A DNA stretch of 64,000 nt from a virus. Lineage: Duplodnaviria > Caudoviricetes. This document shows, piece by piece, positions 1 to 64,000 of the stretch. The notes under the pieces are model-generated. The model did not search any database. It was not told where the DNA came from and saw only the letters and a program-made list of their open reading frames with translations. How positions within the stretch are numbered: the first letter of the stretch is position 1; each line of letters starts with the position of its first letter. Location: IMG/VR virus record IMGVR_UViG_3300037721_000031, positions 64,001 to 128,000 of that record. One strand, 5' to 3'. The translations under genes and the position numbers were made by a program.

Positions 1-581
1 ATCTCTACGTTATCTGTAATTGCTGATGTCCCAGCTAAGCGAGCTGAGCCACGTGCTCGTGAGTTCTCGTACATTTGGGCGTACTCACACACTACTGATA
101 AATCGCAGGCTTCAGAGTTATCAGCCATAACTGCATTATTGCGTATTACGGCATCTCCATATACTCTAACATTATCAGTAAGTAATGCGTCATCACATAT
201 ACAGGAATCACCAAAAGCATGAATGTTGCCAGAGAGTCTGGCTCGATCTCGGACAACACAACACCCGTACACCTGACAATTTCCACCTATGACAACATCG
301 TCACTAATGACTGCATCTTCACTTATTAGTGAGTTGCCTTGGACAATAGCTCTGTCTTTGACGACTGCATCATGCTCTACTCTAGAGTTCTGTGTAACCT
401 TGGCATCGTTAAATATCCAACAACTGCCTCTTTGGCTCAGGTTATCTTCGCACTCTATAAACCCACCAAAATCACCCAGCTTAACACCCGCTAAAGGTAT
501 ATCTCGAAGAGCCCTGATACGATAAAGTACAGTGTCATTATCTTTCGGAGCTTCAACTAATACTAGTTCGTATTTTTTCAT
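1..581 (-). CDS. Hexapeptide-repeat (left-handed beta-helix-like) protein, 3' end truncated by the window start; missing from the ORF track
   Basis: Manual translation from the ATG at 581-579, which overlaps the HNH stop (TAATG): MKKYELVLVEAPKDNDTVLYRIRALRDIPLAGVKLGDFGGFIECEDNLSQRGSCWIFNDAKVTQNSRVEHDAVVKDRAIVQGNSLISEDAVISDDVVIGGNCQVYG... with 6-residue periodicity; the frame is open to position 3. Confidence 0.75.
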   Translation of the reverse strand, partial: MKKYELVLVEAPKDNDTVLYRIRALRDIPLAGVKLGDFGGFIECEDNLSQRGSCWIFNDAKVTQNSRVEHDAVVKDRAIVQGNSLISEDAVISDDVVIGGNCQVYGCCVVRDRARLSGNIHAFGDSCICDDALLTDNVRVYGDAVIRNNAVMADNSEACDLSVVCEYAQMYENSRARGSARLAGTSAITDNVE

Positions 582-1168
582 TATTCACCTTCAACTGAGC
601 TATCTGTTGGGTCTAGTTTACCAAAGTACAACGACCACTCCGAAGCAGTTTTATTATTTTCAACTTCCTTTACTCTAGATCTAGACCTAGGCTTTTTATC
701 TGTAGGGTCTTTACGAGCAATCCATTGACAGTTATTTGGTTCGTAATTACCATTGGTATCACTTCTCTTTAATGCGTGCTTGCCTTCTGGTTTAGAACCT
801 ACATCAGTTATAAAATTCTCGAAAGAGTTTTTCCAGCGATCACATACCTTTATACCTCTACCACCATAATCTTCGTATTGAACGGACTTAGGGTTAGTAC
901 ATCGTTGAATCATTACTTTCCAGATTTTGTATTCTGGCGTATCGCTTTTTCCGTGTCTAGTATTAGCTTTTCGTGAAGCTTCTCTTTGTAGACAACCGCA
1001 GCTAGCGGTACTTCCTTTAACTAGATAATCCCCTCTAACCACAGTCTTATTACCGCAATCACAAACGCAGTTCCATTTGATACTACCGTGTGTAGTTCTT
1101 TCAGAAATCTCACTGATAACTTTCAGTCTTCCAAACTTTTTACCAGTTAACACTAGTGGTTTAAACAT
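581..1168 (-). CDS. Free-standing HNH homing endonuclease
   Basis: GKKFGRLKVI N-terminus, CVCDCG and SCGC zinc motifs, DYGGRGIKVCDRW, GNYEPNNCQW; typical of phage HNH endonucleases. Confidence 0.85.
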   Translation of the reverse strand: MFKPLVLTGKKFGRLKVISEISERTTHGSIKWNCVCDCGNKTVVRGDYLVKGSTASCGCLQREASRKANTRHGKSDTPEYKIWKVMIQRCTNPKSVQYEDYGGRGIKVCDRWKNSFENFITDVGSKPEGKHALKRSDTNGNYEPNNCQWIARKDPTDKKPRSRSRVKEVENNKTASEWSLYFGKLDPTDSSVEGE

Positions 1169-1204
1169 AGTTTCACTCTTATGAAACTTTCATCATTAGT
1201 GTTT

Positions 1205-1234
1205 AATCTAACGATAATAAGTCTCGTTTGTCAA
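1205..1234 (-). promoter_or_regulatory. Possible sigma70-type promoter for the HNH gene
   Basis: Minus strand TTGACA (1234-1229), 18-nt spacer, TAGATT (1210-1205). Confidence 0.35.
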
Positions 1235-1261
1235 ATAGTATAAAAAATGAATTAACCGTCA

Positions 1262-1299
1262 TAGGTAGAGATCACAGCTATAGCTGTGATCTCTACCTA
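1262..1299. terminator. Perfect 38-bp palindrome, probable terminator
   Basis: TAGGTAGAGATCACAGCTA-TAGCTGTGATCTCTACCTA just downstream of the 1323-1805 gene. Confidence 0.7.
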
Positions 1300-1322
1300 A
1301 TCAATAACGATGGGTAACCTGA

Positions 1323-1781
1323 TTAACCCAGCGCCTTCATGGCAAGCTCAGCCAAGTGACTCTTCACCTTAGCCATCTCACCACGAGGACGAGTAGAGTA
1401 CACGGTGAATCCAGCGGTTGCTGCACCATACACAGTACTATGTTCCTTGGTAGACGGGTTGATAACAGTCTTCTCACGCTTGATAGACACATCGAGTGCG
1501 TCCTTACCGACCATCGGGATGGACAGTTCGACTGAAGCCACACCCTTATTCTTCCTCATGTAAGGGACAGCAAGTTCACCAGTGGCCAGTGTAGCTGCAG
1601 CAGCGAGTTCACTGTGAAAACTCTGCAGTTGCTTGACGCTGTCTTCGCTGATGCCTTCCGGCAGCAAAGCGACGTAAGTACCAGGTTCAACAACGGCTAC
1701 ACCGTTCTCACCGATGGTGATCTTACCCTTCAGGGTCTTGGACAGGGACACGATGTCTGACTTGATTTCGGTTGCGCTCAT
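1323..1781 (-). CDS. Hypothetical protein, GC-rich gene
   Basis: ORF track 1323-1805; the more likely start is the ATG at 1781 (MSATEIK...); no recognisable motif. Confidence 0.7.
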   Translation of the reverse strand: MSATEIKSDIVSLSKTLKGKITIGENGVAVVEPGTYVALLPEGISEDSVKQLQSFHSELAAAATLATGELAVPYMRKNKGVASVELSIPMVGKDALDVSIKREKTVINPSTKEHSTVYGAATAGFTVYSTRPRGEMAKVKSHLAELAMKALG

Positions 1782-1843
1782 GATTGAAATTTCCTTTTTA
1801 CACACAGTTAACGAAAGTGATGATTAGAAAGAAGATGCGGACT

Positions 1844-2461
1844 TTAATGAAGTCTGTTGTTATTTAACTTTTCTTCAGTGAAATACTTGCCAAGAAGACT
1901 GGCATTATGACGGAGATCCTGTACCTTTTCAGAATCGTCTTGATTCAAAGCTTGGTGAGTAAAATCTACAGTTTGAGACTTCTCTTTAGAGACAGCGGTA
2001 GAGTCTGATTTCTTATCAGTTTCACTACCTAATGTTGCTCGATCCAAGTACATGACTTCTCGCGTCCCAACGGATACAACACACAAGTGTTGAGCTTGTT
2101 CTTTTACAACATCAGAATCAAACAGCTTAAAGATGTTTTCTTTATTTCCAGCGGCACCGATCAGAGACATCGAGCTGTCGAAAATACTTCCGTTATCTGG
2201 AACGTTTACCTTATACAGATAGAACAGGTGTTCGTTTGTAGGCCAGATATCGCAAGGTGCCAAAGCATTATCAAAGTTATTCAAGTAGTTTTGAACGGAC
2301 TGCTTGAACTCATTAACTGTGGCATTGTCTGGCGGTGACGGAAAGTAGTCCGAATAAAGGTTAACAAACCTCACATTCTTCACGATATTATTCAAGCTAA
2401 TATCGATACCGCAACTACTCTTTATATCGTCAATGACTTCTTGAATCGTGTACAGTTTCAT
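1844..2461 (-). CDS. Hypothetical protein, paralogue of 3115-3573
   Basis: 205-aa ORF sharing MKLxT..V..DIK, RF..LYS, CDI.P, MSL.G and CVV motifs with 3115-3573. Confidence 0.75.
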   Translation of the reverse strand: MKLYTIQEVIDDIKSSCGIDISLNNIVKNVRFVNLYSDYFPSPPDNATVNEFKQSVQNYLNNFDNALAPCDIWPTNEHLFYLYKVNVPDNGSIFDSSMSLIGAAGNKENIFKLFDSDVVKEQAQHLCVVSVGTREVMYLDRATLGSETDKKSDSTAVSKEKSQTVDFTHQALNQDDSEKVQDLRHNASLLGKYFTEEKLNNNRLH

Positions 2462-2512
2462 AGTGACTCCTTTTGAAATCTTCTATGTCAAAGCATCGAT
2501 AGTGTTTACGTA

Positions 2513-3028
2513 CTATCGATTTCGTTGATGGCTCTTCGAAGACTTCTGGTTGAAGTCGCTCTCTTCAAAATACCCCGCTCCGCGAACCACGCTGGGCCTA
2601 TCATTGTAACGGTCAACTTGATTGCGCCTTTGATAGGAGTCTCTGTCGCGATCTGGGAAGGTATCTATGATGAACTGCTTGGACAAGTTCGCCTGGTTAG
2701 GAAGAACTTCAATACGCTTCAGAGCATGCCTTGTAATCAGAACTCCAGGAATGAGTACCAGAGACTTATCTTCCACATGCGCATTGTCCCTTAGCGCATT
2801 CAAAACAGTATTCATCCCGAGCAAGACATAATACTTTCCGTCGTACTGATAGAAAGCTACCGGTTGCTTGGTATCATCGAAGTCGTTCGGCAGTGTTACC
2901 GAACTTTCAAAGTCAGAAGCAAGGTCTGTTACCCTGACATTAATCTCGAGACCGCTCTTAGCTGCGGTTTGAAGCCTGTCGAGATAGTACGACTTGTCCT
3001 TGAATGCGAAGGTCTGAGTTGACGACAT
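2513..3028 (-). CDS. Hypothetical protein
   Basis: 171-aa ORF in the co-directional minus-strand block. Confidence 0.7.
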   Translation of the reverse strand: MSSTQTFAFKDKSYYLDRLQTAAKSGLEINVRVTDLASDFESSVTLPNDFDDTKQPVAFYQYDGKYYVLLGMNTVLNALRDNAHVEDKSLVLIPGVLITRHALKRIEVLPNQANLSKQFIIDTFPDRDRDSYQRRNQVDRYNDRPSVVRGAGYFEESDFNQKSSKSHQRNR

Positions 3029-3114
3029 GAGAAAAAGATGTTCCTTAGATTAAAAAGATAATAGTGTTAAAACGCACTATTGCATGACATGTATCAGTAG
3101 TGTATTTTTATATA

Positions 3115-3573
3115 TTAATGCAACGACCTCTTAAAGAAGTTAACCTCAGAGATCTCTGAGTTTACGACACAGATAAGACAGGTAGTATCAATCTTACTAG
3201 AAGCTATATCCCTCACTTCTTCTTCAGAGTCTGATGTGCCTAGTAAAGACATATCTTCATCGACAAGCAATGTACCAGTCTCAGAGAGCTTAGCTTTGTA
3301 GGCCCAAAATTTAGACTTTGTATCAGGAAAGATATCGCATGAAGGAAGCATCACGTTATCAGCATGAATAAATTCATGCACACGTTTATTGAAACTATCA
3401 ACAGTCATTTCACCGTTCACTGGCTTATCATAAAACTCAGAATAGAGTTTCAGAAATCTTGCTCGCTGAATAGCGTCTGCGAATTGACAAGTGACTTGTT
3501 CAAAGCGTTTAATATCTTCTACGACGTCGTCAAATGTATGAAGCTTCATGATTTTATTAGATGTTGTAAACAA
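3115..3573 (-). CDS. Hypothetical protein, paralogue of 1844-2461
   Basis: 152-aa ORF; probable start at 3549 (MKLHTFDDVVEDIK). Confidence 0.75.
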   Translation of the reverse strand: MFTTSNKIMKLHTFDDVVEDIKRFEQVTCQFADAIQRARFLKLYSEFYDKPVNGEMTVDSFNKRVHEFIHADNVMLPSCDIFPDTKSKFWAYKAKLSETGTLLVDEDMSLLGTSDSEEEVRDIASSKIDTTCLICVVNSEISEVNFFKRSLH

Positions 3574-3579
3574 GACAAG

Positions 3580-3879
3580 TTAAGATTCTACGATGCTAAT
3601 GTATTCTTTCAACCTATTAATTCTAGTTTGAATTTCTAGAACGTTACCATCTCTATTGTGCTGTTTTAGATCAGATAAACAGCTTTTAACGCCAGACAGA
3701 AGACTCTCCGGAGAGCCGTTATACGCACACTCTACATGGTCTTTGTAAATAGAGAATCTTGAAGTACTATGGACTATCATCGACACTTCACGTACTAAAT
3801 CAAGACTAGCTTTTTCAGAAGTGACATACAAGTGACTCTCATCATGCAGTTGTGTACCGATAATAGTAAATTTATTCAT
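3580..3879 (-). CDS. Small hypothetical protein, paralogue family MN(K/Q)FT, copy 3
   Basis: MNKFTIIGT...F.IY..HVEC...PE.LLS..K..L...RI..L.EYI shared with the two upstream ORFs. Confidence 0.75.
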   Translation of the reverse strand: MNKFTIIGTQLHDESHLYVTSEKASLDLVREVSMIVHSTSRFSIYKDHVECAYNGSPESLLSGVKSCLSDLKQHNRDGNVLEIQTRINRLKEYISIVES

Positions 3880-3911
3880 TGATAGCTCTCAGTGAAATAA
3901 TAATTGTGAAA

Positions 3912-4220
3912 TTAAGTTTCAGTAACTTTCATATATTCACGTAACCTATTGAGGTTCCTATCCACTCTTTCTTTATTAGTACTGTAGATAAGCTTCTTAG
4001 CTAAAGATTCTTGAAATATCAAGTGATTACTGACAGTGCTACGAAGCAACCGTGTATCGCATTGATTAACAGGCTCAACATGCCCCTCAAAAATCATATT
4101 CGGTAAATCACCGAATATGATTTTGAAAACTTCTTTTACTAGGTCAAGATTAGCATTTTCAGAAGTAAAACGGGTAAAAGCTCCACCACTGTGTGTGCAG
4201 ACAATAGTGAATTTATTCAT
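3912..4220 (-). CDS. Small hypothetical protein, paralogue family MN(K/Q)FT, copy 2
   Basis: MNKFTIVCT...EGHVE...LNRLREYM. Confidence 0.75.
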   Translation of the reverse strand: MNKFTIVCTHSGGAFTRFTSENANLDLVKEVFKIIFGDLPNMIFEGHVEPVNQCDTRLLRSTVSNHLIFQESLAKKLIYSTNKERVDRNLNRLREYMKVTET

Positions 4221-4516
4221 TTAGTACTTTCAGCAATCTCAATATACTCTCGCAGCATGCGGATGCGTGCTTCAGCGTAAAAGGTATATGCATCCTCGTC
4301 CTTTAAATAGGAGGTGAGGCGCTCTTTAGCAGCTGATAATAGTTGTTCTGGTACAGCACCATTAATACACTTGACGTGACCTTCGCAGATTACGTACGTT
4401 ACATCACGGTACACAATTCTTAGAACATCGTCCATCAGTCCTGAATTTACTTTATCAGAAACCACGTACAATGTAGATTTATTTTTATGAGTACCAATAG
4501 CTGTAAATTGATTCAT
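4217..4516 (-). CDS. Small hypothetical protein, paralogue family MN(K/Q)FT, copy 1
   Basis: MNQFTAIGT...EGHVKC...PEQLLS...RIRMLREYI. Confidence 0.75.
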   Translation of the reverse strand: MNQFTAIGTHKNKSTLYVVSDKVNSGLMDDVLRIVYRDVTYVICEGHVKCINGAVPEQLLSAAKERLTSYLKDEDAYTFYAEARIRMLREYIEIAESTK

Positions 4517-4584
4517 GGAAAGCTTTCAGAAACATTAGTTAAAGAATATGAAGTTATGTTGATTACTCCATGTTGCTCAAGTAT

Positions 4585-4592
4585 GTGATATA
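4585..4592 (-). promoter_or_regulatory. phiKZ-type early (virion RNAP) promoter-like motif TATATCAC
   Basis: Minus-strand TATATCAC, one mismatch to the phiKZ early consensus TATATTAC, about 70 nt upstream of the small-gene block and downstream of a terminator. Confidence 0.5.
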
Positions 4593-4615
4593 TGGTTAAA
4601 AGATTTTAGATTACG

Positions 4616-4651
4616 GCATAAATAGCTAGGGATATCCCTAGCTATTTATGC
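4616..4651. terminator. Perfect 36-bp palindrome, terminator after the protease gene
   Basis: GCATAAATAGCTAGGGAT-ATCCCTAGCTATTTATGC. Confidence 0.75.
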
Positions 4652-4659
4652 TGTTGTTA

Positions 4660-5436
4660 TTACCAACCCTTCCAAGCAGGAGCTTTTGCAAAAGCATTAA
4701 TTGTCTCTTGATCAGCTTGCCATCCCATAGTCTGGAACAATTCAGAGGCAGATAAAGAAACAGATTCTTGAGCAATACTACTACCAGCGTTTACCTTTAC
4801 ACCGCGCCTAATCTGGCTACGAGTAAACACTACATCTGAACCTAAATCTTCCAGTGCAGGAGATTTAAATTTCTCAGCTACAGCAATGCCTGGTTCATTT
4901 ACATAGTCAAATGTAACGACTGTCTTCAAAGTTCTCTTCAGTACACCACGGTCCATAAAGTCGTCTGTAAACGAACGAATGGAGAAACACACATTCTCTC
5001 TAGGATTCTTTAAAGAACGCTCTAACACGTGTCCAAACGGCCCAGAAGGGGCAACCTTCGACACAATCGCAATCACGGGACTACCGTTGTTATCCTTAAC
5101 ACGCTCGAAGTCTAAAAACAACTCAGCGTGATGACAACAAACTTGTTCTTCGTGGATAGATAATACACGATGAGCAAAGTCATCCATAGACTGACTAATT
5201 TGTCGTTTAGGATGACCGTACTCTCCGCGCAATGCACCGCGTTTAACACGCCGCATTAATTGACTAGAGTTTTGAAAAAGTTCGCAGGACTTATCGTACA
5301 CGTAATACTGACCGGCAGAATTGTACATATTCAAAGCGCCGACAATGCATTCGTAGTAACCGTCTTTATCCTGCTTAAGATTGCCGGTTTTATTTATGCC
5401 GACAAGAGAAGTACAACCAAATCGGACAGAATTCAT
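4660..5436 (-). CDS. Prohead (head maturation) protease, phiKZ gp175 / SPN3US gp245-like
   Basis: GEYGHP motif (T4 gp21-like), FSIRS, TFDYVNEPG; syntenic with vRNAP genes as in phiKZ-like phages. Confidence 0.85.
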   Translation of the reverse strand: MNSVRFGCTSLVGINKTGNLKQDKDGYYECIVGALNMYNSAGQYYVYDKSCELFQNSSQLMRRVKRGALRGEYGHPKRQISQSMDDFAHRVLSIHEEQVCCHHAELFLDFERVKDNNGSPVIAIVSKVAPSGPFGHVLERSLKNPRENVCFSIRSFTDDFMDRGVLKRTLKTVVTFDYVNEPGIAVAEKFKSPALEDLGSDVVFTRSQIRRGVKVNAGSSIAQESVSLSASELFQTMGWQADQETINAFAKAPAWKGW

Positions 5437-5493
5437 GATATTTTTTTATACTAAGATAATTTATAAACGTACTGTGAGGTACTCAATAGTTAA

Positions 5494-6216
5494 TCATTTT
5501 AAAAGAGATTCGATTCTTTCAACTCTTTCGGAAGGATTTACTAAAGCTGAAACAATACCATCTTGCATGTATGATCCGGCAAGTTTGTTGGTAGTGTTAG
5601 TAGCAGAATAAGCCACACTCTTCAGAGGAATAAACGCAGGTTTCTTATTTTTGATATCATCTGGGCTATGTATGGACTGACGATAGTATTCTGCTCTATT
5701 ACTTTGATTTCTACAGATAATACTAACCAGTAACTCAGTTACTTCTCTTTCACTACCAATATTAACACCACCAAATTTCTTAGCGGTATCAAATATCTTA
5801 GCAAGATCTTCGTAACTTAGAAATGCAGGTATTCTACCCTTAGCAAAGAATTCACTATAGATTCTGTAAGGAATCTTGTTATTCTGAACCACATTCATAT
5901 TTGGTATAACTGTGCTTCCAGCTGGGAAAGTGAATTCGTAATACTCATCGCCATCAATTACAATGCGGTTTACAGATTCTGGAGTTATACGTAAGGTAGT
6001 ATTGACAAGGGATATTGCAGAGTACTTACCTTCCATAACTAACAGATAGATACCTACAATGTTAGTTTCAACACCTACTGAAGCCAGTCCGCATTCTGAG
6101 AAGCGGACTGGTAAGTAGATGGCACAGCTCTTAACAGTAACTAACCTATCGTCCGCTAACTCGCGGAGATGGGCACGAACGTACTGTGGGTCTCGGACTA
6201 GACCTTTAATATCCAT
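5494..6216 (-). CDS. Probable virion RNA polymerase beta'-C subunit (SPN3US gp244-like)
   Basis: 240 aa, directly upstream of the protease; C-terminal SATNTTNKLAGSYMQDGIVSAL resembles the beta' C-terminal region; mainly synteny. Confidence 0.6.
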   Translation of the reverse strand: MDIKGLVRDPQYVRAHLRELADDRLVTVKSCAIYLPVRFSECGLASVGVETNIVGIYLLVMEGKYSAISLVNTTLRITPESVNRIVIDGDEYYEFTFPAGSTVIPNMNVVQNNKIPYRIYSEFFAKGRIPAFLSYEDLAKIFDTAKKFGGVNIGSEREVTELLVSIICRNQSNRAEYYRQSIHSPDDIKNKKPAFIPLKSVAYSATNTTNKLAGSYMQDGIVSALVNPSERVERIESLLK

Positions 6217-6233
6217 GCCCTTTCTCCTTTACA

Positions 6234-7655
6234 TTATCGAATAGCGCTAGCTACCTTAAACTGAGTAGAGATCCAATAAGCAATGTATTCCAAAGTAGCA
6301 ACAGCGGCTGCTTCTTTGACATCGGCTTCAGGACTGTGTGCTTTGATACGATTAATTCCATCCAAGATCTGGAATGCATCAGTCTTATAGAACCAGCTAT
6401 CACACATGAGCCGCAGTGCCCAGCTATACAGATCTGTTACTTCAGACTCTTTAGTAATAGCTAGTGCTGCATCGAATCGCTGTTTACAGAATTCTCTGTC
6501 TTGAATAGGTAGTACGGCTTCATCAGCACTACGCACCATAGCAGAAAATTCAATTGCGACAATTTCTTTTGCTGTATTAAACTTCTTATTAGCTACAGAA
6601 GTCTTTTGTACCATGCAGTAGGTTTCCCAGATCTGCTTATACTTATCGGCATTTTTGTTGATTTCATCAACAGTAAGAGACGGCATGGTATTCATCACGC
6701 TGCCAAAAATGACAGAATGCTCGCCACCATCGCTCAACCACTTACGATAAACTACGTCATTGACTTCGACAGAATTACGAGTAAATGAGCGAATAAGTAC
6801 ACCGTGCTTTTCATCACGATTAACACGATCAAGTTCATAGCCAAGCCGTACAGCGCATTGGTTACGAATCACTACCATTTCATCTTCGTATACCTTAAGC
6901 GATGTCTCAGTACCTTCAGGAGGACTGTCCCATAACTTTCTAGAGATGAGGAAGCCAACAAGGGCCATGTTCAAGCCATCAGCACTATTGAACAATGTCC
7001 ACATGTCTGAGTGACTACTCTTAGTGGTGAACATTTCTTGATAGACACTAATGAGCTTACCAGGCTCCATGCTTTGCACATACTGGCTGACTGACTCATC
7101 CAGAGATGTATTCCCTGACTTCATCCATTCAGTGATCTGTGCTTCATCAGCATCAGTTGATAAATGTGCGCCGGCAAGCGTCTTTTCAGGACTAACGTCT
7201 TTTGCACGCATGAATGAATCAACTAAAGAATCATCATACATCGGTGCCGGCAAACGCCATACCATGATCTCTAACTGGTTCATATCAGAACGCATTGTCT
7301 GCTCGATAGAGGTACCAATACGTTGTACCAGGTCATCGATAGTCGGAGCTACGACAGTGCGAGCATATGACAGATGTTTGGAGACAGCGTCACTTACGAC
7401 ACTTACTAAATCACCCATCTCCAGGTCATGAATACATGCGCCAGTAACCGGATCTGTACGATTAGTATCACTAACCACATTTTCAATCATGATCTTACGA
7501 GTACCTTGATCACCCCAAACATGATCATCGCTTGTGCTTGACGCCTCACACAGCTTATACAAGTTAGTACCGAGAATCGGAGTAACGATTAAATTTCGTG
7601 CGTCGAGTACTGCTGCTAATGGAGCAGTACTATTGAGTGCTTGCAATGACAGCAT
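6234..7655 (-). CDS. Virion head protein (SPN3US gp243-like)
   Basis: 473-aa ORF at the conserved position between beta-N and beta'-C/protease. Confidence 0.55.
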   Translation of the reverse strand: MLSLQALNSTAPLAAVLDARNLIVTPILGTNLYKLCEASSTSDDHVWGDQGTRKIMIENVVSDTNRTDPVTGACIHDLEMGDLVSVVSDAVSKHLSYARTVVAPTIDDLVQRIGTSIEQTMRSDMNQLEIMVWRLPAPMYDDSLVDSFMRAKDVSPEKTLAGAHLSTDADEAQITEWMKSGNTSLDESVSQYVQSMEPGKLISVYQEMFTTKSSHSDMWTLFNSADGLNMALVGFLISRKLWDSPPEGTETSLKVYEDEMVVIRNQCAVRLGYELDRVNRDEKHGVLIRSFTRNSVEVNDVVYRKWLSDGGEHSVIFGSVMNTMPSLTVDEINKNADKYKQIWETYCMVQKTSVANKKFNTAKEIVAIEFSAMVRSADEAVLPIQDREFCKQRFDAALAITKESEVTDLYSWALRLMCDSWFYKTDAFQILDGINRIKAHSPEADVKEAAAVATLEYIAYWISTQFKVASAIR

Positions 7656-7659
7656 ATAT

Positions 7660-7854
7660 TTACTCCCCTAACTCTTTAGCAATCTTCTTTTGGAAGACGG
7701 ACTGCGACAGTTGATGAACCATGTCTTTAGACAAAGGTGATCCACAAAACGTATCCGCAACTTCTTTACCTAGTACTTTCTCAGCAACCTGCGCTACTAA
7801 CTCAGCCGCATTGCCGAGCGTGACGATAGTCGTGAGGGTCATTACGTTTTTCAC
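7660..7854 (-). CDS. Small hypothetical protein
   Basis: 64-aa ORF with upstream AGGAA, tightly packed with the next gene. Confidence 0.55.
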   Translation of the reverse strand: MKNVMTLTTIVTLGNAAELVAQVAEKVLGKEVADTFCGSPLSKDMVHQLSQSVFQKKIAKELGE

Positions 7855-7915
7855 GGCAATGTTCCTTTAATAAATCAAACTAATTTTACTACTGACTGCA
7901 AAAATAGAAAAAAAA

Positions 7916-7968
7916 GCGATAATGAAAATTACTCATAACATCTCTGTTTAGAGCATTCTCATTATCGC
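7916..7968 (-). terminator. Inverted repeat after vRNAP beta exon 2
   Basis: GCGATAATGA...TCATTATCGC arms, followed on the minus strand by a T-run (plus-strand A-run 7908-7915). Confidence 0.45.
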
Positions 7969-7976
7969 AATTCAAC

Positions 7977-9095
7977 TTACGATCGATATGCCTCAACAGC
8001 CAGCTTACCGATTTTATTTAGTAGCGTAGCTGTTGTGCCAATGATTAGAGCGCTAACCACAATGCGGTCATCAATAGATGATGCTGAGAATACTGCATCA
8101 ATATCTGTACCAGACTCTGTTCGAATGTTGTTTTCAAACACTCTACCAAATACAGTCTTCATCTGATTAGCGAAAACTCCCTTATCACCGACACCGGCAG
8201 ACACATCCGATGTAATGTAGACTTGAATAGCCGCAGTATCTAAAGCTAATGGTTCGTTTTCTATTCTGTAGTTATCATCAACAGAACCAGTAAAAGCAGT
8301 CTTATTAACTGCTTCATTACGCTTTACCATGATTTCATCAGACACGTCAGTCAAAGATCTTAAACTCTGACTCATGTCTTCTTTATCACCGTGGTAGAAT
8401 ACCTCAATTCGCTCAACCACTCCACGAACTTTAGCCTGAGGAGATTGCGCTCCTAGAACTCGCAAAGTATCGAGAGTCTCTTGATCCAATAGAGAACTAC
8501 TTACGCTGACGGCATCTTCAATTAAGCATAGAATACTCTCATATTCTAACTTATCTCCTACTTTTACCAAATTATGTATCTGCTGATTAAAGTTCACTAC
8601 AACAGCACGCATCGTAGTTGTTTTGGTTGTGAGCTTACTAGCCAGTCTACGAGACACTGCAGAAGAATCTTCAAACGTGTACGTTGATTCCATTAATACT
8701 GTCTTAGCATTAACGGATGATTTCCAAATTACTTGTTTTGGATTTAGTACATCACGCTCGAAGAAACCTGTATTGTACGCAATAGTATCACCTCTACTAA
8801 ATGCCAAACCATTAGTTAAATGAGTTACGATTTCATGAGGAATTACTAATCCAGCTGCTTTGCCATAACGTCTACCTAGCTCAACTCCAACACGAGAACC
8901 GTCAGCATACTCAACAACAATTCCATCGTCATTAAGCTTAATTACTTTACCATCTTGCTTTGCCATCACATGAAACAAGTCACTAGTGCGAGCACCTAAT
9001 ACTTGTTCGTAACCTGTTCTTACCTGGGCTTGATGATAACCTTCACACGAGATACCATGACCGTGTTGAATGCTGATAAAGTTAGTTCTCTTTGG
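7977..9095 (-). CDS. rpoB: Virion RNA polymerase beta-N subunit, exon 2
   Basis: Begins PKRTNFISIQHGHG; contains GVGDKGVFANQMK (beta GDK motif); joins exon 1 in frame as ...SDRDD|PKRTNF... Confidence 0.9.
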   Translation of the reverse strand, partial: PKRTNFISIQHGHGISCEGYHQAQVRTGYEQVLGARTSDLFHVMAKQDGKVIKLNDDGIVVEYADGSRVGVELGRRYGKAAGLVIPHEIVTHLTNGLAFSRGDTIAYNTGFFERDVLNPKQVIWKSSVNAKTVLMESTYTFEDSSAVSRRLASKLTTKTTTMRAVVVNFNQQIHNLVKVGDKLEYESILCLIEDAVSVSSSLLDQETLDTLRVLGAQSPQAKVRGVVERIEVFYHGDKEDMSQSLRSLTDVSDEIMVKRNEAVNKTAFTGSVDDNYRIENEPLALDTAAIQVYITSDVSAGVGDKGVFANQMKTVFGRVFENNIRTESGTDIDAVFSASSIDDRIVVSALIIGTTATLLNKIGKLAVEAYRS

Positions 9096-9388
9096 CTTTA
9101 TGTCCACTGAGTTCGTTATTTCTCAGTCGGTGTGCTATGACACCCGCATTGACTTTCATCAATGAACAGACTATATCTTCACCCTACAGATAGGGTGTTT
9201 CCTATTTCCACTCACTTGAGTGTACACCGTGATAAGCGGCTAGTCGTTGAACGTTCTTCCTAAGTTAATTAGGAGCTTCGCTGCGGATTACCCAATCCTT
9301 ATATCTTTTACCATACCCGGGTAGTTAGTCCGGCCATCAATGCATTGCTGTCATCGACTTGGTGTATAAGGCTCTTAGGGTGTCCCCG

Positions 9389-10426
9389 TCAGTTAAGGAA
9401 AATACCATCTGACCATTTCTGATCAGTGGGACCATATGGATAATAACCATATCGAAAGTTATCAGAAAAAACTTTACTTCCTTGAGTCTTCAGTCTGTAA
9501 TCCAAAGCAGTTGGTGATATTCCCATTGCTTTGGCACAATCTGAAGCAGAATGATAATAGCCGATGTTTCCGGTTTTCTCACATATCAGTTTAACAATTT
9601 TCTTTGCGTATCCAGAAGTATTAAATTCTAGCAAAGGGTCGTTAATCTGACACCAAGGTGTTTCATCTGAAGACCACTTAATTTGAAGTAGTCCGGGTAA
9701 AATTGACTGACTTTTCCTCGATAACCATTGAGAGACAGTAGATGGCAGAATATTTTCTTCTTCACAGAAGTCTGTTATTCTTGCATACTCTTTGACAGTA
9801 TTGTCAAAGACGTTCCTAACCAAGATACTCTTGGATGTACTGTTTTTCTTCAATTCGTGTTCGATGGAATTTGGAATGTACCACGGTTCTTCACTGTATT
9901 CTCTGTATTGTTTCTTTTCAGGGAATATACGTTTTTCACCGATTTTAACTCGATACCCAATAGCGTCTTTTGACATACTGTAATATCTTGCGCATTCGAT
10001 AATACTCGGAAAATGCATCACAATCCCAGTAACAGTATTTCTTACTGAAATTGGCACACATTTTTCAGTGAGTCCATTCTTACCAGCATGCTCTGCATTT
10101 CCTTGGTAAGTAGTCCATTCTAAATTGTCAAGGCGATCATCGCCTTTTATGCCATTTTTGTGATTTACAACAAGATCATCGTAAGAGCAATCCATGGGTT
10201 TGAATACCATGCAAAGCACTCTATGTCTACCCAACGTTGTGCGTTCACTACTATCTTTGTACAAGAAGTAGTTGTAGTACCCGTCAGGATTTCGATGATA
10301 ATGTCTGATCACATTGAGTTTCTGGTCTATAATAACACCTTCCGGCGAAATCACGTATCGTGAAAATCCAGAAATCTCATAAAACCCTTGATAACATTTC
10401 GATGCAGTTGGCTCGAATAAATTCAT
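9389..10426 (-). CDS. Intron-encoded HNH homing endonuclease with NUMOD-like C-terminal repeats
   Basis: HRVLC...VVNHKNGIKGDDRLDNLEWTTYQGNAEHA HNH motif; repeated 'V...F.SI.ECA' DNA-binding modules. Confidence 0.88.
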   Translation of the reverse strand: MNLFEPTASKCYQGFYEISGFSRYVISPEGVIIDQKLNVIRHYHRNPDGYYNYFLYKDSSERTTLGRHRVLCMVFKPMDCSYDDLVVNHKNGIKGDDRLDNLEWTTYQGNAEHAGKNGLTEKCVPISVRNTVTGIVMHFPSIIECARYYSMSKDAIGYRVKIGEKRIFPEKKQYREYSEEPWYIPNSIEHELKKNSTSKSILVRNVFDNTVKEYARITDFCEEENILPSTVSQWLSRKSQSILPGLLQIKWSSDETPWCQINDPLLEFNTSGYAKKIVKLICEKTGNIGYYHSASDCAKAMGISPTALDYRLKTQGSKVFSDNFRYGYYPYGPTDQKWSDGIFLN

Positions 10427-10451
10427 TTTCTACTCTGCGAAGTTATATCAC

Positions 10452-10480
10452 ATTATAGAGTTAATTTCATTCTAATTCAA
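10452..10480 (-). promoter_or_regulatory. Sigma70-like promoter inside the intron 5' region, upstream of the HNH ORF
   Basis: TTGAAT (10480-10475), 17-nt spacer, TATAAT (10457-10452), 26 nt before the ATG at 10426. Confidence 0.5.
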
Positions 10481-10494
10481 CTATATCCATTTTA

Positions 10495-13400
10495 ATCATC
10501 ACGATCTGACGCTACTGATAAGAGTGCTGCGGTAGAAAACAATGCAGTAGCTCCGGTTTTACCAATAACATATCTGTTAGATGTTCCACGTAAAGAATTA
10601 AATTGAGGATCTGCACTTGTGTATGTATTGATAGCTACATCTGAAGAATCCACTGTTGCCTCTGAAATAGTACCCATATCGTTTTTATGGTAAGCACGAT
10701 TACGTTTCACCATTGAACGACCAGTACGTCCACCAACACCTGAGAATGTTACAGCTTCAGATTCTTTCAAATTCTGAATTGGATTTATTTCAAGGTTTTG
10801 ATTTTTAGCAGAATCTTCATTGATAGCTATCCATACGGCGTACGGATTTAAATCGATGGCGGCAGTAGTCTTATTTGCTCGAGCCCCATGCATTCTAACT
10901 GATCTAACTAGTTCAGAATAAAGAATACCTGCAAAACGCTCATATCCCTTAACTCTCATAAATGCAGGGTCAAGTTCGTAAGGATGTTGATCGTCTGTCA
11001 ATAACTCACCACTACGCAGTAAGAGCTTTGTGAATTCTACTGGTTCATTCATCTGCTCTAAGAGATCCTTAGTAATTGGATCAACGAACATTTGATTTAG
11101 TAGATCCAACTCTCTCATGTACCTCACACCTAAGCCAGCATCTTCAAGTAAATTGAAGTATACATCTTTACGATTGAACTCATGTGCAGGATAGTTATAA
11201 GTACTATCTTCGTGATCTTGCCAACCAGCAAGGATCATTGTGGCTAAGACATCGTCTCTGGAGAATATCCAAGTTTCGTCTTGAAATACAATACTCCATT
11301 CATCAGCTGCTAAACTAGGTCTTTGACCAGCAGGAATGATGCGTGGGTTTACTTTCAGGATCTTAAGCAGGTTATCTAACCCAATCAAGTAACCAAGTAC
11401 AACGCCTAGAGAGATGGCCTTACCGAATACCTTTAACTCAGCGTGTTCGATTGGTGCCTTATTTAAACGCAGTCCTATGAGATCCTCTAATGATGATAAT
11501 GCATGAAGTCTATTACCATTAGGACTACCATCAACAGTATAGAGTGCACCATTTCGACCCATCACCATCAGATCACCATCTTCACTCATTCCGATTAGTG
11601 TATTACCACCTTCTTCAACATCTTTTAAACTAAGATCACCCATTATTAAGTGTCTACGGTTTATCTCAAAGTTGAGTTTCCAGTTCTTATCGTTTATACG
11701 TAATGTAAAACTACGAAAGTTCTTGGCGATCGTGGTGTATAACTTTGGAGCAGCCACGCTTGGTTGAAATGCATCTCCAGTAACAACATCTGTAATCAGA
11801 TCTTGATCACTAAGGCCGATCAGCATAATAGCATCAGTAAGCCAACGACCATAGTCGTTAACTTTCTTCTCACTACGAGCAACAAAGATCTTTCCATAGT
11901 AGCTAGTCAAGGCTACTTGATTTGGAGAAATCTTACGGATCGGAAGATCGCTCTTTTGTTTACGAGTTCTGTAGTTAACATTGTTAACACGGAAGCTGCC
12001 GTCTTCAGTTACTTTTGGAATTCTGAAACGCAGTGTCGATGTAGCTCCTTGTAATGGCTTTACTTTGACGGTGTAGCTGTTGTAAGCCATCGAGACATTT
12101 TCAACTTGTTCGACCTGATAATCTAGTACGATAATTCCAGCTTTCTGCAGGTTCATTACCATACCAGCAATATCTCGCTGCATTACTTTAGTAATGTATT
12201 TTTCATCGAATTCCATCAGTGACGATTTAAGCATGGTCTTATCGACTAAGGTGCTTTTATCAGGAATAGAAGGAGATTCTTTAATGTCGAGTAGGTCTCT
12301 AGGAATGTTAATAAACTGATCTAATGTGGTACCATCAGGAGCAGTAATACTCTTATATGTCCCAGCTAACTCTAGATACTTACGATAATCCGCAGCAGAT
12401 AATCCTCCAGAGTCAGCCAGAGCATTACATCTGGCAATGATGGAATCTTCAAGGGACTGTCCAGTAGGAATTACTGTAGCAATATCGAAAACTTCTTGAT
12501 CGTCAGTTAATTCGGTATCGTTAGAACTAACAGCAATATCTTCAAGTGTTTCTAAGTCAGCATCTACCTGTGCATCTATGTTTACGATGTCTTCTGGTGA
12601 CTGCACTTCTTGTTCGTCGTCTTCTTCAGGACTAACTACTTCGATGTCGTCATTATCCAGATTAGAAGTAAACGAATCATCAGTATTATCAGTTACACTA
12701 GTTGCTGTTTCTTGTACTTTACTTACAGCCGCAATAGTATCAGAGTTCTCTTCATCTTTACTCGGTTCATTAACAATACCGGCACGAGCCTCGAACAAAC
12801 TCATTGATAACCGAATGAACAGCTTCTGCATCCGATCAGCGGGATGACCGTGAGCGTTAAGAGTAGAATCTTTTTCTAACTCTTCTTTGGTTGCTTTACG
12901 CCAGACATTCAATTGTCCGAGATTAAGTACAAACCAGCGTCCTGACTCTCTAAATATTAGATTCACACGATCTAAGTTTTTAACAGGAATTTTAGAGATC
13001 GCTGATTCTTCTCTCTTAGTACCCAACCATTGCCATACTTGTAACAGAATGATTGATTCTGACGATGTGAATATCCGTGCTGACTTCTGATCGATAGCTC
13101 TCTCAGCCTGACGTAATTGTGTCAAGCTAGGTAACGTCTTAGGAATATCGAATTCGATGAACTGATGTCTATCAGTAGTCTCAGCTACCTCAGCTACTTT
13201 AGTAAATACAGTAGAAATTAAATTATTCCACCGGTAATACGACGTATAGTAATTACGCAGGTATTTGTATAACCTGTGTATGAAACTATAGTTATACACT
13301 AGTACAGACTGTGGATCACGAACAGCACTCTCTAAAGATTTGAAAGGTCTGAATCGTGGATTCTTAGCTCTGTGACTACGGATTACGCGGTTAACGTCTA

Positions 13401-13656
13401 TCAGTAAACGCCTTGGATTACCATCGGTGTGCTTAAGTTCTGTAACTGTGTCTATAGTAAATGGTCTAGCTGAACTCTTGATAGCATTCTCTGATTCAGT
13501 AGGTCCATCATCCAAAGGACCTGTACCTAAATAATGATAGATTGAATTGCGTGGTAAGTCTAACAATTCTAATCTAGACAGAGGAGGCTTGATTAGTTGA
13601 TCAATCTTACGAATACCGTATTTTCTATAAAAAACTGGATACTGTAGTGTGGTCAT
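10495..13656 (-). CDS. rpoB: Virion RNA polymerase beta-N subunit, exon 1 (phiKZ gp178-like)
   Basis: 1054-aa ORF with EAVTFSGVGGR and GTISEATVDSSDV beta motifs; ends SDRDD at the intron 5' splice site, where TAA is the first intron triplet. Confidence 0.9.
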
Positions 13657-13670
13657 ATTTCTATTAGTAC

Positions 13671-15296
13671 TTAATCATCACCCGTAAGATTACGACATAC
13701 GAGTTCGACAGTGTGTACTCCTGTACGATTAATAAACTGTCCGTCAGTACCTACGTAGGCACGACGACTGTTGAAAAACTCTTCACATTCTTCTATAGCC
13801 TCTTGAGAGTACGCTACAGTATAGCTGGAAGTGTCGCCATCGAAGTCGGCACCCATACGGGCGAGTTTATTGACAGCAGGAATAAGAGAGTTTACAAATG
13901 CTGCTCCTTTTACAGGGAACTCATAAGCCATTGCATCATCACTCATTGGCTGCCATTGCTCATTAAGCTGCATTCGTCTTTCAGATGTAAGAGTTACTCG
14001 AAGATAAGTTCTACTAGGATAAATAGAACCAATGCCCGTAATGGGATATCGAGTAACCATTGCTGGATATGTATTAGCCTTCTTATAAACAGCAATGTAG
14101 AACAGTTCAGCTAGTGAAATTGGTCTCACATCCTTCTTACTACGAGAAGAAGGTAGTTCAGAAATATCATGCATAATCCTGAATGTATTGTCAGGACCTA
14201 GGTACAGTAATGCTATATAACGGCCGTCAATTTCTAAAGGTACGTCGCGAATACTTTCTTCCTTGAAAGAAGAAATAATTCTTTCAATACCTTCGTTTGT
14301 AGCCCATTGATTATAATAGCGACTATGTAATAGTACCTCTTCTGACTCTAGTGTTTCTTTATTTACTAGACGAGCTGGCTGGTTTACATCAGGAAAGATA
14401 GATTCCAATAACCTACGAATTTGAAATACTGTTACCGGCAATGTAGCCTTCATGAACTGATATAACCCTACAATTGTAGAGTTGACATCAGGATTACCTT
14501 TTCTACCAAGATATGGTACAGAGGTATCCATAGCAGTAATCACGTTTCTAGTACCATTGAATACTCTGCGAGATGCCCACTTTCCTAGCAACAGTTTCTT
14601 CTTACCTTCAATTAGTGAGAAGATCATGTCGTAGATAGTGTTGAAAATTATCTGCATCTGATATCTCGGAGTGTCTAGCGCATCGACCTGAGTTTTTACA
14701 GTAGACTCATTAATAGTGTTTGAAATAGATATCAGTTGACGATAAGGCTTATTAATTTCATCTTCACTAATTCTGTTGTAGTTATCTATTTCAATATCAC
14801 GTAGTCCAGCAGGTAAAACAGCTACTTTGTCTGTTAGCGCTCTATTACCATATTTCTTAATAAGTAATACAGCTTGCTCTCTGTTAATTGAACTGGTAGT
14901 ATCGAAATGAATCTTTAACCAATGCTCAATAAAAAAAGCATACCCTGTAGAGCCATCGATGGCGCTAGCTTTAACAAAGTCTCTCAGTTCTTCATCAAAG
15001 CGACCATATCCTTTACCGGATAAGATGTCGCCATAGAGATGTTTCATTTTGACTAATACGTTAAAAATAGCCGGATGCAAAATAGGTACTTTTATATCAA
15101 TGTATGCGAAGCGAAGGCTACGTCGTTCATCACCTACTCTTCCAAAGATAGATGTTGAAAATAGACCTTCTTCTGAAAAATCAGAAGATCCACCTTCAAA
15201 GATATCTAGCTTTGATATTTTCTTTAAACCACGTAACTTCTCAGGAGTTAGGTTTAAAAGGTCAACGTTAAACGGGACATCGGATGGTTTTGACAT
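13671..15296 (-). CDS. rpoC: Virion RNA polymerase beta'-N subunit (phiKZ gp180-like)
   Basis: Catalytic GADFDGD motif, GLFSTSIFG, LPAGLRD, RVFNGTRNV, RYP motifs. Confidence 0.92.
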   Translation of the reverse strand: MSKPSDVPFNVDLLNLTPEKLRGLKKISKLDIFEGGSSDFSEEGLFSTSIFGRVGDERRSLRFAYIDIKVPILHPAIFNVLVKMKHLYGDILSGKGYGRFDEELRDFVKASAIDGSTGYAFFIEHWLKIHFDTTSSINREQAVLLIKKYGNRALTDKVAVLPAGLRDIEIDNYNRISEDEINKPYRQLISISNTINESTVKTQVDALDTPRYQMQIIFNTIYDMIFSLIEGKKKLLLGKWASRRVFNGTRNVITAMDTSVPYLGRKGNPDVNSTIVGLYQFMKATLPVTVFQIRRLLESIFPDVNQPARLVNKETLESEEVLLHSRYYNQWATNEGIERIISSFKEESIRDVPLEIDGRYIALLYLGPDNTFRIMHDISELPSSRSKKDVRPISLAELFYIAVYKKANTYPAMVTRYPITGIGSIYPSRTYLRVTLTSERRMQLNEQWQPMSDDAMAYEFPVKGAAFVNSLIPAVNKLARMGADFDGDTSSYTVAYSQEAIEECEEFFNSRRAYVGTDGQFINRTGVHTVELVCRNLTGDD

Positions 15297-15505
15297 GATG
15301 ACTTTCAGGAAATCAGTAATAGTTATATTTTCTCTTATAACGAGAAATGAGGTTTTGTATAAGGTTACTGTATGATTAAAATATCTTTATACAAAACCTA
15401 TGAAGCATACCGTGAAAGAATAGGCATTGTATTAGTAACATTGTTTATTTTCTATTACTTGGATAGGCTATAATTTCTAAATACTTCATAAGCTAGGACT
15501 AACCC

Positions 15506-18500
15506 ATGGCAACGAAGAATAATTCAAAGACAAAGTACGAATCGAATGATTTTAATATAGATTCTAGTCTTGACTTACCAGATTTTGATTTTGATGCTAC
15601 TGATATTAAAGAAGATCGTAACCCAGTTATTTCAGCCGCGAAGTCCGCAGCACAAGGTGTTGCAGATTCTGTATTCAATACTGGTGTGATTCGTTCTACT
15701 ATTAATAAAACTCTACCAAAAGAGTATGGTAGTATTTTAAATATCACAGATCATACAACTGACTCCATACGTTCACTATACGATACCGCGGCTAAGGAAT
15801 TTAAACCAGCTAAGAATGACCTTAAGAGAATAGCTGGGCGTGTAGCGCCAGCAGTAGAAGGTGTTCTTGGTAAGAAGATTGCTGACAAGCTTAGAGCAAT
15901 GTCTAAGTCAGGTGAATCGGTAGGTATTGACCTTAGTATTGAAAGGCAGCGGGACGACAGTCTCGTTATGGAGCTTGGTAATATATTTAAGGCTCAGGCA
16001 GATGTTGCTGATCAAAAAGAAGCTACTGATGAAAGTAGAGAGCAATTTAGAGACAGTATTGATCAAGTAAGGCATCGTAACGAGATTAGTCAGCTAGACA
16101 GTATTCGAGTAGGTATTGAGCAGCTTACTAGTTACCAAGATAATGTCTTATCTAATTATCAGAAGAAATCTCTTGAGTTACAATTCAGACAGTACTTTGT
16201 CACTGCTGACTTACTAGAGATTACTAAGAAATCAGCTGCTGAACAAGATACGAAATTGCAAGGTATCTTGAAGAATACTGGATTACCTGAATTTGTTAAA
16301 ATTAATGAGTCTGAAAGATTCTCAGAATTAGCTCGTAATAAATTCTATTCAGATATCCGCGACAGTCTCTTCGGAGAGATGGATGGTACTGAATACATAA
16401 AGAAATTTGTTAATAATGTTAAGAAATCATTAACGGCAAATATCCAAGAATGGGCACAATCAGCCAGTCAAATTACGTTCATGGCTGATATGGCTACAGG
16501 GGCCATAAGTGACGGTGAAGGTCCTAGTAAAGCTCAACTGCTAGGAGGTGTTGCTGGCGGGCTAGTTGGTGATTATGCTGTAGGTAAAGGGCAGGAGAAG
16601 CTTAAGAAACTTCTTGAAGGTAATAAGGAATTAGCTAAAGGTGCCGAGAATGTAGCTTACAGAGTTAACAATTCTGCACAACTAGCTGATGACTACATGG
16701 CTGAAGCTGACTGGGGTGGATTCGAAGGACTTCGTCAGTTCTTAGATGATAACCGTCCACAGATTATGGCAGACACGGCAATGGATGCAGATTCTCTGTC
16801 GGAGATGCATAAGCCAATGCCGTTTAGTCGCGCTGCTAGTAAATCTATCATTGAAATCATTCCAGGTTACTTGGCTCGTATTCATCAAGAAATACAAATT
16901 CTTAGAACAGGTAATGAGTCTATAGGTTTGTCAGCGTACGACTATAATACTAACAAGTTCACTACTCAGAAGAATTTGAGTAAAAAGATAGTTAACGACC
17001 TTATAGTTAAAGATGATGGTAATGGTTCTAACAGTGTTAGTGAAATTAAGAAACGTCAAAACGATATCTTAAAGATAGTTGACCCTGAAGAGAAGCTTAC
17101 AGGTACTCAGCGTAAGGCTATTAGTGACACGCTACTTCGTACGTCTGTTACTCGTAGATCTACAGATGCTAAGCATTTATCTAATAAACATTTCTGGCGT
17201 AAAGCTGGTAGCGAAGCAGATGGTATTGCTAATGTTTTTGCGAAGATGCTTGAAACTGATAAAAACGGTAAGCGTGCTGACACGTTACCAGCTATTAGAA
17301 ATCAGAATATTATTTCTAATGCGGTACGCGGATTGACAAAGGGTATAGATGATCCTAGGGCTAAAATACAAGAGATGATCAACACTGGACAGTACAGTGT
17401 TCTTAGAGATTCTGGTCTTATTGACGACGATAACAGAATTTCAATTGACAATCTTGTAAAGATACTTAGCGGTGATTCAGATAAGGTACAAACAGAAAGC
17501 GATAGAGCGCTTGGTACTGTTAAAAATAAGAGTGTAAATATTGGTAAAAATGTTCAACGTGACAAACCAGTAAGAGCTTTTAGTACGACAGTTTCTAAAG
17601 TTGAAGCGATAGCGCGCATTGATCCAGAAGCTTTTGAACCATTATCTAAAGCAATATATTCGCTACAAGACAGTTTTAAAGTATCTTCCACGCTGAAGCC
17701 TGTTGAGACCTTAGTAGAGTTGGTTACTTCAATAGACAAGCGTCTTAGCGAGGGATTAGCAGTTTATGGCGATACAACTGGCCGCATACTCACTGGCGAT
17801 AGGAATCAGCCAGGTTGGTTCTCTGAAAAAGTAAAAGAAACTCGTAAGAAGTGGTCAGAAATTTCAATAGGTGAACTAGGTGCTAAAGCTAAAGAAGTTG
17901 GCGCTAAAGGCTTTACTTATGTAAAAGACCACATGAGTAAGCTCGCTAGTACTGCTGGAAATATTGCAGTTAAGGCACGTGATCTTGTTCAGACTACTTT
18001 ACAAAGAGCTGCTGACAGGATGGGTGATATCTACGTAGGTAGTGAGTTAAAGCCACGGTTGACACGTGCTAAAATGCTAGCTGGAGAATACATTGACCAG
18101 GCTACTGGTAAGGTACTATCTTCTCTCGATGATATTAAAGGCACTGTTATAGATAGAGATGGTAACATCATCTTGAGCATTGAGGATTTAAAAATAGCTC
18201 AATTGCGCGGTAAGACGATCGAGTATCTGAAAGATAAAATTCAAGGACTTGGTGGTTTGCTAGCGAAAGCAGCATTACAAGGTAGTACCATGTTGGGCGG
18301 GCTGTACGGTAGAATGTTCTCTATCGGTATGGTTGGCTTACATAAAGCAAAGCTACTGCTGCCACCATTCGATGTGTATGTTAACGGTAGTATGGAAAAA
18401 CCATTACTATACGCGTCTCAGTTTAAACTTGGATCATACTTCTCTAAGAAAACAGGTAATGTAGTTAAGCATCCTAGAGATATCGACGGACCTGTTCTTG

Positions 18501-21500
18501 ATAAAGATGGTAATATCATTGTCACAGAAGAACAAGTAAATAAGGGCTTAGTTGATAGGAACGGAATCGCTATATCTAACATACTTGGTCGTGGTCTGAA
18601 CAAAGTTAAAGAACTTGGCCTTGCAGGCTTTTCTTTAATTAAGAAATTTGGCATGTCTGTTAAGAATTTCGCCACAGATGCATTTGGTGCATTAGGTGAA
18701 ATGGTCAAAGGCTTATTCAACGGCTTTTCTTACTTTGGTGAGAAGTATGTTGAGATTAATAAAGACCAACTTGACGTTCAGTTAGAAATCTTGAAATTGT
18801 TACAGGAACGTTTACCTAAGAAAGTTACTGGTGATTCAGACGGAGACGGTGTTAGAGAAGGATCCGTTCAAGACATCATTAACCGTAGAAAAGAAGAGAA
18901 AAGTAAGAAGGAAGAAAAGCTGTCTGATAAAGCTAAGACCACTGGTACTGGTGGATCTAGTCTCTACGGAGCTATTGCTGGTCTCTTCAAAGGTAAGAAG
19001 AAAGATGAGGGTGAAGAAGGTGGTAAAGATAGTAGTCTTTTATCTGACGCTGCTGATGCTGCCGATATCTATGATTCCGTAAGAAGTGACAAGAGTGGTA
19101 TTCCTGATTCTAAAGACACTGTCAAAGGCAAGGGTGTTGGTAAAGTTACTGCAAGAGCGACAACTAAGGTAGGTCGTTTACTCCAAGGCGCTAAAGGGCT
19201 AGCAGGTAAAGCCGCTGGTACAATTGGTAAAGTTGGTGGAACAGCAGTAGGTGCCGCAGCGTCATTCTTTGGTTTAGGAAGTGTTCTAGGTAAAGCCGGC
19301 GGTGCTCTGGGTAAGATTGCTACAGTTGGTGGTTCAGCCATTGGCAAAGTGGGTATGGGTCTTGGTCGGTTAGGCTTAGCAGCATTAACTAGTGGTGGTA
19401 CTATAGCTGTAGCGCGCGCGGCTTTAATGGGTTTGACTGGCGCACTGTTCTCACCGATAGGCTTAGCAGCATTAGGACTTACTGCCGCTTACTACGGATA
19501 TAAATATCTAACTCGTAAGAAATTGGAAGTACTGAATAAAGTTCGCTATGTTCAGTATGGTTTCAATGCTAATGACGAAGATCACTTTAAAGCAGTGTTT
19601 GAACTGGAAGATTCTTTAGAAGAGCATGTTAAACTTGATAACGGAACTGCTAGTTTAGATGATAAGAAAATCGATCTTAACGAATTAGCTGAACCGTTTG
19701 GTATTAAAGCTACAGATAAAGAATCTGTTCGTAAATGGGCGTACTGGTTTAATGATCGTTTCAAGCCAATCTTCTTAGCTCATAAGTCAGCGTTGCGAGC
19801 AATTAAACCTGATCTGAAGATTGCAAATGTAGATGGGTCAAAACTCACGCCGCAGGAAAAGTTAAACTACTTAGGTGCGACAGAATTACCTGGGGCTAAT
19901 TATAGTCTAACTACATCACCATTTGTAGATTTAGAAAGATTGTCTTCAGATAGTCGTGCAGTTCAGGCTCAGATTGAAATTGCTAGAACTACAATTCAGC
20001 AAGAAGTAAAGACTGGTAGTACTTCTAAAAATACAGTCGCTACAGCTACAGCTATGGCTACATTGTCTGCTAGTGGTCTTAATAAAGATGGTTCTGTTAA
20101 TAACAATAATCAACTGAATACTAGTAATGCTAAATCACTAGGGTTAAGCTCATTAGTTAACGGACTGAATAAAAGAGAAACTATCAAAGACGCTAGTAAC
20201 AGTATTTCTGCACAAAGTACGTTATCCTCTGATTACCTGTTTACAGGCGATAAAGGTCAGATGGATGCTTTAACTGTTATCCGTTTTAAAGCTTACGGCT
20301 TAATAACAATGGATGCGGAAAAAGTAAAAGCGTTACGTTACTTGGAAGTTTATGTTGCACGCAGAACAAACTTTAGTAAAGACGGTGCTGAATACGCTCA
20401 AGATGTAGAGGCTCTGTTAGAAGATGTAAAGGTTTATTTCGGTATTAGCGGGGCTCGTTCACCACGCGGCTATAAGTGGATAACTTGGTTCCGTTCACGA
20501 TTCTTACCTGTATTCTTGAACTTTTCTACAGCTGTAGAAAAAGCAACAAGAAAAGCAGACGTTGTCCAAGCTGAGAGAACACTTACATCTGAACAAGCTG
20601 TGGCTGTAGCATCGGCTGTCTATACAACTACTTCTATCTATGACGGTAGAAAGATGTCTGTTTGGAAAATAACAGATTGCTCACCGTGGGACAACTATCC
20701 TCTTAACGGTAATGACTCTTCAATTGAATTAAATTTAGAAGCTTTGAAAGAAGCAACTAAGGCTGTAATTCGTGGGGAACATAAGTCAGACAGTATTCGT
20801 CAGAAGACAGCCGATAATCGCAACAGAGCTGTTAATGAAGGTAGTACTTCTGATAACAAGACCCGTTCAGAATTAGGTAGTGGTGCAGTTGTGATGTATG
20901 CTAAGCCAACTAGTATTACTGAAAAGCAACGTGGTGAATCGTCCGTTTATGGTAATAACCAACCAGAGCTATTGCGGCAAGATGGGCGCAATGTTCGTGC
21001 TGTTGGTGAGTACCTGACTGGAGTAAAGATAAACCATCCAGGGGCCGGTACTGGCGGTGATATTAACTCATTACCTGATCCAGGAACAGCTACTGGTGCA
21101 GAAGCCATAGTTCCGTTGTTACGCGAAGTAGCAAAGATGACCGGTGTGGATCCGAAAATCTTGATAGACATGTGTGCGATTGAATCTAAATTTGATCCAC
21201 AAGCAAGACCATTTGATCCACGTACTGGTAAATATCTGTCTAGTGCAGTAGGCTTGCTACAATTCCTGAAAGGAACATGGGCAGACCAACTTCGTGCGAA
21301 TGGGTCTAAGTATGGTATTGCAATAGGGACACCACCAACAGATGCTAGAGCGAATGCATTAATGGGTGCCGAGTTCATTAAGAGCAATATGAATTACTTA
21401 AAGAGCAAAGTCAAACGAGATCTGACAGAAACTGATGTTTACTTGGCTCATTTCTTAGGAGCGGAAGGAGCTTCTAAATTCTTGCAGATGGATCGTAATA

Positions 21501-22345
21501 CGCCAGCAGCTACAACAATGCCAGATGAGGCGCAAGCTAATCCAGGTGTGTTCTTTGATAAAACTGGTAGGACTCGTACAGCTGGTGAGATTTACGAACA
21601 TTTTACTAAGAAAATATCTAATCAGGCTAGAGATCTCGGTGTAACTGATTCAATGTTTACAGAAGTGCAGCAAAGTACTAATAAGAAATCTAAAGTACAA
21701 GATTCATCACAAAGTACTACAGCAGCGGTTCCAGTAAGCAACTCGGTGTCAGGTAATCAAAAGTCTCAGGCTACATCTAGTGCAACATTAGGTACTAGTT
21801 CCAAGACAAACATGATGAGTACCCCGACTGTTGATAGTGGTACTACTACATCTAGTCAACCTAGTAAGTCAAACGCGGTCAATGCTGTTAAGAGTATTAT
21901 TGATTCACCTGCAAAGACTTCCGCAGTCATTAAAGAGCAATCTAGTAAATTGCCAACAAATGCAGGTATTGATAGTTCTAATGAAACTGTTATTGAGACG
22001 CAGTCAAAGAAGCAAGAAGCTTCAGCAGCACAGGTGATTCGTAAACCAGAAGGCTTTATGGGTTTCCAACCTAGGATACGTCCTAGCCCACAAGAAATCC
22101 AGGCCATCGAACTTGCTAATCGTCCTAATATGGAGAAAGGTATTAATGATGTTAATCGAACGTTACTGCAATCATTGGGTGTGCATGAGGAATCACGTGA
22201 CCTGTTACGCAGGATTGTAGATAATTTATCATCAGTACCTGTAACGAATGATGTCAAAGCTCCCGCGACATTACCACAAGCAGTACAACCTCGTATTCCA
22301 AAAGAAGCGACTAAGGTCCCTATCAACATGGGTCGTAGAGGTTAG
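15506..22345 (+). CDS. Giant tail protein with C-terminal lytic transglycosylase (phiKZ gp181-like, tape-measure-like)
   Basis: 2279 aa; SLT motifs MCAIESKF, SSAVGLLQF..GTW, ANALMGAEF, YLAHFLG at about 21170-21480; Gly/Ala-rich central segment; divergent from beta'-N as in phiKZ. Confidence 0.88.
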   Translation: MATKNNSKTKYESNDFNIDSSLDLPDFDFDATDIKEDRNPVISAAKSAAQGVADSVFNTGVIRSTINKTLPKEYGSILNITDHTTDSIRSLYDTAAKEFKPAKNDLKRIAGRVAPAVEGVLGKKIADKLRAMSKSGESVGIDLSIERQRDDSLVMELGNIFKAQADVADQKEATDESREQFRDSIDQVRHRNEISQLDSIRVGIEQLTSYQDNVLSNYQKKSLELQFRQYFVTADLLEITKKSAAEQDTKLQGILKNTGLPEFVKINESERFSELARNKFYSDIRDSLFGEMDGTEYIKKFVNNVKKSLTANIQEWAQSASQITFMADMATGAISDGEGPSKAQLLGGVAGGLVGDYAVGKGQEKLKKLLEGNKELAKGAENVAYRVNNSAQLADDYMAEADWGGFEGLRQFLDDNRPQIMADTAMDADSLSEMHKPMPFSRAASKSIIEIIPGYLARIHQEIQILRTGNESIGLSAYDYNTNKFTTQKNLSKKIVNDLIVKDDGNGSNSVSEIKKRQNDILKIVDPEEKLTGTQRKAISDTLLRTSVTRRSTDAKHLSNKHFWRKAGSEADGIANVFAKMLETDKNGKRADTLPAIRNQNIISNAVRGLTKGIDDPRAKIQEMINTGQYSVLRDSGLIDDDNRISIDNLVKILSGDSDKVQTESDRALGTVKNKSVNIGKNVQRDKPVRAFSTTVSKVEAIARIDPEAFEPLSKAIYSLQDSFKVSSTLKPVETLVELVTSIDKRLSEGLAVYGDTTGRILTGDRNQPGWFSEKVKETRKKWSEISIGELGAKAKEVGAKGFTYVKDHMSKLASTAGNIAVKARDLVQTTLQRAADRMGDIYVGSELKPRLTRAKMLAGEYIDQATGKVLSSLDDIKGTVIDRDGNIILSIEDLKIAQLRGKTIEYLKDKIQGLGGLLAKAALQGSTMLGGLYGRMFSIGMVGLHKAKLLLPPFDVYVNGSMEKPLLYASQFKLGSYFSKKTGNVVKHPRDIDGPVLDKDGNIIVTEEQVNKGLVDRNGIAISNILGRGLNKVKELGLAGFSLIKKFGMSVKNFATDAFGALGEMVKGLFNGFSYFGEKYVEINKDQLDVQLEILKLLQERLPKKVTGDSDGDGVREGSVQDIINRRKEEKSKKEEKLSDKAKTTGTGGSSLYGAIAGLFKGKKKDEGEEGGKDSSLLSDAADAADIYDSVRSDKSGIPDSKDTVKGKGVGKVTARATTKVGRLLQGAKGLAGKAAGTIGKVGGTAVGAAASFFGLGSVLGKAGGALGKIATVGGSAIGKVGMGLGRLGLAALTSGGTIAVARAALMGLTGALFSPIGLAALGLTAAYYGYKYLTRKKLEVLNKVRYVQYGFNANDEDHFKAVFELEDSLEEHVKLDNGTASLDDKKIDLNELAEPFGIKATDKESVRKWAYWFNDRFKPIFLAHKSALRAIKPDLKIANVDGSKLTPQEKLNYLGATELPGANYSLTTSPFVDLERLSSDSRAVQAQIEIARTTIQQEVKTGSTSKNTVATATAMATLSASGLNKDGSVNNNNQLNTSNAKSLGLSSLVNGLNKRETIKDASNSISAQSTLSSDYLFTGDKGQMDALTVIRFKAYGLITMDAEKVKALRYLEVYVARRTNFSKDGAEYAQDVEALLEDVKVYFGISGARSPRGYKWITWFRSRFLPVFLNFSTAVEKATRKADVVQAERTLTSEQAVAVASAVYTTTSIYDGRKMSVWKITDCSPWDNYPLNGNDSSIELNLEALKEATKAVIRGEHKSDSIRQKTADNRNRAVNEGSTSDNKTRSELGSGAVVMYAKPTSITEKQRGESSVYGNNQPELLRQDGRNVRAVGEYLTGVKINHPGAGTGGDINSLPDPGTATGAEAIVPLLREVAKMTGVDPKILIDMCAIESKFDPQARPFDPRTGKYLSSAVGLLQFLKGTWADQLRANGSKYGIAIGTPPTDARANALMGAEFIKSNMNYLKSKVKRDLTETDVYLAHFLGAEGASKFLQMDRNTPAATTMPDEAQANPGVFFDKTGRTRTAGEIYEHFTKKISNQARDLGVTDSMFTEVQQSTNKKSKVQDSSQSTTAAVPVSNSVSGNQKSQATSSATLGTSSKTNMMSTPTVDSGTTTSSQPSKSNAVNAVKSIIDSPAKTSAVIKEQSSKLPTNAGIDSSNETVIETQSKKQEASAAQVIRKPEGFMGFQPRIRPSPQEIQAIELANRPNMEKGINDVNRTLLQSLGVHEESRDLLRRIVDNLSSVPVTNDVKAPATLPQAVQPRIPKEATKVPINMGRRG

Positions 22346-22357
22346 TACTTTATGTTT

Positions 22358-22385
22358 CAGGAGAGGGGGAGTTCCCCCTCTCCTG
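22358..22385 (+). terminator. GC-rich hairpin between co-directional tail genes
   Basis: CAGGAGAGGGGG-AGTT-CCCCCTCTCCTG, no downstream U-run. Confidence 0.5.
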
Positions 22386-22410
22386 AGTATTTTCGAAGAG
22401 GAACAAAAAC

Positions 22411-24420
22411 GTGTCTCTCCGTCGACAAGTCAGGGATACCCAATGGGTACGCCAATCATTTCTAGTATCTCTTGATGCTAAGAACAAACCGCAACTCGAC
22501 AATATCGAATTGCGCAATAGAACGTTTACTACCGCTAGATTTAAGTTTGTAGATACTACTCCTGGCGGTAACTTATGTATTAATCCGCCACCGCAGTTTA
22601 CACGGAATGCAGACCCAAAGGTAAATAACATTTTTACCCCACGTACACAGACTGGTCGCACTGTACAGACTACGGCTTCTCGTGGTCTTGGACGTTACTA
22701 TAGCGAGGCTATGGATGACAACATGCGTATAATCAGCATGCGTATGGGAGTACCTCAGTTTAATTCCTTGACGACATTCTTTACCGGATTCTATAATGCA
22801 GATGCAGGTTCTCTTGCCAGAACAGGTAGAGCTTCTAGTTGGATTTATACATTCTTTAGGGCAGCTGCGTTTATAGTACCATTACTGTCATTACCTATCT
22901 TATTCATTACTTGGGCAGGTAATACGTGGCGTTTTCTGAATGGTAATCCAAGTTCCAAGTATTACTATTTAAAACCAACAATGCCTTTATACTGGAATGC
23001 AGTTAATTCAATTGTGAATTTAATTGCTGTCAATAAAGGCATCATACCTCGTTTTTTTGATGAAGATACAAAGAACAAGATTGGTGATAATAGGTTTGCA
23101 TTTACTGGTGCCGATCTGCAACGATTCAGTCAGTTAATGCCTGACATTATGCGCCCAGATGGTGGTATTGATGTTTATGCTTTATCTACACGAGCCCAGC
23201 GTATAGCTCGTAGAGTTTATAAGCAAATGGATGTTGTTTATAGTCAGTTACATGCTTCTGGTGGAGGTCCGGATCAAATAGCTGAATATCTTGACAGAGT
23301 AGATAGACTCGGCATGCAAATAGATCCAGAGGATCGCGCACGTACATTCTCTCGTTATTTATCGGATTGGTTTGCAGCTACTCGCTCTCAAGTTAAGGCA
23401 CCTACAGCTCCTCCTTCAGCAGGCGCACAGGCGGCTAATAGTAACGGAAGCAGCGGTGTAGAGTCATTACCTACTGAACAAAGCGATGTAGATTCTTGGG
23501 ATAAGTTCCTAGAAGCCGAACTAGATGACGGTTCGTCTTTTATCTCCTTCCGTGTAGACTCTGACGGACCAGCTAGTGAAAGCTTTAGTAATACAGTAGG
23601 ACAATCAGACATTGCTAGTAGGTTTAACTCAATGTCGGGTAGTTCGCGTTCTACTGCGTTTAGTTTTGCTGGAGGTAACGTATCAGGAGATACCTTGGTT
23701 GGTGGTGCTGTGCAGGCTGTATTGGGTGCTGCTGCGGATGCTGTGCGTGGTGTTAGAGATGGTTTGCAACTTACAGGCCTGGCTGCTCTTGGTGGCGCTG
23801 CATTTGTTGATATTCCAGAGCACTGGCAATCATCTACCGCTAACTTACCAACAATGAGTTACTCATTCACACTGACTTCTCCTTATGGTAATAAGATGTC
23901 ACAGCTTACGAATATTTATATTCCACTAGCAATGATACTGGCATGTGCTTTACCATTATCTACAGGACGTCAATCATACACAAGTCCGTTTCTAATAGAA
24001 CTTTATGATCGTGGTCGAGCGCAAACTCGTTTAGGCATTATTGACTCTTTAAATATATCACGAGGTACTTCTAATCTGGCGTTCAATACTGCTGGAGAAC
24101 CAATGGCTATTGATGTATCATTCACTGTTAAAGACTTATCAACAGTAATGCATATGCCAATTATCCAAGGCTTCTCACTGACCAACCCGACAGCTAGTGT
24201 ATTCGACGATGATAATACATTTACAGATTACATGTCGGTACTTGGTTCACTTACTCTTCAAGAACAGATCTATACTGGTGATAAGCTTAAGTTAGCTTTT
24301 ACTAGATTAGGAGCTCAGTTCAGGTCATGGAAAAGCACAGCACGATGGATGCAATTAATCGGTGACCTACCTCCTGCAAGACTTGCAAGTATATTTTATA
24401 CGGGTATTAATAACAGATAG
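22411..24420 (+). CDS. Tail/baseplate structural protein (phiKZ gp182-like)
   Basis: 669 aa following the gp181-like gene; C-terminal YTSPF...GIIDSLNISRG...IDVSFTVKDL resembles tube-initiator-like folds. Confidence 0.65.
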   Translation: MSLRRQVRDTQWVRQSFLVSLDAKNKPQLDNIELRNRTFTTARFKFVDTTPGGNLCINPPPQFTRNADPKVNNIFTPRTQTGRTVQTTASRGLGRYYSEAMDDNMRIISMRMGVPQFNSLTTFFTGFYNADAGSLARTGRASSWIYTFFRAAAFIVPLLSLPILFITWAGNTWRFLNGNPSSKYYYLKPTMPLYWNAVNSIVNLIAVNKGIIPRFFDEDTKNKIGDNRFAFTGADLQRFSQLMPDIMRPDGGIDVYALSTRAQRIARRVYKQMDVVYSQLHASGGGPDQIAEYLDRVDRLGMQIDPEDRARTFSRYLSDWFAATRSQVKAPTAPPSAGAQAANSNGSSGVESLPTEQSDVDSWDKFLEAELDDGSSFISFRVDSDGPASESFSNTVGQSDIASRFNSMSGSSRSTAFSFAGGNVSGDTLVGGAVQAVLGAAADAVRGVRDGLQLTGLAALGGAAFVDIPEHWQSSTANLPTMSYSFTLTSPYGNKMSQLTNIYIPLAMILACALPLSTGRQSYTSPFLIELYDRGRAQTRLGIIDSLNISRGTSNLAFNTAGEPMAIDVSFTVKDLSTVMHMPIIQGFSLTNPTASVFDDDNTFTDYMSVLGSLTLQEQIYTGDKLKLAFTRLGAQFRSWKSTARWMQLIGDLPPARLASIFYTGINNR

Positions 24421-24478
24421 TTTATACCTTATGTTAAAATAGATACTATTTACAGTAGTACAGTTGAAAAAAAAGAAG

Positions 24479-24525
24479 ACGGCATAATAGCTAGAACCTT
24501 ACTGGGTTCTAGCTATTTATGCCGT
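24479..24525. terminator. Bidirectional terminator between convergent genes
   Basis: ACGGCATAATAGCTAGAACC-TTACTG-GGTTCTAGCTATTTATGCCGT with flanking A and T runs. Confidence 0.8.
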
Positions 24526-24528
24526 ATT

Positions 24529-25641
24529 TTAATTAGAAGCTAGAATACCGACAACAGATACTATTTTCAGTAGAGTTCTCGGATCAATGGTATTTGTTTT
24601 CTTAACACTTTTAGGTGAGCTTTGAGAAATCAGTACTACTCTTGGAAAGAAGCGTTTAACTTCAGCTTCAACAGTAGTTTCTTTGTATAGTCCATGAAGT
24701 AAGTAATTCTTTCTGGGATCATCATCTAGCAGGAATTTTACACCATCAATAATTAAGTCTTGGAAAGCCGCGGAGCTACCAAGTAATCTTAAGATGTTGA
24801 TACCAGCTGAATCACCATTTGAACTAAACTTATCCCAATCTTTAAAAGCATTATCCATAGTAGCAAGGTACTTATTAAAAATACCTACCTTGTTACGAGA
24901 ATCTCTTGACATCTTAGTGCCATACGCCTTGCTTAGGTCCTGTCCTAGATTTGGATAAAGCATACCCATACTCTTTCCTACAGGAGAGCTAGATATCTCA
25001 AATATAGAGTCTAGATCACCATTAGAAAGAAGTTTAGGAAGTGATTTTTGAGCAGCTCTAGTAAGCACTGGTATCTCTTGAATACCAGAAGTTAGCTTAG
25101 TCCATACTCCACTCATTCCTAAATCAGAACTCTCACCAACTAATCCACCGACTACACCACCAACTGCATCAAAGTCGTCTATCTTGCAGACATTTTTATC
25201 ACCAGTGTAATCTGCTAGGAATGATCCTAAACCTGTAAGATCTTGAATATTTGCACTGTCTACTTTTGACTTTACACCACTAATATCTACTTCTAATTTC
25301 TCATTCATGTTCATACTGCCGAACATGTTACCTTTAGCATCATTTCCTAATGTTCTAAAAGAAGAGTTAGTTTTTGAATTAGTGGCCAGTAGTCTTTGAG
25401 TAAGAACATCTTTATCTACTTCTAGTTTCTCACCGCTAATTACTTTTATAGCAGTACCTAATTCAGGCTTGCTACTACTGTTTCCTATAACGCTAGATAC
25501 ATCAAATTCAGACGTATTAGATAATGACTGAATACTATTAACTGTTTTTTCACCAGGCTTACTTTTATAAGTATCTATGGCTGCTAAGTCATCTTTAGCA
25601 CCAGTTGAGAAAACAGTCTTTACTAAAGGCTGACTGGCCAT
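24529..25641 (-). CDS. Probable virion structural protein
   Basis: 370-aa ORF; context only. Confidence 0.55.
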   Translation of the reverse strand: MASQPLVKTVFSTGAKDDLAAIDTYKSKPGEKTVNSIQSLSNTSEFDVSSVIGNSSSKPELGTAIKVISGEKLEVDKDVLTQRLLATNSKTNSSFRTLGNDAKGNMFGSMNMNEKLEVDISGVKSKVDSANIQDLTGLGSFLADYTGDKNVCKIDDFDAVGGVVGGLVGESSDLGMSGVWTKLTSGIQEIPVLTRAAQKSLPKLLSNGDLDSIFEISSSPVGKSMGMLYPNLGQDLSKAYGTKMSRDSRNKVGIFNKYLATMDNAFKDWDKFSSNGDSAGINILRLLGSSAAFQDLIIDGVKFLLDDDPRKNYLLHGLYKETTVEAEVKRFFPRVVLISQSSPKSVKKTNTIDPRTLLKIVSVVGILASN

Positions 25642-25671
25642 AATTGATATCCTAAATTTGGCAAAAAAAAA

Positions 25672-25697
25672 TATAGAGAGGGCGAACCCTCTCCTTT
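25672..25697 (-). terminator. Short hairpin terminator candidate
   Basis: GAGAGGG-CGAA-CCCTCTC next to a long plus-strand A-run (U-tract on the minus strand). Confidence 0.45.
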
Positions 25698-25712
25698 TGA
25701 AACCGTTATGAT

Positions 25713-26288
25713 TTATTGATCAGTAGAGTCAGACACATAACGCATTGCAGCATTAGTCCAACACTGTGGTACATTACCTTCTTTTAAAGCAGTTCGTATA
25801 TCTTCCATTCCATCGATCAACCAATCGGAATTCTTTGGAAATATTACAATACGTCCGAGCACTGCTTCTGTATCACCTTTTTGACGAAATAAATAAAAGT
25901 GAGTCAGGGGTAGAGAAGATGCTATAAATGATTTCATCAAACCTTCATCCTGTATGATCTTTTGGTAGTTACCTGCCAAAATATCTTCCTGGAAGTTAGG
26001 ATTGTGAACCATTGGAAGTTCTTTACCAGCAACCTTAGCTCGAATACCGTACAGATAGCGTAGAGAATCTTGGCACTTTCCAGTTCTCATGTAGAACCAA
26101 AAACCTTCCATAGATTTGAAAGGTCCAAAGTAAGGATGTACGAACGGTGTAAGTGAAAAGTGTGAAAGCTTCTTTCCTAATCGCGTCACACAATTGCTGT
26201 ACATATTCAAGTACTCGATACCGTCCTTTGAAGGATCAATATCACTAGCCTTACGAAACATCTTCTTGGCTTGAATAGGTTTGTTCAT
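25713..26288 (-). CDS. Conserved phage protein, NADAR / T4 gp30.3-like
   Basis: LSHFSLTPFVHPYFGPFKSMEGFWFY resembles the NADAR-type SNF...PF...F.S.E..(F/W) motif. Confidence 0.45.
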   Translation of the reverse strand: MNKPIQAKKMFRKASDIDPSKDGIEYLNMYSNCVTRLGKKLSHFSLTPFVHPYFGPFKSMEGFWFYMRTGKCQDSLRYLYGIRAKVAGKELPMVHNPNFQEDILAGNYQKIIQDEGLMKSFIASSLPLTHFYLFRQKGDTEAVLGRIVIFPKNSDWLIDGMEDIRTALKEGNVPQCWTNAAMRYVSDSTDQ

Positions 26289-26803
26289 ACGCTAGCTTCT
26301 CTCTGATTATACTTGCTAATGTTACCCAGCTTAATGTCTTCTACAACATCTCTAAATGACTGATCGTCGCTCGGGGGAGAATCAGCTGTCGACATATCAA
26401 CAATTGTTGAGTGCGCGGACTTTTTACCATTTTCATGCTCGGCGATAATTACGATCCCAAACCTACGAATCTTGAGCAACATCATACCGCGACAGAACAC
26501 TTTCCATGTCATTCTACCACGAATGAATTCCTTATTTAGATTACCACGTATACTGGTGCGGTCACGTCTGTTATTTTTGTTGTGGACTTCTGATTCTACT
26601 TGTACATATTCGTCCATGAGATGACTCCATCTCATTCCGTTAATATTCAAGTCCAACAACATTTTCCTGAACAGTCCAGCAAGTACACCAGTGATACCTG
26701 AAGTGGCACCTACGCCTCTATCAGGACGGGAAAGTAAGTCCCGTATCTTGTCTTTCTTTTGAATCATATATAACCTCTTTTCAAAGGTGTTACTAATTAA
26801 CAA
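26285..26803 (-). CDS. Conserved hypothetical jumbo-phage protein
   Basis: 172-aa ORF overlapping the next gene (ATGA). Confidence 0.7.
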   Translation of the reverse strand: MLISNTFEKRLYMIQKKDKIRDLLSRPDRGVGATSGITGVLAGLFRKMLLDLNINGMRWSHLMDEYVQVESEVHNKNNRRDRTSIRGNLNKEFIRGRMTWKVFCRGMMLLKIRRFGIVIIAEHENGKKSAHSTIVDMSTADSPPSDDQSFRDVVEDIKLGNISKYNQREASV

Positions 26804-26817
26804 TACTCAGGTCACTA

Positions 26818-27327
26818 TCAGTCCTTGTATGTAAGGACATCTAGTAGACCGGCATTGACATCTTTTAAACTCGAGAACACTTTTGTAAGCATTCTGTTGT
26901 TATGCTCATGAACACCAACTGTTGCTTTTTCACAAACTTCAGTCAGAGTGTAAAACTCTTTGATTGCCTTACAATAATCAAGGATCTTAGAGTGACTAAT
27001 ATAATAACCATCTCGTTCAAAGAAGTTATTAATGGTAGTAGGTTCATCAGTAAAGTAGCACCTACTCATACTTAAAGCAGTGTTATCTTTCAAAACACTA
27101 TTCAATTCTATTACCAATTCAGTTAAAGAAATTAGATTGGGCTTAATACATTTGAAATGTACTAGTCCGCCAGCTACTGCTTTAAATGAGTAATTGGTGT
27201 AATTACTTAATTCTAAATGTAAAAGACGACCTTGCTCTCTCACACTTTTCTCATTAATCGGAATACTATCTTCACTAGGCTTAAGACCTAATTTCAGTAA
27301 TATTCTTTTCCACCATAGAGTTATCAT
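26818..27327 (-). CDS. Hypothetical protein
   Basis: 169-aa ORF. Confidence 0.7.
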   Translation of the reverse strand: MITLWWKRILLKLGLKPSEDSIPINEKSVREQGRLLHLELSNYTNYSFKAVAGGLVHFKCIKPNLISLTELVIELNSVLKDNTALSMSRCYFTDEPTTINNFFERDGYYISHSKILDYCKAIKEFYTLTEVCEKATVGVHEHNNRMLTKVFSSLKDVNAGLLDVLTYKD

Positions 27328-27478
27328 GAGAATTTTTTAACTCGAAGACAACAGTTATGAACTGTTGAATTTACTAATTTATAAGACAAATAACAATACT
27401 CCTGTCAGTTATACCACAAATATGATATGTGTCTGAAAGAATCCTGACTTCATCTTTTTATAATGAAAGTAACTCGTT

Positions 27479-27913
27479 ATGAGTCAACCTACCGTTCCGC
27501 CTGAAATGTCTGAAGATCAAGTATTGGCGTATACTCAGAGTAAACGCCGCCATATTGTTGAGAAGCTTACCATTGACGGTAAGGTACCAGACGAGAAAAC
27601 AGAAGTCTCTCTACTTATAAGTGCCCTGGACGGGATGGATCGTGCAGCACTTACTAACAAGAGAATAAAAGCTGACGAGAAAGCTTCACAGGGTATTGCA
27701 GGTGCAGCCAGTGTGATTGCTAAACTTCTTACCCAAGTGAATTCTAAAGGTAAGAGTACTGACTTAGAAATCATATCGGGTGCACCACTCACACTAGGTA
27801 CCGATATTCCTGCCCCTGATTTAGTTCCTGGAGAAATAGAAATTACCCCAGGTCAAATGGATTTCGATTCATTTACTGCTAGTTTTCAAAATGCAACAAA
27901 TCCATCGTCATGA
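27479..27913 (+). CDS. Hypothetical protein
   Basis: 144-aa ORF with an ATG start, convergent with 27886-28746. Confidence 0.7.
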   Translation: MSQPTVPPEMSEDQVLAYTQSKRRHIVEKLTIDGKVPDEKTEVSLLISALDGMDRAALTNKRIKADEKASQGIAGAASVIAKLLTQVNSKGKSTDLEIISGAPLTLGTDIPAPDLVPGEIEITPGQMDFDSFTASFQNATNPSS

Positions 27914-28746
27914 TCAGTAACTGATTCTGAGTGATTTACATTGATAACGCTAGGGTCGGGGAGCTTAGGCTCTTCGGCTTCTATGCCGTCTTTATTTTTA
28001 GCTTCTAGAATTTCTTTACTAATGCAGAATACTGAGACATCAGTTAATCTCAATGTAAAGAACGGGGACATAGTCAATTCTACAGCTGCAAACGGATGCA
28101 CATTCATCTCTTTGAGTTCAGCTAATTCCTGCTCACTAGGGTATCTTTGATATAAAGCTGGTGATATTACAGATACTTCAGGCATCTTCACTTTTTCAAA
28201 CGCATGACTATCGTGATGAATCTTTAACCATGATTGGTAGTCGTACCGAATCATCATCGTGTATGTATCTTTACAGTATTGAGGCGTAAGGAAAGCATCA
28301 CTAATGTTCACGACATTAACATCAGCCATCTCTTTTAATCTGCTCCAGACTGCTACTGATATTTCCGCCATTTCTTCTTCATTTAAATCGTAAGGATATA
28401 CGTTCACTTGAATCTGAAGAGGCTTAGTATTTACATTAGTAGCAGCTGCTTCAAATGTACTCTTTATACATGAATGTAATAAAATAAAGACATCAGTAAA
28501 TGTAGATAAGATCAACGTATCTACATTTCTTTTCTCATATGCCTTTTTAAATATCTCATACGGAGCATCTTGAAAATCATCTATGTTGCGAGACGTATAT
28601 CCATTCATTAAAGCATTGACTGCGTATTCGTTTTTAAGAAGTGCCAATGTTCCTAATCGCGTATCCAGTAATGAGTCAATATCGACATAGACAATATCTG
28701 CGTCTAGTACTTTCTTAGTATCGGATGGTAATGTCTTTGTCGTCAT
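27886..28746 (-). CDS. Conserved hypothetical protein, possibly HAD-like
   Basis: 286 aa; N-terminal VYVDIDSLLDTRLGT resembles a HAD motif I (DxD). Confidence 0.6.
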   Translation of the reverse strand: MTTKTLPSDTKKVLDADIVYVDIDSLLDTRLGTLALLKNEYAVNALMNGYTSRNIDDFQDAPYEIFKKAYEKRNVDTLILSTFTDVFILLHSCIKSTFEAAATNVNTKPLQIQVNVYPYDLNEEEMAEISVAVWSRLKEMADVNVVNISDAFLTPQYCKDTYTMMIRYDYQSWLKIHHDSHAFEKVKMPEVSVISPALYQRYPSEQELAELKEMNVHPFAAVELTMSPFFTLRLTDVSVFCISKEILEAKNKDGIEAEEPKLPDPSVINVNHSESVTDHDDGFVAF

Positions 28747-28749
28747 AGT

Positions 28750-29247
28750 TTACTTCTTTTTAGCTTCTTCGATCTCGATACGTAAATATAAAGATATCAT
28801 AGCTACTGTAACTAACCACTTGTTTGTAAGCAGAAGAGTCTTGATGTCGTCATACTCCGGTAGACGTAACTTCAACTCTTCTGGAACAGCTACGGTCTCA
28901 GAAGACACATCTGCATTTTTAATAGATGGCGTTGGGAATACACATAGTGCAGAGGCAAGTACCTCAGGTAACTCGTTATTATCTTGCTCAGACATACCCA
29001 GTCTTGTAAAGAATGCACCAGTAAGTCTTAGAACAAAATCTCTAACAGTATCGTTACTAAAGACGTCTTTCATCATCCTACTAAGACCGTCACTTGTAAA
29101 TGCAAGATAGAGTGAGTACTGCATCGTAATACCGCTTACAAACTTAAGCACTACGTTACGACGAGTCGGATCAGGAAAGTGACTAAGTGTATGTTCATAA
29201 GCATCGCGAAAGGCAATCTCATTTGCGTTCATCTTCTTAATAGACAT
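28750..29247 (-). CDS. Hypothetical protein
   Basis: 165-aa ORF in an operon with the vRNAP beta-C gene. Confidence 0.7.
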   Translation of the reverse strand: MSIKKMNANEIAFRDAYEHTLSHFPDPTRRNVVLKFVSGITMQYSLYLAFTSDGLSRMMKDVFSNDTVRDFVLRLTGAFFTRLGMSEQDNNELPEVLASALCVFPTPSIKNADVSSETVAVPEELKLRLPEYDDIKTLLLTNKWLVTVAMISLYLRIEIEEAKKK

Positions 29248-29256
29248 AATTTATCC

Positions 29257-29928
29257 TTAGATTCCACTTGGTGACAAGTGCATGGCTACTAGGTATGTGC
29301 GTAACGCATCACTGGACTTAACACGAGTTCCTAAAGCAGCGATAGCGTCCTGACTTACACCACCAGTCTTAGCGATAGATTCATTCATTGCATTAAATCC
29401 TTGTGTGTCGCCACCACGGTATTTAATAAGTTCAGTTAAAGTTTTATCGAGATTAAGCGCTGCAAGAATCTGTACTTCAGGATAACTAATTTTAGATCCC
29501 TTAGATTCACCTGTAGGTTGACCAGTAAGATTATCTACAGAACGATTATGTTCAGGAATAGAGATCTTAGAAATCAACAGCTGAGCTTGTCGACGTAAAG
29601 GTAAGTCTATAACAAGATACGGAATTGGAGACAAGTACGGAGCTGATCCTTCCTTACTCTCCATCCAAATATGTTCAAAGAACTCGTGACCAATTTCTTT
29701 AGCTAATGCTAAGTTTCTCTCAACAGTCAAAGAGGTGTCATTCATAATTGGAGAGATAATGGCTAGTTTAATTGAACCATTATCTAATCCATTGATGAAG
29801 TTTTCAAACTGTTCATCATCCATCTCTTTAAATGCATCTTGATACATCTGTGGATTACTGGATCCTGGCAGTAACTTATCGACAAGCTTAATAATTACAG
29901 CCTCAGCAGCTGATCTATTTCCTGGCAT
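29257..29928 (-). CDS. Virion RNA polymerase beta-C subunit (phiKZ gp149-like)
   Basis: LPLRRQAQ...RSVDNLTGQPTGESKGSKISYPE corresponds to the beta C-terminal R...Y...TQQP..GK..G.R.GEME region; ELIKYRGGD. Confidence 0.82.
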   Translation of the reverse strand: MPGNRSAAEAVIIKLVDKLLPGSSNPQMYQDAFKEMDDEQFENFINGLDNGSIKLAIISPIMNDTSLTVERNLALAKEIGHEFFEHIWMESKEGSAPYLSPIPYLVIDLPLRRQAQLLISKISIPEHNRSVDNLTGQPTGESKGSKISYPEVQILAALNLDKTLTELIKYRGGDTQGFNAMNESIAKTGGVSQDAIAALGTRVKSSDALRTYLVAMHLSPSGI

Positions 29929-29931
29929 GAT

Positions 29932-30633
29932 TTATTCCTGGTTTATGGTGTCTGGCTGAACTTTAAATACAAGTGTAGGTATCTCTTTACTAAGAGCTAG
30001 CTCAATCATATTTTTTGTTCCGTTACTGTTCATATCGAAAAATGCTATTAAATGCGTAGCTACTTCAGCCATCTCAGCATTACGTACAAACCCTGCACGC
30101 TTACCAAGATTATCCCAATCAGCTGTAAATGGTACCCAACGTACACCGTTGCTTTCAGCCCACTTAATAGCCATGGCGTCAGCTCCACGACTTGCATTTC
30201 CAGATACGATCACAAAATTAGAAACACCAAGCATCTTTATCGCTTTTTCTAAGCGATCACAGAAATCCGTATAGTTATTCCAATTACGAGATCCAGCTAC
30301 TACAATCATAGCTGGAGGGTTGACTATATTGTCTGGTTGATGATGTAGATTACGGTTTGGTTTAGTTAATTTTCTACGACAATACTTCTTGACTCTAGAT
30401 TGGGAAATGTCTTTAGCAGTATACATCATTGATGATGCTGCGTGTACATCTCCCAATTCCATCTCTAGATCTCTACGATTAGTCTGTACTGGATCAAGAG
30501 GGTTATAGCTTTCATAACCATGTCGTAAGATCTTACCAACAGCCTTTACTGACTCACCGAGTTCCTCTACCAGGATCGAGAGTCTCTCTAGCTCAGCAGC
30601 ATTAAGTTGATTGGCATTATCCATAGTTACCAA
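29932..30633 (-). CDS. MazG-like NTP pyrophosphohydrolase fused to a SLOG (YspA/DUF2493-like) domain
   Basis: N-half LVEELGE..KAVGKILRHG...LEMELGDV (MazG EExxE/ExGD); C-half IVVAGSRNW...IVSGNASRGADAMA...AGFVRNAEMA...LIAFFD...GTKNMI (SLOG). Confidence 0.8.
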   Translation of the reverse strand: MVTMDNANQLNAAELERLSILVEELGESVKAVGKILRHGYESYNPLDPVQTNRRDLEMELGDVHAASSMMYTAKDISQSRVKKYCRRKLTKPNRNLHHQPDNIVNPPAMIVVAGSRNWNNYTDFCDRLEKAIKMLGVSNFVIVSGNASRGADAMAIKWAESNGVRWVPFTADWDNLGKRAGFVRNAEMAEVATHLIAFFDMNSNGTKNMIELALSKEIPTLVFKVQPDTINQE

Positions 30634-31040
30634 CTAAGGTTCGGAAGTTGATGCTTAACAATTACAGGTACTACACTTTCTTTAAACAACAGTAACCAGG
30701 TATACATAGGACCTTCATCCATAATGCAGTACCGTGCAACAGTGGTGTCTTCATCGACCATACCCAGAACAGGCCGCCAATACCTATTAACTAAAAACCT
30801 CTTAGCCATCTGAGGAGTACTGGGATCAGAGGCTACAGGATCTAAACCAATAGTCCACTTACTAGGCTCAGAGTGTCCGGCTTCAATCAGCAGCTCAGTA
30901 ATCGCTTGTACAGGATCAATTGCTTCTTCGGTAGGGTACTTATCCCTAAGTAATTGATTTGTACTTTTTTGGTCATTAGACATTATGTAACTTTCTAGAA
31001 AAAAAAAAGAATGATTGTTACAGAATACTGCTTGCATCAC
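30627..31040 (-). CDS. Hypothetical protein
   Basis: ORF track 137 aa; the real start is probably MSNDQK at about 30983. Confidence 0.65.
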   Translation of the reverse strand: MMQAVFCNNHSFFFLESYIMSNDQKSTNQLLRDKYPTEEAIDPVQAITELLIEAGHSEPSKWTIGLDPVASDPSTPQMAKRFLVNRYWRPVLGMVDEDTTVARYCIMDEGPMYTWLLLFKESVVPVIVKHQLPNLSW

Positions 31041-31055
31041 CGCAAGCAGTATTCT
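31022..31055. terminator. Hairpin terminator
   Basis: AGAATACTGCTTGC-ATCACC-GCAAGCAGTATTCT with a nearby A-run on the plus strand. Confidence 0.65.
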
Positions 31056-31084
31056 TTTATTAAATTAAGCTAACGAAAATATAT

Positions 31085-31573
31085 CTAGTCATCTCGTCCA
31101 TAATAGTGTAAATATCCTGGATAACTGACGTAATCGTGATATGATTGTTCTACAGTCTGATGAATGACAGTTAAGCCAACAGCTTTCTTATTTAAAGCAG
31201 TTACGTTGGTCTTTCCAAATTTCAACATTAACCTATCAATAATCGATAGTCGATAAACCACACCCATTGATGTAAACAGAATCGGTTTACCAGTTATAGG
31301 GTCAGACCACATAAATGGATTGACCCTACCTTTTTTCTTAATCTTATTAGCTAATGTTGCCCTTGTGATATCGTAGCGTGCAATTCTAGTTTGTTTGCGA
31401 TCTATTGTCTTTATAGAAAGCAGTCGGTATTTTACTAGAAATGCTTCTAGCTTTGTTAGATAGTAATGCTTACAAGTACAGGTTACAAGATAAGGTTTAC
31501 CGTTATTGTAGTGAAAATACTCACTTATAATCTTCTCTTGCGAAGGCTTCGGATCGAACATCTTAATGGACAT
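31085..31573 (-). CDS. Hypothetical protein
   Basis: 162-aa basic ORF with upstream AGGAG. Confidence 0.65.
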   Translation of the reverse strand: MSIKMFDPKPSQEKIISEYFHYNNGKPYLVTCTCKHYYLTKLEAFLVKYRLLSIKTIDRKQTRIARYDITRATLANKIKKKGRVNPFMWSDPITGKPILFTSMGVVYRLSIIDRLMLKFGKTNVTALNKKAVGLTVIHQTVEQSYHDYVSYPGYLHYYGRDD

Positions 31574-31661
31574 ATAACTCCTTTGTTAGGTCGACTACAT
31601 AACAGTCTTTAAAATATCTACTTCAATTGAGTTATATGTGTTTAATTTATTTCACATTTAA

Positions 31662-33128
31662 TTATCTACGAGTCCACGGACTATCATTTTTACTATTGTA
31701 AAAATCAATAGCTTTCTGAGGAGGATTTTCCATCCAATACGGAATGTATTTTCCAACACAGCACAGAATCAAGTCCATTGTAGATAAGAATGGGATATCC
31801 TCAAACTCGCCTTCAGGAGCCCACCAGCCGCGTGTATTGAGTAGTACGTTCCAATCGTAGCCTAAAGCAATAAGGCCGTCATAGAGCTGCTTTGGTGTAA
31901 GCTTTAGCTCAGGACTGATATGATGCCACAGTTCATTAATCTGTAGTAGTTCTGAAGCAATATTCAAACCACGACGCAATTCAGGATGTCGATCAATCTT
32001 ACCACGTATCGTAGTACGACTAAGCTTGATATCCGGACAGAAAACCAGATTATAGTTAATCAAACTACCATCCAAACCCCATCGCTCACTCTCTTTGATG
32101 TAGTGGAATTCAGTGAGAGAAGGCAATACTCCTTCTTGCTGCGATACTAGAATTTCCATAGCCATTCCAGAAGGCCCGGACTTACTACGTAATTGACGCA
32201 GTCGTACTACAGATAGGTCCGTATCAAGGTGCAGATTGTCTTCACCGTCACGAGGATATTCAGGGGCTTTAGTTGTTTGATTAATCAGCGGAATAGTACC
32301 GTAGCAGTGCCAACAGTTATTCATGATAAACGTAAACTTCTCAGGAACACCCTTGATCTTAACATCACCTTTCAGATGAGCTAGTTTATTAGGCTTTGGG
32401 TTGTTAGGATCCATCTCAAACTTATCGCCAATTTGAGCAACCATAAGTACATACGTACCTGACCCACCGGCCAACGCAGGAATCTCGGCAAGGAAACGAT
32501 TCTTCTGTAACCCTTGACGCATGAAAACTGTATTTGCACCTTTTTCACCAAGACTGTTATCATTCTGCATCTTGATTACGTCTTGAGTAACGAACTCGCT
32601 TAAAGAGTCAACTTCATTAAACGTAGGCAGAATAGTTTCAAGGTTACCAGTTCTCTCTCTATTAGGAAATGGTAATTTAATAAGAATGCTTCGTGCGTTC
32701 TTCTTCTTATTTTCCATGAACTCTTTGAAAATATCGTACCATTGATCGCCATGGTAAACTGTTTTATCAGTAATGACCCAGCGACCAGTATCCAGTATAT
32801 CTTCTCCGTAGAATTCACCGATAGCATCCATTAGTATTTTCAGGTGAGTCTCATGGACATTAATTTCAGTATCATAGGTACTAGCGGATGTCCTAGTACC
32901 AATACGACTCATAGCTGACAGCATACTGTAATGCATTAGCGTCGATTTGAATGAGTTACCCATTCCTACGAAGCCAGTTAATGTACCCAATCCACCGTTA
33001 AGGATATGCTCACCCTTTAGGCCTTTAATATATGTACCTGTCGGAATATCCATCAGACAGCCAATATTTATCATCACTTTGGTATTAGGTGCTGATGTAA
33101 AAACGTTTTGTTTTAAGTCCATATTCAT
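31662..33128 (-). CDS. uvsX: UvsX/RecA-like recombinase (phiKZ gp152-like)
   Basis: Walker A GMGNSFKST, YDTE, EVDSLSEF (Walker B), QLRSKSGPSG. Confidence 0.85.
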   Translation of the reverse strand: MNMDLKQNVFTSAPNTKVMINIGCLMDIPTGTYIKGLKGEHILNGGLGTLTGFVGMGNSFKSTLMHYSMLSAMSRIGTRTSASTYDTEINVHETHLKILMDAIGEFYGEDILDTGRWVITDKTVYHGDQWYDIFKEFMENKKKNARSILIKLPFPNRERTGNLETILPTFNEVDSLSEFVTQDVIKMQNDNSLGEKGANTVFMRQGLQKNRFLAEIPALAGGSGTYVLMVAQIGDKFEMDPNNPKPNKLAHLKGDVKIKGVPEKFTFIMNNCWHCYGTIPLINQTTKAPEYPRDGEDNLHLDTDLSVVRLRQLRSKSGPSGMAMEILVSQQEGVLPSLTEFHYIKESERWGLDGSLINYNLVFCPDIKLSRTTIRGKIDRHPELRRGLNIASELLQINELWHHISPELKLTPKQLYDGLIALGYDWNVLLNTRGWWAPEGEFEDIPFLSTMDLILCCVGKYIPYWMENPPQKAIDFYNSKNDSPWTRR

Positions 33129-33217
33129 CCTTAGTTCGAAGTCATATCTCTCAATAAATAAAGACGATCCGTATTTTTATGACATACTTGTGAATAACAC
33201 ACCAATTACTTATTATT

Positions 33218-34081
33218 TTGGAATCTATGACTACTACTAAATTTCAGACGGCCATAGAGGGCCACATGGAACTTGCCAGCCGTATCGATAGAAGAATCGC
33301 TATGGAAGCAGGCTTCCTTTCTAATCTCAGTACTACGGTTCGTGAAGCTATTCCGTCTATGATGGCTTCCATCAATGGTGCTTTAAGTTCTATGAAGTTT
33401 TTCTCAAATGAGAAAAATTCTATTAATGGAAGTTCTCTTTTTTTGAACTTGCTAGAAAAAAGCAACTTTGTAGAAATCAGTGATTTAAAGGTATATACGC
33501 CTGAGGGGTTTGTAGGAAATCTTCCCGCATACGCCGACGTTTTGAAGTCATGCAGTGTGCATGCTAGTGAAGTAATAAATGATGTACTGGTACCCTATAA
33601 TACATTTCTGTCGCAGCTTCTTAGCTCAAACAGTGCACGTTTATCTAGCTTTGGCCAGTTAAACTACATGTTGAAGAAAGACGAACAACGTGAGAAACTT
33701 AATGAGCTTGTTGGTAGCTTTATCGTACCAGGTTCTACTCAAGTAAAGCAATCAATTGGTAAAGCCTTTAATAGAAACTCTGAATGGAGAGACATGCTGA
33801 TTAGTCAGAATGAATCTACTCAGGCTATCAATAAGGTAGATGTTAAGACAGTGTTATCAACTGTAGATGAGTGTGTTCAATTAATTGACACTATCAGGAC
33901 AGCATCTAACGCTGGTGAATTGGATGGTTTATCAGGACCAATGCTCAAGCAGCTTTCTAACACCACGTTAACAGCTGCTAATGAAGTAACCTTTTACTCG
34001 ATAACATCGTATCGAGTAAGTGTGTTGAGTAAAGCAATTAATGACTCAATTGAGGCTCTTACTAAAGAACTAAAGAAGTGA
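33218..34081 (+). CDS. Probable virion head protein
   Basis: 287 aa; N-terminal AIE and AME motifs match the A/S/G-x-E cleavage pattern of phiKZ-type prohead proteases. Confidence 0.5.
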   Translation: MESMTTTKFQTAIEGHMELASRIDRRIAMEAGFLSNLSTTVREAIPSMMASINGALSSMKFFSNEKNSINGSSLFLNLLEKSNFVEISDLKVYTPEGFVGNLPAYADVLKSCSVHASEVINDVLVPYNTFLSQLLSSNSARLSSFGQLNYMLKKDEQREKLNELVGSFIVPGSTQVKQSIGKAFNRNSEWRDMLISQNESTQAINKVDVKTVLSTVDECVQLIDTIRTASNAGELDGLSGPMLKQLSNTTLTAANEVTFYSITSYRVSVLSKAINDSIEALTKELKK

Positions 34082-34088
34082 GTAAAAT

Positions 34089-34124
34089 CATAAATGACCA
34101 GGGGAACTCCCCTGGTCATTTATG
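34089..34124. terminator. Bidirectional terminator
   Basis: CATAAATGACCAGGGGA-AC-TCCCCTGGTCATTTATG between convergent genes. Confidence 0.8.
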
Positions 34125-34141
34125 CCAGAAAGTAAATGACA

Positions 34142-36616
34142 TTACGATATTACTACATGTTCATTAAACTTGTCAGGCACAACAATATTAGATGCGCTAA
34201 GTACGCAACACTCTGTATTTGAGAGGGCTGTAAATTGTACGTAATCATGCGATATCATGTATAGTTGTGAAAATGCGCAGTAGTCTAGTAGGTACTTAAT
34301 TAGATTCACAGTACACGCTTTATGCTCAGCATCCATTCTCTGACCTAATTCGTCAGCAAATAACGGTGCGGAAGATAGATCTAAGTACTGCATGGCTACG
34401 ACTTTAAATGCAAGATCTATAATCTCACACATACCGCCGCTACCTTTAGAGATATCCGGCACAGGTGAATTACCATCACCAACAATCATTGGAAACTTAT
34501 AATCAAGTTCTGTATTACCAGATTCAGAATCTAAGCTGCAGTCCTGTACTTCTAATCGGTATGTCCAGATCTTACTTATCAGTAAGTTCATCTTGCGAAT
34601 AAAACTTCTGATGAATCCGAGCAATCCCTCAGCAATCAGTCCGTCATGAGGAGACAGACATTCCACTAATGTACTTAAAGCTTTCTCTTCTGATTCTAAA
34701 CGTTCTATATTTACTTCAATATCAGCAATGATACCGCGTTGTACGTTTATTTCATTTAAAGCATTTTGCTTCTGAGCTAGCTGGATTTGTAATTCATTCA
34801 AGCATTTATTAATGAATTCATTACGCATTGCTCGCAATAAGTCTACGGTATTATGTTCTAGCTTCTCAACAGACGACGACAGCATCTCACTTAATTTTAT
34901 AATCTCTTGTGTACGCAGTAGCTCTTGTTGCTTGTCTTGTAATAAGCGTTGTTTTTCACGTATAGATCGTGCTAAGCCGCCGAGTTCAACTTCTATTACT
35001 TTTAAAGCATCACTCATTTTACCAACGTCAGCATTATTAGCCTTTATAGCGAGATCAATCAGTGCGTTGTTATTTATCTGTTCAGTATTTAACTTTATGC
35101 ACTTTATGTCATATTCTAAATCTGTCTTAAGCTTTTCCATGTCTCGATATACCTGCATTGGGGAGGTATAGATTGTATCTTTAACAATACTCCAGAATGG
35201 ATTAAGAACAGGTATAGTGCGAACACAACGCATGTATTCGCGCATTAGTTCACCATACTTAACATTTTCCTCTATAGCTTTTTGAATCTCTAGTAGCTTT
35301 TTATTATGCTCTTCTAGAAACTTAGTACCTGAGTTAATGTCGTGATTTATTTTGTTTAGGTTATCTAGAGTATAGCCTGGTATCCACCTGTGTCTGCAAT
35401 TAGGACATTCAGTAGACTCACCATTACGTAAATCTTCCATATGTTTAAGTTGATGCTGTAGATGACTAACTGCGGATACTGCTCGCTGAATCTTATCTTT
35501 TAATTGATATTCTTTATCTTTAAGTGCCTGTAATGACTCAAAGCTCAGACTGCGATCTTCGTTAGGGGATATCTCATGAGTGATTCGCTCTACTAGGTCA
35601 AATATAGATAAGAGGGCTGCTTGAGCTGTAGAGGGATCATCAAAAACCAAATTAAGTTGTTTACGGCTTTGTATTTCATTTCTTTGAATGATTAACTCAT
35701 TATACTTACACCGCAAGTCATCCAGCCCAGAAATATCAGCTTTACTGTACGTGTCGTATTTTTCTTTTAACTCACCGTATGTTTTAAAGCGTATACTAGA
35801 TTCGGTATTGGTTCTTGTAATATCATGCTTGAGTTCATCAATGTAAGTACTTAACTCATCCAGTTTATTTGTTGTCTTTCCTTTTGTTAAAGAAATGACT
35901 CTATTACTAGATTTTAGTATTTCAGATTCAAGTCGGTTCTGATCAGCAATTATTTCAGATACACTAGATTTATCTTCTTTACGTGAATTGTATAGTAAAT
36001 TGATTTCTCTTAACAGGTTCTCTATATCCTGCTGTATTCGATTTGTTTCTTCAGAACTGATGATCTTAGCTGTTTCAACTACTAAACGCCTACGAGCTAG
36101 TTTTAGAGCACCTGATGTATCCCTACTGCGCTCGGAGACTTTATTATAAACGCCGATCGCATAATCATAACTAGTTTCACATAGCTCAGTAAACCATTTA
36201 CGACGAAGTGCCGGACTCATTGAAGAGAATTTCTCAACACCAGTAAGTAAGTCATGAATATCTTGCCTGTACCCGAAGATAGTTTTAACTAAGTCTTTTT
36301 GTACAGTGACAGTTCCACCAGTATTGAGCTCTTCTATTCCATTCTTAATGATAGAGTGTTTTTGAGTAGGATGGAACTTACTTGTCAAAGTGTACTCATC
36401 GTTCAGATGAGTAATCGATATGGCTTTATACCCATCTTTTTCATAATGGATAGGTGTAGCTGGGAGTGGAGATAGCTCACTCACAAGTGAAGACTTACCG
36501 CTGCCATTAGTTCCAAGTATGAGCTGAATACGTTCGGTTGGTGTAATCTTAAAGAAATTAATGTGATTCAAAGCCATGCGCTTGAATCCTTTTAATTCGA
36601 TCCAGTTTATTCTCAC
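34142..36616 (-). CDS. sbcC: SbcC/Rad50-like SMC ATPase (phiKZ gp165-like)
   Basis: Walker A GTNGSGKSS, coiled coils with a CPNC zinc hook, signature SKGSGG, Walker B LFADE, ISHD. Confidence 0.92.
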   Translation of the reverse strand: MRINWIELKGFKRMALNHINFFKITPTERIQLILGTNGSGKSSLVSELSPLPATPIHYEKDGYKAISITHLNDEYTLTSKFHPTQKHSIIKNGIEELNTGGTVTVQKDLVKTIFGYRQDIHDLLTGVEKFSSMSPALRRKWFTELCETSYDYAIGVYNKVSERSRDTSGALKLARRRLVVETAKIISSEETNRIQQDIENLLREINLLYNSRKEDKSSVSEIIADQNRLESEILKSSNRVISLTKGKTTNKLDELSTYIDELKHDITRTNTESSIRFKTYGELKEKYDTYSKADISGLDDLRCKYNELIIQRNEIQSRKQLNLVFDDPSTAQAALLSIFDLVERITHEISPNEDRSLSFESLQALKDKEYQLKDKIQRAVSAVSHLQHQLKHMEDLRNGESTECPNCRHRWIPGYTLDNLNKINHDINSGTKFLEEHNKKLLEIQKAIEENVKYGELMREYMRCVRTIPVLNPFWSIVKDTIYTSPMQVYRDMEKLKTDLEYDIKCIKLNTEQINNNALIDLAIKANNADVGKMSDALKVIEVELGGLARSIREKQRLLQDKQQELLRTQEIIKLSEMLSSSVEKLEHNTVDLLRAMRNEFINKCLNELQIQLAQKQNALNEINVQRGIIADIEVNIERLESEEKALSTLVECLSPHDGLIAEGLLGFIRSFIRKMNLLISKIWTYRLEVQDCSLDSESGNTELDYKFPMIVGDGNSPVPDISKGSGGMCEIIDLAFKVVAMQYLDLSSAPLFADELGQRMDAEHKACTVNLIKYLLDYCAFSQLYMISHDYVQFTALSNTECCVLSASNIVVPDKFNEHVVIS

Positions 36617-36692
36617 TTTAAGTTTCCTTCTTGTGATTTATTATAATGCATGAGACCCAGTACAATATAACGTAACAAAGTAGAATCTTACC

Positions 36693-37694
36693 ATGAGTAT
36701 AACTCCACCAACCACAGGCAGTAAGTTGCACATTTACGGTCTTGGAATTGTTGCCGCTAATAAAGAACTTCATTCTAAATTCATTGAAGTGGTACCTATA
36801 GAAGCAACCCCAATGTTAGATGGTGAAATTACAGATAACATGGAGACAATCGTAACAAAAGGAAAAGATGCTAGCGGTAGTGTGTATGAGAATAGCGTCA
36901 ACACTACTGCCTCAATTCAGGCTGAGTGGCTCCCTATAGGCGGGTCTAATAGGGCTACTGCTCCAGATGTGCGCCGTGGTGAGCATGTAGTCTTATATAA
37001 GTTCGGAGATACTGATAAGTATTATTGGGTTACTCTTATCTATGACATGAAGTTGCGTAAGTTAGAAACAGCTATCTGGGTTTTTAGTAATACTAGAAAT
37101 GAAGATGTCGATGGTACTGCAGATACAACTTACTTTTTAGAAATATCTACGCACAGGAAATTAGTACATCTCCACACCAGTAAATCAGATGGTGAACCGT
37201 TTGTGTACGATATTCAGCTTAACACCAAAGATGGAGTTTTTACGTTTCAAGACGATATTGGAAATTATATTCAGTTAGATTCTAAGAATGTTAGAATAGA
37301 AGCCAAGAATGCTGATGGTTCGTGGATCGATATGAATCGGCGCGTCATCAACATGTACGCCCCTGAAGATATCAATCTCCGTGCTGATAATAATATCAAT
37401 ATCAGTGCCGGTAATAGTATTAATTCTGACGCTGGATCATCTATAAATGATAAGACTCCAGTGATAACTACAGAAGCAGATAGTACAACTAACACTGTAC
37501 CTGTAACTACATTCACAGGTCAAGTAATAATTGGTGGTGGAATGGCTGTGAGTGGTGGTAGTGGAGCCAGCGCTACCGTTCAAGGGACTGTTGAAGTTAC
37601 AGGCGGTGATGTCATCGTTGAAGGTATTAGTTTCCTTCCGCATGGTCACATTGAACAAGGTGACGGTAACCGTGTTGGTCCGCCAATCGCTTAA
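36693..37694 (+). CDS. Baseplate central spike (gp5/gpV-like)
   Basis: N-terminal OB-fold-like AEWLP...APDVRRGE.V, beta-helix-like repeats, C-terminal FLPHGH (HxH metal-binding tip). Confidence 0.75.
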   Translation: MSITPPTTGSKLHIYGLGIVAANKELHSKFIEVVPIEATPMLDGEITDNMETIVTKGKDASGSVYENSVNTTASIQAEWLPIGGSNRATAPDVRRGEHVVLYKFGDTDKYYWVTLIYDMKLRKLETAIWVFSNTRNEDVDGTADTTYFLEISTHRKLVHLHTSKSDGEPFVYDIQLNTKDGVFTFQDDIGNYIQLDSKNVRIEAKNADGSWIDMNRRVINMYAPEDINLRADNNINISAGNSINSDAGSSINDKTPVITTEADSTTNTVPVTTFTGQVIIGGGMAVSGGSGASATVQGTVEVTGGDVIVEGISFLPHGHIEQGDGNRVGPPIA

Positions 37695-37709
37695 AGTATT
37701 AGTATGTTT

Positions 37710-37758
37710 TACGGCATAAAAGCTCCAGCGGATTATACCCTGGAGCTTTTATGCCGTA
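37710..37758. terminator. Bidirectional terminator
   Basis: TACGGCATAAAAGCTCCAG-N11-CTGGAGCTTTTATGCCGTA. Confidence 0.8.
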
Positions 37759-37778
37759 TTTATTGTATTTAGTTATTA

Positions 37779-38282
37779 TTAGAGATACGAGTCTCTTTCA
37801 TAATAGACTTCCGGAGAGCCAGAATCAGGCACGAGTATGAAATACTTAACAATAACATAATCACCATCGCTAACAGAAGCACTTCCTTTAATTCTATTAA
37901 AACTAGGAGATGCACCATTTACAGTAGTTATTTGTGGAACAGTAGTCGAGCCTGAAGGATTATAAATCAATGTAAACGGTACTAATACCTTATTGCTTGA
38001 TGATGGACCAACATATGGTACATTCGTAAGAACGACAGCCGTAATGTTTCCATAGCCAGTCATTCGTACAATATTACCCTGACGATAGTCGTGAGTCAAT
38101 GTAGATGGATCAGGTAACGTTACATCCTTACTTACATTACCAGCAGAATATGTATAGAAACCACCAGGAAATGCTGCAGCTACGCTGTTTGTCCCTTTAT
38201 TTAACTTATTCCCAACTGCAGTGGTTGTATTGGAAGCTGCATTAGAAATGGCAGCTTGAAGAGCAGTATAACTTATTGTCAC
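37779..38282 (-). CDS. Hypothetical protein, possibly structural
   Basis: 167-aa ORF. Confidence 0.6.
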   Translation of the reverse strand: MTISYTALQAAISNAASNTTTAVGNKLNKGTNSVAAAFPGGFYTYSAGNVSKDVTLPDPSTLTHDYRQGNIVRMTGYGNITAVVLTNVPYVGPSSSNKVLVPFTLIYNPSGSTTVPQITTVNGASPSFNRIKGSASVSDGDYVIVKYFILVPDSGSPEVYYERDSYL

Positions 38283-38301
38283 GGCGTATTCCTATTAATC
38301 A

Positions 38302-38916
38302 TCAAGGTGGTAAGTTAGCCGCAATATATGCTTCTAACTCTTGAATTTGCAATGTAAGTGCGTCTCGTTGGGTAACAGCTTCTAAGTAGAGTGCTCTATC
38401 TGTTCTAGTAGCCGTTATGTTAGCTACGCGGTTGGCCTCAACAGCGTTATGATCGGATTGAGGTAGATTCTTTGTAGGTGAAATAGCTACTTGAGTTACA
38501 GTTGACGTAACTCCTATGGTTTCTCTTACAAGATCAACGACTCGTTGCTTTATAACAGATAGATCTAAATAGTTAGGAACCGCACCTATGTTAATTCCAA
38601 GAACAATAGCGGTATATGGAATACCACCCATGTTTGGATAACCAAGCACGTATGAGGTTGGTACGTATACCCAGTGACCACCATTAGAGCGAAGAGATAC
38701 AATACACTCACCGTTCTGCAAGTCGTTCTGATATTGTTGGTAAGTTAACCCGTGTTCGGAATAAAATTCTGCATGCGGGTCTATTCCCAGTACAATGATA
38801 TCAGTCATCTTACGTACAGCATCGCATGTGTACGATACATTAGACTGTAACAGAGCTGCGTACGGGCCACTTAACCTAAATATACCAGATGCCCCAATAG
38901 GGGGTGTTAAAGACAT
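38302..38916 (-). CDS. Probable virion structural protein
   Basis: 204 aa (MSLTPPIGASGIFRLSGPY...), C-terminal coiled coil. Confidence 0.6.
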   Translation of the reverse strand: MSLTPPIGASGIFRLSGPYAALLQSNVSYTCDAVRKMTDIIVLGIDPHAEFYSEHGLTYQQYQNDLQNGECIVSLRSNGGHWVYVPTSYVLGYPNMGGIPYTAIVLGINIGAVPNYLDLSVIKQRVVDLVRETIGVTSTVTQVAISPTKNLPQSDHNAVEANRVANITATRTDRALYLEAVTQRDALTLQIQELEAYIAANLPP

Positions 38917-38935
38917 ATTTAGCCTTTCTTACCTA

Positions 38936-40267
38936 TTACGGTGTATTGTAGTCTAAACCTAATTTGTCGTAAACTGAACGTTTAGACGCCACCAAATATT
39001 GAATATTTTGATAAGTCTTTACGACATACCAGATTTCACTACGTTGCATTTTCATCATACCTTGAGGTACAGTGGAAAACTCAGTCATAGTCTCAGCCAC
39101 AATGATCATTTCAGAAAGCATCAGTACCCATGCTTGCGTGACAGGATTCATCCGGTTGAATTCAATAGAACTGGTAGTGACGTTAATGTAATCTTCAAAT
39201 ACTTGATCAATACCAAACAAACTATCTCTGTTCTCAGACGATCCAATAGTGGATACTGTCAATGATCGGTATGGGTGCCCCATTACCACTGTATTAGCAT
39301 CAATATGTGTGTTACCATAATCTACAGCAATTTGCTTTACGAATGCTATGGCATTAACAGGACGACTCAGAGGAGAATAAATTCCTTGCTGAAGAGTCAT
39401 GTTAGGAATACCATATTTATGCCAATGAGGAATAATAACAAATTCAGTACGCTTGAAGATGTCTGGAAAAATTACTGTCCATTCAGCACGATTATGCGAA
39501 CTGTGAGTAAGAATCCAATCCACTAGTGCATCTTTAATAGCATCGATGTTATTACCTGACGGGCCATAGATTAGTACAGGCCAATTCACAGGTACTCGAT
39601 GAGCGCTATTGATTGGATCTACATAATCGTAAATGTCTGAACGGATAATTGTCTCAGGATTACCACCCTTAAACTGTTGGATTCTATCCATTGTTTGAGG
39701 AACAGTAATTGCAGAGATTAGGCTCTCAACATTGGCACCTGATGTAAAGAAGTTATCTAAATTATCTAACGGTGTTACAACGGTGATGTTAAAATCAGTG
39801 TATTGAGTAATAAACCCATTAATTGTAAACCATACTGTATTTTCGTTATCTTCTACGAGTAAGTCAGAAGACCATTTAACCCAGTCAGGAAACCACTTTC
39901 CGTCGTGAGAATTCATTGGCCCTAGTGTGAAAGTACCAGCATCGTTGGTCAATCCCCACGTAAATAAATCGTCAAGAAGTTCGTCAGAGAATATCTCGCC
40001 GCTAGTAGTCTGACCTTTATCAATTATAAGATGAGAAATAGCGATAGCTTGAGTAACTAGTTGAAAGTCCATAGTTGCAGGACCATCAACATCTGAGCTA
40101 CTTACGAAATTCATTAATGTATAACCTGGTCGATCGTGATCGACATACACTCCAAGATCTCTGGTAAATGTTTGACCATAAGTTGACAATTCACCAACGC
40201 TCGAGTTTTCACCAGGAACATTAGTTATCAACGCATCAACGTTGCAAAAGCTTTTCGATGAGTACAT
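38936..40267 (-). CDS. Probable virion structural protein
   Basis: 443-aa ORF in the baseplate/tail region. Confidence 0.6.
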   Translation of the reverse strand: MYSSKSFCNVDALITNVPGENSSVGELSTYGQTFTRDLGVYVDHDRPGYTLMNFVSSSDVDGPATMDFQLVTQAIAISHLIIDKGQTTSGEIFSDELLDDLFTWGLTNDAGTFTLGPMNSHDGKWFPDWVKWSSDLLVEDNENTVWFTINGFITQYTDFNITVVTPLDNLDNFFTSGANVESLISAITVPQTMDRIQQFKGGNPETIIRSDIYDYVDPINSAHRVPVNWPVLIYGPSGNNIDAIKDALVDWILTHSSHNRAEWTVIFPDIFKRTEFVIIPHWHKYGIPNMTLQQGIYSPLSRPVNAIAFVKQIAVDYGNTHIDANTVVMGHPYRSLTVSTIGSSENRDSLFGIDQVFEDYINVTTSSIEFNRMNPVTQAWVLMLSEMIIVAETMTEFSTVPQGMMKMQRSEIWYVVKTYQNIQYLVASKRSVYDKLGLDYNTP

Positions 40268-40436
40268 GAATTATTTCCTAGAAGCAAAGCTTAAATGTTA
40301 GAATAGTGCTAGGTTTATTATAGTAGACAGCTATTCTTAAATATAGAAGAACGGAACTAGTGCTAATAAATTGTATAGTAATACATGTTTTAGCGTTTAT
40401 TTAAGTTCCGAACATACACAGGATTAAGGAGCCCGA

Positions 40437-40817
40437 ATGTCTGGATTTACAATCCTTGCGTCGGTTTTCAAAGCACTGAAGTTTATATGGCCTTTTATTG
40501 CAGAGATGTTTTTTGCTGGTAAGAATATAAAGCAAATACTAGTTGAGAATAAATTCGCAATAATTTTACTTGTCTTACTCTTATTTTCTATTTTTCTTAA
40601 TTATGCTAGCTTTAGCAAGGTTTATGAACTTGCCATTGCTCGTAGAGAAAATGATCCTCAAAAGAAAATACTAAAAGACAGAGTCGAAAAAGACAAGTCA
40701 GTAGCTGAAGAACCGTACCCACCTACCTCCTCTTTACCATCATCTGCTCCATCAGAAGGAATTGACTCACACGAGGCCGTGCGTCAAAGACTAGAGCATA
40801 TTTATAAGAGTCACTAA
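40437..40817 (+). CDS. Membrane protein, probable i-spanin or holin
   Basis: Hydrophobic segment FAIILLVLLLFSIFLNYASF followed by a charged C-terminus; abuts a lipoprotein gene. Confidence 0.5.
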   Translation: MSGFTILASVFKALKFIWPFIAEMFFAGKNIKQILVENKFAIILLVLLLFSIFLNYASFSKVYELAIARRENDPQKKILKDRVEKDKSVAEEPYPPTSSLPSSAPSEGIDSHEAVRQRLEHIYKSH

Positions 40818-41309
40818 ATGAATACCCGTTATGTTTTACTTGCTGTAGTAGTTCAATTTATTTGCTTATCAAGTTGTTCTATTATGGTGGAGTATCCGCC
40901 TAAATCTAAAAACTCTATCCCATTATTACTGGAGGCTAGTGAAAAAGAAACTGCGACAGCGGCTAACCGACCATCAGAAGATGGTCGGAAGCAATTTGAT
41001 ACATCTATTGCAGCTATTACAGATAAAATTAATAAGCTAGAACAACGGAATGAATCACTAAATAAATCTATTGTGAAAGTGACACTTTGTTCCGCATTCG
41101 TACCACCAGTAATGCCTGAGGCACCACGAGTAGACTTTTCAAAGTTAAGGGCCATACCAAGTAATGATCATACAGCGGTGAAAAATCTATTAATAGATAA
41201 CATACAGGCAATGAATGATCATGCTAAGAAAGTAGAGGATTCTTTGAAATTAGCCATGATCATTCATCGTAGAACATGTGGTGTTCGTGATGTTATCAAT
41301 AAGAAATAA
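40818..41309 (+). CDS. Lipoprotein, probable o-spanin
   Basis: Signal peptide with lipobox LSSC; coiled coil, Pro-rich segment and two further Cys. Confidence 0.55.
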   Translation: MNTRYVLLAVVVQFICLSSCSIMVEYPPKSKNSIPLLLEASEKETATAANRPSEDGRKQFDTSIAAITDKINKLEQRNESLNKSIVKVTLCSAFVPPVMPEAPRVDFSKLRAIPSNDHTAVKNLLIDNIQAMNDHAKKVEDSLKLAMIIHRRTCGVRDVINKK

Positions 41310-41405
41310 CACACGTTGCTGATGATGTGTTCTATAGATATTAGTTAGCTCTATATCTGTTAAAGAGAATAATCATTAAATACACTATTCGCAAGAGGAC
41401 TTTAA

Positions 41406-42941
41406 ATGAATGCTGATTCTATTATTAAAGGAATGGTACTGTACTGCGACGGTGGAACAAGACCCAACCCAGGATTTGGTGGATATGGAATTCACGGATA
41501 CATTTACAGCGCTGTAAGTCCAAGTAAAGGCATTGGCCGTAACTTCATCACTACGTCTCAAGGGTATTTAGAGCGTGGTAAGGATAATGAAGTAATTACT
41601 GTAAGTCAAACTGACTCTGTAGAAAAGTATTTGAATGACTCAGAATCTGTCTTAGTGACTCCTGTAACCTATGTCGATATTACAGGATCTATTCCTGGGA
41701 CAGCGACTAACAATACAGCTGAAGTCATGGCTATGACACAGGCATTACAATACGCATCAAAGCAACCTGATATTAAGTTTCTTCAGATTTTTACAGATTC
41801 TGAGTACACTAAAAATGGTGTAAATGAATGGGTAGACAATTGGGCCCGTAACAATTGGTTTAAATCTGACGGTAACCCAGTAGTTAATAAAGAATTGTGG
41901 ATGAGTTTGAAGACGATTCGTGACATCGTACTAGCCACAGGCATCTCTGTAAGTGTTGAGTGGATTCGTGGTCACGATGGCGCTGTTGGTAACGAGAAAG
42001 CAGACATGCTTGCGTCGATGGGTGTCTTTGATGCTCAGAGAAGTGTTATTGGGGAAACTGTAAAAGAAACAGAAGCAGAAGGTTACTGGAAGAATACGGT
42101 AACGCGTCATCCGTTTATTACTCATCGCAGGTGTTACTTTAGTTCACAATCTGAAATCGCGCCAGGTGTTTATCACTTAGGAGACCACGGTAAAGATGAC
42201 GAACTTTTGGGTAAGAAATCTAGTGAGGGGTGTTACTCGGTGGTTCAGTTGTTGGAACCTGACAGTGTTTTAGATTTGATTCGCAGATATCAAGCTAGTC
42301 TTACAGGATATTCTGATTCTATTTTTGCCATGCATTTGGATCAAATCTATAATGCGGATCTCTACAAGTCTCTCATGCTTTTTGGAGAGAAGGGTCTGGA
42401 ACCTCCAAGTGGATATCGTTTAGATATTAAACATGCGGATAAGACACCCCTTACACGAGAATTTAAGCCGGCACGGTTAGCATCACGCTCAATACAAGAA
42501 CTGTTAGAGTTAGAAATCTTACTGGAAAAATTTAAAACAAACTCTCCAGATTTGATAGTCAACGATATTACAGAAAACTTCTACGATACAGTTGAGAAAA
42601 AGATTCCCCCTAAGAAGGGTAAAAGTGAAGGTACTGTAGAGGTTAGTACAAAATTAAAGAGTGATATCGTTGTTGGTTGCAGTGAGATAACTGTGAAGTG
42701 TAAGCTGGTATCATCAGGGCAAGATATCTCTGAAGATTTGAAACTAACACTAGGGATAGATGTTTTAGATAGAAACGCTCTTAAACGGTTAGAAACGTTA
42801 TCTCCTAAGATATATGTAATAACTTGGAGCGTAAGTGATGTAGCCTATCGCTATGCTACAATTGTCAAGACATGTGACGACATTGGTATATGGTGCGGAG
42901 TATATAGTAACTTACGTATACTCGGAGCGGTAACTAAGTAA
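41406..42941 (+). CDS. rnhA: Ribonuclease HI with a phage-specific C-terminal extension (phiKZ gp155-like)
   Basis: YCDGG..PNPG, TNNTAEVMA, IFTDSEY, W..NNW...DG.PV.N.ELW, EWIRGHDG..GNEKAD.LA. Confidence 0.9.
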   Translation: MNADSIIKGMVLYCDGGTRPNPGFGGYGIHGYIYSAVSPSKGIGRNFITTSQGYLERGKDNEVITVSQTDSVEKYLNDSESVLVTPVTYVDITGSIPGTATNNTAEVMAMTQALQYASKQPDIKFLQIFTDSEYTKNGVNEWVDNWARNNWFKSDGNPVVNKELWMSLKTIRDIVLATGISVSVEWIRGHDGAVGNEKADMLASMGVFDAQRSVIGETVKETEAEGYWKNTVTRHPFITHRRCYFSSQSEIAPGVYHLGDHGKDDELLGKKSSEGCYSVVQLLEPDSVLDLIRRYQASLTGYSDSIFAMHLDQIYNADLYKSLMLFGEKGLEPPSGYRLDIKHADKTPLTREFKPARLASRSIQELLELEILLEKFKTNSPDLIVNDITENFYDTVEKKIPPKKGKSEGTVEVSTKLKSDIVVGCSEITVKCKLVSSGQDISEDLKLTLGIDVLDRNALKRLETLSPKIYVITWSVSDVAYRYATIVKTCDDIGIWCGVYSNLRILGAVTK

Positions 42942-43038
42942 CTCTTAAAGTAGATCTCATTTTCTTATTTTTATAGTTTTGGATATATATTCTTTGAGAG
43001 CTAAATTAGTTCTCGCTCCTTAGCTATGAAATATTTAA

Positions 43039-43431
43039 ATGAGATCCTTAATACACAAACTCCTATCTGCACTTTTATCAAAGCTCCTGCCAGATAGAAC
43101 AAAGCGATTGGTCATGCTATCATCACTGTACGCATTAGTGTATGGTATCACTTCATTTGATAGTAAAATGGTCAATAAACTGAATCAAATCATGAATTTA
43201 AGTAGCGCTGATAAAGCATTGGAATTTCCAATGCAGTTATCGTCCGTGATTTGGCGTGGGGTGGATGGTAAGACAATAACTTATCCTAATGTTAATACAT
43301 ATGGAATAGATGAGATTATACTGAAGATAATGGATAAAATTCCACAATGTTTAGTTTACTCTGATAGACAAAGTATTCTCACAGACATCTCTAAACTTTT
43401 TACAGAAAGAAGTAATCTAATTCCTAACTAA
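43039..43431 (+). CDS. Hypothetical protein
   Basis: 130-aa ORF. Confidence 0.6.
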   Translation: MRSLIHKLLSALLSKLLPDRTKRLVMLSSLYALVYGITSFDSKMVNKLNQIMNLSSADKALEFPMQLSSVIWRGVDGKTITYPNVNTYGIDEIILKIMDKIPQCLVYSDRQSILTDISKLFTERSNLIPN

Positions 43432-43453
43432 GGGAAAAGATGATGTATCACGT

Positions 43454-43497
43454 CATAAACGCCCTACCACTGGTGATCCCGGTGGTAGGGCTTTATG
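43454..43497. terminator. Bidirectional terminator
   Basis: CATAAACGCCCTACCACTGG-TGAT-CCCGGTGGTAGGGCTTTATG between convergent genes. Confidence 0.75.
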
Positions 43498-43514
43498 CTG
43501 CCTAGTATGTTAAG

Positions 43515-44054
43515 TTAAGCGGACCAAACATTAAAACCATCTAGAAATCTATTTTCTACCAAGATAAAATTACTACTATTTGGAGGAGGTATAGCTACAT
43601 CTGCGGATCCACACCAAAATAAAGAATGTTCTGCTGCGCGAATAACAATGTTATTCGTATCTTCATCCGTAATTTGATAATCTACGAAATCTTCAGCGCG
43701 TAATGGATACCGTAGTTGCGGATTAATTTGATCTAGAATGACTTGATGTAATGTGGTTGGCCAATCTGTAAACTCTATGTCTAAGTCCACACCAGAAAGG
43801 TGATCGAATAAGCTACGACGACGATACATGAATCCGCGGTGCGGACCAAATAGCCGTACATCGTAGACTCCAGAAACCTTAATAGGTATAAATGTATTAG
43901 GATCTGTCAGTACATCTGGTCTAGCATCTAGCTCAGAAGGGTGACCGTACTCAATAGAGTTTAAAGGTATACGTTGGCCAGTTGATTCGTAAATCAAGTC
44001 TGTTAGTAACTGATACTTTGTTTTACCAATATCATGCTCATCGATAATTACCAT
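43515..44054 (-). CDS. Probable virion structural protein
   Basis: 179 aa; YRRRSL, I.A.EHSLFWCGS pattern seen in jumbo-phage structural modules. Confidence 0.55.
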   Translation of the reverse strand: MVIIDEHDIGKTKYQLLTDLIYESTGQRIPLNSIEYGHPSELDARPDVLTDPNTFIPIKVSGVYDVRLFGPHRGFMYRRRSLFDHLSGVDLDIEFTDWPTTLHQVILDQINPQLRYPLRAEDFVDYQITDEDTNNIVIRAAEHSLFWCGSADVAIPPPNSSNFILVENRFLDGFNVWSA

Positions 44055-44076
44055 TTATTCACCATACTTGTTAGCT

Positions 44077-45324
44077 TTATATTGCGGTAAGAATATCTGA
44101 TCCAATTCTCATGAACTGACATCTACTATTCTCAATAGGATCTCCAGGAGATACTGAATTATCGTACGAAACTAAGTCTTGCTCAGGTACAGTGTTGAAT
44201 ATATAGTTCCACTTTAAACTATCCTGGACAGTGACTGACCATTGATCGTGCTCTTTAGTACTCCAGTAATCTCCTAAAATACCATAACCTAAAGATAATG
44301 GATATTTTGGTTCTGTAAAGCTAGTATACATGTTAGGCAGCTTTGAACGCCGTAGTGTGTCGTACTCAATGAATAAATCTGGGTTATCTATAAATACTAA
44401 GAATGATTGACTTAAAGTAAACATCTTAGTAATGTTAATATCAGAATACAATTCACTTTCAACAACTTGATTTTCATTATGTATAAATTCTTCTAATTCT
44501 AAAGAACTCAAATCGATTATCTTACGTGATTCAAAGAAGCGTTCTCTCCAAGGAACATTAAGTATGTTGAATCCGTAGACAGTGTCCGAGATTTGGAAGA
44601 AGTTACGTTCGTCTAAAATATATAAATAGCCACCTACAACTAACATTGGATACTTTCCAGGCTTAGCTGTACCGATATCAATGTATACACGTTGTTTAAG
44701 TGGTTCATCTACATATCTACGATGAATCATTTGTTGAGTTATGGAAGTGAATTCTAATTCACCTAGATTCATGAAACTTGTAATACCCATTTGGTTCTCA
44801 CCAGAGATACGGCATGATTTCATTCCATCTAAGACATACACTCTATCACCATCAGTATCTGTTCTATGAAATAAACCATTTACAGACACTAGACAACTTT
44901 TAAAAAATAAATTATAATCTGTATTCGGCCTAGTGATAGACAGCCAGGTTCGTTCAGACAAAGGAATTGTTGAATCAACGTGACCGTTGGATGGGGTAGG
45001 TCTTATTTTATATCTAGCTTTAACAGCATCATTATAGTGAACCCATTTTGTTTCAACTTGATAAAGCTGATCTACAACAGGTAATGAAGCATTGCCAATT
45101 GATTGGAGATACTGTGGTAATGTTGAGGTTACAGCTATTACACTGTTTTTAATACTGCTAAGTAACAGTGTGCGATTTCCAGTGTAAAATGAATTACTTA
45201 AAACAGCATACACTTCTTGATAGTCGTGATATACGTCATTCAAAGCTATGCTTGAAATATCAATACTAACCCAGCGACTCCCAGCTGCTTTACGCTTACC
45301 GATCGCAGAAACTAGTGTGTACAT
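44077..45324 (-). CDS. Probable virion structural protein
   Basis: 415 aa (CLVSVNGLFH.TD); divergent from the tail fibre genes. Confidence 0.6.
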   Translation of the reverse strand: MYTLVSAIGKRKAAGSRWVSIDISSIALNDVYHDYQEVYAVLSNSFYTGNRTLLLSSIKNSVIAVTSTLPQYLQSIGNASLPVVDQLYQVETKWVHYNDAVKARYKIRPTPSNGHVDSTIPLSERTWLSITRPNTDYNLFFKSCLVSVNGLFHRTDTDGDRVYVLDGMKSCRISGENQMGITSFMNLGELEFTSITQQMIHRRYVDEPLKQRVYIDIGTAKPGKYPMLVVGGYLYILDERNFFQISDTVYGFNILNVPWRERFFESRKIIDLSSLELEEFIHNENQVVESELYSDINITKMFTLSQSFLVFIDNPDLFIEYDTLRRSKLPNMYTSFTEPKYPLSLGYGILGDYWSTKEHDQWSVTVQDSLKWNYIFNTVPEQDLVSYDNSVSPGDPIENSRCQFMRIGSDILTAI

Positions 45325-45506
45325 ATTGGAATTTTCTATAAAAAGTGAACATACGGGGTGATACTCTGCCTCAAATAATGTGATCGACTGAAGCCCTAAA
45401 AAGTCATAATCAGTGTATCGAATAATTGATTTACTTTTTATTGTGAAAATGAATATCGTCTTTACTGTAAAAAGTAAAATCTTTCCTTAATAGAAGGTGT
45501 CCGCAA

Positions 45507-48500
45507 ATGACTACTGTGACTTACCCTTTTGATCCGACGGGGAGTAATCCACTTTCTCGGGTTACTAACGAACAACACGTTCTCACGTCGCTTAACAATA
45601 CAGAACTATATCAGACGGTTATACCGTCAGCAGCACCTTTCTTTACAGATAACGTTATTATCTCGTTTACGAATCCGGATACTTCGATTCGGGTACTGAC
45701 AGAAGGTGTTGATTACTACTTCACACATATTTTTATTTCAGCTGGTAAAGCTACCGCTAAGCCGCTAGCTGGTTCAATTACGTTCCTTGATACCGATATT
45801 ACTGGGGTGCTTCGTGTAACGTACCAGACTATCGGTGGAGCATGGAACCTGGATGATAATGAGATTGCTGAGATTCTCGCTAACCTGATTAAGAATCCTC
45901 GTATCACTGCATGGGAACAAATAACTGACTTACCGTTCCAATTTCCGGTTATCGATCATGAGTGGAATTTATCCGACATGGTTGGTGCTACGGAGATCGT
46001 GGAAGGCATCAACGGTATTCGTGATGCGGTTCTGGCTGGTAATGCAGGCGGTATTGCGGCTCACGTAGGTAACACAAATAATCCTCATGAAACTACTAAG
46101 GCTCAAGTAGGTCTAGGTAGTGTTGAGAATTATCCTATTGCAACACAGACTCAGGCGCAGGTGGGTACTAACAACACGGCTTATATGACGCCGTTACGAG
46201 TAGCTCAAGCCATTAGTGAGTTTGGTGGTGGTGACTTAGCTACACACGTTACGCGTACTGATAATCCTCACGAAGTCACCAAGTCGCAAGTAGGTCTTGG
46301 CAGTGTTGAGAACTATGGTATCGCCAGTACTGGTGAAGCTACGTTAGGTACTTCAGATATTAAGTACATGACTCCGCTGAAGGTTAAGACAGTTGTTGAT
46401 GTAGTCAGCGCTTCTCTTGTATCACATACTGCGAATCAGTCAAATCCTCACAATACGACTAAGAGTCAGATTGGCCTGTTCAATGTTCAAAACTATGATG
46501 TAGCAACAGCAGTAGAGGCTCAAAACGGTACAGTCAACGATAAATACATGACTCCGTTGAGAGTGAAACAAGCTATTACTGCATTGGCATCTGTTGACTT
46601 AACAACTCACTTGATGGATACTGCTAATCCTCATAGTACGACCAAAGCACAAGTAGGTCTGGGCAGCGTCGATAACTTTCAGGTAGCGTCGCAGTTAGAA
46701 GCTGAAGCTGGATTGCTAACTAATCGCTTTATGACTCCCCAGAGAGTAGCGCAAGCGGTTACTGCACAAGTCGGTCAAAGTTTTGTAGATCACTTGAATG
46801 CGACAAATCCCCACGGAGTGACTAAGGATCAAGTAAATCTTGGTAATGTTGATAATTATGTTACTTCTTCACAAGTAGAAGCTGAAGCTGGTGATCTGAA
46901 CACTAGGTTCATGACTCCTTTGCGTACAAAGCAAGCTATCGCAGTTCTCGCTTCTGGAAGTATTGCTTCACATACGTCAGATACTAATAATCCTCACAAT
47001 ACGACTAAGAGTCAGATTGGGCTGGGTAACGTTAGCAATTATCTGACTGCTGATCAAGCTGAAGCTGAAGCTGGTAATGCCACAGATAAGTACATGACCC
47101 CATTGGGTACTTACCAAGCGATATCGTTTCAAGCAGTATCTCCTCTGAATACACACACTGCTGATATAGCTAATCCTCATGCGGTAACTAAATCTCAAGT
47201 AGGTCTAGGTAGTGTTGAGAATTATACAGTAGCTACGCAAGTTGAAGCTCAGGATGGCACTCTTAACGATAAGTACATGACTCCTCTGAGAGTGAAACAA
47301 GCTATTGTAGCTCTTGCATCTGGAGATATTGCGGCGCATACGTTGGATATGGGTAATCCCCATAACACAACCAAAACGCAGGTAGGTTTAGGGCTTGTAG
47401 AGAACTATACTGTAGCTTCACAAGCTGAAGCTGAAGCTGGTAATGCCACAGATAAGTACATGACACCATTACGTACTAATCAGGCAATCGCAACGCTGAT
47501 TAGTGGTACTGTTACAACACACATTAGTGATCATAACAACCCCCACGTAGTGACTAAGGCCCAGGTAGGCCTCGGTAATGTTAGTGATCTTTCTATAGCC
47601 AGTCAGGCGGAAGCTGAAGCAGGTAGCAGTAATGCCGCCTACATGACTCCTTTGCGCACATACCAGGCTATTGCAGTATTAGCATCAGGGAATATTGCTT
47701 CTCACTTGGCAGATACCAATAATCCTCATAGTACTACAAAAACACAGGTAGGTTTAGGTAATGTTGGTAACTTCGCTGTAGCTTCACAAGTTGAAGCTGA
47801 AGCTGGTAATGCCACAGATAAGTACATGACTCCGTTGAGTACTAATCAGGCAATTGCATTACAAGCAGTTACTCCGTTAAATACACACATTGCTGACCAG
47901 AGTAATCCGCATAACACTACAAAGACTCAGGTTGGTCTAGGTAATGTTAGTGATTTCGCTGTAGCTTCTCAGGCCGAAGCAGAAGCAGGTAGTAGCAGTA
48001 CTGTATACATGACGCCTCAGCGCACCGCACAGGCTATTTCGTCTCAGGTAGGATCGACATTATCTACGCACGTTAGTGATACTAATAATCCACACAACAC
48101 TACTGCATCACAGCTCGGTGTATACACAACATCGCAAGTAGACACTGCACTTGCAGGTAAACTTGGAACAGCTGCAACAGCGGCTAATTCCAGCCTGTTG
48201 GAAGGTAAATCTTCAGCAGTACTTTCTAGTGAAATAACACTTGCAGCTATTGCAGCTATAGAAACTTCGTTTGCGCCTCAATTGTTGGCAGCTAAGATGG
48301 ACTTTGACGCAGGTCTTGGTTCATTCTATACTTGGGTTCAATTAGGTGGATTATCTCTAGATGATACGGCTGGTAATGAAAATAGTCCACTGTGCTGGTT
48401 AATTAGTGGAATTGGTTACAATGCAAATGAAGATATAGTCGGACCTAATTATTCATTGAATTCTTATATCCTGACTGCAACTATCGCTGAAAATGCTGAG

Positions 48501-49367
48501 GCTGATGATATTATTGTAAACTCACAGTTGAAGTATTTAACTAGTGGCGGTAATATCGTTGTTGAGTTTAGACAGAAAATTGACGTTGCTTTGAAAGAAG
48601 TCACTTACTACATCAGACTTCCTAATGGTCATTCTCAGTTCTCTATTACAAACCTCAACCCTCACGGTTTCCAAGGTATTGACATTTTAGATGTTGGCGC
48701 TAGTACTCCTGCAAGCACTACAGAACTGTTACCTACAGGCGATGGTGACTTAACTGCTCACACATCAAATACCAGTAATCCTCATTCGACGACTAAAACT
48801 CAGGTGGGGTTAGGGTCTGTAGAAAACTATGCTATCGCCAGTCAAGCAGAAGCTGAGGCAGGTAGTAGTGATGTCAAGTATATGACACCACTTAAGACTG
48901 CACAAGCAATCACTATTCAGGCTGGCGCTGCACTGACTACGCATACTTCGAATACCAGTAATCCGCATAGCACTACAGCTACGCAGGTAGGTCTTGGTAG
49001 TGTTAGTAACTTTGCTGTAGCTTCACAAGCAGAAGCGGTAGCTGGTACAAGTGCTGTTAAATACATGACGCCTCAACGTACGCAACAAGCAATTGATGCG
49101 CAGGTTGGTACTGCCGCTAATACTCACTATAGCGATCAGAATAATCCTCACTTTGTGAATCAGAGTCAGGTTGGATTAGGTAATGTACAAAATTACGGTA
49201 TTGCTAGTCAGGCTCAAGCAGAAGCAGGTAGCGATAATGCCACCTACATGACTCCGTTACGCACAAAGCAAGCCATTACCTTACAGGTGGAAGCTATGCT
49301 GAATACATTACTTACGGAAGTTACAGCTGGCTTTACAGCTATCTCCAACGCAATGGCTTCAGTGTAA
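45507..49367 (+). CDS. Tail fibre protein 1 with 15 H-x5-NPH repeats
   Basis: N-terminal YPFDPTG...EQH...PSAAPFF anchor domain; about 61-aa repeats H..NPH..TK.QVGLG.V.N...A...EA.AG...YMTPLR..QAI. Confidence 0.85.
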   Translation: MTTVTYPFDPTGSNPLSRVTNEQHVLTSLNNTELYQTVIPSAAPFFTDNVIISFTNPDTSIRVLTEGVDYYFTHIFISAGKATAKPLAGSITFLDTDITGVLRVTYQTIGGAWNLDDNEIAEILANLIKNPRITAWEQITDLPFQFPVIDHEWNLSDMVGATEIVEGINGIRDAVLAGNAGGIAAHVGNTNNPHETTKAQVGLGSVENYPIATQTQAQVGTNNTAYMTPLRVAQAISEFGGGDLATHVTRTDNPHEVTKSQVGLGSVENYGIASTGEATLGTSDIKYMTPLKVKTVVDVVSASLVSHTANQSNPHNTTKSQIGLFNVQNYDVATAVEAQNGTVNDKYMTPLRVKQAITALASVDLTTHLMDTANPHSTTKAQVGLGSVDNFQVASQLEAEAGLLTNRFMTPQRVAQAVTAQVGQSFVDHLNATNPHGVTKDQVNLGNVDNYVTSSQVEAEAGDLNTRFMTPLRTKQAIAVLASGSIASHTSDTNNPHNTTKSQIGLGNVSNYLTADQAEAEAGNATDKYMTPLGTYQAISFQAVSPLNTHTADIANPHAVTKSQVGLGSVENYTVATQVEAQDGTLNDKYMTPLRVKQAIVALASGDIAAHTLDMGNPHNTTKTQVGLGLVENYTVASQAEAEAGNATDKYMTPLRTNQAIATLISGTVTTHISDHNNPHVVTKAQVGLGNVSDLSIASQAEAEAGSSNAAYMTPLRTYQAIAVLASGNIASHLADTNNPHSTTKTQVGLGNVGNFAVASQVEAEAGNATDKYMTPLSTNQAIALQAVTPLNTHIADQSNPHNTTKTQVGLGNVSDFAVASQAEAEAGSSSTVYMTPQRTAQAISSQVGSTLSTHVSDTNNPHNTTASQLGVYTTSQVDTALAGKLGTAATAANSSLLEGKSSAVLSSEITLAAIAAIETSFAPQLLAAKMDFDAGLGSFYTWVQLGGLSLDDTAGNENSPLCWLISGIGYNANEDIVGPNYSLNSYILTATIAENAEADDIIVNSQLKYLTSGGNIVVEFRQKIDVALKEVTYYIRLPNGHSQFSITNLNPHGFQGIDILDVGASTPASTTELLPTGDGDLTAHTSNTSNPHSTTKTQVGLGSVENYAIASQAEAEAGSSDVKYMTPLKTAQAITIQAGAALTTHTSNTSNPHSTTATQVGLGSVSNFAVASQAEAVAGTSAVKYMTPQRTQQAIDAQVGTAANTHYSDQNNPHFVNQSQVGLGNVQNYGIASQAQAEAGSDNATYMTPLRTKQAITLQVEAMLNTLLTEVTAGFTAISNAMASV
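46050..49290 (+). repeat. About 183-bp tandem coding repeats (15 units, interrupted by a unique domain at about 48120-48745)
   Basis: 15 NPH motifs counted in the translation. Confidence 0.85.
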
Positions 49368-49388
49368 GATAGTATTGTTAGTTTACGG

Positions 49389-49424
49389 TAAATCTACAGT
49401 CAGTAAAAAGACTTGTAGATTTAC
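49389..49424 (+). terminator. Hairpin terminator candidate
   Basis: TAAATCTACAGTC-AGTAAAAA-GACTTGTAGATTTA followed by CCTCTTTTTTC. Confidence 0.5.
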
Positions 49425-49460
49425 CTCTTTTTTCTTTAATAATCGAAACGGATATTAATT

Positions 49461-52013
49461 ATGGCGACCCAGCTACCTCGCTATCCTCTTGACTCCACCG
49501 GTACTAGTCCTGATAACTTGGTAGTCGGTGAACAACATACATTACCTAACAGAACTATACGCGCACTAGCACCTCTGTACGGTGCATTTTTTACAGAATC
49601 TGTTGTGGTAAGGGATAGATCTAATAATCAAGTTCTCCAAAGAAATGTACAATATACCGCAACAGAACTCTATGAATTTCCTACAGGTCGCTGGGGAAAA
49701 GAAATTTGTGGTATCATTTTAATTACTGATGAAGCAGTCAGTAATGAAGTCGAAGTTGACTATCAGGCTCTCGGTGGTGAGTACAGTACCAATGTCGATG
49801 CAATTGTTTCGATGTTTAATGAAGCGATGCTGGAGCGACCTGTATCTTGGCCTAACATCTTAGGTCAACCGGATGATTTTAATCCGGCTGCTCACTTCCA
49901 TGATGTCGGTGACATTTATGGATTCGAATATGTTGTCAATGCTTTAGAGCGGCTTCGTACAGCAGTATTAATTGGTGATGCGGCATCTCACGAAGAGATC
50001 CTGAAATACATAGATAGACAAGATGAAGATATACGTGCAGACACCGCTGTTGTCTCTGGTAATCTAAGTGAACATACTGCAAACGTAAACAATCCTCACA
50101 ATACGACTAAGAGTCAAGTGGGGTTAGGTAGTGTTGAGAACTACCCAATAGCGACAACTACAGAAGCTCAGACAGGTACGGGTAATGCGTACATGACTCC
50201 AGCTCTAGTCAAATTGTCTATCGCGCCAGAGTTAACTCCATTTCAATCACACATTGCTAATACCAGCAACCCTCACAGTACAACAGCTACTCAAGTGGGA
50301 TTAGGTAGTGTACAGAATTACGATGTATCGACTCAAGCTGAAGCTGAAGCCGGTACCAGTAATGTTAAGTACATGACTCCGTTACGCACGTCACAAGCTA
50401 TCACTACACTGGCATTAGGACCTTTAGCAGTACATGCTGGTAGATCAGATAATCCGCACAATACAACAGCTACACAGGTAGGCTTAGGCAGTGTCAGTAA
50501 CTTTGCTGTAGCTACTCAAGCAGAAGCCGAAGCTGGTGCTAGCGGTACTACTTACATGACTCCGGCTCGTACTGCGCAAGCGATTACAGTACAAGCGTTA
50601 GGGCCTCTTAATACACATACTGCTCGTGTAGATAATCCCCATAATACCTCTAAATCTCAAGTAGGTTTAGGTAATGTTAGTAATTATGGTAATGCCGGTA
50701 TTACTGAGGCTCAAGCCGGCACCAGTGACAGTCATTTCATGACTCCGTTGCGTGTATCTCAGGCTATTAGTGCGTTAGCATTAGTACCTCTGAATACTCA
50801 CACTGCTCGTACTGATAATCCACATAGTACGACTAAATCTCAGGTCGGGTTGGGTAGTGTTGATAATTTCGCGACAGCTAGCCAGGCCGAAGCAGAAGCT
50901 GGTGTAAACGCAATTACGTTTATGACACCTCAGCGTACAGCACAGGCTATCTCTTTACAAGCTGTGGCTCCTTTGAATGTGCATACGGCTAGACAAGATA
51001 ATCCTCACAATACGACTAAGAGTCAAGTGGGGTTAGGTAGTGTTGATAATTTCGCGACAGCTACTCAAGCTGAAGCCCAGGCCGGTGCGAGTAATGCAAC
51101 ATTTATGACTCCTTTGCGTACAGCACAGGCTATAAGTGTTCAAGCGGTAGCTCCACTAAATTCCCACATTACTAACACCAGCAATCCTCATAGTACGACT
51201 GCTTCTCAGGTAGGCTTGGGTAGTGTACAGAATTATCCAGTAGCAACACAAATAGAGGCGGAAGGTGGTGTCAGTACTGTAACATATATGACTCCGTTAC
51301 GTACTGCTCAGTTAATAAATGTACAGGCAATTGCTCCTCTGAATACTCACATTGGTCGTACAGATAATCCTCATAGTACGACTAAATCTCAGGTCGGGTT
51401 GGGTAGTGTCAGTAACTTTGATATTGCTACTCAAGCAGAAGCCCAGGCAGGCAGTAGTAATGTTAAGTACATGACTCCGTTGAGTACTGCGCAAGCGATC
51501 TCGACTCAAGCCATAGCTCCGTTAAATACTCATACTGCCAGAACGGATAACCCCCATAGTACGACAGCTACTCAGGTGGGTTTAGGTAATGTTCAAAATC
51601 TTGGTTTAGCAAATACTTCTGAAGCCCAGGCCGGTACAAGTCATGCATTATACATGACACCATTACTTACAGCTCAAGCAATTAGTGCGCAAGCTTTATC
51701 ACCTCTAAATACTCACGTTGCTAGAACTGATAATCCTCACAGTACTACAGCTACGCAGGTAGGTCTTGGTAGTGTGAGTAACTTCGCTGTAGCTTCACAA
51801 GCAGAGTCTGAAGCGGGTAGCAGTAATGCTAAATACATGACTCCGTTAGGTGTGAATCAACGTGTAGCTGTCCACGTTGCTAGTGGTGATCATGACTCAA
51901 GGTACCCGCGATTGAATGCTAACGTATCTGCAGCCGTTCGTGAATCAGGTGGACAATTTCAAGCATTTATTGGTGGAGCTTGGCGTATTGTGTGGCCTCC
52001 TCAGTGGCAATAA
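49461..52013 (+). CDS. Tail fibre protein 2 with 10 H-x5-NPH repeats
   Basis: N-terminal YPLDSTG...GEQH...APLYGAFF domain paralogous to fibre 1; 10 repeats; C-terminal WRIVWPPQWQ. Confidence 0.85.
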   Translation: MATQLPRYPLDSTGTSPDNLVVGEQHTLPNRTIRALAPLYGAFFTESVVVRDRSNNQVLQRNVQYTATELYEFPTGRWGKEICGIILITDEAVSNEVEVDYQALGGEYSTNVDAIVSMFNEAMLERPVSWPNILGQPDDFNPAAHFHDVGDIYGFEYVVNALERLRTAVLIGDAASHEEILKYIDRQDEDIRADTAVVSGNLSEHTANVNNPHNTTKSQVGLGSVENYPIATTTEAQTGTGNAYMTPALVKLSIAPELTPFQSHIANTSNPHSTTATQVGLGSVQNYDVSTQAEAEAGTSNVKYMTPLRTSQAITTLALGPLAVHAGRSDNPHNTTATQVGLGSVSNFAVATQAEAEAGASGTTYMTPARTAQAITVQALGPLNTHTARVDNPHNTSKSQVGLGNVSNYGNAGITEAQAGTSDSHFMTPLRVSQAISALALVPLNTHTARTDNPHSTTKSQVGLGSVDNFATASQAEAEAGVNAITFMTPQRTAQAISLQAVAPLNVHTARQDNPHNTTKSQVGLGSVDNFATATQAEAQAGASNATFMTPLRTAQAISVQAVAPLNSHITNTSNPHSTTASQVGLGSVQNYPVATQIEAEGGVSTVTYMTPLRTAQLINVQAIAPLNTHIGRTDNPHSTTKSQVGLGSVSNFDIATQAEAQAGSSNVKYMTPLSTAQAISTQAIAPLNTHTARTDNPHSTTATQVGLGNVQNLGLANTSEAQAGTSHALYMTPLLTAQAISAQALSPLNTHVARTDNPHSTTATQVGLGSVSNFAVASQAESEAGSSNAKYMTPLGVNQRVAVHVASGDHDSRYPRLNANVSAAVRESGGQFQAFIGGAWRIVWPPQWQ
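50070..51870 (+). repeat. About 183-bp tandem coding repeats (10 units)
   Basis: 10 NPH motifs with a 61-aa period. Confidence 0.85.
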
Positions 52014-52082
52014 CAGTGATAATTAAAGAGCTTAAAATTACACCTCGCCAATATTTCATGAGTTACATACGAGGAATTCGTA

Positions 52083-52595
52083 ATGACACATGTATTTATA
52101 GAGAAAATGAACCTTAATATAGTTAAGGAAGATCTATATATTGACGAGGTTCTTTTCAGTCCTTATACTTATCAGCAAGAACTTATAAAAATAATAGTAT
52201 CTCCAGACATCTGTATTAATGCTTTAAATGTAGCAGATACAGTAAGACACGCTGACAGGACTATCAAGATAGAGGGAATGGAGAAACTATCCAAAGTCCT
52301 CTATCGACTCTGTCGGCAGATTGCCGACAAAATGAGTCATGATGGTCCTGTCACGTGTCACCTTTTTTTATCTCGTTCTGGATCTGAGAGCTTTCCAGCC
52401 CATACAGATCCAGATAATGTTTTGATTTATATAGTTGATGGTGAGAAGACCATAGTGTTAGATAACGAAACAATTACTCTAACCACGGATCAAGCTTTAT
52501 TTATGCCGTATGGTACTAAGCATCAAGCTGTTAATCAAAAAGAATCAATCATGCTAAGTTTTGGCTTAGAACGGTTTATAGTGGAGAAACTCTAA
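52083..52595 (+). CDS. JmjC/cupin 2OG-Fe(II) oxygenase-like protein
   Basis: SFPAHTDPDNV (HxD), GEK, LFMPYGTKHQA (distal His); resembles RoxA/cupin_4-type hydroxylases. Confidence 0.78.
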   Translation: MTHVFIEKMNLNIVKEDLYIDEVLFSPYTYQQELIKIIVSPDICINALNVADTVRHADRTIKIEGMEKLSKVLYRLCRQIADKMSHDGPVTCHLFLSRSGSESFPAHTDPDNVLIYIVDGEKTIVLDNETITLTTDQALFMPYGTKHQAVNQKESIMLSFGLERFIVEKL

Positions 52596-52597
52596 TT

Positions 52598-53683
52598 ATG
52601 ATGCGCACCGTCTACGTCAAGACTACGGAATCATGTAATCTTGATTGCAAACATTGCTTTACTGGTGGTAATCGACCTCCTCGTACGTTTTTAGATTTAG
52701 CTAAGACTGAGGATTGGATATCTCGCTTTGCTAACTACATATCTCCTGAAGATGATGTGCATTTTGAGTTACATGGAGGAGAACCGTTTCTTGCTCCTGT
52801 AAGTACTCTGAAATCTATTGTAACTACAATACGAGCTACTGGTTTAAAACATATGTCTATTGGAGCTACTACTAATCTAGTATATAAACTCAAAGATGAT
52901 TTGTTAGATTTTATAGTTAATGATTTAGATGCAATTGGTACAAGCTGGGATGCAGGTATTCGTTTCGCTAATGAAAAGCAAGAAGAGTTATGGCGTAAGA
53001 ATCTTCAAACACTAACAGATAAGAACATAAAAGTTGTACTGAATATTAGTGTCTCTCGCGCTGTTGTCGAAATGGATTGCGAAAAATTAATTACATTTAT
53101 TAGAGATACTAAATGTTATAAAGTCTTATTTGACCGTATAACACTTAATGGCAACGCTAATAATCATTTAAAATTATTTCCATCTAATGCTGAAATAAAT
53201 GACTGGTATTTGCGCATGCATGAGGCAACTACTAGACTAGATGCTCGTAAATGGTTTCATAATTCCATGCTAGAAGATGTTTACGCCAAGTTCGAGAATT
53301 CATTCTCAGCATGCGGTACATTCTGCAGAGATTGTGAAGAACGAAATATCACTCTAAATGCAAATGGTTCTATTGGTGGTTGTCCAAATTCTGCTCCTGA
53401 AGAGTTCTTTGGTCACATCGATATGGATATTGCAGAAATGTTCGGTACATCTAAAAGAATAGATGTAATGGTGAAAGAGCGCACACGTAACGATCACTGT
53501 TATACTTGTCCTGTCTTCAGTTACTGTGGATCAGATTGTCATCGTTTGGCGTGGGATGGTGATGTATGTGCTTCACCGAGGCGGTTAATGATGCGGTTAG
53601 CAGGCGTAGATGACTCTCTAGAACAACGACCGGCGACTACCACTCGTGTGTATAAAAACATTATTCCAATCTTTTCATCTTAA
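52598..53683 (+). CDS. Radical SAM/SPASM enzyme 1
   Basis: CNLDCKHC, HGGEPF, TTNL; C-terminal CGTFCRDC, GGCP, CYTCPVFSYCGSDC. Confidence 0.93.
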   Translation: MMRTVYVKTTESCNLDCKHCFTGGNRPPRTFLDLAKTEDWISRFANYISPEDDVHFELHGGEPFLAPVSTLKSIVTTIRATGLKHMSIGATTNLVYKLKDDLLDFIVNDLDAIGTSWDAGIRFANEKQEELWRKNLQTLTDKNIKVVLNISVSRAVVEMDCEKLITFIRDTKCYKVLFDRITLNGNANNHLKLFPSNAEINDWYLRMHEATTRLDARKWFHNSMLEDVYAKFENSFSACGTFCRDCEERNITLNANGSIGGCPNSAPEEFFGHIDMDIAEMFGTSKRIDVMVKERTRNDHCYTCPVFSYCGSDCHRLAWDGDVCASPRRLMMRLAGVDDSLEQRPATTTRVYKNIIPIFSS

Positions 53684-53698
53684 ATTTGAGAATTAAAT

Positions 53699-54274
53699 AT
53701 GCCAGATATTCTTAAAAGTAATGTACAGACCGATGCATATTCGGCTATTGTTGATAACATAAATAGTGTTGCAACCGACTATGGTCCTGCACCTATTGGG
53801 TCAGAACGCGGTTTGTCGTATTGTAATACTGCGATGTTGGAGTATTACAGTTTTGATCCCTCTGAGGCATGGCTTGCTAGCTATTTAAGTGGAAGCATTA
53901 CCCGTAGTGGACTCGTTGCTAGAGTAGGTATACTAGGTGGTTGGTACGCCCGTACTACTTGGGCAATACACGGTTTGACTGGTACTACATCTAGTGGTGC
54001 TTGGGATGGTTTTACTGTTCCATTTAGTGAACTTGATATTTTCTTTGTAAAGCCAGAATATCATCAAAGTCATTATGATGCCACGATAGCGGCTATTGCA
54101 GCTGCCGATACATCTGAATTATTTAATGACATTACTAGAACTGCAGTCGTCTCTTACTTAGTTAGAATTAAAAATGTTGTGCTTAATAATGCCACAACTG
54201 GTGATGTTGTAGATCTAAGAGTATGTCATAGCTCGTGTCACTCTAACTGTCACGGTTCGCGTGGTCGTCGCTAA
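53699..54274 (+). CDS. Protein with C-terminal CHSSCHSNCHGSRGRR motif, candidate radical SAM substrate/precursor
   Basis: Triple C-H-x-x repeat at 54224-54259 followed by RGRR-stop; lies between two radical SAM genes. Confidence 0.7.
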   Translation: MPDILKSNVQTDAYSAIVDNINSVATDYGPAPIGSERGLSYCNTAMLEYYSFDPSEAWLASYLSGSITRSGLVARVGILGGWYARTTWAIHGLTGTTSSGAWDGFTVPFSELDIFFVKPEYHQSHYDATIAAIAAADTSELFNDITRTAVVSYLVRIKNVVLNNATTGDVVDLRVCHSSCHSNCHGSRGRR

Positions 54275-54287
54275 AATAGGTAATAAC

Positions 54288-55355
54288 ATGAAAAATCTTA
54301 TTAACCGTGTTTACATTAAGCACGACAACAATATAACACCAAGTAGCTATCAGTCAAGAATAATTGTTACTGATCGTGAAATGAGATATCCTATTTCAGA
54401 AGAGAGAGAAGTGCTTGATAAGGTGTTTATTAAACACTATGTTAAGTCTCTTGATGAACTGGATACACTGTATGGCGATAGAGAAGGGTTTTGGTCGGCG
54501 ATGCTTCTCTCTACTGAGAAACTGCTGATTATTGCTTCTCCGGCATTTACAGCTGAATTACTAATCCAGTACTGGAAGTCTGTCTTTAAGGATCCGAGTA
54601 GGTCCTTTATTAAGCTAATGTACGATTTGTTTACAGCACAGGAAAATCTACTCGGTTGCCGTGAAAAAGAAAGACAAATATCTAAAGAAGATGTTAACGT
54701 TATTGACAGAAAGTGTGTACCTGTTAGTGATGATTTGTTTAATGCTTTATTTGATAAAGTAGAACATTCGCAGATTGTCTCCGAAGCTCCAGTGACCAAG
54801 TTACCTTTCGAATACCTGCTGATTGGTCACCTGACTAAATCTGGTGGAAAGGGTTTAAATACTGAGTTCTATCGGCGTGCATCAAGTATTGTGCTGTTAA
54901 ACATTGTAAGGGCTATTGTTAATGCTAAAGAAGATTTCTTTAGTGAGACACATAACTACTACTTACTCGATGACGAAACTAGTCTTGGTGAATTGCGTAC
55001 AAATCCGATAGGATATCTTTCTAAGCACAAACGTTTAGCTTGGGTAGTTGATGAAGAGTTTGTATACGGTAATGAGGATGTCATCCTCAAAAAGTATTCT
55101 TTAGATAAGCTTAAAGATATTTTTAAAGTTTATACCACACTCTTTAAGTTTGAATATGATGAAGAGAAAGCTCTTGATTTCATCATAGCCAAAGATTATG
55201 CTGGTATGATTAGATATGATATTGCTGATCAAAAGGGTAATTTCTTTGGCGCAGATAGTTTCACAGCCAAAATAAACGGATTACTTATATCTCACCTTTA
55301 CGAGCTAGTTCGTAATAGTAAGGCTCAAGAATTGGATTGCTTTTCATTGAAGTAA
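54288..55355 (+). CDS. Hypothetical protein of the radical SAM cluster
   Basis: ORF track 54261-55355; the ATG at 54288 after AGGT is the more likely start; no motif recognised. Confidence 0.75.
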   Translation: MKNLINRVYIKHDNNITPSSYQSRIIVTDREMRYPISEEREVLDKVFIKHYVKSLDELDTLYGDREGFWSAMLLSTEKLLIIASPAFTAELLIQYWKSVFKDPSRSFIKLMYDLFTAQENLLGCREKERQISKEDVNVIDRKCVPVSDDLFNALFDKVEHSQIVSEAPVTKLPFEYLLIGHLTKSGGKGLNTEFYRRASSIVLLNIVRAIVNAKEDFFSETHNYYLLDDETSLGELRTNPIGYLSKHKRLAWVVDEEFVYGNEDVILKKYSLDKLKDIFKVYTTLFKFEYDEEKALDFIIAKDYAGMIRYDIADQKGNFFGADSFTAKINGLLISHLYELVRNSKAQELDCFSLK

Positions 55356-56455
55356 CTATGTTCGACAAAAGTAACGTTGTGATTTTTGTAAGAGTTGTGC
55401 AAGGTTGTAATCTTAACTGCACACACTGCTTCACTCTTGGGAACCAAGATAAGGTATTGACAACACCTTTCGAATATATCGATCAGTTTCTTACATCAAT
55501 TAAGAAAAATGTCGATCCACGTCGAGGTGTTGTCTATTTACATGGTGGCGAGACATTCTTAGCTAAGTTATCATATCTTCGCAAAGTAACACAAAGAGCA
55601 CGAGAATTGTTCTCAGAAAAAGACTTTAAGATTATTCCACAGACTAACCTTGTTTATAAGCTTACTGATGACTTTCTAGATTTTATCCGCACAGAGTGTA
55701 ACGGGCATATTGGCGTATCTTGGGATGCCAAGATACGCTTTGGGTCAATTAAGACGGAACATCAAGAACGTCAAGAAGCAATGTATTTTCGTAATTTAAA
55801 AACATTACTAGATAATGGCTTTAAAGTGCATATTACAATTACAGCACAAAGACACTTACTAAACGTTAATCCATTGAACATAGCTAAGATGTTTGCAGGA
55901 GTAGCTTCAATAGACTTTGAACATCTAACAACATTCGATGAGAAGACTAGGGATTTACGTGTTAACTTACTGAAGTGGTCTAATTGGTTAGATAAGCTAG
56001 TTGATTATTATCAGCATAATGACGTAAGCTGGTGCCTGCCTCAGGTTGATCTTTTTACAAAGTCTATTGAGGATGGAGAAATTTATGCTTGTAAATGTAA
56101 CTGCTGTGATAGAAAAACGTTTACTCTAAATCCAAACGGCACTACTGGGTTTTGTCCGGACAATTCTTACATCTCACCTATATCTCATGTAAAAGAGATG
56201 ACTGAATCTTGGTCTACGTATGAAGAGAAAGCTCATAACGCTCACATTGAGCGATTAGCTACTTTGAGTACAGAGAACTGCTATACTTGTGAACATTATG
56301 CTGAGTGTGGCGGTAACTGTGAAGATACTTTCTTTGATGATTCTGGTGAATGTCCATTATCTAAGAAGGTGATCTCACGTATCAAGGAAAACAAGGTAAC
56401 ATTCATTAAATTACTTAATGAGCGTTCGAGTAAGAATTTAGCCGAAATGCAATAA
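55337..56455 (+). CDS. Radical SAM/SPASM enzyme 2
   Basis: CNLNCTHC, HGGETF, QTNL, VSWDA; CKCNCC, GFCP, CYTCEHYAECGGNC; paralogue of enzyme 1; probable start at the ATG at 55358. Confidence 0.93.
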   Translation: MLFIEVTMFDKSNVVIFVRVVQGCNLNCTHCFTLGNQDKVLTTPFEYIDQFLTSIKKNVDPRRGVVYLHGGETFLAKLSYLRKVTQRARELFSEKDFKIIPQTNLVYKLTDDFLDFIRTECNGHIGVSWDAKIRFGSIKTEHQERQEAMYFRNLKTLLDNGFKVHITITAQRHLLNVNPLNIAKMFAGVASIDFEHLTTFDEKTRDLRVNLLKWSNWLDKLVDYYQHNDVSWCLPQVDLFTKSIEDGEIYACKCNCCDRKTFTLNPNGTTGFCPDNSYISPISHVKEMTESWSTYEEKAHNAHIERLATLSTENCYTCEHYAECGGNCEDTFFDDSGECPLSKKVISRIKENKVTFIKLLNERSSKNLAEMQ

Positions 56456-56467
56456 AAGGAATCTGAC

Positions 56468-57307
56468 GTGTCTGACGAAACAACTCAACAACCAGCTAGC
56501 GACGTACCTGTAGTTCCAGAATACCGTGAGGTAACTGCACCTATTGGTACTGAATTTATTAGAGAATTCTTTAAGAATAAGAATATTACATTCCTAGTAA
56601 ATCACTCTCAGTCTAGGTTAAAGGGAGCAGTGTTCCTTACGTACTTGGCTAACTTAGCAGTGCCATCAGATATTAGGTTTGACCAACCCTTATCTGAAGA
56701 CGAGTATGTAACTATCATGAGTGCATACCTGGTACAGCGCACGATTAGTAAAGCTAAGACGTTACAGCTGATGATGGCGCAGGTAATTCTCTGGGCTAAA
56801 GGATTGAGCTTCGACAAGATTCCGTATAAGACTGGTGTACCAGAGAGCCACGTCTTAGCATTTGCTAAGAAGAACGGTCCAACTATCATGAGGTGGTTGC
56901 ACTTTGTTGACTCATCTCATGTCTTCGCAATGTCATCTATCGAAGCACTGAAAAAGGAACATGATCCTTTACAGCATGGCGTTAGCGTCATTGATGATAA
57001 AGAGTATATTGGTCATAACGCAGTATTACTCTACGATGTACCGCTCTTTACAGAGTTCTACTTCTCTATTCCTAATGCAGGTTATCGTTCTTCGTATTTT
57101 GTACGACAGTATGAGGACTACATGTTCGGTAATGAGAAGTTCGCAAAGTTCTTTGCTGTAAAGAATAACTTTTTAGCAAACATATACGAAGGTGTAGCCT
57201 CAGGCTATATTGATCTGAATAAGCCAGAAGAGTGTATGCTACTTGAAGGAAATAATGATGTCGGAAGTATCGCAACTGACAGTACCGAAACACCTCAAAA
57301 CGGATAA
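56468..57307 (+). CDS. Hypothetical protein of the radical SAM cluster
   Basis: 279-aa ORF with upstream AAGGA. Confidence 0.75.
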   Translation: MSDETTQQPASDVPVVPEYREVTAPIGTEFIREFFKNKNITFLVNHSQSRLKGAVFLTYLANLAVPSDIRFDQPLSEDEYVTIMSAYLVQRTISKAKTLQLMMAQVILWAKGLSFDKIPYKTGVPESHVLAFAKKNGPTIMRWLHFVDSSHVFAMSSIEALKKEHDPLQHGVSVIDDKEYIGHNAVLLYDVPLFTEFYFSIPNAGYRSSYFVRQYEDYMFGNEKFAKFFAVKNNFLANIYEGVASGYIDLNKPEECMLLEGNNDVGSIATDSTETPQNG

Positions 57308-58394
57308 CTTCCTGACTTCTGTAGAGCGCGAAAGCGCCACTGGTTATCATCTCAGCTTAAACCTGGAATTACTACGCGGATGCCAGTTTAGCTGTAAGGG
57401 TTGTTTCGTAGATAAGTATGGTTCAGATCCAATGACTGACGAGCGAGGTGCGCAGCTTCTATCTTGGGTTACCAGTGCGCAAGAAGATGGTGGTTATCTA
57501 CCTACGGTAATATTTATCGGACCTACTGACTTCTTATCCTCTGGGAATACCATCGACGTACTGCGAGATCCACGTATTCAGCAAGTTGTCAGACGTTTTA
57601 AAAGACTATCTCTACAAACTACTTGTTTAGATATCAGTACAGCTCCAGAGATTGCTAAAGTGTTACGTGAACACTACAGTCATATGGAACTCGAGGTTAA
57701 CTTCTTAATGGAGCCAGAGCATGTTCTAACAGAGAAGTACCTTCGTACTGTTAAAGAGAATAGAGACAGTCTGTATGAGATAATTGACTGGCACATTCCC
57801 GTAAAAAGCTTCTGTATTATGAACGTCTATGAATACGAGAATGCAAAGAAAGATGACGTCATTAAGCTATTAAATGACTACAAAGAAATGCATTTGCGTA
57901 TCAAGGATATGTTTGATACTACAATTGACTTTAACTTCTCGATGTCAAGAAAACACAATCAAAACAAGTCATCCGAAGTTAAAGAAGCAATCATCAGAGT
58001 AACTAAGATGTTTGATAAAAGTGTTAATCACGATACATCTCAGTTTATTCGTTTCTCGTTTGGAAAATTAACTGATAGTCTGATCGAGAAACATTTTAAC
58101 TTTCTTAATGGTAAGTTTTACGTGTCACCATTACTTTACGATCGTTATGTAGCTTTTGTGCCAGAGTTGCAAATACCGTTTGTAAACTTTACTGTAGCTG
58201 AGTCTGAAGCATTTGAAGAACAGCTACAGCTAGAGCAATATCAGAATGCCGGCCAAAAAGACGAATGTGGTAGTTGTCGTTATCTTGGGTCGTGTACGGA
58301 TAGAAATATTCTTAAAGTTATGGATATCTATTCTATCAAGCACTGCATCATAGCGCGAGACGCCTTGGACAGTATTAACGTACGGCCAAATTAA
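57243..58394 (+). CDS. Radical SAM enzyme 3 (divergent, GPTD type)
   Basis: GCQFSCKGC, FIGPTDFL, C-terminal CGSCRYLGSC; probable start at about 57255-57258. Confidence 0.85.
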   Translation: MKEIMMSEVSQLTVPKHLKTDNFLTSVERESATGYHLSLNLELLRGCQFSCKGCFVDKYGSDPMTDERGAQLLSWVTSAQEDGGYLPTVIFIGPTDFLSSGNTIDVLRDPRIQQVVRRFKRLSLQTTCLDISTAPEIAKVLREHYSHMELEVNFLMEPEHVLTEKYLRTVKENRDSLYEIIDWHIPVKSFCIMNVYEYENAKKDDVIKLLNDYKEMHLRIKDMFDTTIDFNFSMSRKHNQNKSSEVKEAIIRVTKMFDKSVNHDTSQFIRFSFGKLTDSLIEKHFNFLNGKFYVSPLLYDRYVAFVPELQIPFVNFTVAESEAFEEQLQLEQYQNAGQKDECGSCRYLGSCTDRNILKVMDIYSIKHCIIARDALDSINVRPN

Positions 58395-58404
58395 CCTAGT
58401 AACA

Positions 58405-58444
58405 GCATAAGAGAGACTAGAGCGTACGCTCTAGTCTCTTGTGC
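58405..58444 (+). terminator. Hairpin inside the radical SAM cluster
   Basis: GCATAAGAGAGACTAGAGCGT-ACGCTCTAGTCTCTTGTGC. Confidence 0.65.
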
Positions 58445-58469
58445 CATAATTTAATAAAAGGTACTTGAC

Positions 58470-59531
58470 ATGCAAAATGCTGAAGAACAGTTACTTAAAC
58501 AGTTACTCGCTTCCAAAGTACAAGATTCCTCAGAAATAGAACACCATTTATTCGAATTGTGCAATCTTAATTGCTCCTTCTGCGGACAGGATCATGATTC
58601 GAAAGAAGGTATTGATACAATCTTAGAGAAAGCTCATCAGACTGTGGAGTTCATGCGTAACTCTCCATTGAAGAGCCATACAGTCAATGTGATGGGTGGC
58701 GAGATCTTTAATGATTTGGTACCAGATTCTGTATTTGATGACTATTATGCTTTTTATAAAGTTATTAATGACTATGCAGTTTCAAACGACCTTACAGTTA
58801 GAATTAACTTTGTAACCAATTTAATATTTTCTAAGAATACTTCTAGTGTTCAGAAATTACTTGAGATATGTGGTGACAATGTTTGGATTTCTACGTCTTA
58901 CGACTTTGCTGGTAGGGGGCTTGATATAAATCGCATGATGATGTTCAAACGTAATCTAGAGATCTTTAAGCCTCGTATCGGAGTAGTTGGTTTTGTACTG
59001 GCTAAGCCATCTATTCGTAAGTTGATTGCTGATAAAGATAAGTTCTTTAAAGAAGTTCTATACGCTAACTACCCGTTGTACTTTGATTGGTATGTACCTG
59101 AAAATAGTGCAGATAAGATGATGCCTTCAGAGCAAGAGATGCTTGACGGTCTTCTATTCGTTGCTGATCGTTATCCTAAGATAGAGCCAGTTAGAAGCAT
59201 GTTAGAAAATGAAGAAAATAAGATGACATGCTTTTCACTTAATAAGACAACTATCTTACCAGATGGTCGTGAAGTTAAGTGTAGGTATATGGAGTATGAA
59301 GCTGAACAGTTTGAGACTCCAATCGATTATTCTACTAATAGTGGAATCATCAATGCGCATCTCGAACGTAATGAATGTTTTAGTTGCGAGTGGTATAAAA
59401 GGTGTCCATTAGTATGCTTCGTACAATCAGACTGGACAAAAAGAGAAAGACTACCTGTCTGTTTTATGAAAACATTCTTTAACACAGCAGTCGGAAAAAA
59501 TAATGCCACCAACGATACAGATGAAAGATAA
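58470..59531 (+). CDS. Radical SAM enzyme 4
   Basis: CNLNCSFC, MGGEIF, VTNL, STSYD; C-terminal CFSCEWYKRCPLVC. Confidence 0.92.
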   Translation: MQNAEEQLLKQLLASKVQDSSEIEHHLFELCNLNCSFCGQDHDSKEGIDTILEKAHQTVEFMRNSPLKSHTVNVMGGEIFNDLVPDSVFDDYYAFYKVINDYAVSNDLTVRINFVTNLIFSKNTSSVQKLLEICGDNVWISTSYDFAGRGLDINRMMMFKRNLEIFKPRIGVVGFVLAKPSIRKLIADKDKFFKEVLYANYPLYFDWYVPENSADKMMPSEQEMLDGLLFVADRYPKIEPVRSMLENEENKMTCFSLNKTTILPDGREVKCRYMEYEAEQFETPIDYSTNSGIINAHLERNECFSCEWYKRCPLVCFVQSDWTKRERLPVCFMKTFFNTAVGKNNATNDTDER

Positions 59532-60270
59532 AAGATTCGGTAGATTAACAGTTATTGATAATGGTACAAGGTTACCTAACCGTACTCGTGTTTATGAGTG
59601 TCTATGTGAGTGCGGAGTTGTTAAAAAAGTAGACGGTGGTAATCTGAGGCATGGAGTAATAAAAAGTTGCGGATGCTTACGTCGTGAGATTGTTAGTCAA
59701 AGCAATAACAATCTCACTCACGGGATGCGCTATACACCGGAATATCAAGCTTGGATTAACATGCGTAGACGATGTGATGCGGGTCCAGATACGAGGGAGT
59801 ATGCGTATTACGGTGCTAAAGGGATTACTGTTTGCGAAAGATGGCTGAACAGCTTCGAAGCTTTTTATGAAGATATGGGTCCTAGACCATCGCCAGACCA
59901 TTCTATCGATAGAAGAGAAAATGATAAAGGCTACTACAAAAATAATTGTAGATGGGCTACCTGGGAAGAGCAGCAGAATAACAGAAGTAATAATTCAGTT
60001 AATACTGTTGATGGAGTTGTATATTCCTCTATTGCAAAGCTGGCTCGTGAAAAAAATATATCAGAAGCTACTGTAAAAGCAAGAATCTATAAACAAAATA
60101 TGTCTGTAGAAGAAGCTGTTTCTAAAGGAACAAATCGCTATTCACTTATGGTAAACGGTGAAAGTAAATCTGTTAATGAGTTAAGTGAAATAACAAATAA
60201 AACATCTGCTACAATTCGATATCATCTTAGAAGAGGTAGGACTGTAGAAGACATACTTAAAGATAGGTAG
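59503..60270 (+). CDS. Free-standing HNH homing endonuclease overlapping the rSAM-4 3' end
   Basis: RFGRLTVI, CLCECG, SCGC, YGAKGITVCERW, HSIDRRENDKGYYKNNCRWAT; C-terminal HTH repeats. Confidence 0.88.
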   Translation: MPPTIQMKDKRFGRLTVIDNGTRLPNRTRVYECLCECGVVKKVDGGNLRHGVIKSCGCLRREIVSQSNNNLTHGMRYTPEYQAWINMRRRCDAGPDTREYAYYGAKGITVCERWLNSFEAFYEDMGPRPSPDHSIDRRENDKGYYKNNCRWATWEEQQNNRSNNSVNTVDGVVYSSIAKLAREKNISEATVKARIYKQNMSVEEAVSKGTNRYSLMVNGESKSVNELSEITNKTSATIRYHLRRGRTVEDILKDR

Positions 60271-60387
60271 CTTAGATGTTTCGTGAATGCAGATTGGACA
60301 AAGCTAGAGAGACTACCAACTTGCTTTTTAAAGACATTTTTTAATGAAACAGTTGGAAAGAAGAATCATGTTCAGACGACTACTTGA
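60271..60387 (+). pseudogene. Orphan diverged duplicate of the rSAM-4 3' end
   Basis: Translates LRCFVNADWTKLERLPTCFLKTFFNETVGKKNHVQTTT*, versus the rSAM-4 tail LVCFVQSDWTKRERLPVCFMKTFFNTAVGKNNAT... Confidence 0.9.
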
Positions 60388-60526
60388 TGTGTTTATGAAA
60401 GTTACCGGTAATAGTCAATATGGCTGGTGGGCTAAGTATTTATGGGAGGATAAATATGTTTGGTCAGCCACTAAAGAGGCAGCTATACTTGGCTGTCGTC
60501 AAAGAGCAATGGAGAGTAAGAAATGA
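60368..60526 (+). CDS. Small hypothetical protein (52 aa)
   Basis: ATG at 60368 after GGAAAGAAGAATC; MFRRLLDVFMKVTGNSQYGWW...; overlaps the next gene (ATGA). Confidence 0.5.
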   Translation: MFRRLLDVFMKVTGNSQYGWWAKYLWEDKYVWSATKEAAILGCRQRAMESKK

Positions 60527-60849
60527 TTAAAACATTTACTCTGTTCTTTATAACTGCTTACTTTGAGATTCTTGGCTGTTACTCAGTATTGCAATATGTC
60601 AAAACATTTCGGCAAAGTGGCTCCTCTGCCATAGCTCTTATTACTGCAATTATATCTCTCAGTATATTTGCGTGGCTACTTACATTACACCCAACAGAAT
60701 CTGGGAGAGTGTATGCTGCTTATGGCGGCGTATATGTACTTACATCTCTTTTATGGTTGTGGCTTATTGATGGAGTTCATCCGACTGTATCGGATATCTC
60801 AGGAGTAGTGTTAATATTACTAGGCTCACTATTGATAATGAAGCAATAA
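60523..60849 (+). CDS. ynfA: YnfA/UPF0060 family small membrane protein (SMR-like)
   Basis: FEILGCY, LTLHP..SGRVYAAYGGVYV..SLLWLWLIDGVHP; four hydrophobic helices. Confidence 0.88.
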   Translation: MIKTFTLFFITAYFEILGCYSVLQYVKTFRQSGSSAIALITAIISLSIFAWLLTLHPTESGRVYAAYGGVYVLTSLLWLWLIDGVHPTVSDISGVVLILLGSLLIMKQ

Positions 60850-60867
60850 CCTCTCTGGAGAACTATC

Positions 60868-61113
60868 TTGACTTTTGAAGAACTGTTAGAATTGCGTAGA
60901 ACACAAGGTCCAGAAGCTGCAAATGAAGTTTTAAAGACAATGTCTCTAGAACAGATGAGGGACATTACCATTGAAGCTAATAAACAAATTATAAATTTGG
61001 CTAACTTATTTGTTGCGACTTATATGGATTATGCTGTTGAAGCGAACCTACCATCTGCACAAAAAGCAAAACAAGATGTAGATTTTCTCATTAAAAAGGT
61101 AAATGGGAAATGA
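60868..61113 (+). CDS. Hypothetical protein
   Basis: 81 aa, TTG start after GGAG. Confidence 0.6.
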   Translation: MTFEELLELRRTQGPEAANEVLKTMSLEQMRDITIEANKQIINLANLFVATYMDYAVEANLPSAQKAKQDVDFLIKKVNGK

Positions 61114-61553
61114 AGTACGTCGTAGGTCTTTTATTCAGTAAGAAATTGGATCAAGTTCTACTTTTAAAAAAGGTAAAAGGTCCAGAAGGCGTTGTAGGTA
61201 AGTGGAACGGTCATGGTGGTAAAATTGAGCCAACGGAATATGCACTAGATGCTATTGTAAGAGAAACAATTGAAGAGACTGGATTAGTTATACCTGCAAA
61301 AGACTGGTTACTATTTCATCACTTTATTCGAGCCGATGGTAATGAAGTTTATTTCTATACATCTACTATACCAGATAGTCAAACGTACAGTCAGATAGAA
61401 GAAGAAACTATTGAACTAAAATATGTTAATGATGTCATACTGTCTTTTCTTGGAGACGGTAGTTTAAACAATCCACATGTTTATAACTTGTCATACCTTA
61501 TTCCGATGGCGTTGTCTTATTGTAAGTTTCCACAGTTTCGTTACGCTGAGTAA
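61110..61553 (+). CDS. Nudix hydrolase (MutT-like)
   Basis: GKWNGHGGKIEPTEYALDAIVRETIEETGL Nudix box. Confidence 0.9.
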   Translation: MKYVVGLLFSKKLDQVLLLKKVKGPEGVVGKWNGHGGKIEPTEYALDAIVRETIEETGLVIPAKDWLLFHHFIRADGNEVYFYTSTIPDSQTYSQIEEETIELKYVNDVILSFLGDGSLNNPHVYNLSYLIPMALSYCKFPQFRYAE

Positions 61554-61560
61554 ATCAGCT

Positions 61561-61737
61561 TCATTAAATAATGCGAATAGAGAGCTTTTATTATTTTATA
61601 ATAATAAAAATTGGACAGTTGGTGATCTATCTAAAGAATTTGGTATTAAGTATTAGACACTCTACGACCGTATCTTTACTAAAAGATGGAGTGCTGATAA
61701 GTCCATTAATACACCTGTTAATGTTAGGAGTACATAA
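61561..61737 (+). pseudogene. Remnant of an HNH endonuclease C-terminal HTH domain with an internal stop
   Basis: Frame from 61561: SLNNANRELLLFYNNKNWTVGDLSKEFGIKY*TLYDRIFTKRWSADKSINTPVNVRST*; TAG at 61654-61656. Confidence 0.65.
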
Positions 61738-62814
61738 ATGGATCTCATCCTGAAACCAACTTCCGCTTGCAATTTTCGCTGCACGTTTTGCAGTTCAACA
61801 GTTTTAAGTGAAAATGATTCGGATGTACTGGATCTATCTTACGTACGAGAGTTTCTCGTACGTTTCCCAAATACACGAACCATCATAGTCAATGGTGGTG
61901 ATCCGCTAATGATGAGACCAGAGTACTATTGGGAGATTATCAGTATACTTGAAGAACTGGGGCTGAAAGATACCACGATATCACTTACAACTAATCTATG
62001 GGCATTCTACAAAAAGCCTGAGATGTGGCAGGATCTTTTCAAACATCCTCAAGTTGGAGTAGCAACAAGTTTCCAGTATGGTAATGCACGCTTGAAAGGT
62101 GACTATAAGCCTTATACAGAAGAAGAGTTCTGGAAAGTATCTGATTTGTTTTTAGAACGTATTGGATACAGGCCTAGTTTCATTGCGGTCATTACAAAAG
62201 AAAACGAAGACTCAGCAATACAGACTGTTGAATTGGCTAAGAAGATGGGTGTAGTGTGTAAGGTCAATTATGCAGTAGCTTCTGGCCCTAAGAAAACCAC
62301 ATTCAAAGGTATCACAATTGGTAATGCTGGTAGTACGTATGTGCTGTCTGACATTTACGAAATGTATATCAAGATCCATGAAGCAGGATTGACGCAGTGG
62401 GAACATAACACTTCACAAATGGCTGTACGTTTGCGTGGTGAGAACACTACATGCCCACAAGCTCGTGATTGCGACAGCGCTATTAGAACTTTACAGCCTG
62501 GAGGTAAATACTACTCCTGTGGGGCTTTTGGTGATGATGGTCTGTACCCCATCGACTTTAAAAAAGAAATGACTGGAGAGCTCGCTAGGCCCCTGCAAAC
62601 GCATGAGCTAATGTCATTGAAAACTGCGTGCTTCGAATGCCCGATGTTTGATATCTGTAATGGGTGTAGGAAAACTACTCACGATTTGAAGACACTAGGT
62701 TTAGTAGAAACACATTGCAAGAAAATGAAGACTCTTGCATCCAAGATCATTGAGATCAACGGTATGTCTGATGTGCTTAAACCTACTCCTTACATTAAGG
62801 AATATGAAGAATGA
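61738..62814 (+). CDS. Radical SAM/SPASM enzyme 5
   Basis: CNFRCTFC, NGGDPL, TTNL; CPQARDC, YSCG, CFECPMFDICNGC. Confidence 0.93.
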   Translation: MDLILKPTSACNFRCTFCSSTVLSENDSDVLDLSYVREFLVRFPNTRTIIVNGGDPLMMRPEYYWEIISILEELGLKDTTISLTTNLWAFYKKPEMWQDLFKHPQVGVATSFQYGNARLKGDYKPYTEEEFWKVSDLFLERIGYRPSFIAVITKENEDSAIQTVELAKKMGVVCKVNYAVASGPKKTTFKGITIGNAGSTYVLSDIYEMYIKIHEAGLTQWEHNTSQMAVRLRGENTTCPQARDCDSAIRTLQPGGKYYSCGAFGDDGLYPIDFKKEMTGELARPLQTHELMSLKTACFECPMFDICNGCRKTTHDLKTLGLVETHCKKMKTLASKIIEINGMSDVLKPTPYIKEYEE

Positions 62815-63866
62815 GCTACAGTAACTCAGTATCTCTTATACTTGAAGGGAGTCAGGGTTGCCAAATGAATTGTACTGGGTGCCGTATAAACAAAGCATCG
62901 TCATACTTTCCTTCTGAAAGAGAACAGTACGATATAGACGCATTCCTAGACAGTGTTGTAGCTGATGGTTTAGAGCTGGATGAGGTGGAGCTTGGACCTA
63001 CTGATTTATTGTCTGCAAGTAATCGAGTAGAGTTTTTTAGTCCCTATTTGAAGGTATTAATTGAGCGCTTTAAACTAGCAGCTTTTCAAGTATCTCTTAT
63101 TCATCCGAGAGAATCTGTGGAAGGTTTTGTAGCTGATATTAACAAAGTAGCTAACTCAAATTCTAAGATTAATCTTACAACACCGCTTGAAGTGAAGCAT
63201 GTCTTTAATGATAAGTATATTCAGCGTATTAAAGATAATGTTGAAATTATTCGGCAAGGCTCTATTTCTCGTGTAGATGAAGTGGTCTTGAGTGTCGTCT
63301 TCGATATTGATATACTGTCTAATATTGGTTCTAAATATAACTACGAAGAACTCTTTTGCAGAGTGCGTAACTTATCTATAGGTCCTGACACATTAGTAGA
63401 TTTTGTTTTTCATCACGGTCGTGGTGATCTAACTGATCCTGTCGTAGGTAAGAACTTTATAAAATCATTTAAAGAAGTAAATCGCTTCTTTACTAATGAT
63501 TTTGAACGTAATGCAGATATGCCTACAGTAAGAAAAATGCCTTCTCAGCTAGTGGTGCCAAATGACCGTCCAGTGGAAGTTGTTTGGAGAGCAGGTAAGT
63601 TATTCATCAGACCAATCTTAAATGAAGGTTTTGTAATTGAAGACTCTCGTTTTGAGATTTCTAAGCCTTGGGATGCATCGACATATCGTACAAAGTTGAT
63701 TGAAGACATAACTCGCAATCTGGAATATTCGGAACAGATAGATGATTGTCAAAGCTGTCAACACGTGATGCTGTGTGCCTCACGTTCCATGCATGACGTA
63801 TTACAAATGGTTGGTAGTAAGCATTGTTTCTACTTGCTTAAAGACTATAAACCAATTGAATTGTAA
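62811..63866 (+). CDS. Radical SAM enzyme 6 (divergent, GPTD type)
   Basis: GCQMNCTGC, ELGPTDLL, C-terminal CQSCQHVMLC; paralogue of enzyme 3. Confidence 0.85.
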   Translation: MSYSNSVSLILEGSQGCQMNCTGCRINKASSYFPSEREQYDIDAFLDSVVADGLELDEVELGPTDLLSASNRVEFFSPYLKVLIERFKLAAFQVSLIHPRESVEGFVADINKVANSNSKINLTTPLEVKHVFNDKYIQRIKDNVEIIRQGSISRVDEVVLSVVFDIDILSNIGSKYNYEELFCRVRNLSIGPDTLVDFVFHHGRGDLTDPVVGKNFIKSFKEVNRFFTNDFERNADMPTVRKMPSQLVVPNDRPVEVVWRAGKLFIRPILNEGFVIEDSRFEISKPWDASTYRTKLIEDITRNLEYSEQIDDCQSCQHVMLCASRSMHDVLQMVGSKHCFYLLKDYKPIEL

Positions 63867-63913
63867 AGTAACAATATCTACGTTTCAATTCTACTGTTGA
63901 ATGGAGAAAAAAT

Positions 63914-64000
63914 ATGGCATTCAACGAGAAGGCTGCTGCATTAATTTTCGAAGTCACTCATGGTTGTCAGTATAGCTGTACAGGCTGTACTGTAAATAAA
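63914..64000 (+). CDS. Radical SAM enzyme 7, N-terminal fragment cut by the window end; missing from the ORF track
   Basis: ATG at 63914 after GGAG: MAFNEKAAALIFEVTHGCQYSCTGCTVNK, containing CxxxCxxC. Confidence 0.8.
   Translation, partial: MAFNEKAAALIFEVTHGCQYSCTGCTVNK

Follow-up and report, generated by a model that had tools for sequence, protein, structure and literature searches.

Most of the described systems closest to the locus reported here involve radical-SAM enzymes. The anSME enzymes (AtsB/ChuR), about 360 to 370 aa long and without an RRE, join a radical-SAM core to a SPASM domain that holds two auxiliary clusters; their substrate is an entire protein, in which they target a Cys within a short motif. 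In the sacti/ranthipeptide and QhpD/QhpC systems (PapB, CteB/SCIFF, NxxcB, QhpD), a SPASM enzyme adjoins a substrate with regularly spaced Cys, and in the case of QhpC that substrate is a protein subunit, not a released peptide. The CXXX-repeat system (targets TIGR04114/TIGR04117, maturase TIGR04115) shares with the locus Cys at every fourth residue of the target, an adjacent radical-SAM enzyme and a position in a phage tail-fibre operon. The His-Xaa-Ser system (HxsA-D; TIGR03976-TIGR03979) is marked by H-x-S triplets and nearby radical-SAM enzymes. In phages, radical-SAM genes can be numerous: Campylobacter phages CP220/CPt10 carry 11 to 12 of them in a block (PMC2853527), and a marine T4-like genome carries 12 (PMC5332604). 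Such blocks have been noted for more than 15 years without a substrate and are usually taken to represent auxiliary metabolism.

We analysed a 64,000-nucleotide stretch (the window) of the 266.6-kb genome of a giant phage in which a cassette of this kind encodes a protein, here called the carrier, with a Cys- and His-bearing C-terminal tail. The features discussed below are as follows.

45507..49367, + strand: tail-fibre-like protein 1, 1286 aa with about 14 repeats, each some 60 aa long (phrog_2163, phrog_13857 and tail fibre PHROGs, E = 6e-302)
49461..52013, + strand: tail-fibre-like protein 2, 850 aa, 10 repeats, directly upstream of the cassette (phrog_2163, E = 1e-257; tail and tail-fibre PHROGs)
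52083..52595, + strand: putative Fe(II)/2OG oxygenase of cupin/JmjC type, 170 aa (Pfam Cupin_2, JmjC_2)
52598..53683, + strand: rSAM1, radical SAM/SPASM enzyme, 361 aa, directly upstream of the carrier (CNLDCKHC and SPASM motifs)
53699..54274, + strand: carrier protein, 191 aa, predicted folded alpha/beta domain (residues 1-175) plus C-terminal tail (phrog_35144)
54224..54271, + strand: tail CHSS-CHSN-CHGS-RGRR, residues 176-191, C-terminal and predicted flexible
54288..55355, + strand: protein of 355 aa (phrog_36207), found in part of the class-A loci
55337..56455, + strand: rSAM2, second radical SAM/SPASM enzyme (CNLNCTHC motif)
56468..57307, + strand: unk279, 279 aa (phrog_20767), the most constant downstream partner
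57255..59531, + strand: rSAM3 and rSAM4, CxxxCxxC proteins of 379 and 353 aa, with orthologues downstream in most loci
61738..63866, + strand: rSAM5 and rSAM6, CxxxCxxC proteins

Genomic association and one published proteome make it probable that the carrier is a virion protein associated with the fibre, and that rSAM1, together with the JmjC/cupin oxygenase, modifies the cysteines of its tail. The carrier offers a concrete, testable candidate substrate, namely, a virion protein whose invariant 16-residue tail goes with one SPASM enzyme, and the evidence suggests an undescribed enzymatic modification of a fibre-associated virion protein.

The carrier ORF (53699-54274) begins with ATG and reaches the C-terminus VCHSSCHSNCHGSRGRR before its stop; the C-terminal sequence DLRVCHSSCHSNCHGSRGRR is followed by a TAA stop codon. 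Cys recurs at every fourth residue of the tail (C176, C180 and C184), in just three units, and the tail holds the His-Xaa-Ser triplets HSS and HGS as well as HSN. The CH..CH motif is unique to the carrier tail within the entire phage genome. For the downstream gene, ATG 54288 is favoured over GTG 54261 because the PHROG alignment begins at residue 10, and with that start the gene does not overlap the tail.

The carrier family comprises 895 clusters at 50% identity. Its members share the C-terminal consensus C-H-x-[SN]-C-H-x-[SN]-C-H-x-S-R-G-R-R-COOH, and the tail is nearly invariant in hundreds of phages and in some predatory bacteria (Bdellovibrionota). In nine full-length homologues (39-62% identity) the tail is unchanged apart from G186 and S187, which read SA in one of them; outside the tail, mean column identity is 60%. 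An exhaustive profile search returned a CH..CH..CH..R.RR C-terminus in 133 of the 147 best full-domain matches. The family-wide invariants are Cys and His, the Ser of "HxS" being exchangeable for Asn or Ala. This conservation, which by sequence is far beyond chance, resides in the peptide: among 158 distinct tail DNA sequences, the two Cys codons and the two His codons are each used about 50/50, and Ser12 is encoded by both TCN and AGY families, and this mixing argues for selection on the peptide and not on a DNA or RNA motif. The first-pass annotation of this DNA had made its reading depend on the motif being kept in homologues, and it is kept.

CX3CH is known as a rare form of the haem c motif CXXCH, and CHSSCH and CHSNCH formally fit it, which raised the reading of the overlapping C-x3-C-H units as variant c-type haem attachment sites. 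We rejected this reading, to which we attach almost no credence: neither the phage nor the Bdellovibrionota members have a signal peptide, and the units overlap, so that not all could be used. Moreover, virions assemble in the cytoplasm, apart from the Ccm machinery, and no haem lyase is linked to the cassette.

The first-pass annotation had likened the tail to His-Xaa-Ser substrates, and this link fails. Searched against the complete phage genome, HxsA (TIGR03979) and HxsD (TIGR03976) gave no match at E <= 10; HxsB (TIGR03978) reaches 30.4 bits against a cut-off of 370 on rSAM1, and HxsC (TIGR03977) reaches 27.3 bits against 267.9, on rSAM5 only. In contrast to the HxS signature, which does not include Cys, the carrier tail has invariant Cys, and its Ser is replaceable. 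The CXXX-repeat system fared no better. The maturase model TIGR04115 gave at best 18.1 bits against a cut-off of 350, over its first 66 positions only (the generic core), and the same weak signal was found in 12 of 14 control genomes; the target model TIGR04114 did not match the tail, its single match (13.6 bits) lying elsewhere in the genome. Unlike CXXX targets, the carrier has only three units, each with an invariant His, and an SRGRR-COOH end, all on a separate folded protein. By these profile comparisons, the carrier and rSAM1 belong to neither system.

rSAM1 carries the cluster motif CNLDCKHC (CxxxCxxC) at residues 13-20 and the SPASM motif CYTCPVFSYCGSDC, which has the spacing CX2CX5CX3C. 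It scores 28.1 bits with TIGR04085 (cut-off 27) and 27.8 bits with Pfam Fer4_12, above its cut-off, while Radical_SAM, at 25.3 bits, falls slightly below its cut-off of 29.5. The three radical-SAM Cys and SPASM residues C301, C304, C310, C314 and C324 are all invariant in 46 orthologues. Since CxxxCxxC already begins at residue 13, rSAM1 has no room for an RRE, and no RRE-type match was found with Pfam or NCBIfam in its neighbours.

Among solved structures, only anSME (PDB 4K36-4K39) aligns with rSAM1 over its full length: positions 11-318 of the rSAM1 profile match residues 12-333 of 4K36/4K37 (E = 7e-9), whereas other solved enzymes match the N-terminal core only. The anSME family model itself (TIGR03942) gives 45.0 bits, well short of its cut-off of 349.45. 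rSAM1 has the length and RRE-less architecture of anSME, and its proposed target, like that of anSME, is Cys within a short stretch of an intact protein. In C-H-x-S-R, the last tail unit, Cys, Ser and Arg stand at the same positions as in the sulfatase motif C-x-P-S-R. The tail differs in its lack of Pro/Ala, its three repeated units and its extreme C-terminal location; the third position of the last unit, C-H-[GSTN]-S-R, is Ala in only 3 of the 158 tails, Pro being outside the residues tabulated there, so that (C/S)-x-(P/A)-x-R does not describe it. The substrate would also differ, being a virion protein and not a hydrolase, with no sulfatase fold. As for the sacti, ranthi and Qhp systems, whose layout of SPASM enzyme beside regularly spaced Cys recurs here, PapB, DynA and DarE are weak full-length NCBIfam matches of rSAM1, which scores 45-57 bits against cut-offs of 340-650. 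Unlike those systems, this one shows no RRE, leader cleavage or exporter; His is co-invariant with Cys, and the putative substrate is a folded virion protein of 125-320 aa.

We examined how tightly the tail and rSAM1 go together. When viral loci were fetched by rSAM1 alone, 77 of the 78 evaluable among those listed had an ORF ending in CH..CH..CH plus six residues no more than 2.3 kb downstream, and in 67 of those listed loci it was the very next gene. The scan left the last six residues unconstrained, yet all read x-[SNA]-R-[GSNA]-R-R. In the other direction, 90 of 121 tail loci had an rSAM1 orthologue upstream, and a CxxxCxxC ORF of some kind stood within 3 kb of the tail in 145 of 156 (both among the loci listed). 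In five of five phage fragments of class B (short carrier), rSAM1 was present 9-12 kb away (E about 1e-148). The class-B carriers adjoin a different, non-SPASM radical-SAM enzyme and have rSAM1 in trans only, and from sequence either of the two enzymes may act on them. Co-occurrence of the tail and rSAM1 is near-absolute in both directions. A predicted complex of rSAM1 with the carrier, SAM and three 4Fe-4S clusters reached a score of 0.18, below the 0.32 mark, which speaks neither for nor against the pairing. Although its His-Xaa-Ser part fell away, the earlier proposal that the tail is a radical-SAM substrate retains its core: by co-occurrence, the carrier is the best candidate substrate of the adjacent SPASM enzyme.

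This coupling bears on the possibility that the tail is an unmodified metal site (Zn, Fe, Ni or Cu, bound by three Cys and three His and perhaps shared within a trimer) that stabilises a fibre-associated oligomer, with the radical-SAM enzymes acting on the fibre or on a small molecule. The invariant residues are classic soft-metal ligands, regularly spaced, in a protein that is virion associated and runs as a very stable high-mass species (see below); metal-binding repeats are established in T4 fibres, and His-rich motifs bind metal in some phage fibres. A metal site would not, however, need near-absolute two-way coupling to one SPASM enzyme, it leaves the equally invariant S-R-G-R-R-COOH end unexplained, and thiolate sites are ill suited to an oxidising extracellular setting. 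The first-pass annotation had looked to occurrence of the motif in genomes lacking radical-SAM genes as a sign of such a site; where flanks were long enough to judge, no tail was found without radical-SAM genes nearby. We therefore regard an unmodified metal site as unlikely, though worth keeping in view, and continue with modification by rSAM1 as the preferred reading.

The surroundings of the cassette point to the fibre. The same gene order is found in cultured phages RSF1, RSL2, Atu_ph07 and pPa_SNUABM_DT01 (four host genera), whose carrier homologues we traced through synteny with rSAM1; tblastn of the carrier, and of one distant member, against 50,697 phage records gave no match. Homologous fibres occupy the same place in RSF1, RSL2 and pPa_SNUABM_DT01, and fibres of phrog_2163 lie upstream of the cassette here, in RSF1 and in pPa_SNUABM_DT01. 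On two Bdellovibrionota chromosomes, the cassette is bordered by fibre-like genes that have an S74 chaperone, and one carrier-family member is fused to a Gly-rich fibre-like region. A point against the virion reading comes from RSF1, where ORF071 is labelled just hypothetical and nearby ORF067 has a virion-protein label. Published accounts of the cultured phages name the radical-SAM and cupin genes as accessory genes only.

Evidence for a place in the virion comes from the published virion proteome of Atu_ph07, in which gp170, a 31.9-kDa carrier homologue, was detected by 8 peptides with 35% coverage (PMC6102473 Table S5). It peaks in gel band 1, at the top of the gel; of the proteins below 50 kDa that gave at least 3 peptides, no other peaks there (PMC6102473 Table S5). 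Neither the enzymes gp171, gp172, gp168 and gp165 nor the unk279 homologue gp169 is in the virion list (PMC6102473 Table S5). The gel loading buffer, as described, was without reducing agent (PMC6102473), and the high-mass gp170 could therefore be disulfide linked through tail cysteines; alternatively, it could be a trimer that resists SDS, as fibres commonly are. Virion membership has been seen for the homologue gp170, and by homology the protein of this phage may share it. With gp170 in Atu_ph07 virions and the cassette directly behind fibre genes, the earlier guess of a virion- or tail-associated protein gains support.

A further reading makes the carrier an adaptor or scaffold whose tail docks in rSAM1, for example with its cysteines ligating an auxiliary cluster, and so brings the enzyme to the fibre or to an unk279-like substrate. 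It draws on a shared fibre C-terminal domain that lies upstream in 53 of 87 loci, ending a median of 1.5 kb away (among the loci listed), and on the constancy of unk279, which has a homologue downstream in 96 of 130 evaluable loci (again among those listed) and in which conservation falls on aromatic or structural residues without an evident catalytic set; Protein Atlas matches to unk279 are unnamed clusters only. The cassette also has more radical-SAM enzymes than obvious substrates. Against it, the type of upstream fibre differs by locus (phrog_2163, phrog_19602/22593 or the S74-chaperone type) whereas the tail is constant, and the Atu_ph07 virion holds the carrier and not the enzymes, which fits a product better than an enzyme cofactor. 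We consider an adaptor role improbable, and the carrier as rSAM1 substrate remains our preferred interpretation.

The N-terminal part of the carrier is predicted with confidence to be a compact alpha/beta fold: the AlphaFold2 model, built on a 120-sequence alignment, has a pLDDT of 89.2 and a pTM of 0.84, with the tail at about 52 (a 10-sequence run gave a poor pLDDT of 53). The first-pass suspicion that this long segment is a folded domain and not a leader is upheld by the model. Foldseek against the PDB returned nothing at E <= 0.001, searches of AFDB clusters and BFVD matched only uncharacterised members of the carrier family, and the best Z in a wide VIA-align search was 4.9, within noise; the modelled fold has no recognised solved relative, which does not in itself prove it novel. 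Nor did the carrier profile match PDB sequences (best E = 0.17, noise), Pfam (no family for any of the 120 members) or NCBIfam (no family, with the window protein as query), and a literature search on tail strings found no relevant paper.

By sequence, the domain is fast diverging, with 18% mean column identity compared with 46% for rSAM1 from largely the same loci, and family members range from 125 to 320 aa. The T-even gp38 adhesin, lambda Tfa and Mu U are likewise products of small, fast-diverging genes just downstream of a fibre gene that can stay on the virion. We know of no requirement for a radical-SAM enzyme in any of them, and they have no sequence or fold similarity to the carrier.

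These properties weigh on the idea of a true RiPP or cofactor precursor, in which the enzymes of the island would modify the last 16 residues and a small molecule would be set free from them (an antibiotic, a metallophore or, compare PQQ and mycofactocin, a redox cofactor), the N-domain serving just as a large leader or carrier. The candidate core does sit at the C-terminus, C-terminal modification is typical of mycofactocin-type pathways, and the island holds eight radical-SAM genes with oxygenase, Nudix and YnfA-like genes in one co-directional block. However, the N-domain, 110-300 aa long, has a conserved fold and is not the disposable leader of a short precursor; no RRE occurs in or beside rSAM1; no protease, transporter or exporter is consistently linked to carrier loci; and the locus lies behind fibre genes. 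Tryptic peptides of gp170, at the coverage given above, come from purified Atu_ph07 virions (PMC6102473). The carrier is not a leader-plus-core peptide precursor, and release of its tail as a small molecule strikes us as highly improbable.

For the favoured reading, modification of a fibre-associated carrier by rSAM1, we infer the action of the enzyme on the tail, the reacting residues, the chemistry and a role in fibre assembly or stability. The tail would be both the recognition and the reaction site of a dedicated rSAM1, which, like anSME, would act on the whole protein without an RRE. The enzyme would generate a 5'-deoxyadenosyl radical acting at or through the three tail cysteines; possible outcomes are thioether cross-links of the sacti or ranthi type, which each of the three units might take, as the first-pass annotation proposed, or Cys oxidation as by anSME. 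The JmjC/cupin oxygenase probably hydroxylates a tail residue (His, Asn or Arg). The C-terminus, once stapled or made reactive, would hold the carrier in a very stable assembly of high mass, on the fibre or together with it. A bolder version, which we offer as speculation and think doubtful, is that the cysteines become formylglycine-type aldehydes or radical-derived thioethers that fasten the carrier covalently to itself or to the fibre tip, an enzyme-installed lock in host recognition common to jumbo and marine phages and to the fibre-like adhesins of predatory Bdellovibrionota. If modification is confirmed, viruses and predatory bacteria would complete their host-recognition machinery with radical-SAM chemistry so far familiar from antibiotic peptides and from the activation of sulfatases, and a short portable tag with a dedicated enzyme would be of interest for protein engineering. 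Cultured phages are available for such work (Atu_ph07, RSF1/RSL2, FLC6/S13 and pPa_SNUABM_DT01).

The oxygenase scores 37.8 bits with Cupin_2 (cut-off 27.2) and 29.7 bits with JmjC_2 (cut-off 22), its triad H107-x-D109...H147 (the HxD/E...H pattern) is at least 90% conserved in 64 orthologues, and the gene lies upstream in only 65 of 113 evaluable loci among those listed, which weighs against the preferred reading. It also weighs against that reading that a pathway in aerobic hosts would combine an O2-sensitive radical-SAM enzyme with an O2-dependent oxygenase, an unusual pairing though one with precedent. No promoter or terminator enrichment over shuffles was found in a scan of 49-58 kb; the tightly packed co-directional genes are compatible, by their arrangement, with one transcription unit. 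rSAM3 and rSAM4 have no NCBIfam family, and rSAM2, at 22 bits with TIGR04085 (under the cut-off of 27), has weak full-length matches to anSME and peptide maturases. Homologues of the phrog_36207 protein lie downstream of the carrier in RSF1, RSL2 and the Bdellovibrionota loci. The radical-SAM island itself runs on past the end of the window, with two further CxxxCxxC ORFs.

The 191-aa open reading frame with a (C-H-x-x)3-RGRR end predicted by the first-pass annotation is present at 53699-54274 (+), beginning with ATG and ending ...VVDLRV-CHSS-CHSN-CHGS-RGRR before a TAA stop codon. We call this protein the carrier and its last 16 residues the tail. The source IMG/VR virus record, of which the window is bases 64001-128000, is 266.6 kb long (98% complete by CheckV; GC content, 39.9%), and the carrier tail is the single occurrence of the CH..CH motif in that whole genome. 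The genes from the fibre genes to the last of six numbered radical-SAM genes (rSAM1 to rSAM6) are all on the + strand, co-directional and closely packed, as follows.

45507-49367, +, very large, repeat-rich tail-fibre-like protein (phrog_2163 and tail-fibre PHROGs)
49461-52013, +, very large, repeat-rich tail-fibre-like protein (phrog_2163 and tail-fibre PHROGs)
52083-52595, +, cupin/JmjC protein
52598-53683, +, rSAM1, radical SAM/SPASM protein
53699-54274, +, carrier
downstream of the carrier, +, 355-aa protein (phrog_36207)
after the 355-aa protein, +, rSAM2
after rSAM2, +, 279-aa protein (phrog_20767)
after the 279-aa protein, +, rSAM3 and rSAM4
after rSAM4, +, HTH protein, YnfA-like protein and Nudix protein
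near the window end, +, rSAM5 and rSAM6 (two more CxxxCxxC ORFs lie just past the window)

A scan of the region for sigma-70 promoters and intrinsic terminators found no excess over shuffled controls. Eight CxxxCxxC radical-SAM ORFs fall in a co-directional block of ~13 kb (52598-63866 and on to ~65.6 kb), which also encodes a cupin, an HTH protein, a YnfA/UPF0060 membrane protein and a Nudix hydrolase. No NCBIfam family matched rSAM3, rSAM4 or rSAM6, and the matches to rSAM5 were weak and all below cut-off; orthologues of rSAM4 and rSAM5 are present again in most related loci. Both giant fibre-like proteins contain 10 to 14 copies of a ~60-aa repeat (NPH-x-TT-x-SQVGLG-x-V-x-N...). Elsewhere in the window, at 3580-4516 (-), three tandem ~100-aa paralogous ORFs have similar C-termini (...RLKEYISIVES, ...RLREYMKVTET and ...MLREYIEIAESTK).

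Nine full-length homologues (39 to 62% identity) retain all residues of the tail save G186 and S187, which are replaced by SA in one of them. Scanning DNA for the tail pattern gave 34 viral contigs with the strict form, at least 120 with a relaxed form and 32 further contigs from cellular assemblies; combined, these hold at least 193 tail ORFs in at least 164 loci. Because such scans impose conserved residues on whatever they return, we placed more weight on three tests that are not circular. First, when loci were fetched via rSAM1 alone, 77 of 78 contained an ORF ending in CH..CH..CH plus six free residues, and in all 77 those residues were x-[S/N/A]-R-[G/S/N/A]-R-R. The sole exception, L177:4001-5062, is an rSAM1 relative (54% identity) followed by a tail-less 407-aa ORF. 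Second, an exhaustive search with the carrier profile returned 895 clusters at E <= 1e-3 (708 at E <= 1e-10), and the canonical tail ended 133 of the 147 best full-domain matches; variants included tails with one extra residue (CHxSGRGRR), with a fourth CH unit or without the final RGRR. Third, the Cys and His codons of the tail are used ~50/50, and Ser12 is drawn from both codon families. Selection acts strongly on the tail as a peptide, and its consensus is C-H-x-[SN]-C-H-x-[SN]-C-H-x-S-R-G-R-R-COOH, in which Cys, His and the terminal Arg are essentially fixed. Fixed Cys and His might also be read as an unmodified metal site, an explanation that we consider unlikely. The tail-bearing module is real and widespread and is apparently undescribed; our literature search found no paper naming the tail or giving these phage radical-SAM blocks a substrate.

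In loci of the window's layout (class A), the order cupin, rSAM1 orthologue, carrier, unk279-like protein (phrog_20767) and further radical-SAM genes is highly conserved. An rSAM1 orthologue lies upstream of the tail gene in 90 of 121 loci, a cupin upstream in 65 of 113 and the unk279-like protein downstream in 96 of 130, and a CxxxCxxC ORF of any kind is found within 3 kb in 145 of 156, the flank being incomplete on at least one side in most of the other 11. Contigs found positive for rSAM1 number only some hundreds among 2.9 million. The same cassette layout occurs in Ralstonia phages RSF1 (ORF071 ends VCHSSCHSSCHGSRGRR) and RSL2, Agrobacterium phage Atu_ph07 (gp170 ends FCHSSCHASCHNSRSRR) and Pseudomonas phage pPa_SNUABM_DT01 (carrier ends ICHTSCHTSCHSARGRR); for the related Ralstonia/Burkholderia jumbo phages RsoM3USA, FLC-series and S13, comparison of the enzyme gene gave rSAM1 orthologues of ~60% identity. 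The carriers of short-carrier (class B) loci adjoin a different ~400-aa enzyme without the canonical SPASM motif, and searches over the whole length of five class-B viral fragments each gave a strong rSAM1 orthologue (E ~1e-148) 9 to 12 kb away. Class-B loci (L070, L047, L055, L095, L111, L120, L125, L141 and others) lie on many marine-type phage contigs, in the order two tandem 125- to 140-aa carriers with the same tail, the ~400-aa radical-SAM enzyme, ~367- and ~278-aa proteins and another radical-SAM enzyme; class-A and class-B modules occur together on one 151-kb contig (L017 and L130). The tail-bearing carrier is well supported as a candidate substrate; that it is instead an adaptor presenting another substrate to the enzyme seems improbable.

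The CxxxCxxC motif of rSAM1 (CNLDCKHC) lies at residues 13 to 20 and therefore leaves no space for an RRE. This motif and the complete SPASM signature are both invariant in 46 orthologues. The NCBIfam scores of rSAM1 were all far under cut-off (DynA, 57 bits; anSME, the anaerobic sulfatase-maturating enzyme, 45; PapB, 45; HxsB, 30). The module is not a member of the His-Xaa-Ser system, whose signature the first-pass annotation had seen in the tail, and rSAM1 is not anSME proper. Membership in the CXXX-repeat systems was tested and rejected, and attachment of haem c to the tail is very improbable. Among solved structures, only anSME (4K36-39) aligned with rSAM1 over its full length. The substrates of anSME are likewise whole proteins, modified at a short Cys-containing motif, C-x-P-S-R, which has Cys, Ser and Arg in common with the last tail unit, C-H-x-S-R, although the tail lacks the Pro; we treat this sequence likeness as a lead and not as membership. 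In working mode, the SPASM enzymes with protein substrates (anSME and QhpD) come closest to the cassette. An HxD...H triad is conserved in the cupin, which scores above the Cupin_2 and JmjC_2 cut-offs. JmjC proteins include protein hydroxylases, and by analogy the cupin could hydroxylate His, Asn or Arg.

An AlphaFold2 model of the carrier (120 sequences; pLDDT, 89.2; pTM, 0.84) has a compact alpha/beta domain at residues 1 to 175, with the tail following a beta-strand at low confidence (~52), in agreement with the earlier suggestion that the long N-terminal part is a folded domain and not a leader. No Pfam family matched any of the 120 carrier members and no NCBIfam family matched the window's carrier, and fold searches gave no convincing match among solved structures, only uncharacterised relatives that included Atu_ph07 gp170. 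Further matches in BFVD, covering part of the carrier fold, were A0A8S5USJ7, A0A8S5USJ8 and A0A8S5USV2 (504 to 660 aa) of Myoviridae sp. ctijX18 (Foldseek probability, 0.35 to 1.0; TM by query, 0.34 to 0.47); judged from these models, some longer structural proteins may contain the domain as well. The short class-B form (125 to 140 aa, mostly in tandem pairs) aligns to residues 67 to 191 of the long form over 113 columns (hhalign probability, 99.5%), although much of that score is probably due to the tail; on the evidence of this alignment, the core common to the family is ~110 aa plus the tail. Mean column identity is 18% in the carrier alignment versus 46% for rSAM1 in largely the same loci, and thus the carrier domain evolves fast whereas the tail does not. 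Some loci (L013:11753-13467, L109, L126 and L046) have two tandem long carriers (e.g., 309 and 260 aa) with one tail each, and in the fusion protein P0087 (453 aa), from the profile search, the domain and tail follow a glycine-rich, fibre-like N-terminal region of 270 aa.

A fibre gene was the upstream neighbour of the cassette in all cases examined, of the phrog_2163 type in the window phage, RSF1, RSL2 and DT01. A shared fibre C-terminal domain (phrog_19602 "tail fiber protein," phrog_22593 or phrog_6427) was present in 9 of 10 loci that were sampled. An HMM placed it in 53 of 87 evaluable loci, where the median distance from its end to the carrier gene downstream is 1.5 kb; Atu_ph07 gp176 (L003:3596-5419) has it at E = 4.7e-43. 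No other upstream neighbour of the cassette is as common as this domain of ~130 aa, which was found in gp176 and 80 other ORFs of the fetched loci and always ends within 16 residues of the C-terminus. It could be the partner to which the carrier docks.

Direct proteome data come from the homologue gp170, a 31.89-kDa protein detected in the Atu_ph07 virion by 8 unique peptides (coverage, 35%), in gel bands 1 to 9 with a maximum in band 1 (PMC6102473, Table S5). Among the proteins below 50 kDa detected by 3 or more peptides, it alone peaks in band 1. The virion list also contains gp176 and gp177 and lacks gp171, gp172, gp169, gp168 and gp165 (PMC6102473, Table S5). A caveat is that the gel loading buffer as listed contained no reducing agent (PMC6102473). 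The virion link is well supported. Of the RiPP-type core on a virion protein envisaged in the first-pass annotation, the virion part stood; a RiPP in the strict sense was rejected, as there is no RRE, disposable leader or linked protease. A released small molecule derived from the peptide is distinctly improbable. In the best-supported reading, the carrier is a fibre-associated virion protein and its tail is the site at which, we infer, rSAM1 and the cupin act to give a very stable high-mass species. The module would then represent a new variation on the maturation of proteins or peptides by radical-SAM enzymes.

In a 1.29-Mb Halobacteriovoraceae contig, housekeeping genes flank the cassette, which is therefore chromosomal. 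There, as in a second Bdellovibrionota genome, the cassette's neighbour is a fibre-like protein that contains an intramolecular chaperone domain (Peptidase_S74), which suggests that predatory bacteria apply the same module to their own fibre-like adhesins. In these two Bdellovibrionota genomes (L170:9765-11006 (-) and L172:14655-15692 (-)), where the cassette is chromosomal, a 2OG-Fe(II) oxygenase also lies beside it.

Follow-up and report, generated by a model that had tools for sequence, protein, structure and literature searches.

An endonuclease gene between two diverged copies of the 3' end of a radical SAM-like gene in a jumbo phage

Introduction

How can an endonuclease gene begin inside the end of another gene and leave that gene whole? 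Homing endonucleases usually spare the host gene by hiding in introns or inteins, or by sitting between genes. The DNA analysed here (hereafter the window) is a stretch of 64,000 nucleotides from a virus of the Caudoviricetes, corresponding to positions 64,001 to 128,000 of IMG/VR record IMGVR_UViG_3300037721_000031. In this window, a putative homing endonuclease gene starts within the radical SAM-like gene rSAM-4 and is followed by a second, diverged copy of the rSAM-4 3' end. A preliminary description of the sequence had proposed that the invader supplied the C-terminus now in use and stranded the ancestral end downstream. We compared both copies with the tails of related genes and weighed this proposal against other explanations.

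Results

Layout of the locus

The locus comprises the following features.

58470-59531, + strand: rSAM-4, the putatively invaded host gene, encoding a radical SAM/SPASM-like enzyme of 353 aa (open reading frame; phrog_1802 match, E 5e-48; weak Radical_SAM Pfam match)
59376-59531, + strand: the "U" tail, a variant, endonuclease-linked tract at the rSAM-4 3' end that runs from CEWY.RC.LVC to the stop codon (tail comparisons and alignment); the 5' limit (59376) is approximate, being taken from the comparison of L021 with L025
59493-59505, + strand: GGAAAAAATAATG, the endonuclease ATG preceded by purine-rich Val-Gly-Lys tail codons that form a likely ribosome-binding site (same register in L021, in RSF1 and, with an unrelated downstream gene, in L041)
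59503-60270, + strand: putative free-standing homing endonuclease of 255 aa (phrog_374; nearest relatives at the same site in L024 and L021)
60271-60387, + strand: the "D" remnant, a stranded rSAM-4 3' end of native type that has 38 open codons from (L)RCFV and lacks a gene body upstream (tail comparisons)
60355-60370, + strand: GGAAAGAAGAATCATG, the native ribosome-binding site and start of the next gene, embedded in the stranded tail (same arrangement in L010 and in the endonuclease-free L041, GGGAACAAGGAACATG)
60368-60526, + strand: conserved 52-aa ORF starting inside the stranded tail (homologues in L010-L013, 60%, and L015, 51%)

The rSAM-4 gene, for which 139 homologues were found, is intact, and every tail cysteine is present in the tail alignment. 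The endonuclease ATG lies 29 nt inside rSAM-4 in a different frame, and the last nine codons of the U tail overlap the endonuclease 5' end in that other frame. From 60271 onward, straight after the endonuclease TAG and in the endonuclease frame, runs an open stretch, LRCFVNADWTKLERLPTCFLKTFFNETVGKKNHVQTTT, that ends at a stop codon and aligns gap-free with the rSAM-4 tail from 59409 (LVCFVQSDWTKRERLPVCFMKTFFNTAVGKNN...). The two copies hide downstream start codons, as the preliminary description had pointed out, at GGAAAAAATAATG (59493-59505) and GGAAAGAAGAATCATG (60355-60370), which are offset by 3 nt in the tail alignment. A read-through fusion of the endonuclease and the remnant, which is in frame after the TAG, was rejected on account of the L021 lineage, where the remnant lies in another frame with its own AGGAGG-ATG start, so that the in-frame relation seen in the window is not conserved.

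The two tail copies

Over the first 32 codons, the U and D tails share 23 residues (10 with identical and 13 with synonymous codons) and differ at nine, with a nucleotide identity of 68% over 87 nt. The diverged copy after the endonuclease stop codon is thus as the preliminary description had it. Synonymous codons encode 57% of the identical residues, compared to 49-63% between the window and 80-85% identical relatives, and 37% between the window and its closest relative. When the translated flanks on the two sides of the endonuclease were aligned by Smith-Waterman, the rSAM-4 locus scored 136, whereas the eight other endonuclease paralogues in the genome scored 31-45, with one at 89. The latter was rejected as a flank duplicate, being explained by whole paralogous membrane-protein genes on both sides, and no flank duplicate was found at any of these eight paralogues. 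The similarity between the U and D tails is not due to chance.

The U tail carries Leu-Val (59409-59414) in place of a near-invariant Phe-Arg. Compared to L010, it keeps 24 of 29 residues, 12 of them through synonymous changes. Judged by its sequence, the U tail is under purifying selection and functional, with all Cys residues kept and mostly synonymous changes between the window and L010. The D remnant is closest to the tail of the endonuclease-free L015 (22/29 aa, 76% nt, on a par with the body-level identity of 74%), compared to 18/29 aa and 70% nt for the U tail. Against L014, the values are 62% nt for the stranded copy and 60% nt for the in-use tail. In the window, the stranded copy thus exceeds the in-use tail only slightly in its similarity to endonuclease-free relatives. 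Both copies carry an unusual Thr-Lys. The stranded copy is better preserved than expected for a long-neutral pseudogene. An AGG-T match a few codons before 60271, a candidate microhomology at the junction, was dismissed as too short to tell from chance.

A second occurrence in the L021 lineage

The same anatomy recurs in the L021 lineage (L021-L023, 60% identical), which has a variant tail, an overlapping endonuclease and a stranded native tail laid out as in the window. The nucleotide identity between L021 and the endonuclease-free L025 is 0.80-0.95 over codons 81-300, and drops to 0.67 and further to 0.55 across the last 40 codons. In L021, the stranded copy is 77% identical to the L025 tail in nucleotides (24/29 aa), compared to 62% (18/29 aa) for the in-use tail, and it has the clade signature ECMFKLFF. 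Third-position GC in L021 declines from the gene body (0.62) through the variant tail (0.46) to the endonuclease (0.38). On these sequence comparisons, the in-use tail of L021 is linked to the endonuclease and the stranded tail is the lineage's own, which supports the earlier proposal of an invader-supplied C-terminus with the ancestral end stranded.

The window and L021 have homologous tail/endonuclease overlaps and homologous endonuclease 3' ends (AAAGATAGG). Moreover, the junction falls at the same codon in both, the remnant beginning at the Arg-Cys-Phe-Val codons 3 nt (window) or 7 nt (L021) past the stop codon.

Tail type and endonuclease among relatives

An Arg precedes Cys-Phe-Val in 115 of 121 rSAM-4 homologues. 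Leu-Val or Leu-Gly occupies that position only in P0003, P0004, P0020, P0033 and the window, and all five of these variant-tail proteins have endonuclease-sized neighbours. In L021-L023 and L024, a + strand endonuclease overlaps the tail, and L010 has a different endonuclease at the site together with a short remnant. Judging by its gene table, the neighbours of P0004 are two opposite-strand ORFs, a 262-aa one and one truncated by the contig end.

The preliminary description predicted a downstream-type tail in relatives that lack the endonuclease. This is borne out by all those with known gene context (L014, L015/16, L017, L025, L041, RSL2, FLC8, L009, L018-20 and P0028, the last by its gene table), which are of the Phe-Arg type. 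They include the nearest endonuclease-free relatives of each carrier (L014, L025 and P0028), with gene bodies 84-88% identical. It was also expected that rSAM-4 in such relatives would run straight into the 52-aa ORF, but none shows this; the closest relative, L010, alone keeps a downstream-type tail (the last 11 codons) before the 52-aa ORF, and in the endonuclease-free L041 another gene starts at the same tail spot.

The endonuclease is present or absent at one locus in the window versus L014/L015, L021 versus L025, L024 versus P0028, and RSF1 versus RSL2. It thus sits beside a conserved gene with presence and absence among related genomes, as is characteristic of a free-standing homing endonuclease. 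In phage RSF1, an endonuclease of the same clade directly follows a normal Phe-Arg tail without any duplicate, so a variant tail is not obligatory for carrying such an endonuclease. The variant tail occurs in all three members of the window's clade, and linkage and shared ancestry are therefore confounded within that clade. Only one sequencing run (contigs), the likely source, covers the stretch; the search for an empty-site allele in it found a single form, but contigs drop rare variants, so absence of the allele is not implied.

A few substitutions are common to all endonuclease-linked tails: Leu-Val/Gly replaces Phe-Arg at the junction, Arg or Lys replaces the Leu ahead of Glu-Arg-Leu-Pro, and the final Cys is preceded by Val. 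Outside these signature positions the variant tails show own-clade residues, namely QSDW for the window's clade and NAD[WY] for that of L021; they are mosaics with only a few signature residues common across lineages. As a check on foreign origin, the signature residues span three body lineages whose bodies do not form one clade, and the rest of each variant tail is own-clade-like. By their sequences, the variant tails thus do not look simply foreign. Their own-clade residues and the common Thr-Lys need within-clade donors, conversion between copies, or parallel change.

In the rSAM-4 body tree, the carriers occupy three positions, and the AU test rejects the carriers as one clade (p = 7e-7) as well as P0020 and P0033 together (p = 6e-5). 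The four + strand endonucleases that adjoin rSAM-4 form one clade (SH-aLRT 92).

The endonuclease

In the 255-aa protein, a central beta-beta-alpha-like region (D132-H133 ... N148 ... N159/N160) lies between an N-terminal Cys4 module and two helix-turn-helix modules at the C-terminus. The genome has nine paralogues, among which the DH...N...N pattern (D132-H133, N148, N159/160) is visible but not invariant. Its nearest relatives are the same-site endonucleases of L024 (56%) and L021 (49%).

The preliminary description labelled the protein HNH. This agrees with its match to phrog_374 "HNH endonuclease" (E 2e-63), whereas Pfam and NCBIfam gave no match to an HNH model, Pfam returning HTH only, and the PDB gave no hit at all, either by sequence or by profile. 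The structure model (pLDDT 72) has strands at 133-135 and 151-153 and a helix at 154-160. Residues 70-165 of the model weakly match the fold of the HNH restriction enzyme PacI (3m7k), with a Z of 4.4 and an rmsd of 3.6 over 80 aligned residues; a match to the I-TevI DNA-binding domain has a Z of 3.5, and Foldseek with the model returned nothing at E <= 0.001. The HNH assignment is a weak one, based on the PHROG match and the weak fold match.

Discussion

Proposed origin of the locus

We consider it likely that a mobile endonuclease unit brought the variant rSAM-4 3' end and stranded the resident end downstream by break-repair homing. The invader would be an HNH-annotated, free-standing homing endonuclease lineage resident at the rSAM-4 3' end of RSL2-like jumbo phages. 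In the window, its unit would span ~0.86-0.9 kb and consist of a variant copy of the last 40-50 rSAM-4 codons, in frame with the resident body, followed by the endonuclease gene, the start codon of which would be embedded in the variant tail of the unit. It may have entered at the resident Arg-Cys-Phe-Val codons, or one codon earlier, displacing the resident 3' end downstream as a headless remnant together with the next gene's ribosome-binding site and start. As the unit would supply an in-frame tail when displacing the resident end, rSAM-4 would stay whole without splicing.

The sequences show the anatomy, the tie of tail type to the endonuclease, the recurrence in separate lineages and the common junction; from them we infer where cleavage would occur, that the variant tail would resist it, and by which repair route and when the unit would have arrived. 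For site-specific cleavage and carrier immunity, the indirect evidence is the junction codon common to two lineages and the signature substitutions there. The likely route is double-strand-break repair, with a predicted cut of endonuclease-free alleles near the Phe-Arg-Cys-Phe-Val codons. Repair via gene-body homology would then copy the donor tail and the endonuclease, and the far side might be closed through an illegitimate join at the break, or else by annealing with a stranded tail that the donor already had. The substitutions common to all endonuclease-linked tails probably make the in-use tail a poor substrate.

Alternatively, insertion of the endonuclease might have duplicated the resident 3' end locally in each lineage, after which the in-use copy gained resistance substitutions in parallel and the other drifted. 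The own-clade residues kept by the variant tails are consistent with such an in-situ origin, as are the Thr-Lys in both window copies and the TKEL.H in both L021 tails (in-use and stranded). It is nevertheless unlikely, because the tail/endonuclease overlap is homologous across lineages, identical changes at at least four positions would need repeated origin, and the synonymous-site difference between the copies equals that of 80-85% identical lineages. Moreover, the two L021 copies are just 62% identical in nucleotides, yet the gene body is ~85% identical to that of the endonuclease-free L025; the duplication would therefore predate the L021/L025 split and need a precise loss in L025.

Many independent precise losses, each restoring a pure native-type tail, would likewise be needed if the tail and endonuclease had formed a unit in the common ancestor and been lost many times, for example by recombination between the tail copies. 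We judge such vertical descent to be quite improbable, even though the endonuclease tree is roughly like the body tree with high divergence (49% between the window and L021), and the direct repeats around the gene would allow it to be lost. The stranded copies have stayed open and match the nearest relatives that lack the endonuclease, which is unexpected after long neutrality, and the endonucleases of L021 and L024 (76%) resemble each other no less than the host enzymes do (71%). Least credible by far is a self-splicing intron (or intein-like endonuclease insert) at 59409-60270 with the downstream tail as the true last exon. Excising this interval restores an in-frame native-type protein, though this is true of any such duplicate. 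Against it, a scan of both strands of 58300-60700 detected no Rfam family, including group I and II introns, at E up to 1, and just 94 nt precede the ORF, made up of a protein-coding tail homologue under purifying selection. In addition, the L021 remnant has its own AGGAGG-ATG start, and the endonuclease frame differs from that of rSAM-4, so the insert is not an intein.

Comparison with known mobile elements

Elements that pair a mobile ORF with a foreign C-terminus are known from fungal mitochondria, in Allomyces macrogynus atp6, Glomus atp6, atp9, cox2 and nad3, Rhizopus atp9 and Mortierella cox2 (PMC3630166 and references therein). As in the window and L021, where an in-phase replacement C-terminus is followed by the endonuclease ORF and then the native C-terminus, these ORFs travel with a replacement 3' end in phase with the resident gene and leave the native end downstream. 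The native remnant is nearer to relatives than the inserted end (clearly in L021, more weakly in the window), and neither kind of element is an intron or intein. By contrast, the present host is a jumbo phage rather than an organelle, and the endonuclease belongs to an HNH-annotated phage family instead of LAGLIDADG or GIY-YIG. Its ORF starts independently, out of frame within the replacement tail, whereas the fungal ORF is fused in phase, and the stranded end still bears the signals from which the next gene starts.

One-sided homing with illegitimate break repair has been documented in T4 (PMC2988022). The locus resembles the intronless homing of T4 SegF, SegG and MobE, with a free-standing endonuclease gene beside a conserved gene, co-converted flanking sequence, and presence/absence polymorphism (here RSF1 versus RSL2 and L021 versus L025). 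In those cases, the flank is replaced without a duplicate, or the gene is split (Aeh1 nrdA, T4 gene 60/39), whereas here the gene is intact and its former end remains as a remnant. Substitute ends are also supplied by prophages and islands that insert into gene 3' ends, such as phage 21 and e14 in icd and the elements that integrate into tRNA genes. They similarly carry a diverged copy of the target 3' end and keep the gene functional. However, they use an integrase and site-specific recombination at att sites, while endonuclease-driven break repair is proposed here and no integrase is present. A limited search of open-access text found no phage endonuclease with a replacement gene end, which is not proof of absence. 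By analogy, the locus is a phage counterpart of a strategy so far described for fungal mitochondria.

More tentatively, such loci could form a distinct phage class of splicing-free, gene-neutral mobile elements, possible in our view but short of probable. Each would combine an endonuclease with an exon-mimicking substitute end; the stranded end would serve as homology arm and translational coupler, the signature substitutions would map the recognition site, and recombination between the tail copies would give precise loss. If so, the double role of the stranded end would explain its open, conserved state, and the cycle of gain and loss would be complete without an intron or intein.

Altogether, the locus would represent a third solution to sparing the host gene in a phage, in which a spare gene end is brought along. 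With natural empty sites, a second independent occurrence and a common junction codon, the target site and resistance determinants can be guessed and tested directly. Small "orphan" ORFs behind phage endonuclease genes can be stranded gene ends, and the 3' ends of invaded genes may differ in history from the rest of the gene, which affects the annotation and phylogeny of the jumbo-phage radical SAM cluster.

A variant 3′ end of rSAM-4 associated with an endonuclease gene

The source virus record, of which the window covers bases 64001-128000, is 266.6 kb long and estimated to be 98% complete (IMG/VR). Among named phages, RSL2, RSF1 and FLC8 (Chiangmaivirus; Ralstonia/Burkholderia jumbo phages) are distantly related to it, with ~65% amino-acid identity in rSAM-4, a radical SAM/SPASM-like enzyme. 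The locus belongs to a series of radical SAM genes in the same orientation and has the following features.

58470-59531, + strand: rSAM-4, host gene of the proposed insertion
59503-60270, + strand: endonuclease ORF of 255 aa, its ATG 29 nt inside rSAM-4 in another frame
60271-60387, + strand: remnant (D) of 38 open codons, directly after the endonuclease TAG; homologous without gaps to the rSAM-4 tail that starts at 59409
60368-60526, + strand: conserved 52-aa ORF, starting inside the remnant

The endonuclease gene and a variant rSAM-4 end (the in-use tail, U) were quite probably inserted as a unit, which kept the gene whole and stranded the native end downstream. The preliminary description had noticed a diverged tail copy after the endonuclease stop, and this was borne out: over the first 32 codons, U and D share 23 identical residues (10 with the same codon and 13 with synonymous codons), with a nucleotide identity of 68% over 87 nt. 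In translated Smith-Waterman comparison, the left and right flanks of the endonuclease score 136, compared to 31-45 for the flanks of eight other paralogues in the same genome, with one exception at 89 owing to whole paralogous membrane-protein genes on both sides. Another endonuclease paralogue, at G000:C1:220151-220783 (L005:1344-1955), is surrounded by tandemly arranged small membrane-protein genes that are paralogous to one another (116, 143 and 134 aa).

The start codons described as embedded in both tail copies were also found, at 59493-59505 and 60355-60370. The Val-Gly-Lys(-Lys) codons of the tail (GGAAAGAAG and similar) precede the start of whichever gene comes next. In the window, L021 and RSF1 that gene is the endonuclease, in the window remnant and the related locus L010 it is the 52-aa ORF, and in the endonuclease-free L041 an unrelated gene starts there. 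These codons appear to act as a ribosome-binding region for the next gene, which would explain why a start codon occupies the same place in both copies. Judged by sequence, the U tail is functional, since all cysteines are retained and the window and L010 agree at 24 of 29 residues, 12 of them via synonymous changes.

The 255-aa ORF matches phrog_374 “HNH endonuclease” (PHROGs, E 2e-63) and is treated here as a putative homing endonuclease from a phage family annotated as HNH. An AlphaFold model (8-sequence alignment, pLDDT 72) has a strand-strand-helix unit at residues 133-160, spanning a DH...N...NN pattern. Its only relevant structural matches, both weak, are to the HNH restriction enzyme PacI (Z 4.4 over 80 residues, model residues 70-165) and the DNA-binding domain of I-TevI (Z 3.5, model residues 165-203). 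Pfam matches were confined to C-terminal helix-turn-helix motifs, and NCBIfam, PDB sequence and PDB profile searches with the protein gave no match. With nine paralogues in the genome, and a site that is occupied in some relatives and empty in others, the ORF seems to behave like a homing endonuclease. A central catalytic-region segment (59809-59993) shares 75% nucleotide identity with a paralogue (G000:C1:466-650, L004), whereas elsewhere the pair is only ~43% identical in protein, which suggests that gene conversion or an exchange of modules has occurred within the set of nine paralogues. In a marine metatranscriptome library from a different study, a 266-nt contig matches 59585-59850 with 4 differences; transcription or carried-over DNA may lie behind this match, which is too short for interpretation.

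Tail type and endonuclease among relatives

A search of 5.8 billion proteins yielded 139 rSAM-4 homologues; 121 tails were examined, FLC8 and RSL2 included. Arg precedes Cys-Phe-Val in 115 of these, usually as Phe-Arg (the native, D-type tail); Leu-Val or Leu-Gly (U-type) is found only in the homologues P0003, P0004, P0020 and P0033 and in the window U tail. Two distant homologues, P0115 and P0118, have Phe-Thr or Leu-Thr instead of Phe-Arg and might be further invaded or resistant alleles. Gene context was compared wherever obtainable. No endonuclease-free relative with context carries the upstream-type tail, which would have argued against a replaced end; all have the Phe-Arg tail (L014, L015/16, L017, L025, L041, P0028, RSL2, FLC8, L009 and L018-20), including L014, the rSAM-4 body of which is 86% identical to that of the window. 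A confirmed endonuclease gene adjoins three of the four Leu-Val/Leu-Gly proteins; the neighbours of P0004, known from the gene table, are two opposite-strand ORFs, a 262-aa one and one truncated where the contig stops. Within the window clade, all three members of which have the U tail, linkage to the endonuclease and common ancestry are confounded.

Contigs L021-L023, from three samples, represent an independent second case. They encode P0033, with a body only 60% identical to the window enzyme, and share the window anatomy of Leu-Val tail, overlapping + strand endonuclease and downstream remnant. The endonuclease overlaps the rSAM-4 tail by 41 nt; its 5′ end is homologous to that in the window, rSAM-4 terminating in ...DERKEIR* (...DER* in the window), and its 3′ end AAAGATAGG is common to both. 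The remnant begins with the Arg-Cys-Phe-Val codons, 7 nt past the endonuclease stop, with an AGGAGG-ATG start of its own and a stop codon overlapping the start of the gene that follows (ATGA). The rSAM-4 body of L021 is closest to that of the endonuclease-free L025 (88%), with nucleotide identity declining from 0.80-0.95 (codons 81-300) through 0.67 to 0.55 in the last 40 codons. Against the L025 tail, the L021 remnant shows 77% nucleotide identity and 24/29 residues, including the clade signature ECMFKLFF, and the in-use tail 62% and 18/29. Third-position GC in L021 declines along the locus, from 0.62 (gene body) through 0.46 (U tract) to 0.38 (endonuclease). The same arrangement of U tail and overlapping endonuclease is found in L024 (P0020), the contig of which ends within the endonuclease gene.

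When 46 enzyme bodies, trimmed of their last ~45 residues, are placed in a tree, the five U-tail carriers fall in three places; AU tests rejected a single clade of all five (p = 7e-7) and a grouping of P0020 with P0033 (p = 6e-5). The + strand endonucleases beside rSAM-4 (window, L021, L024 and RSF1) form one clade among 26 family members (SH-aLRT 92), the window enzyme being 56% identical to that of L024 and 49% to that of L021, versus 38-43% to its own-genome paralogues. Together, these trees point to one endonuclease lineage tied to the rSAM-4 3′ site, apparently gained or lost several times. The tail-type link, the L021 case and the phylogeny thus support the earlier proposal that the endonuclease arrived with its own rSAM-4 end and stranded the ancestral one.

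Mosaic tails and variant states of the site

The U tails are mosaics: the positions common to different clades are few (Leu-Val/Gly, Arg/Lys ahead of Glu-Arg-Leu-Pro, Val ahead of the last Cys, and CF[ML]KTFF), the rest being clade-typical, and an unusual Thr-Lys is common to the window U and D copies. A wholly foreign U tail does not follow from such sequences, and the mosaics could result from within-clade donors, U/D conversion or parallel selection. In the window, D exceeds U in similarity to endonuclease-free relatives by only a moderate margin. Since its D identity to the L015 tail (76%) equals that of the body (74%), it seems better preserved than long neutrality allows, consistent with either a recent insertion or a constrained remnant.

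L010, the closest relative (91% in rSAM-4), carries the U tail, but at the same site has an endonuclease of a different subfamily in opposite orientation (6047-7075), 59% identical to the window-genome paralogue at G000:C1:165-959. It has a terminator-like hairpin at ~6100-6140 and keeps only the last 11 D codons, ahead of the 52-aa ORF. Its U tail, other-subfamily endonuclease and shortened D suggest that the site has been reworked more than once. In RSF1 (L008:5017-5670), a same-clade endonuclease lies 2 nt after a normal Phe-Arg tail with no duplicate, precisely between rSAM-4 and DHFR, and in RSL2 (L001) rSAM-4 runs straight into DHFR. The plain intergenic state of RSF1 may be the starting point, and the two cultured phages provide a clean presence/absence pair usable for homing experiments.

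Proposed mechanism and comparison with known systems

We infer a cleavage site, resistance of the variant tail and a repair route. The recognition or cleavage site would lie around the Phe-Arg-Cys-Phe-Val codons, because the shared junction is just 5′ of Arg-Cys-Phe-Val and Phe-Arg changes to Leu-Val/Gly there; this stretch falls within the conserved Cys-rich C-terminal domain. A cut allele would be repaired from a carrier, with the U tract and endonuclease copied via gene-body homology. Downstream homology would often be missing, because relatives differ widely in what follows rSAM-4. UPF0060 comes next in L014 and L025 and DHFR in RSL2 and P0028; L015 has an 82-aa gene there and L041 one of 229 aa, and in L018 rSAM-5 follows directly. 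For T4, one-sided repair in which the break is joined illegitimately is on record (PMC2988022); it would leave exactly the resident 3′ end behind, and a stranded tail, once in a donor, could serve as a downstream homology arm.

The interval between rSAM-4 and the next radical SAM gene (60368-61738 in the window; likewise L010, L014, L015, L018, L025 and L041) is a shuffling hot spot, in which YnfA/UPF0060, Nudix, 52-aa, ~82-aa, DHFR and 229-aa genes vary in order or are absent; nothing separates the two radical SAM genes in L018 and L020.

Intronless homing with co-conversion and the splitting of genes are both on record for free-standing phage endonucleases (PMC2988022); searches of open-access full text found no phage example of a replacement gene end with a stranded remnant. 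In fungal mitochondria, an endonuclease ORF comes with a replacement C-terminus in phase and the native C-terminus stranded downstream, as in Allomyces atp6, Glomus atp6/atp9/cox2/nad3, Rhizopus atp9 and Mortierella cox2 (PMC3630166). The duplicate confirms the initial observation, and the tail/endonuclease link and the L021 recurrence support its interpretation overall. Sharing with these fungal elements the combination of replacement end and stranded native end (PMC3630166), the window locus is probably a phage version of a design established in fungal mitochondria.
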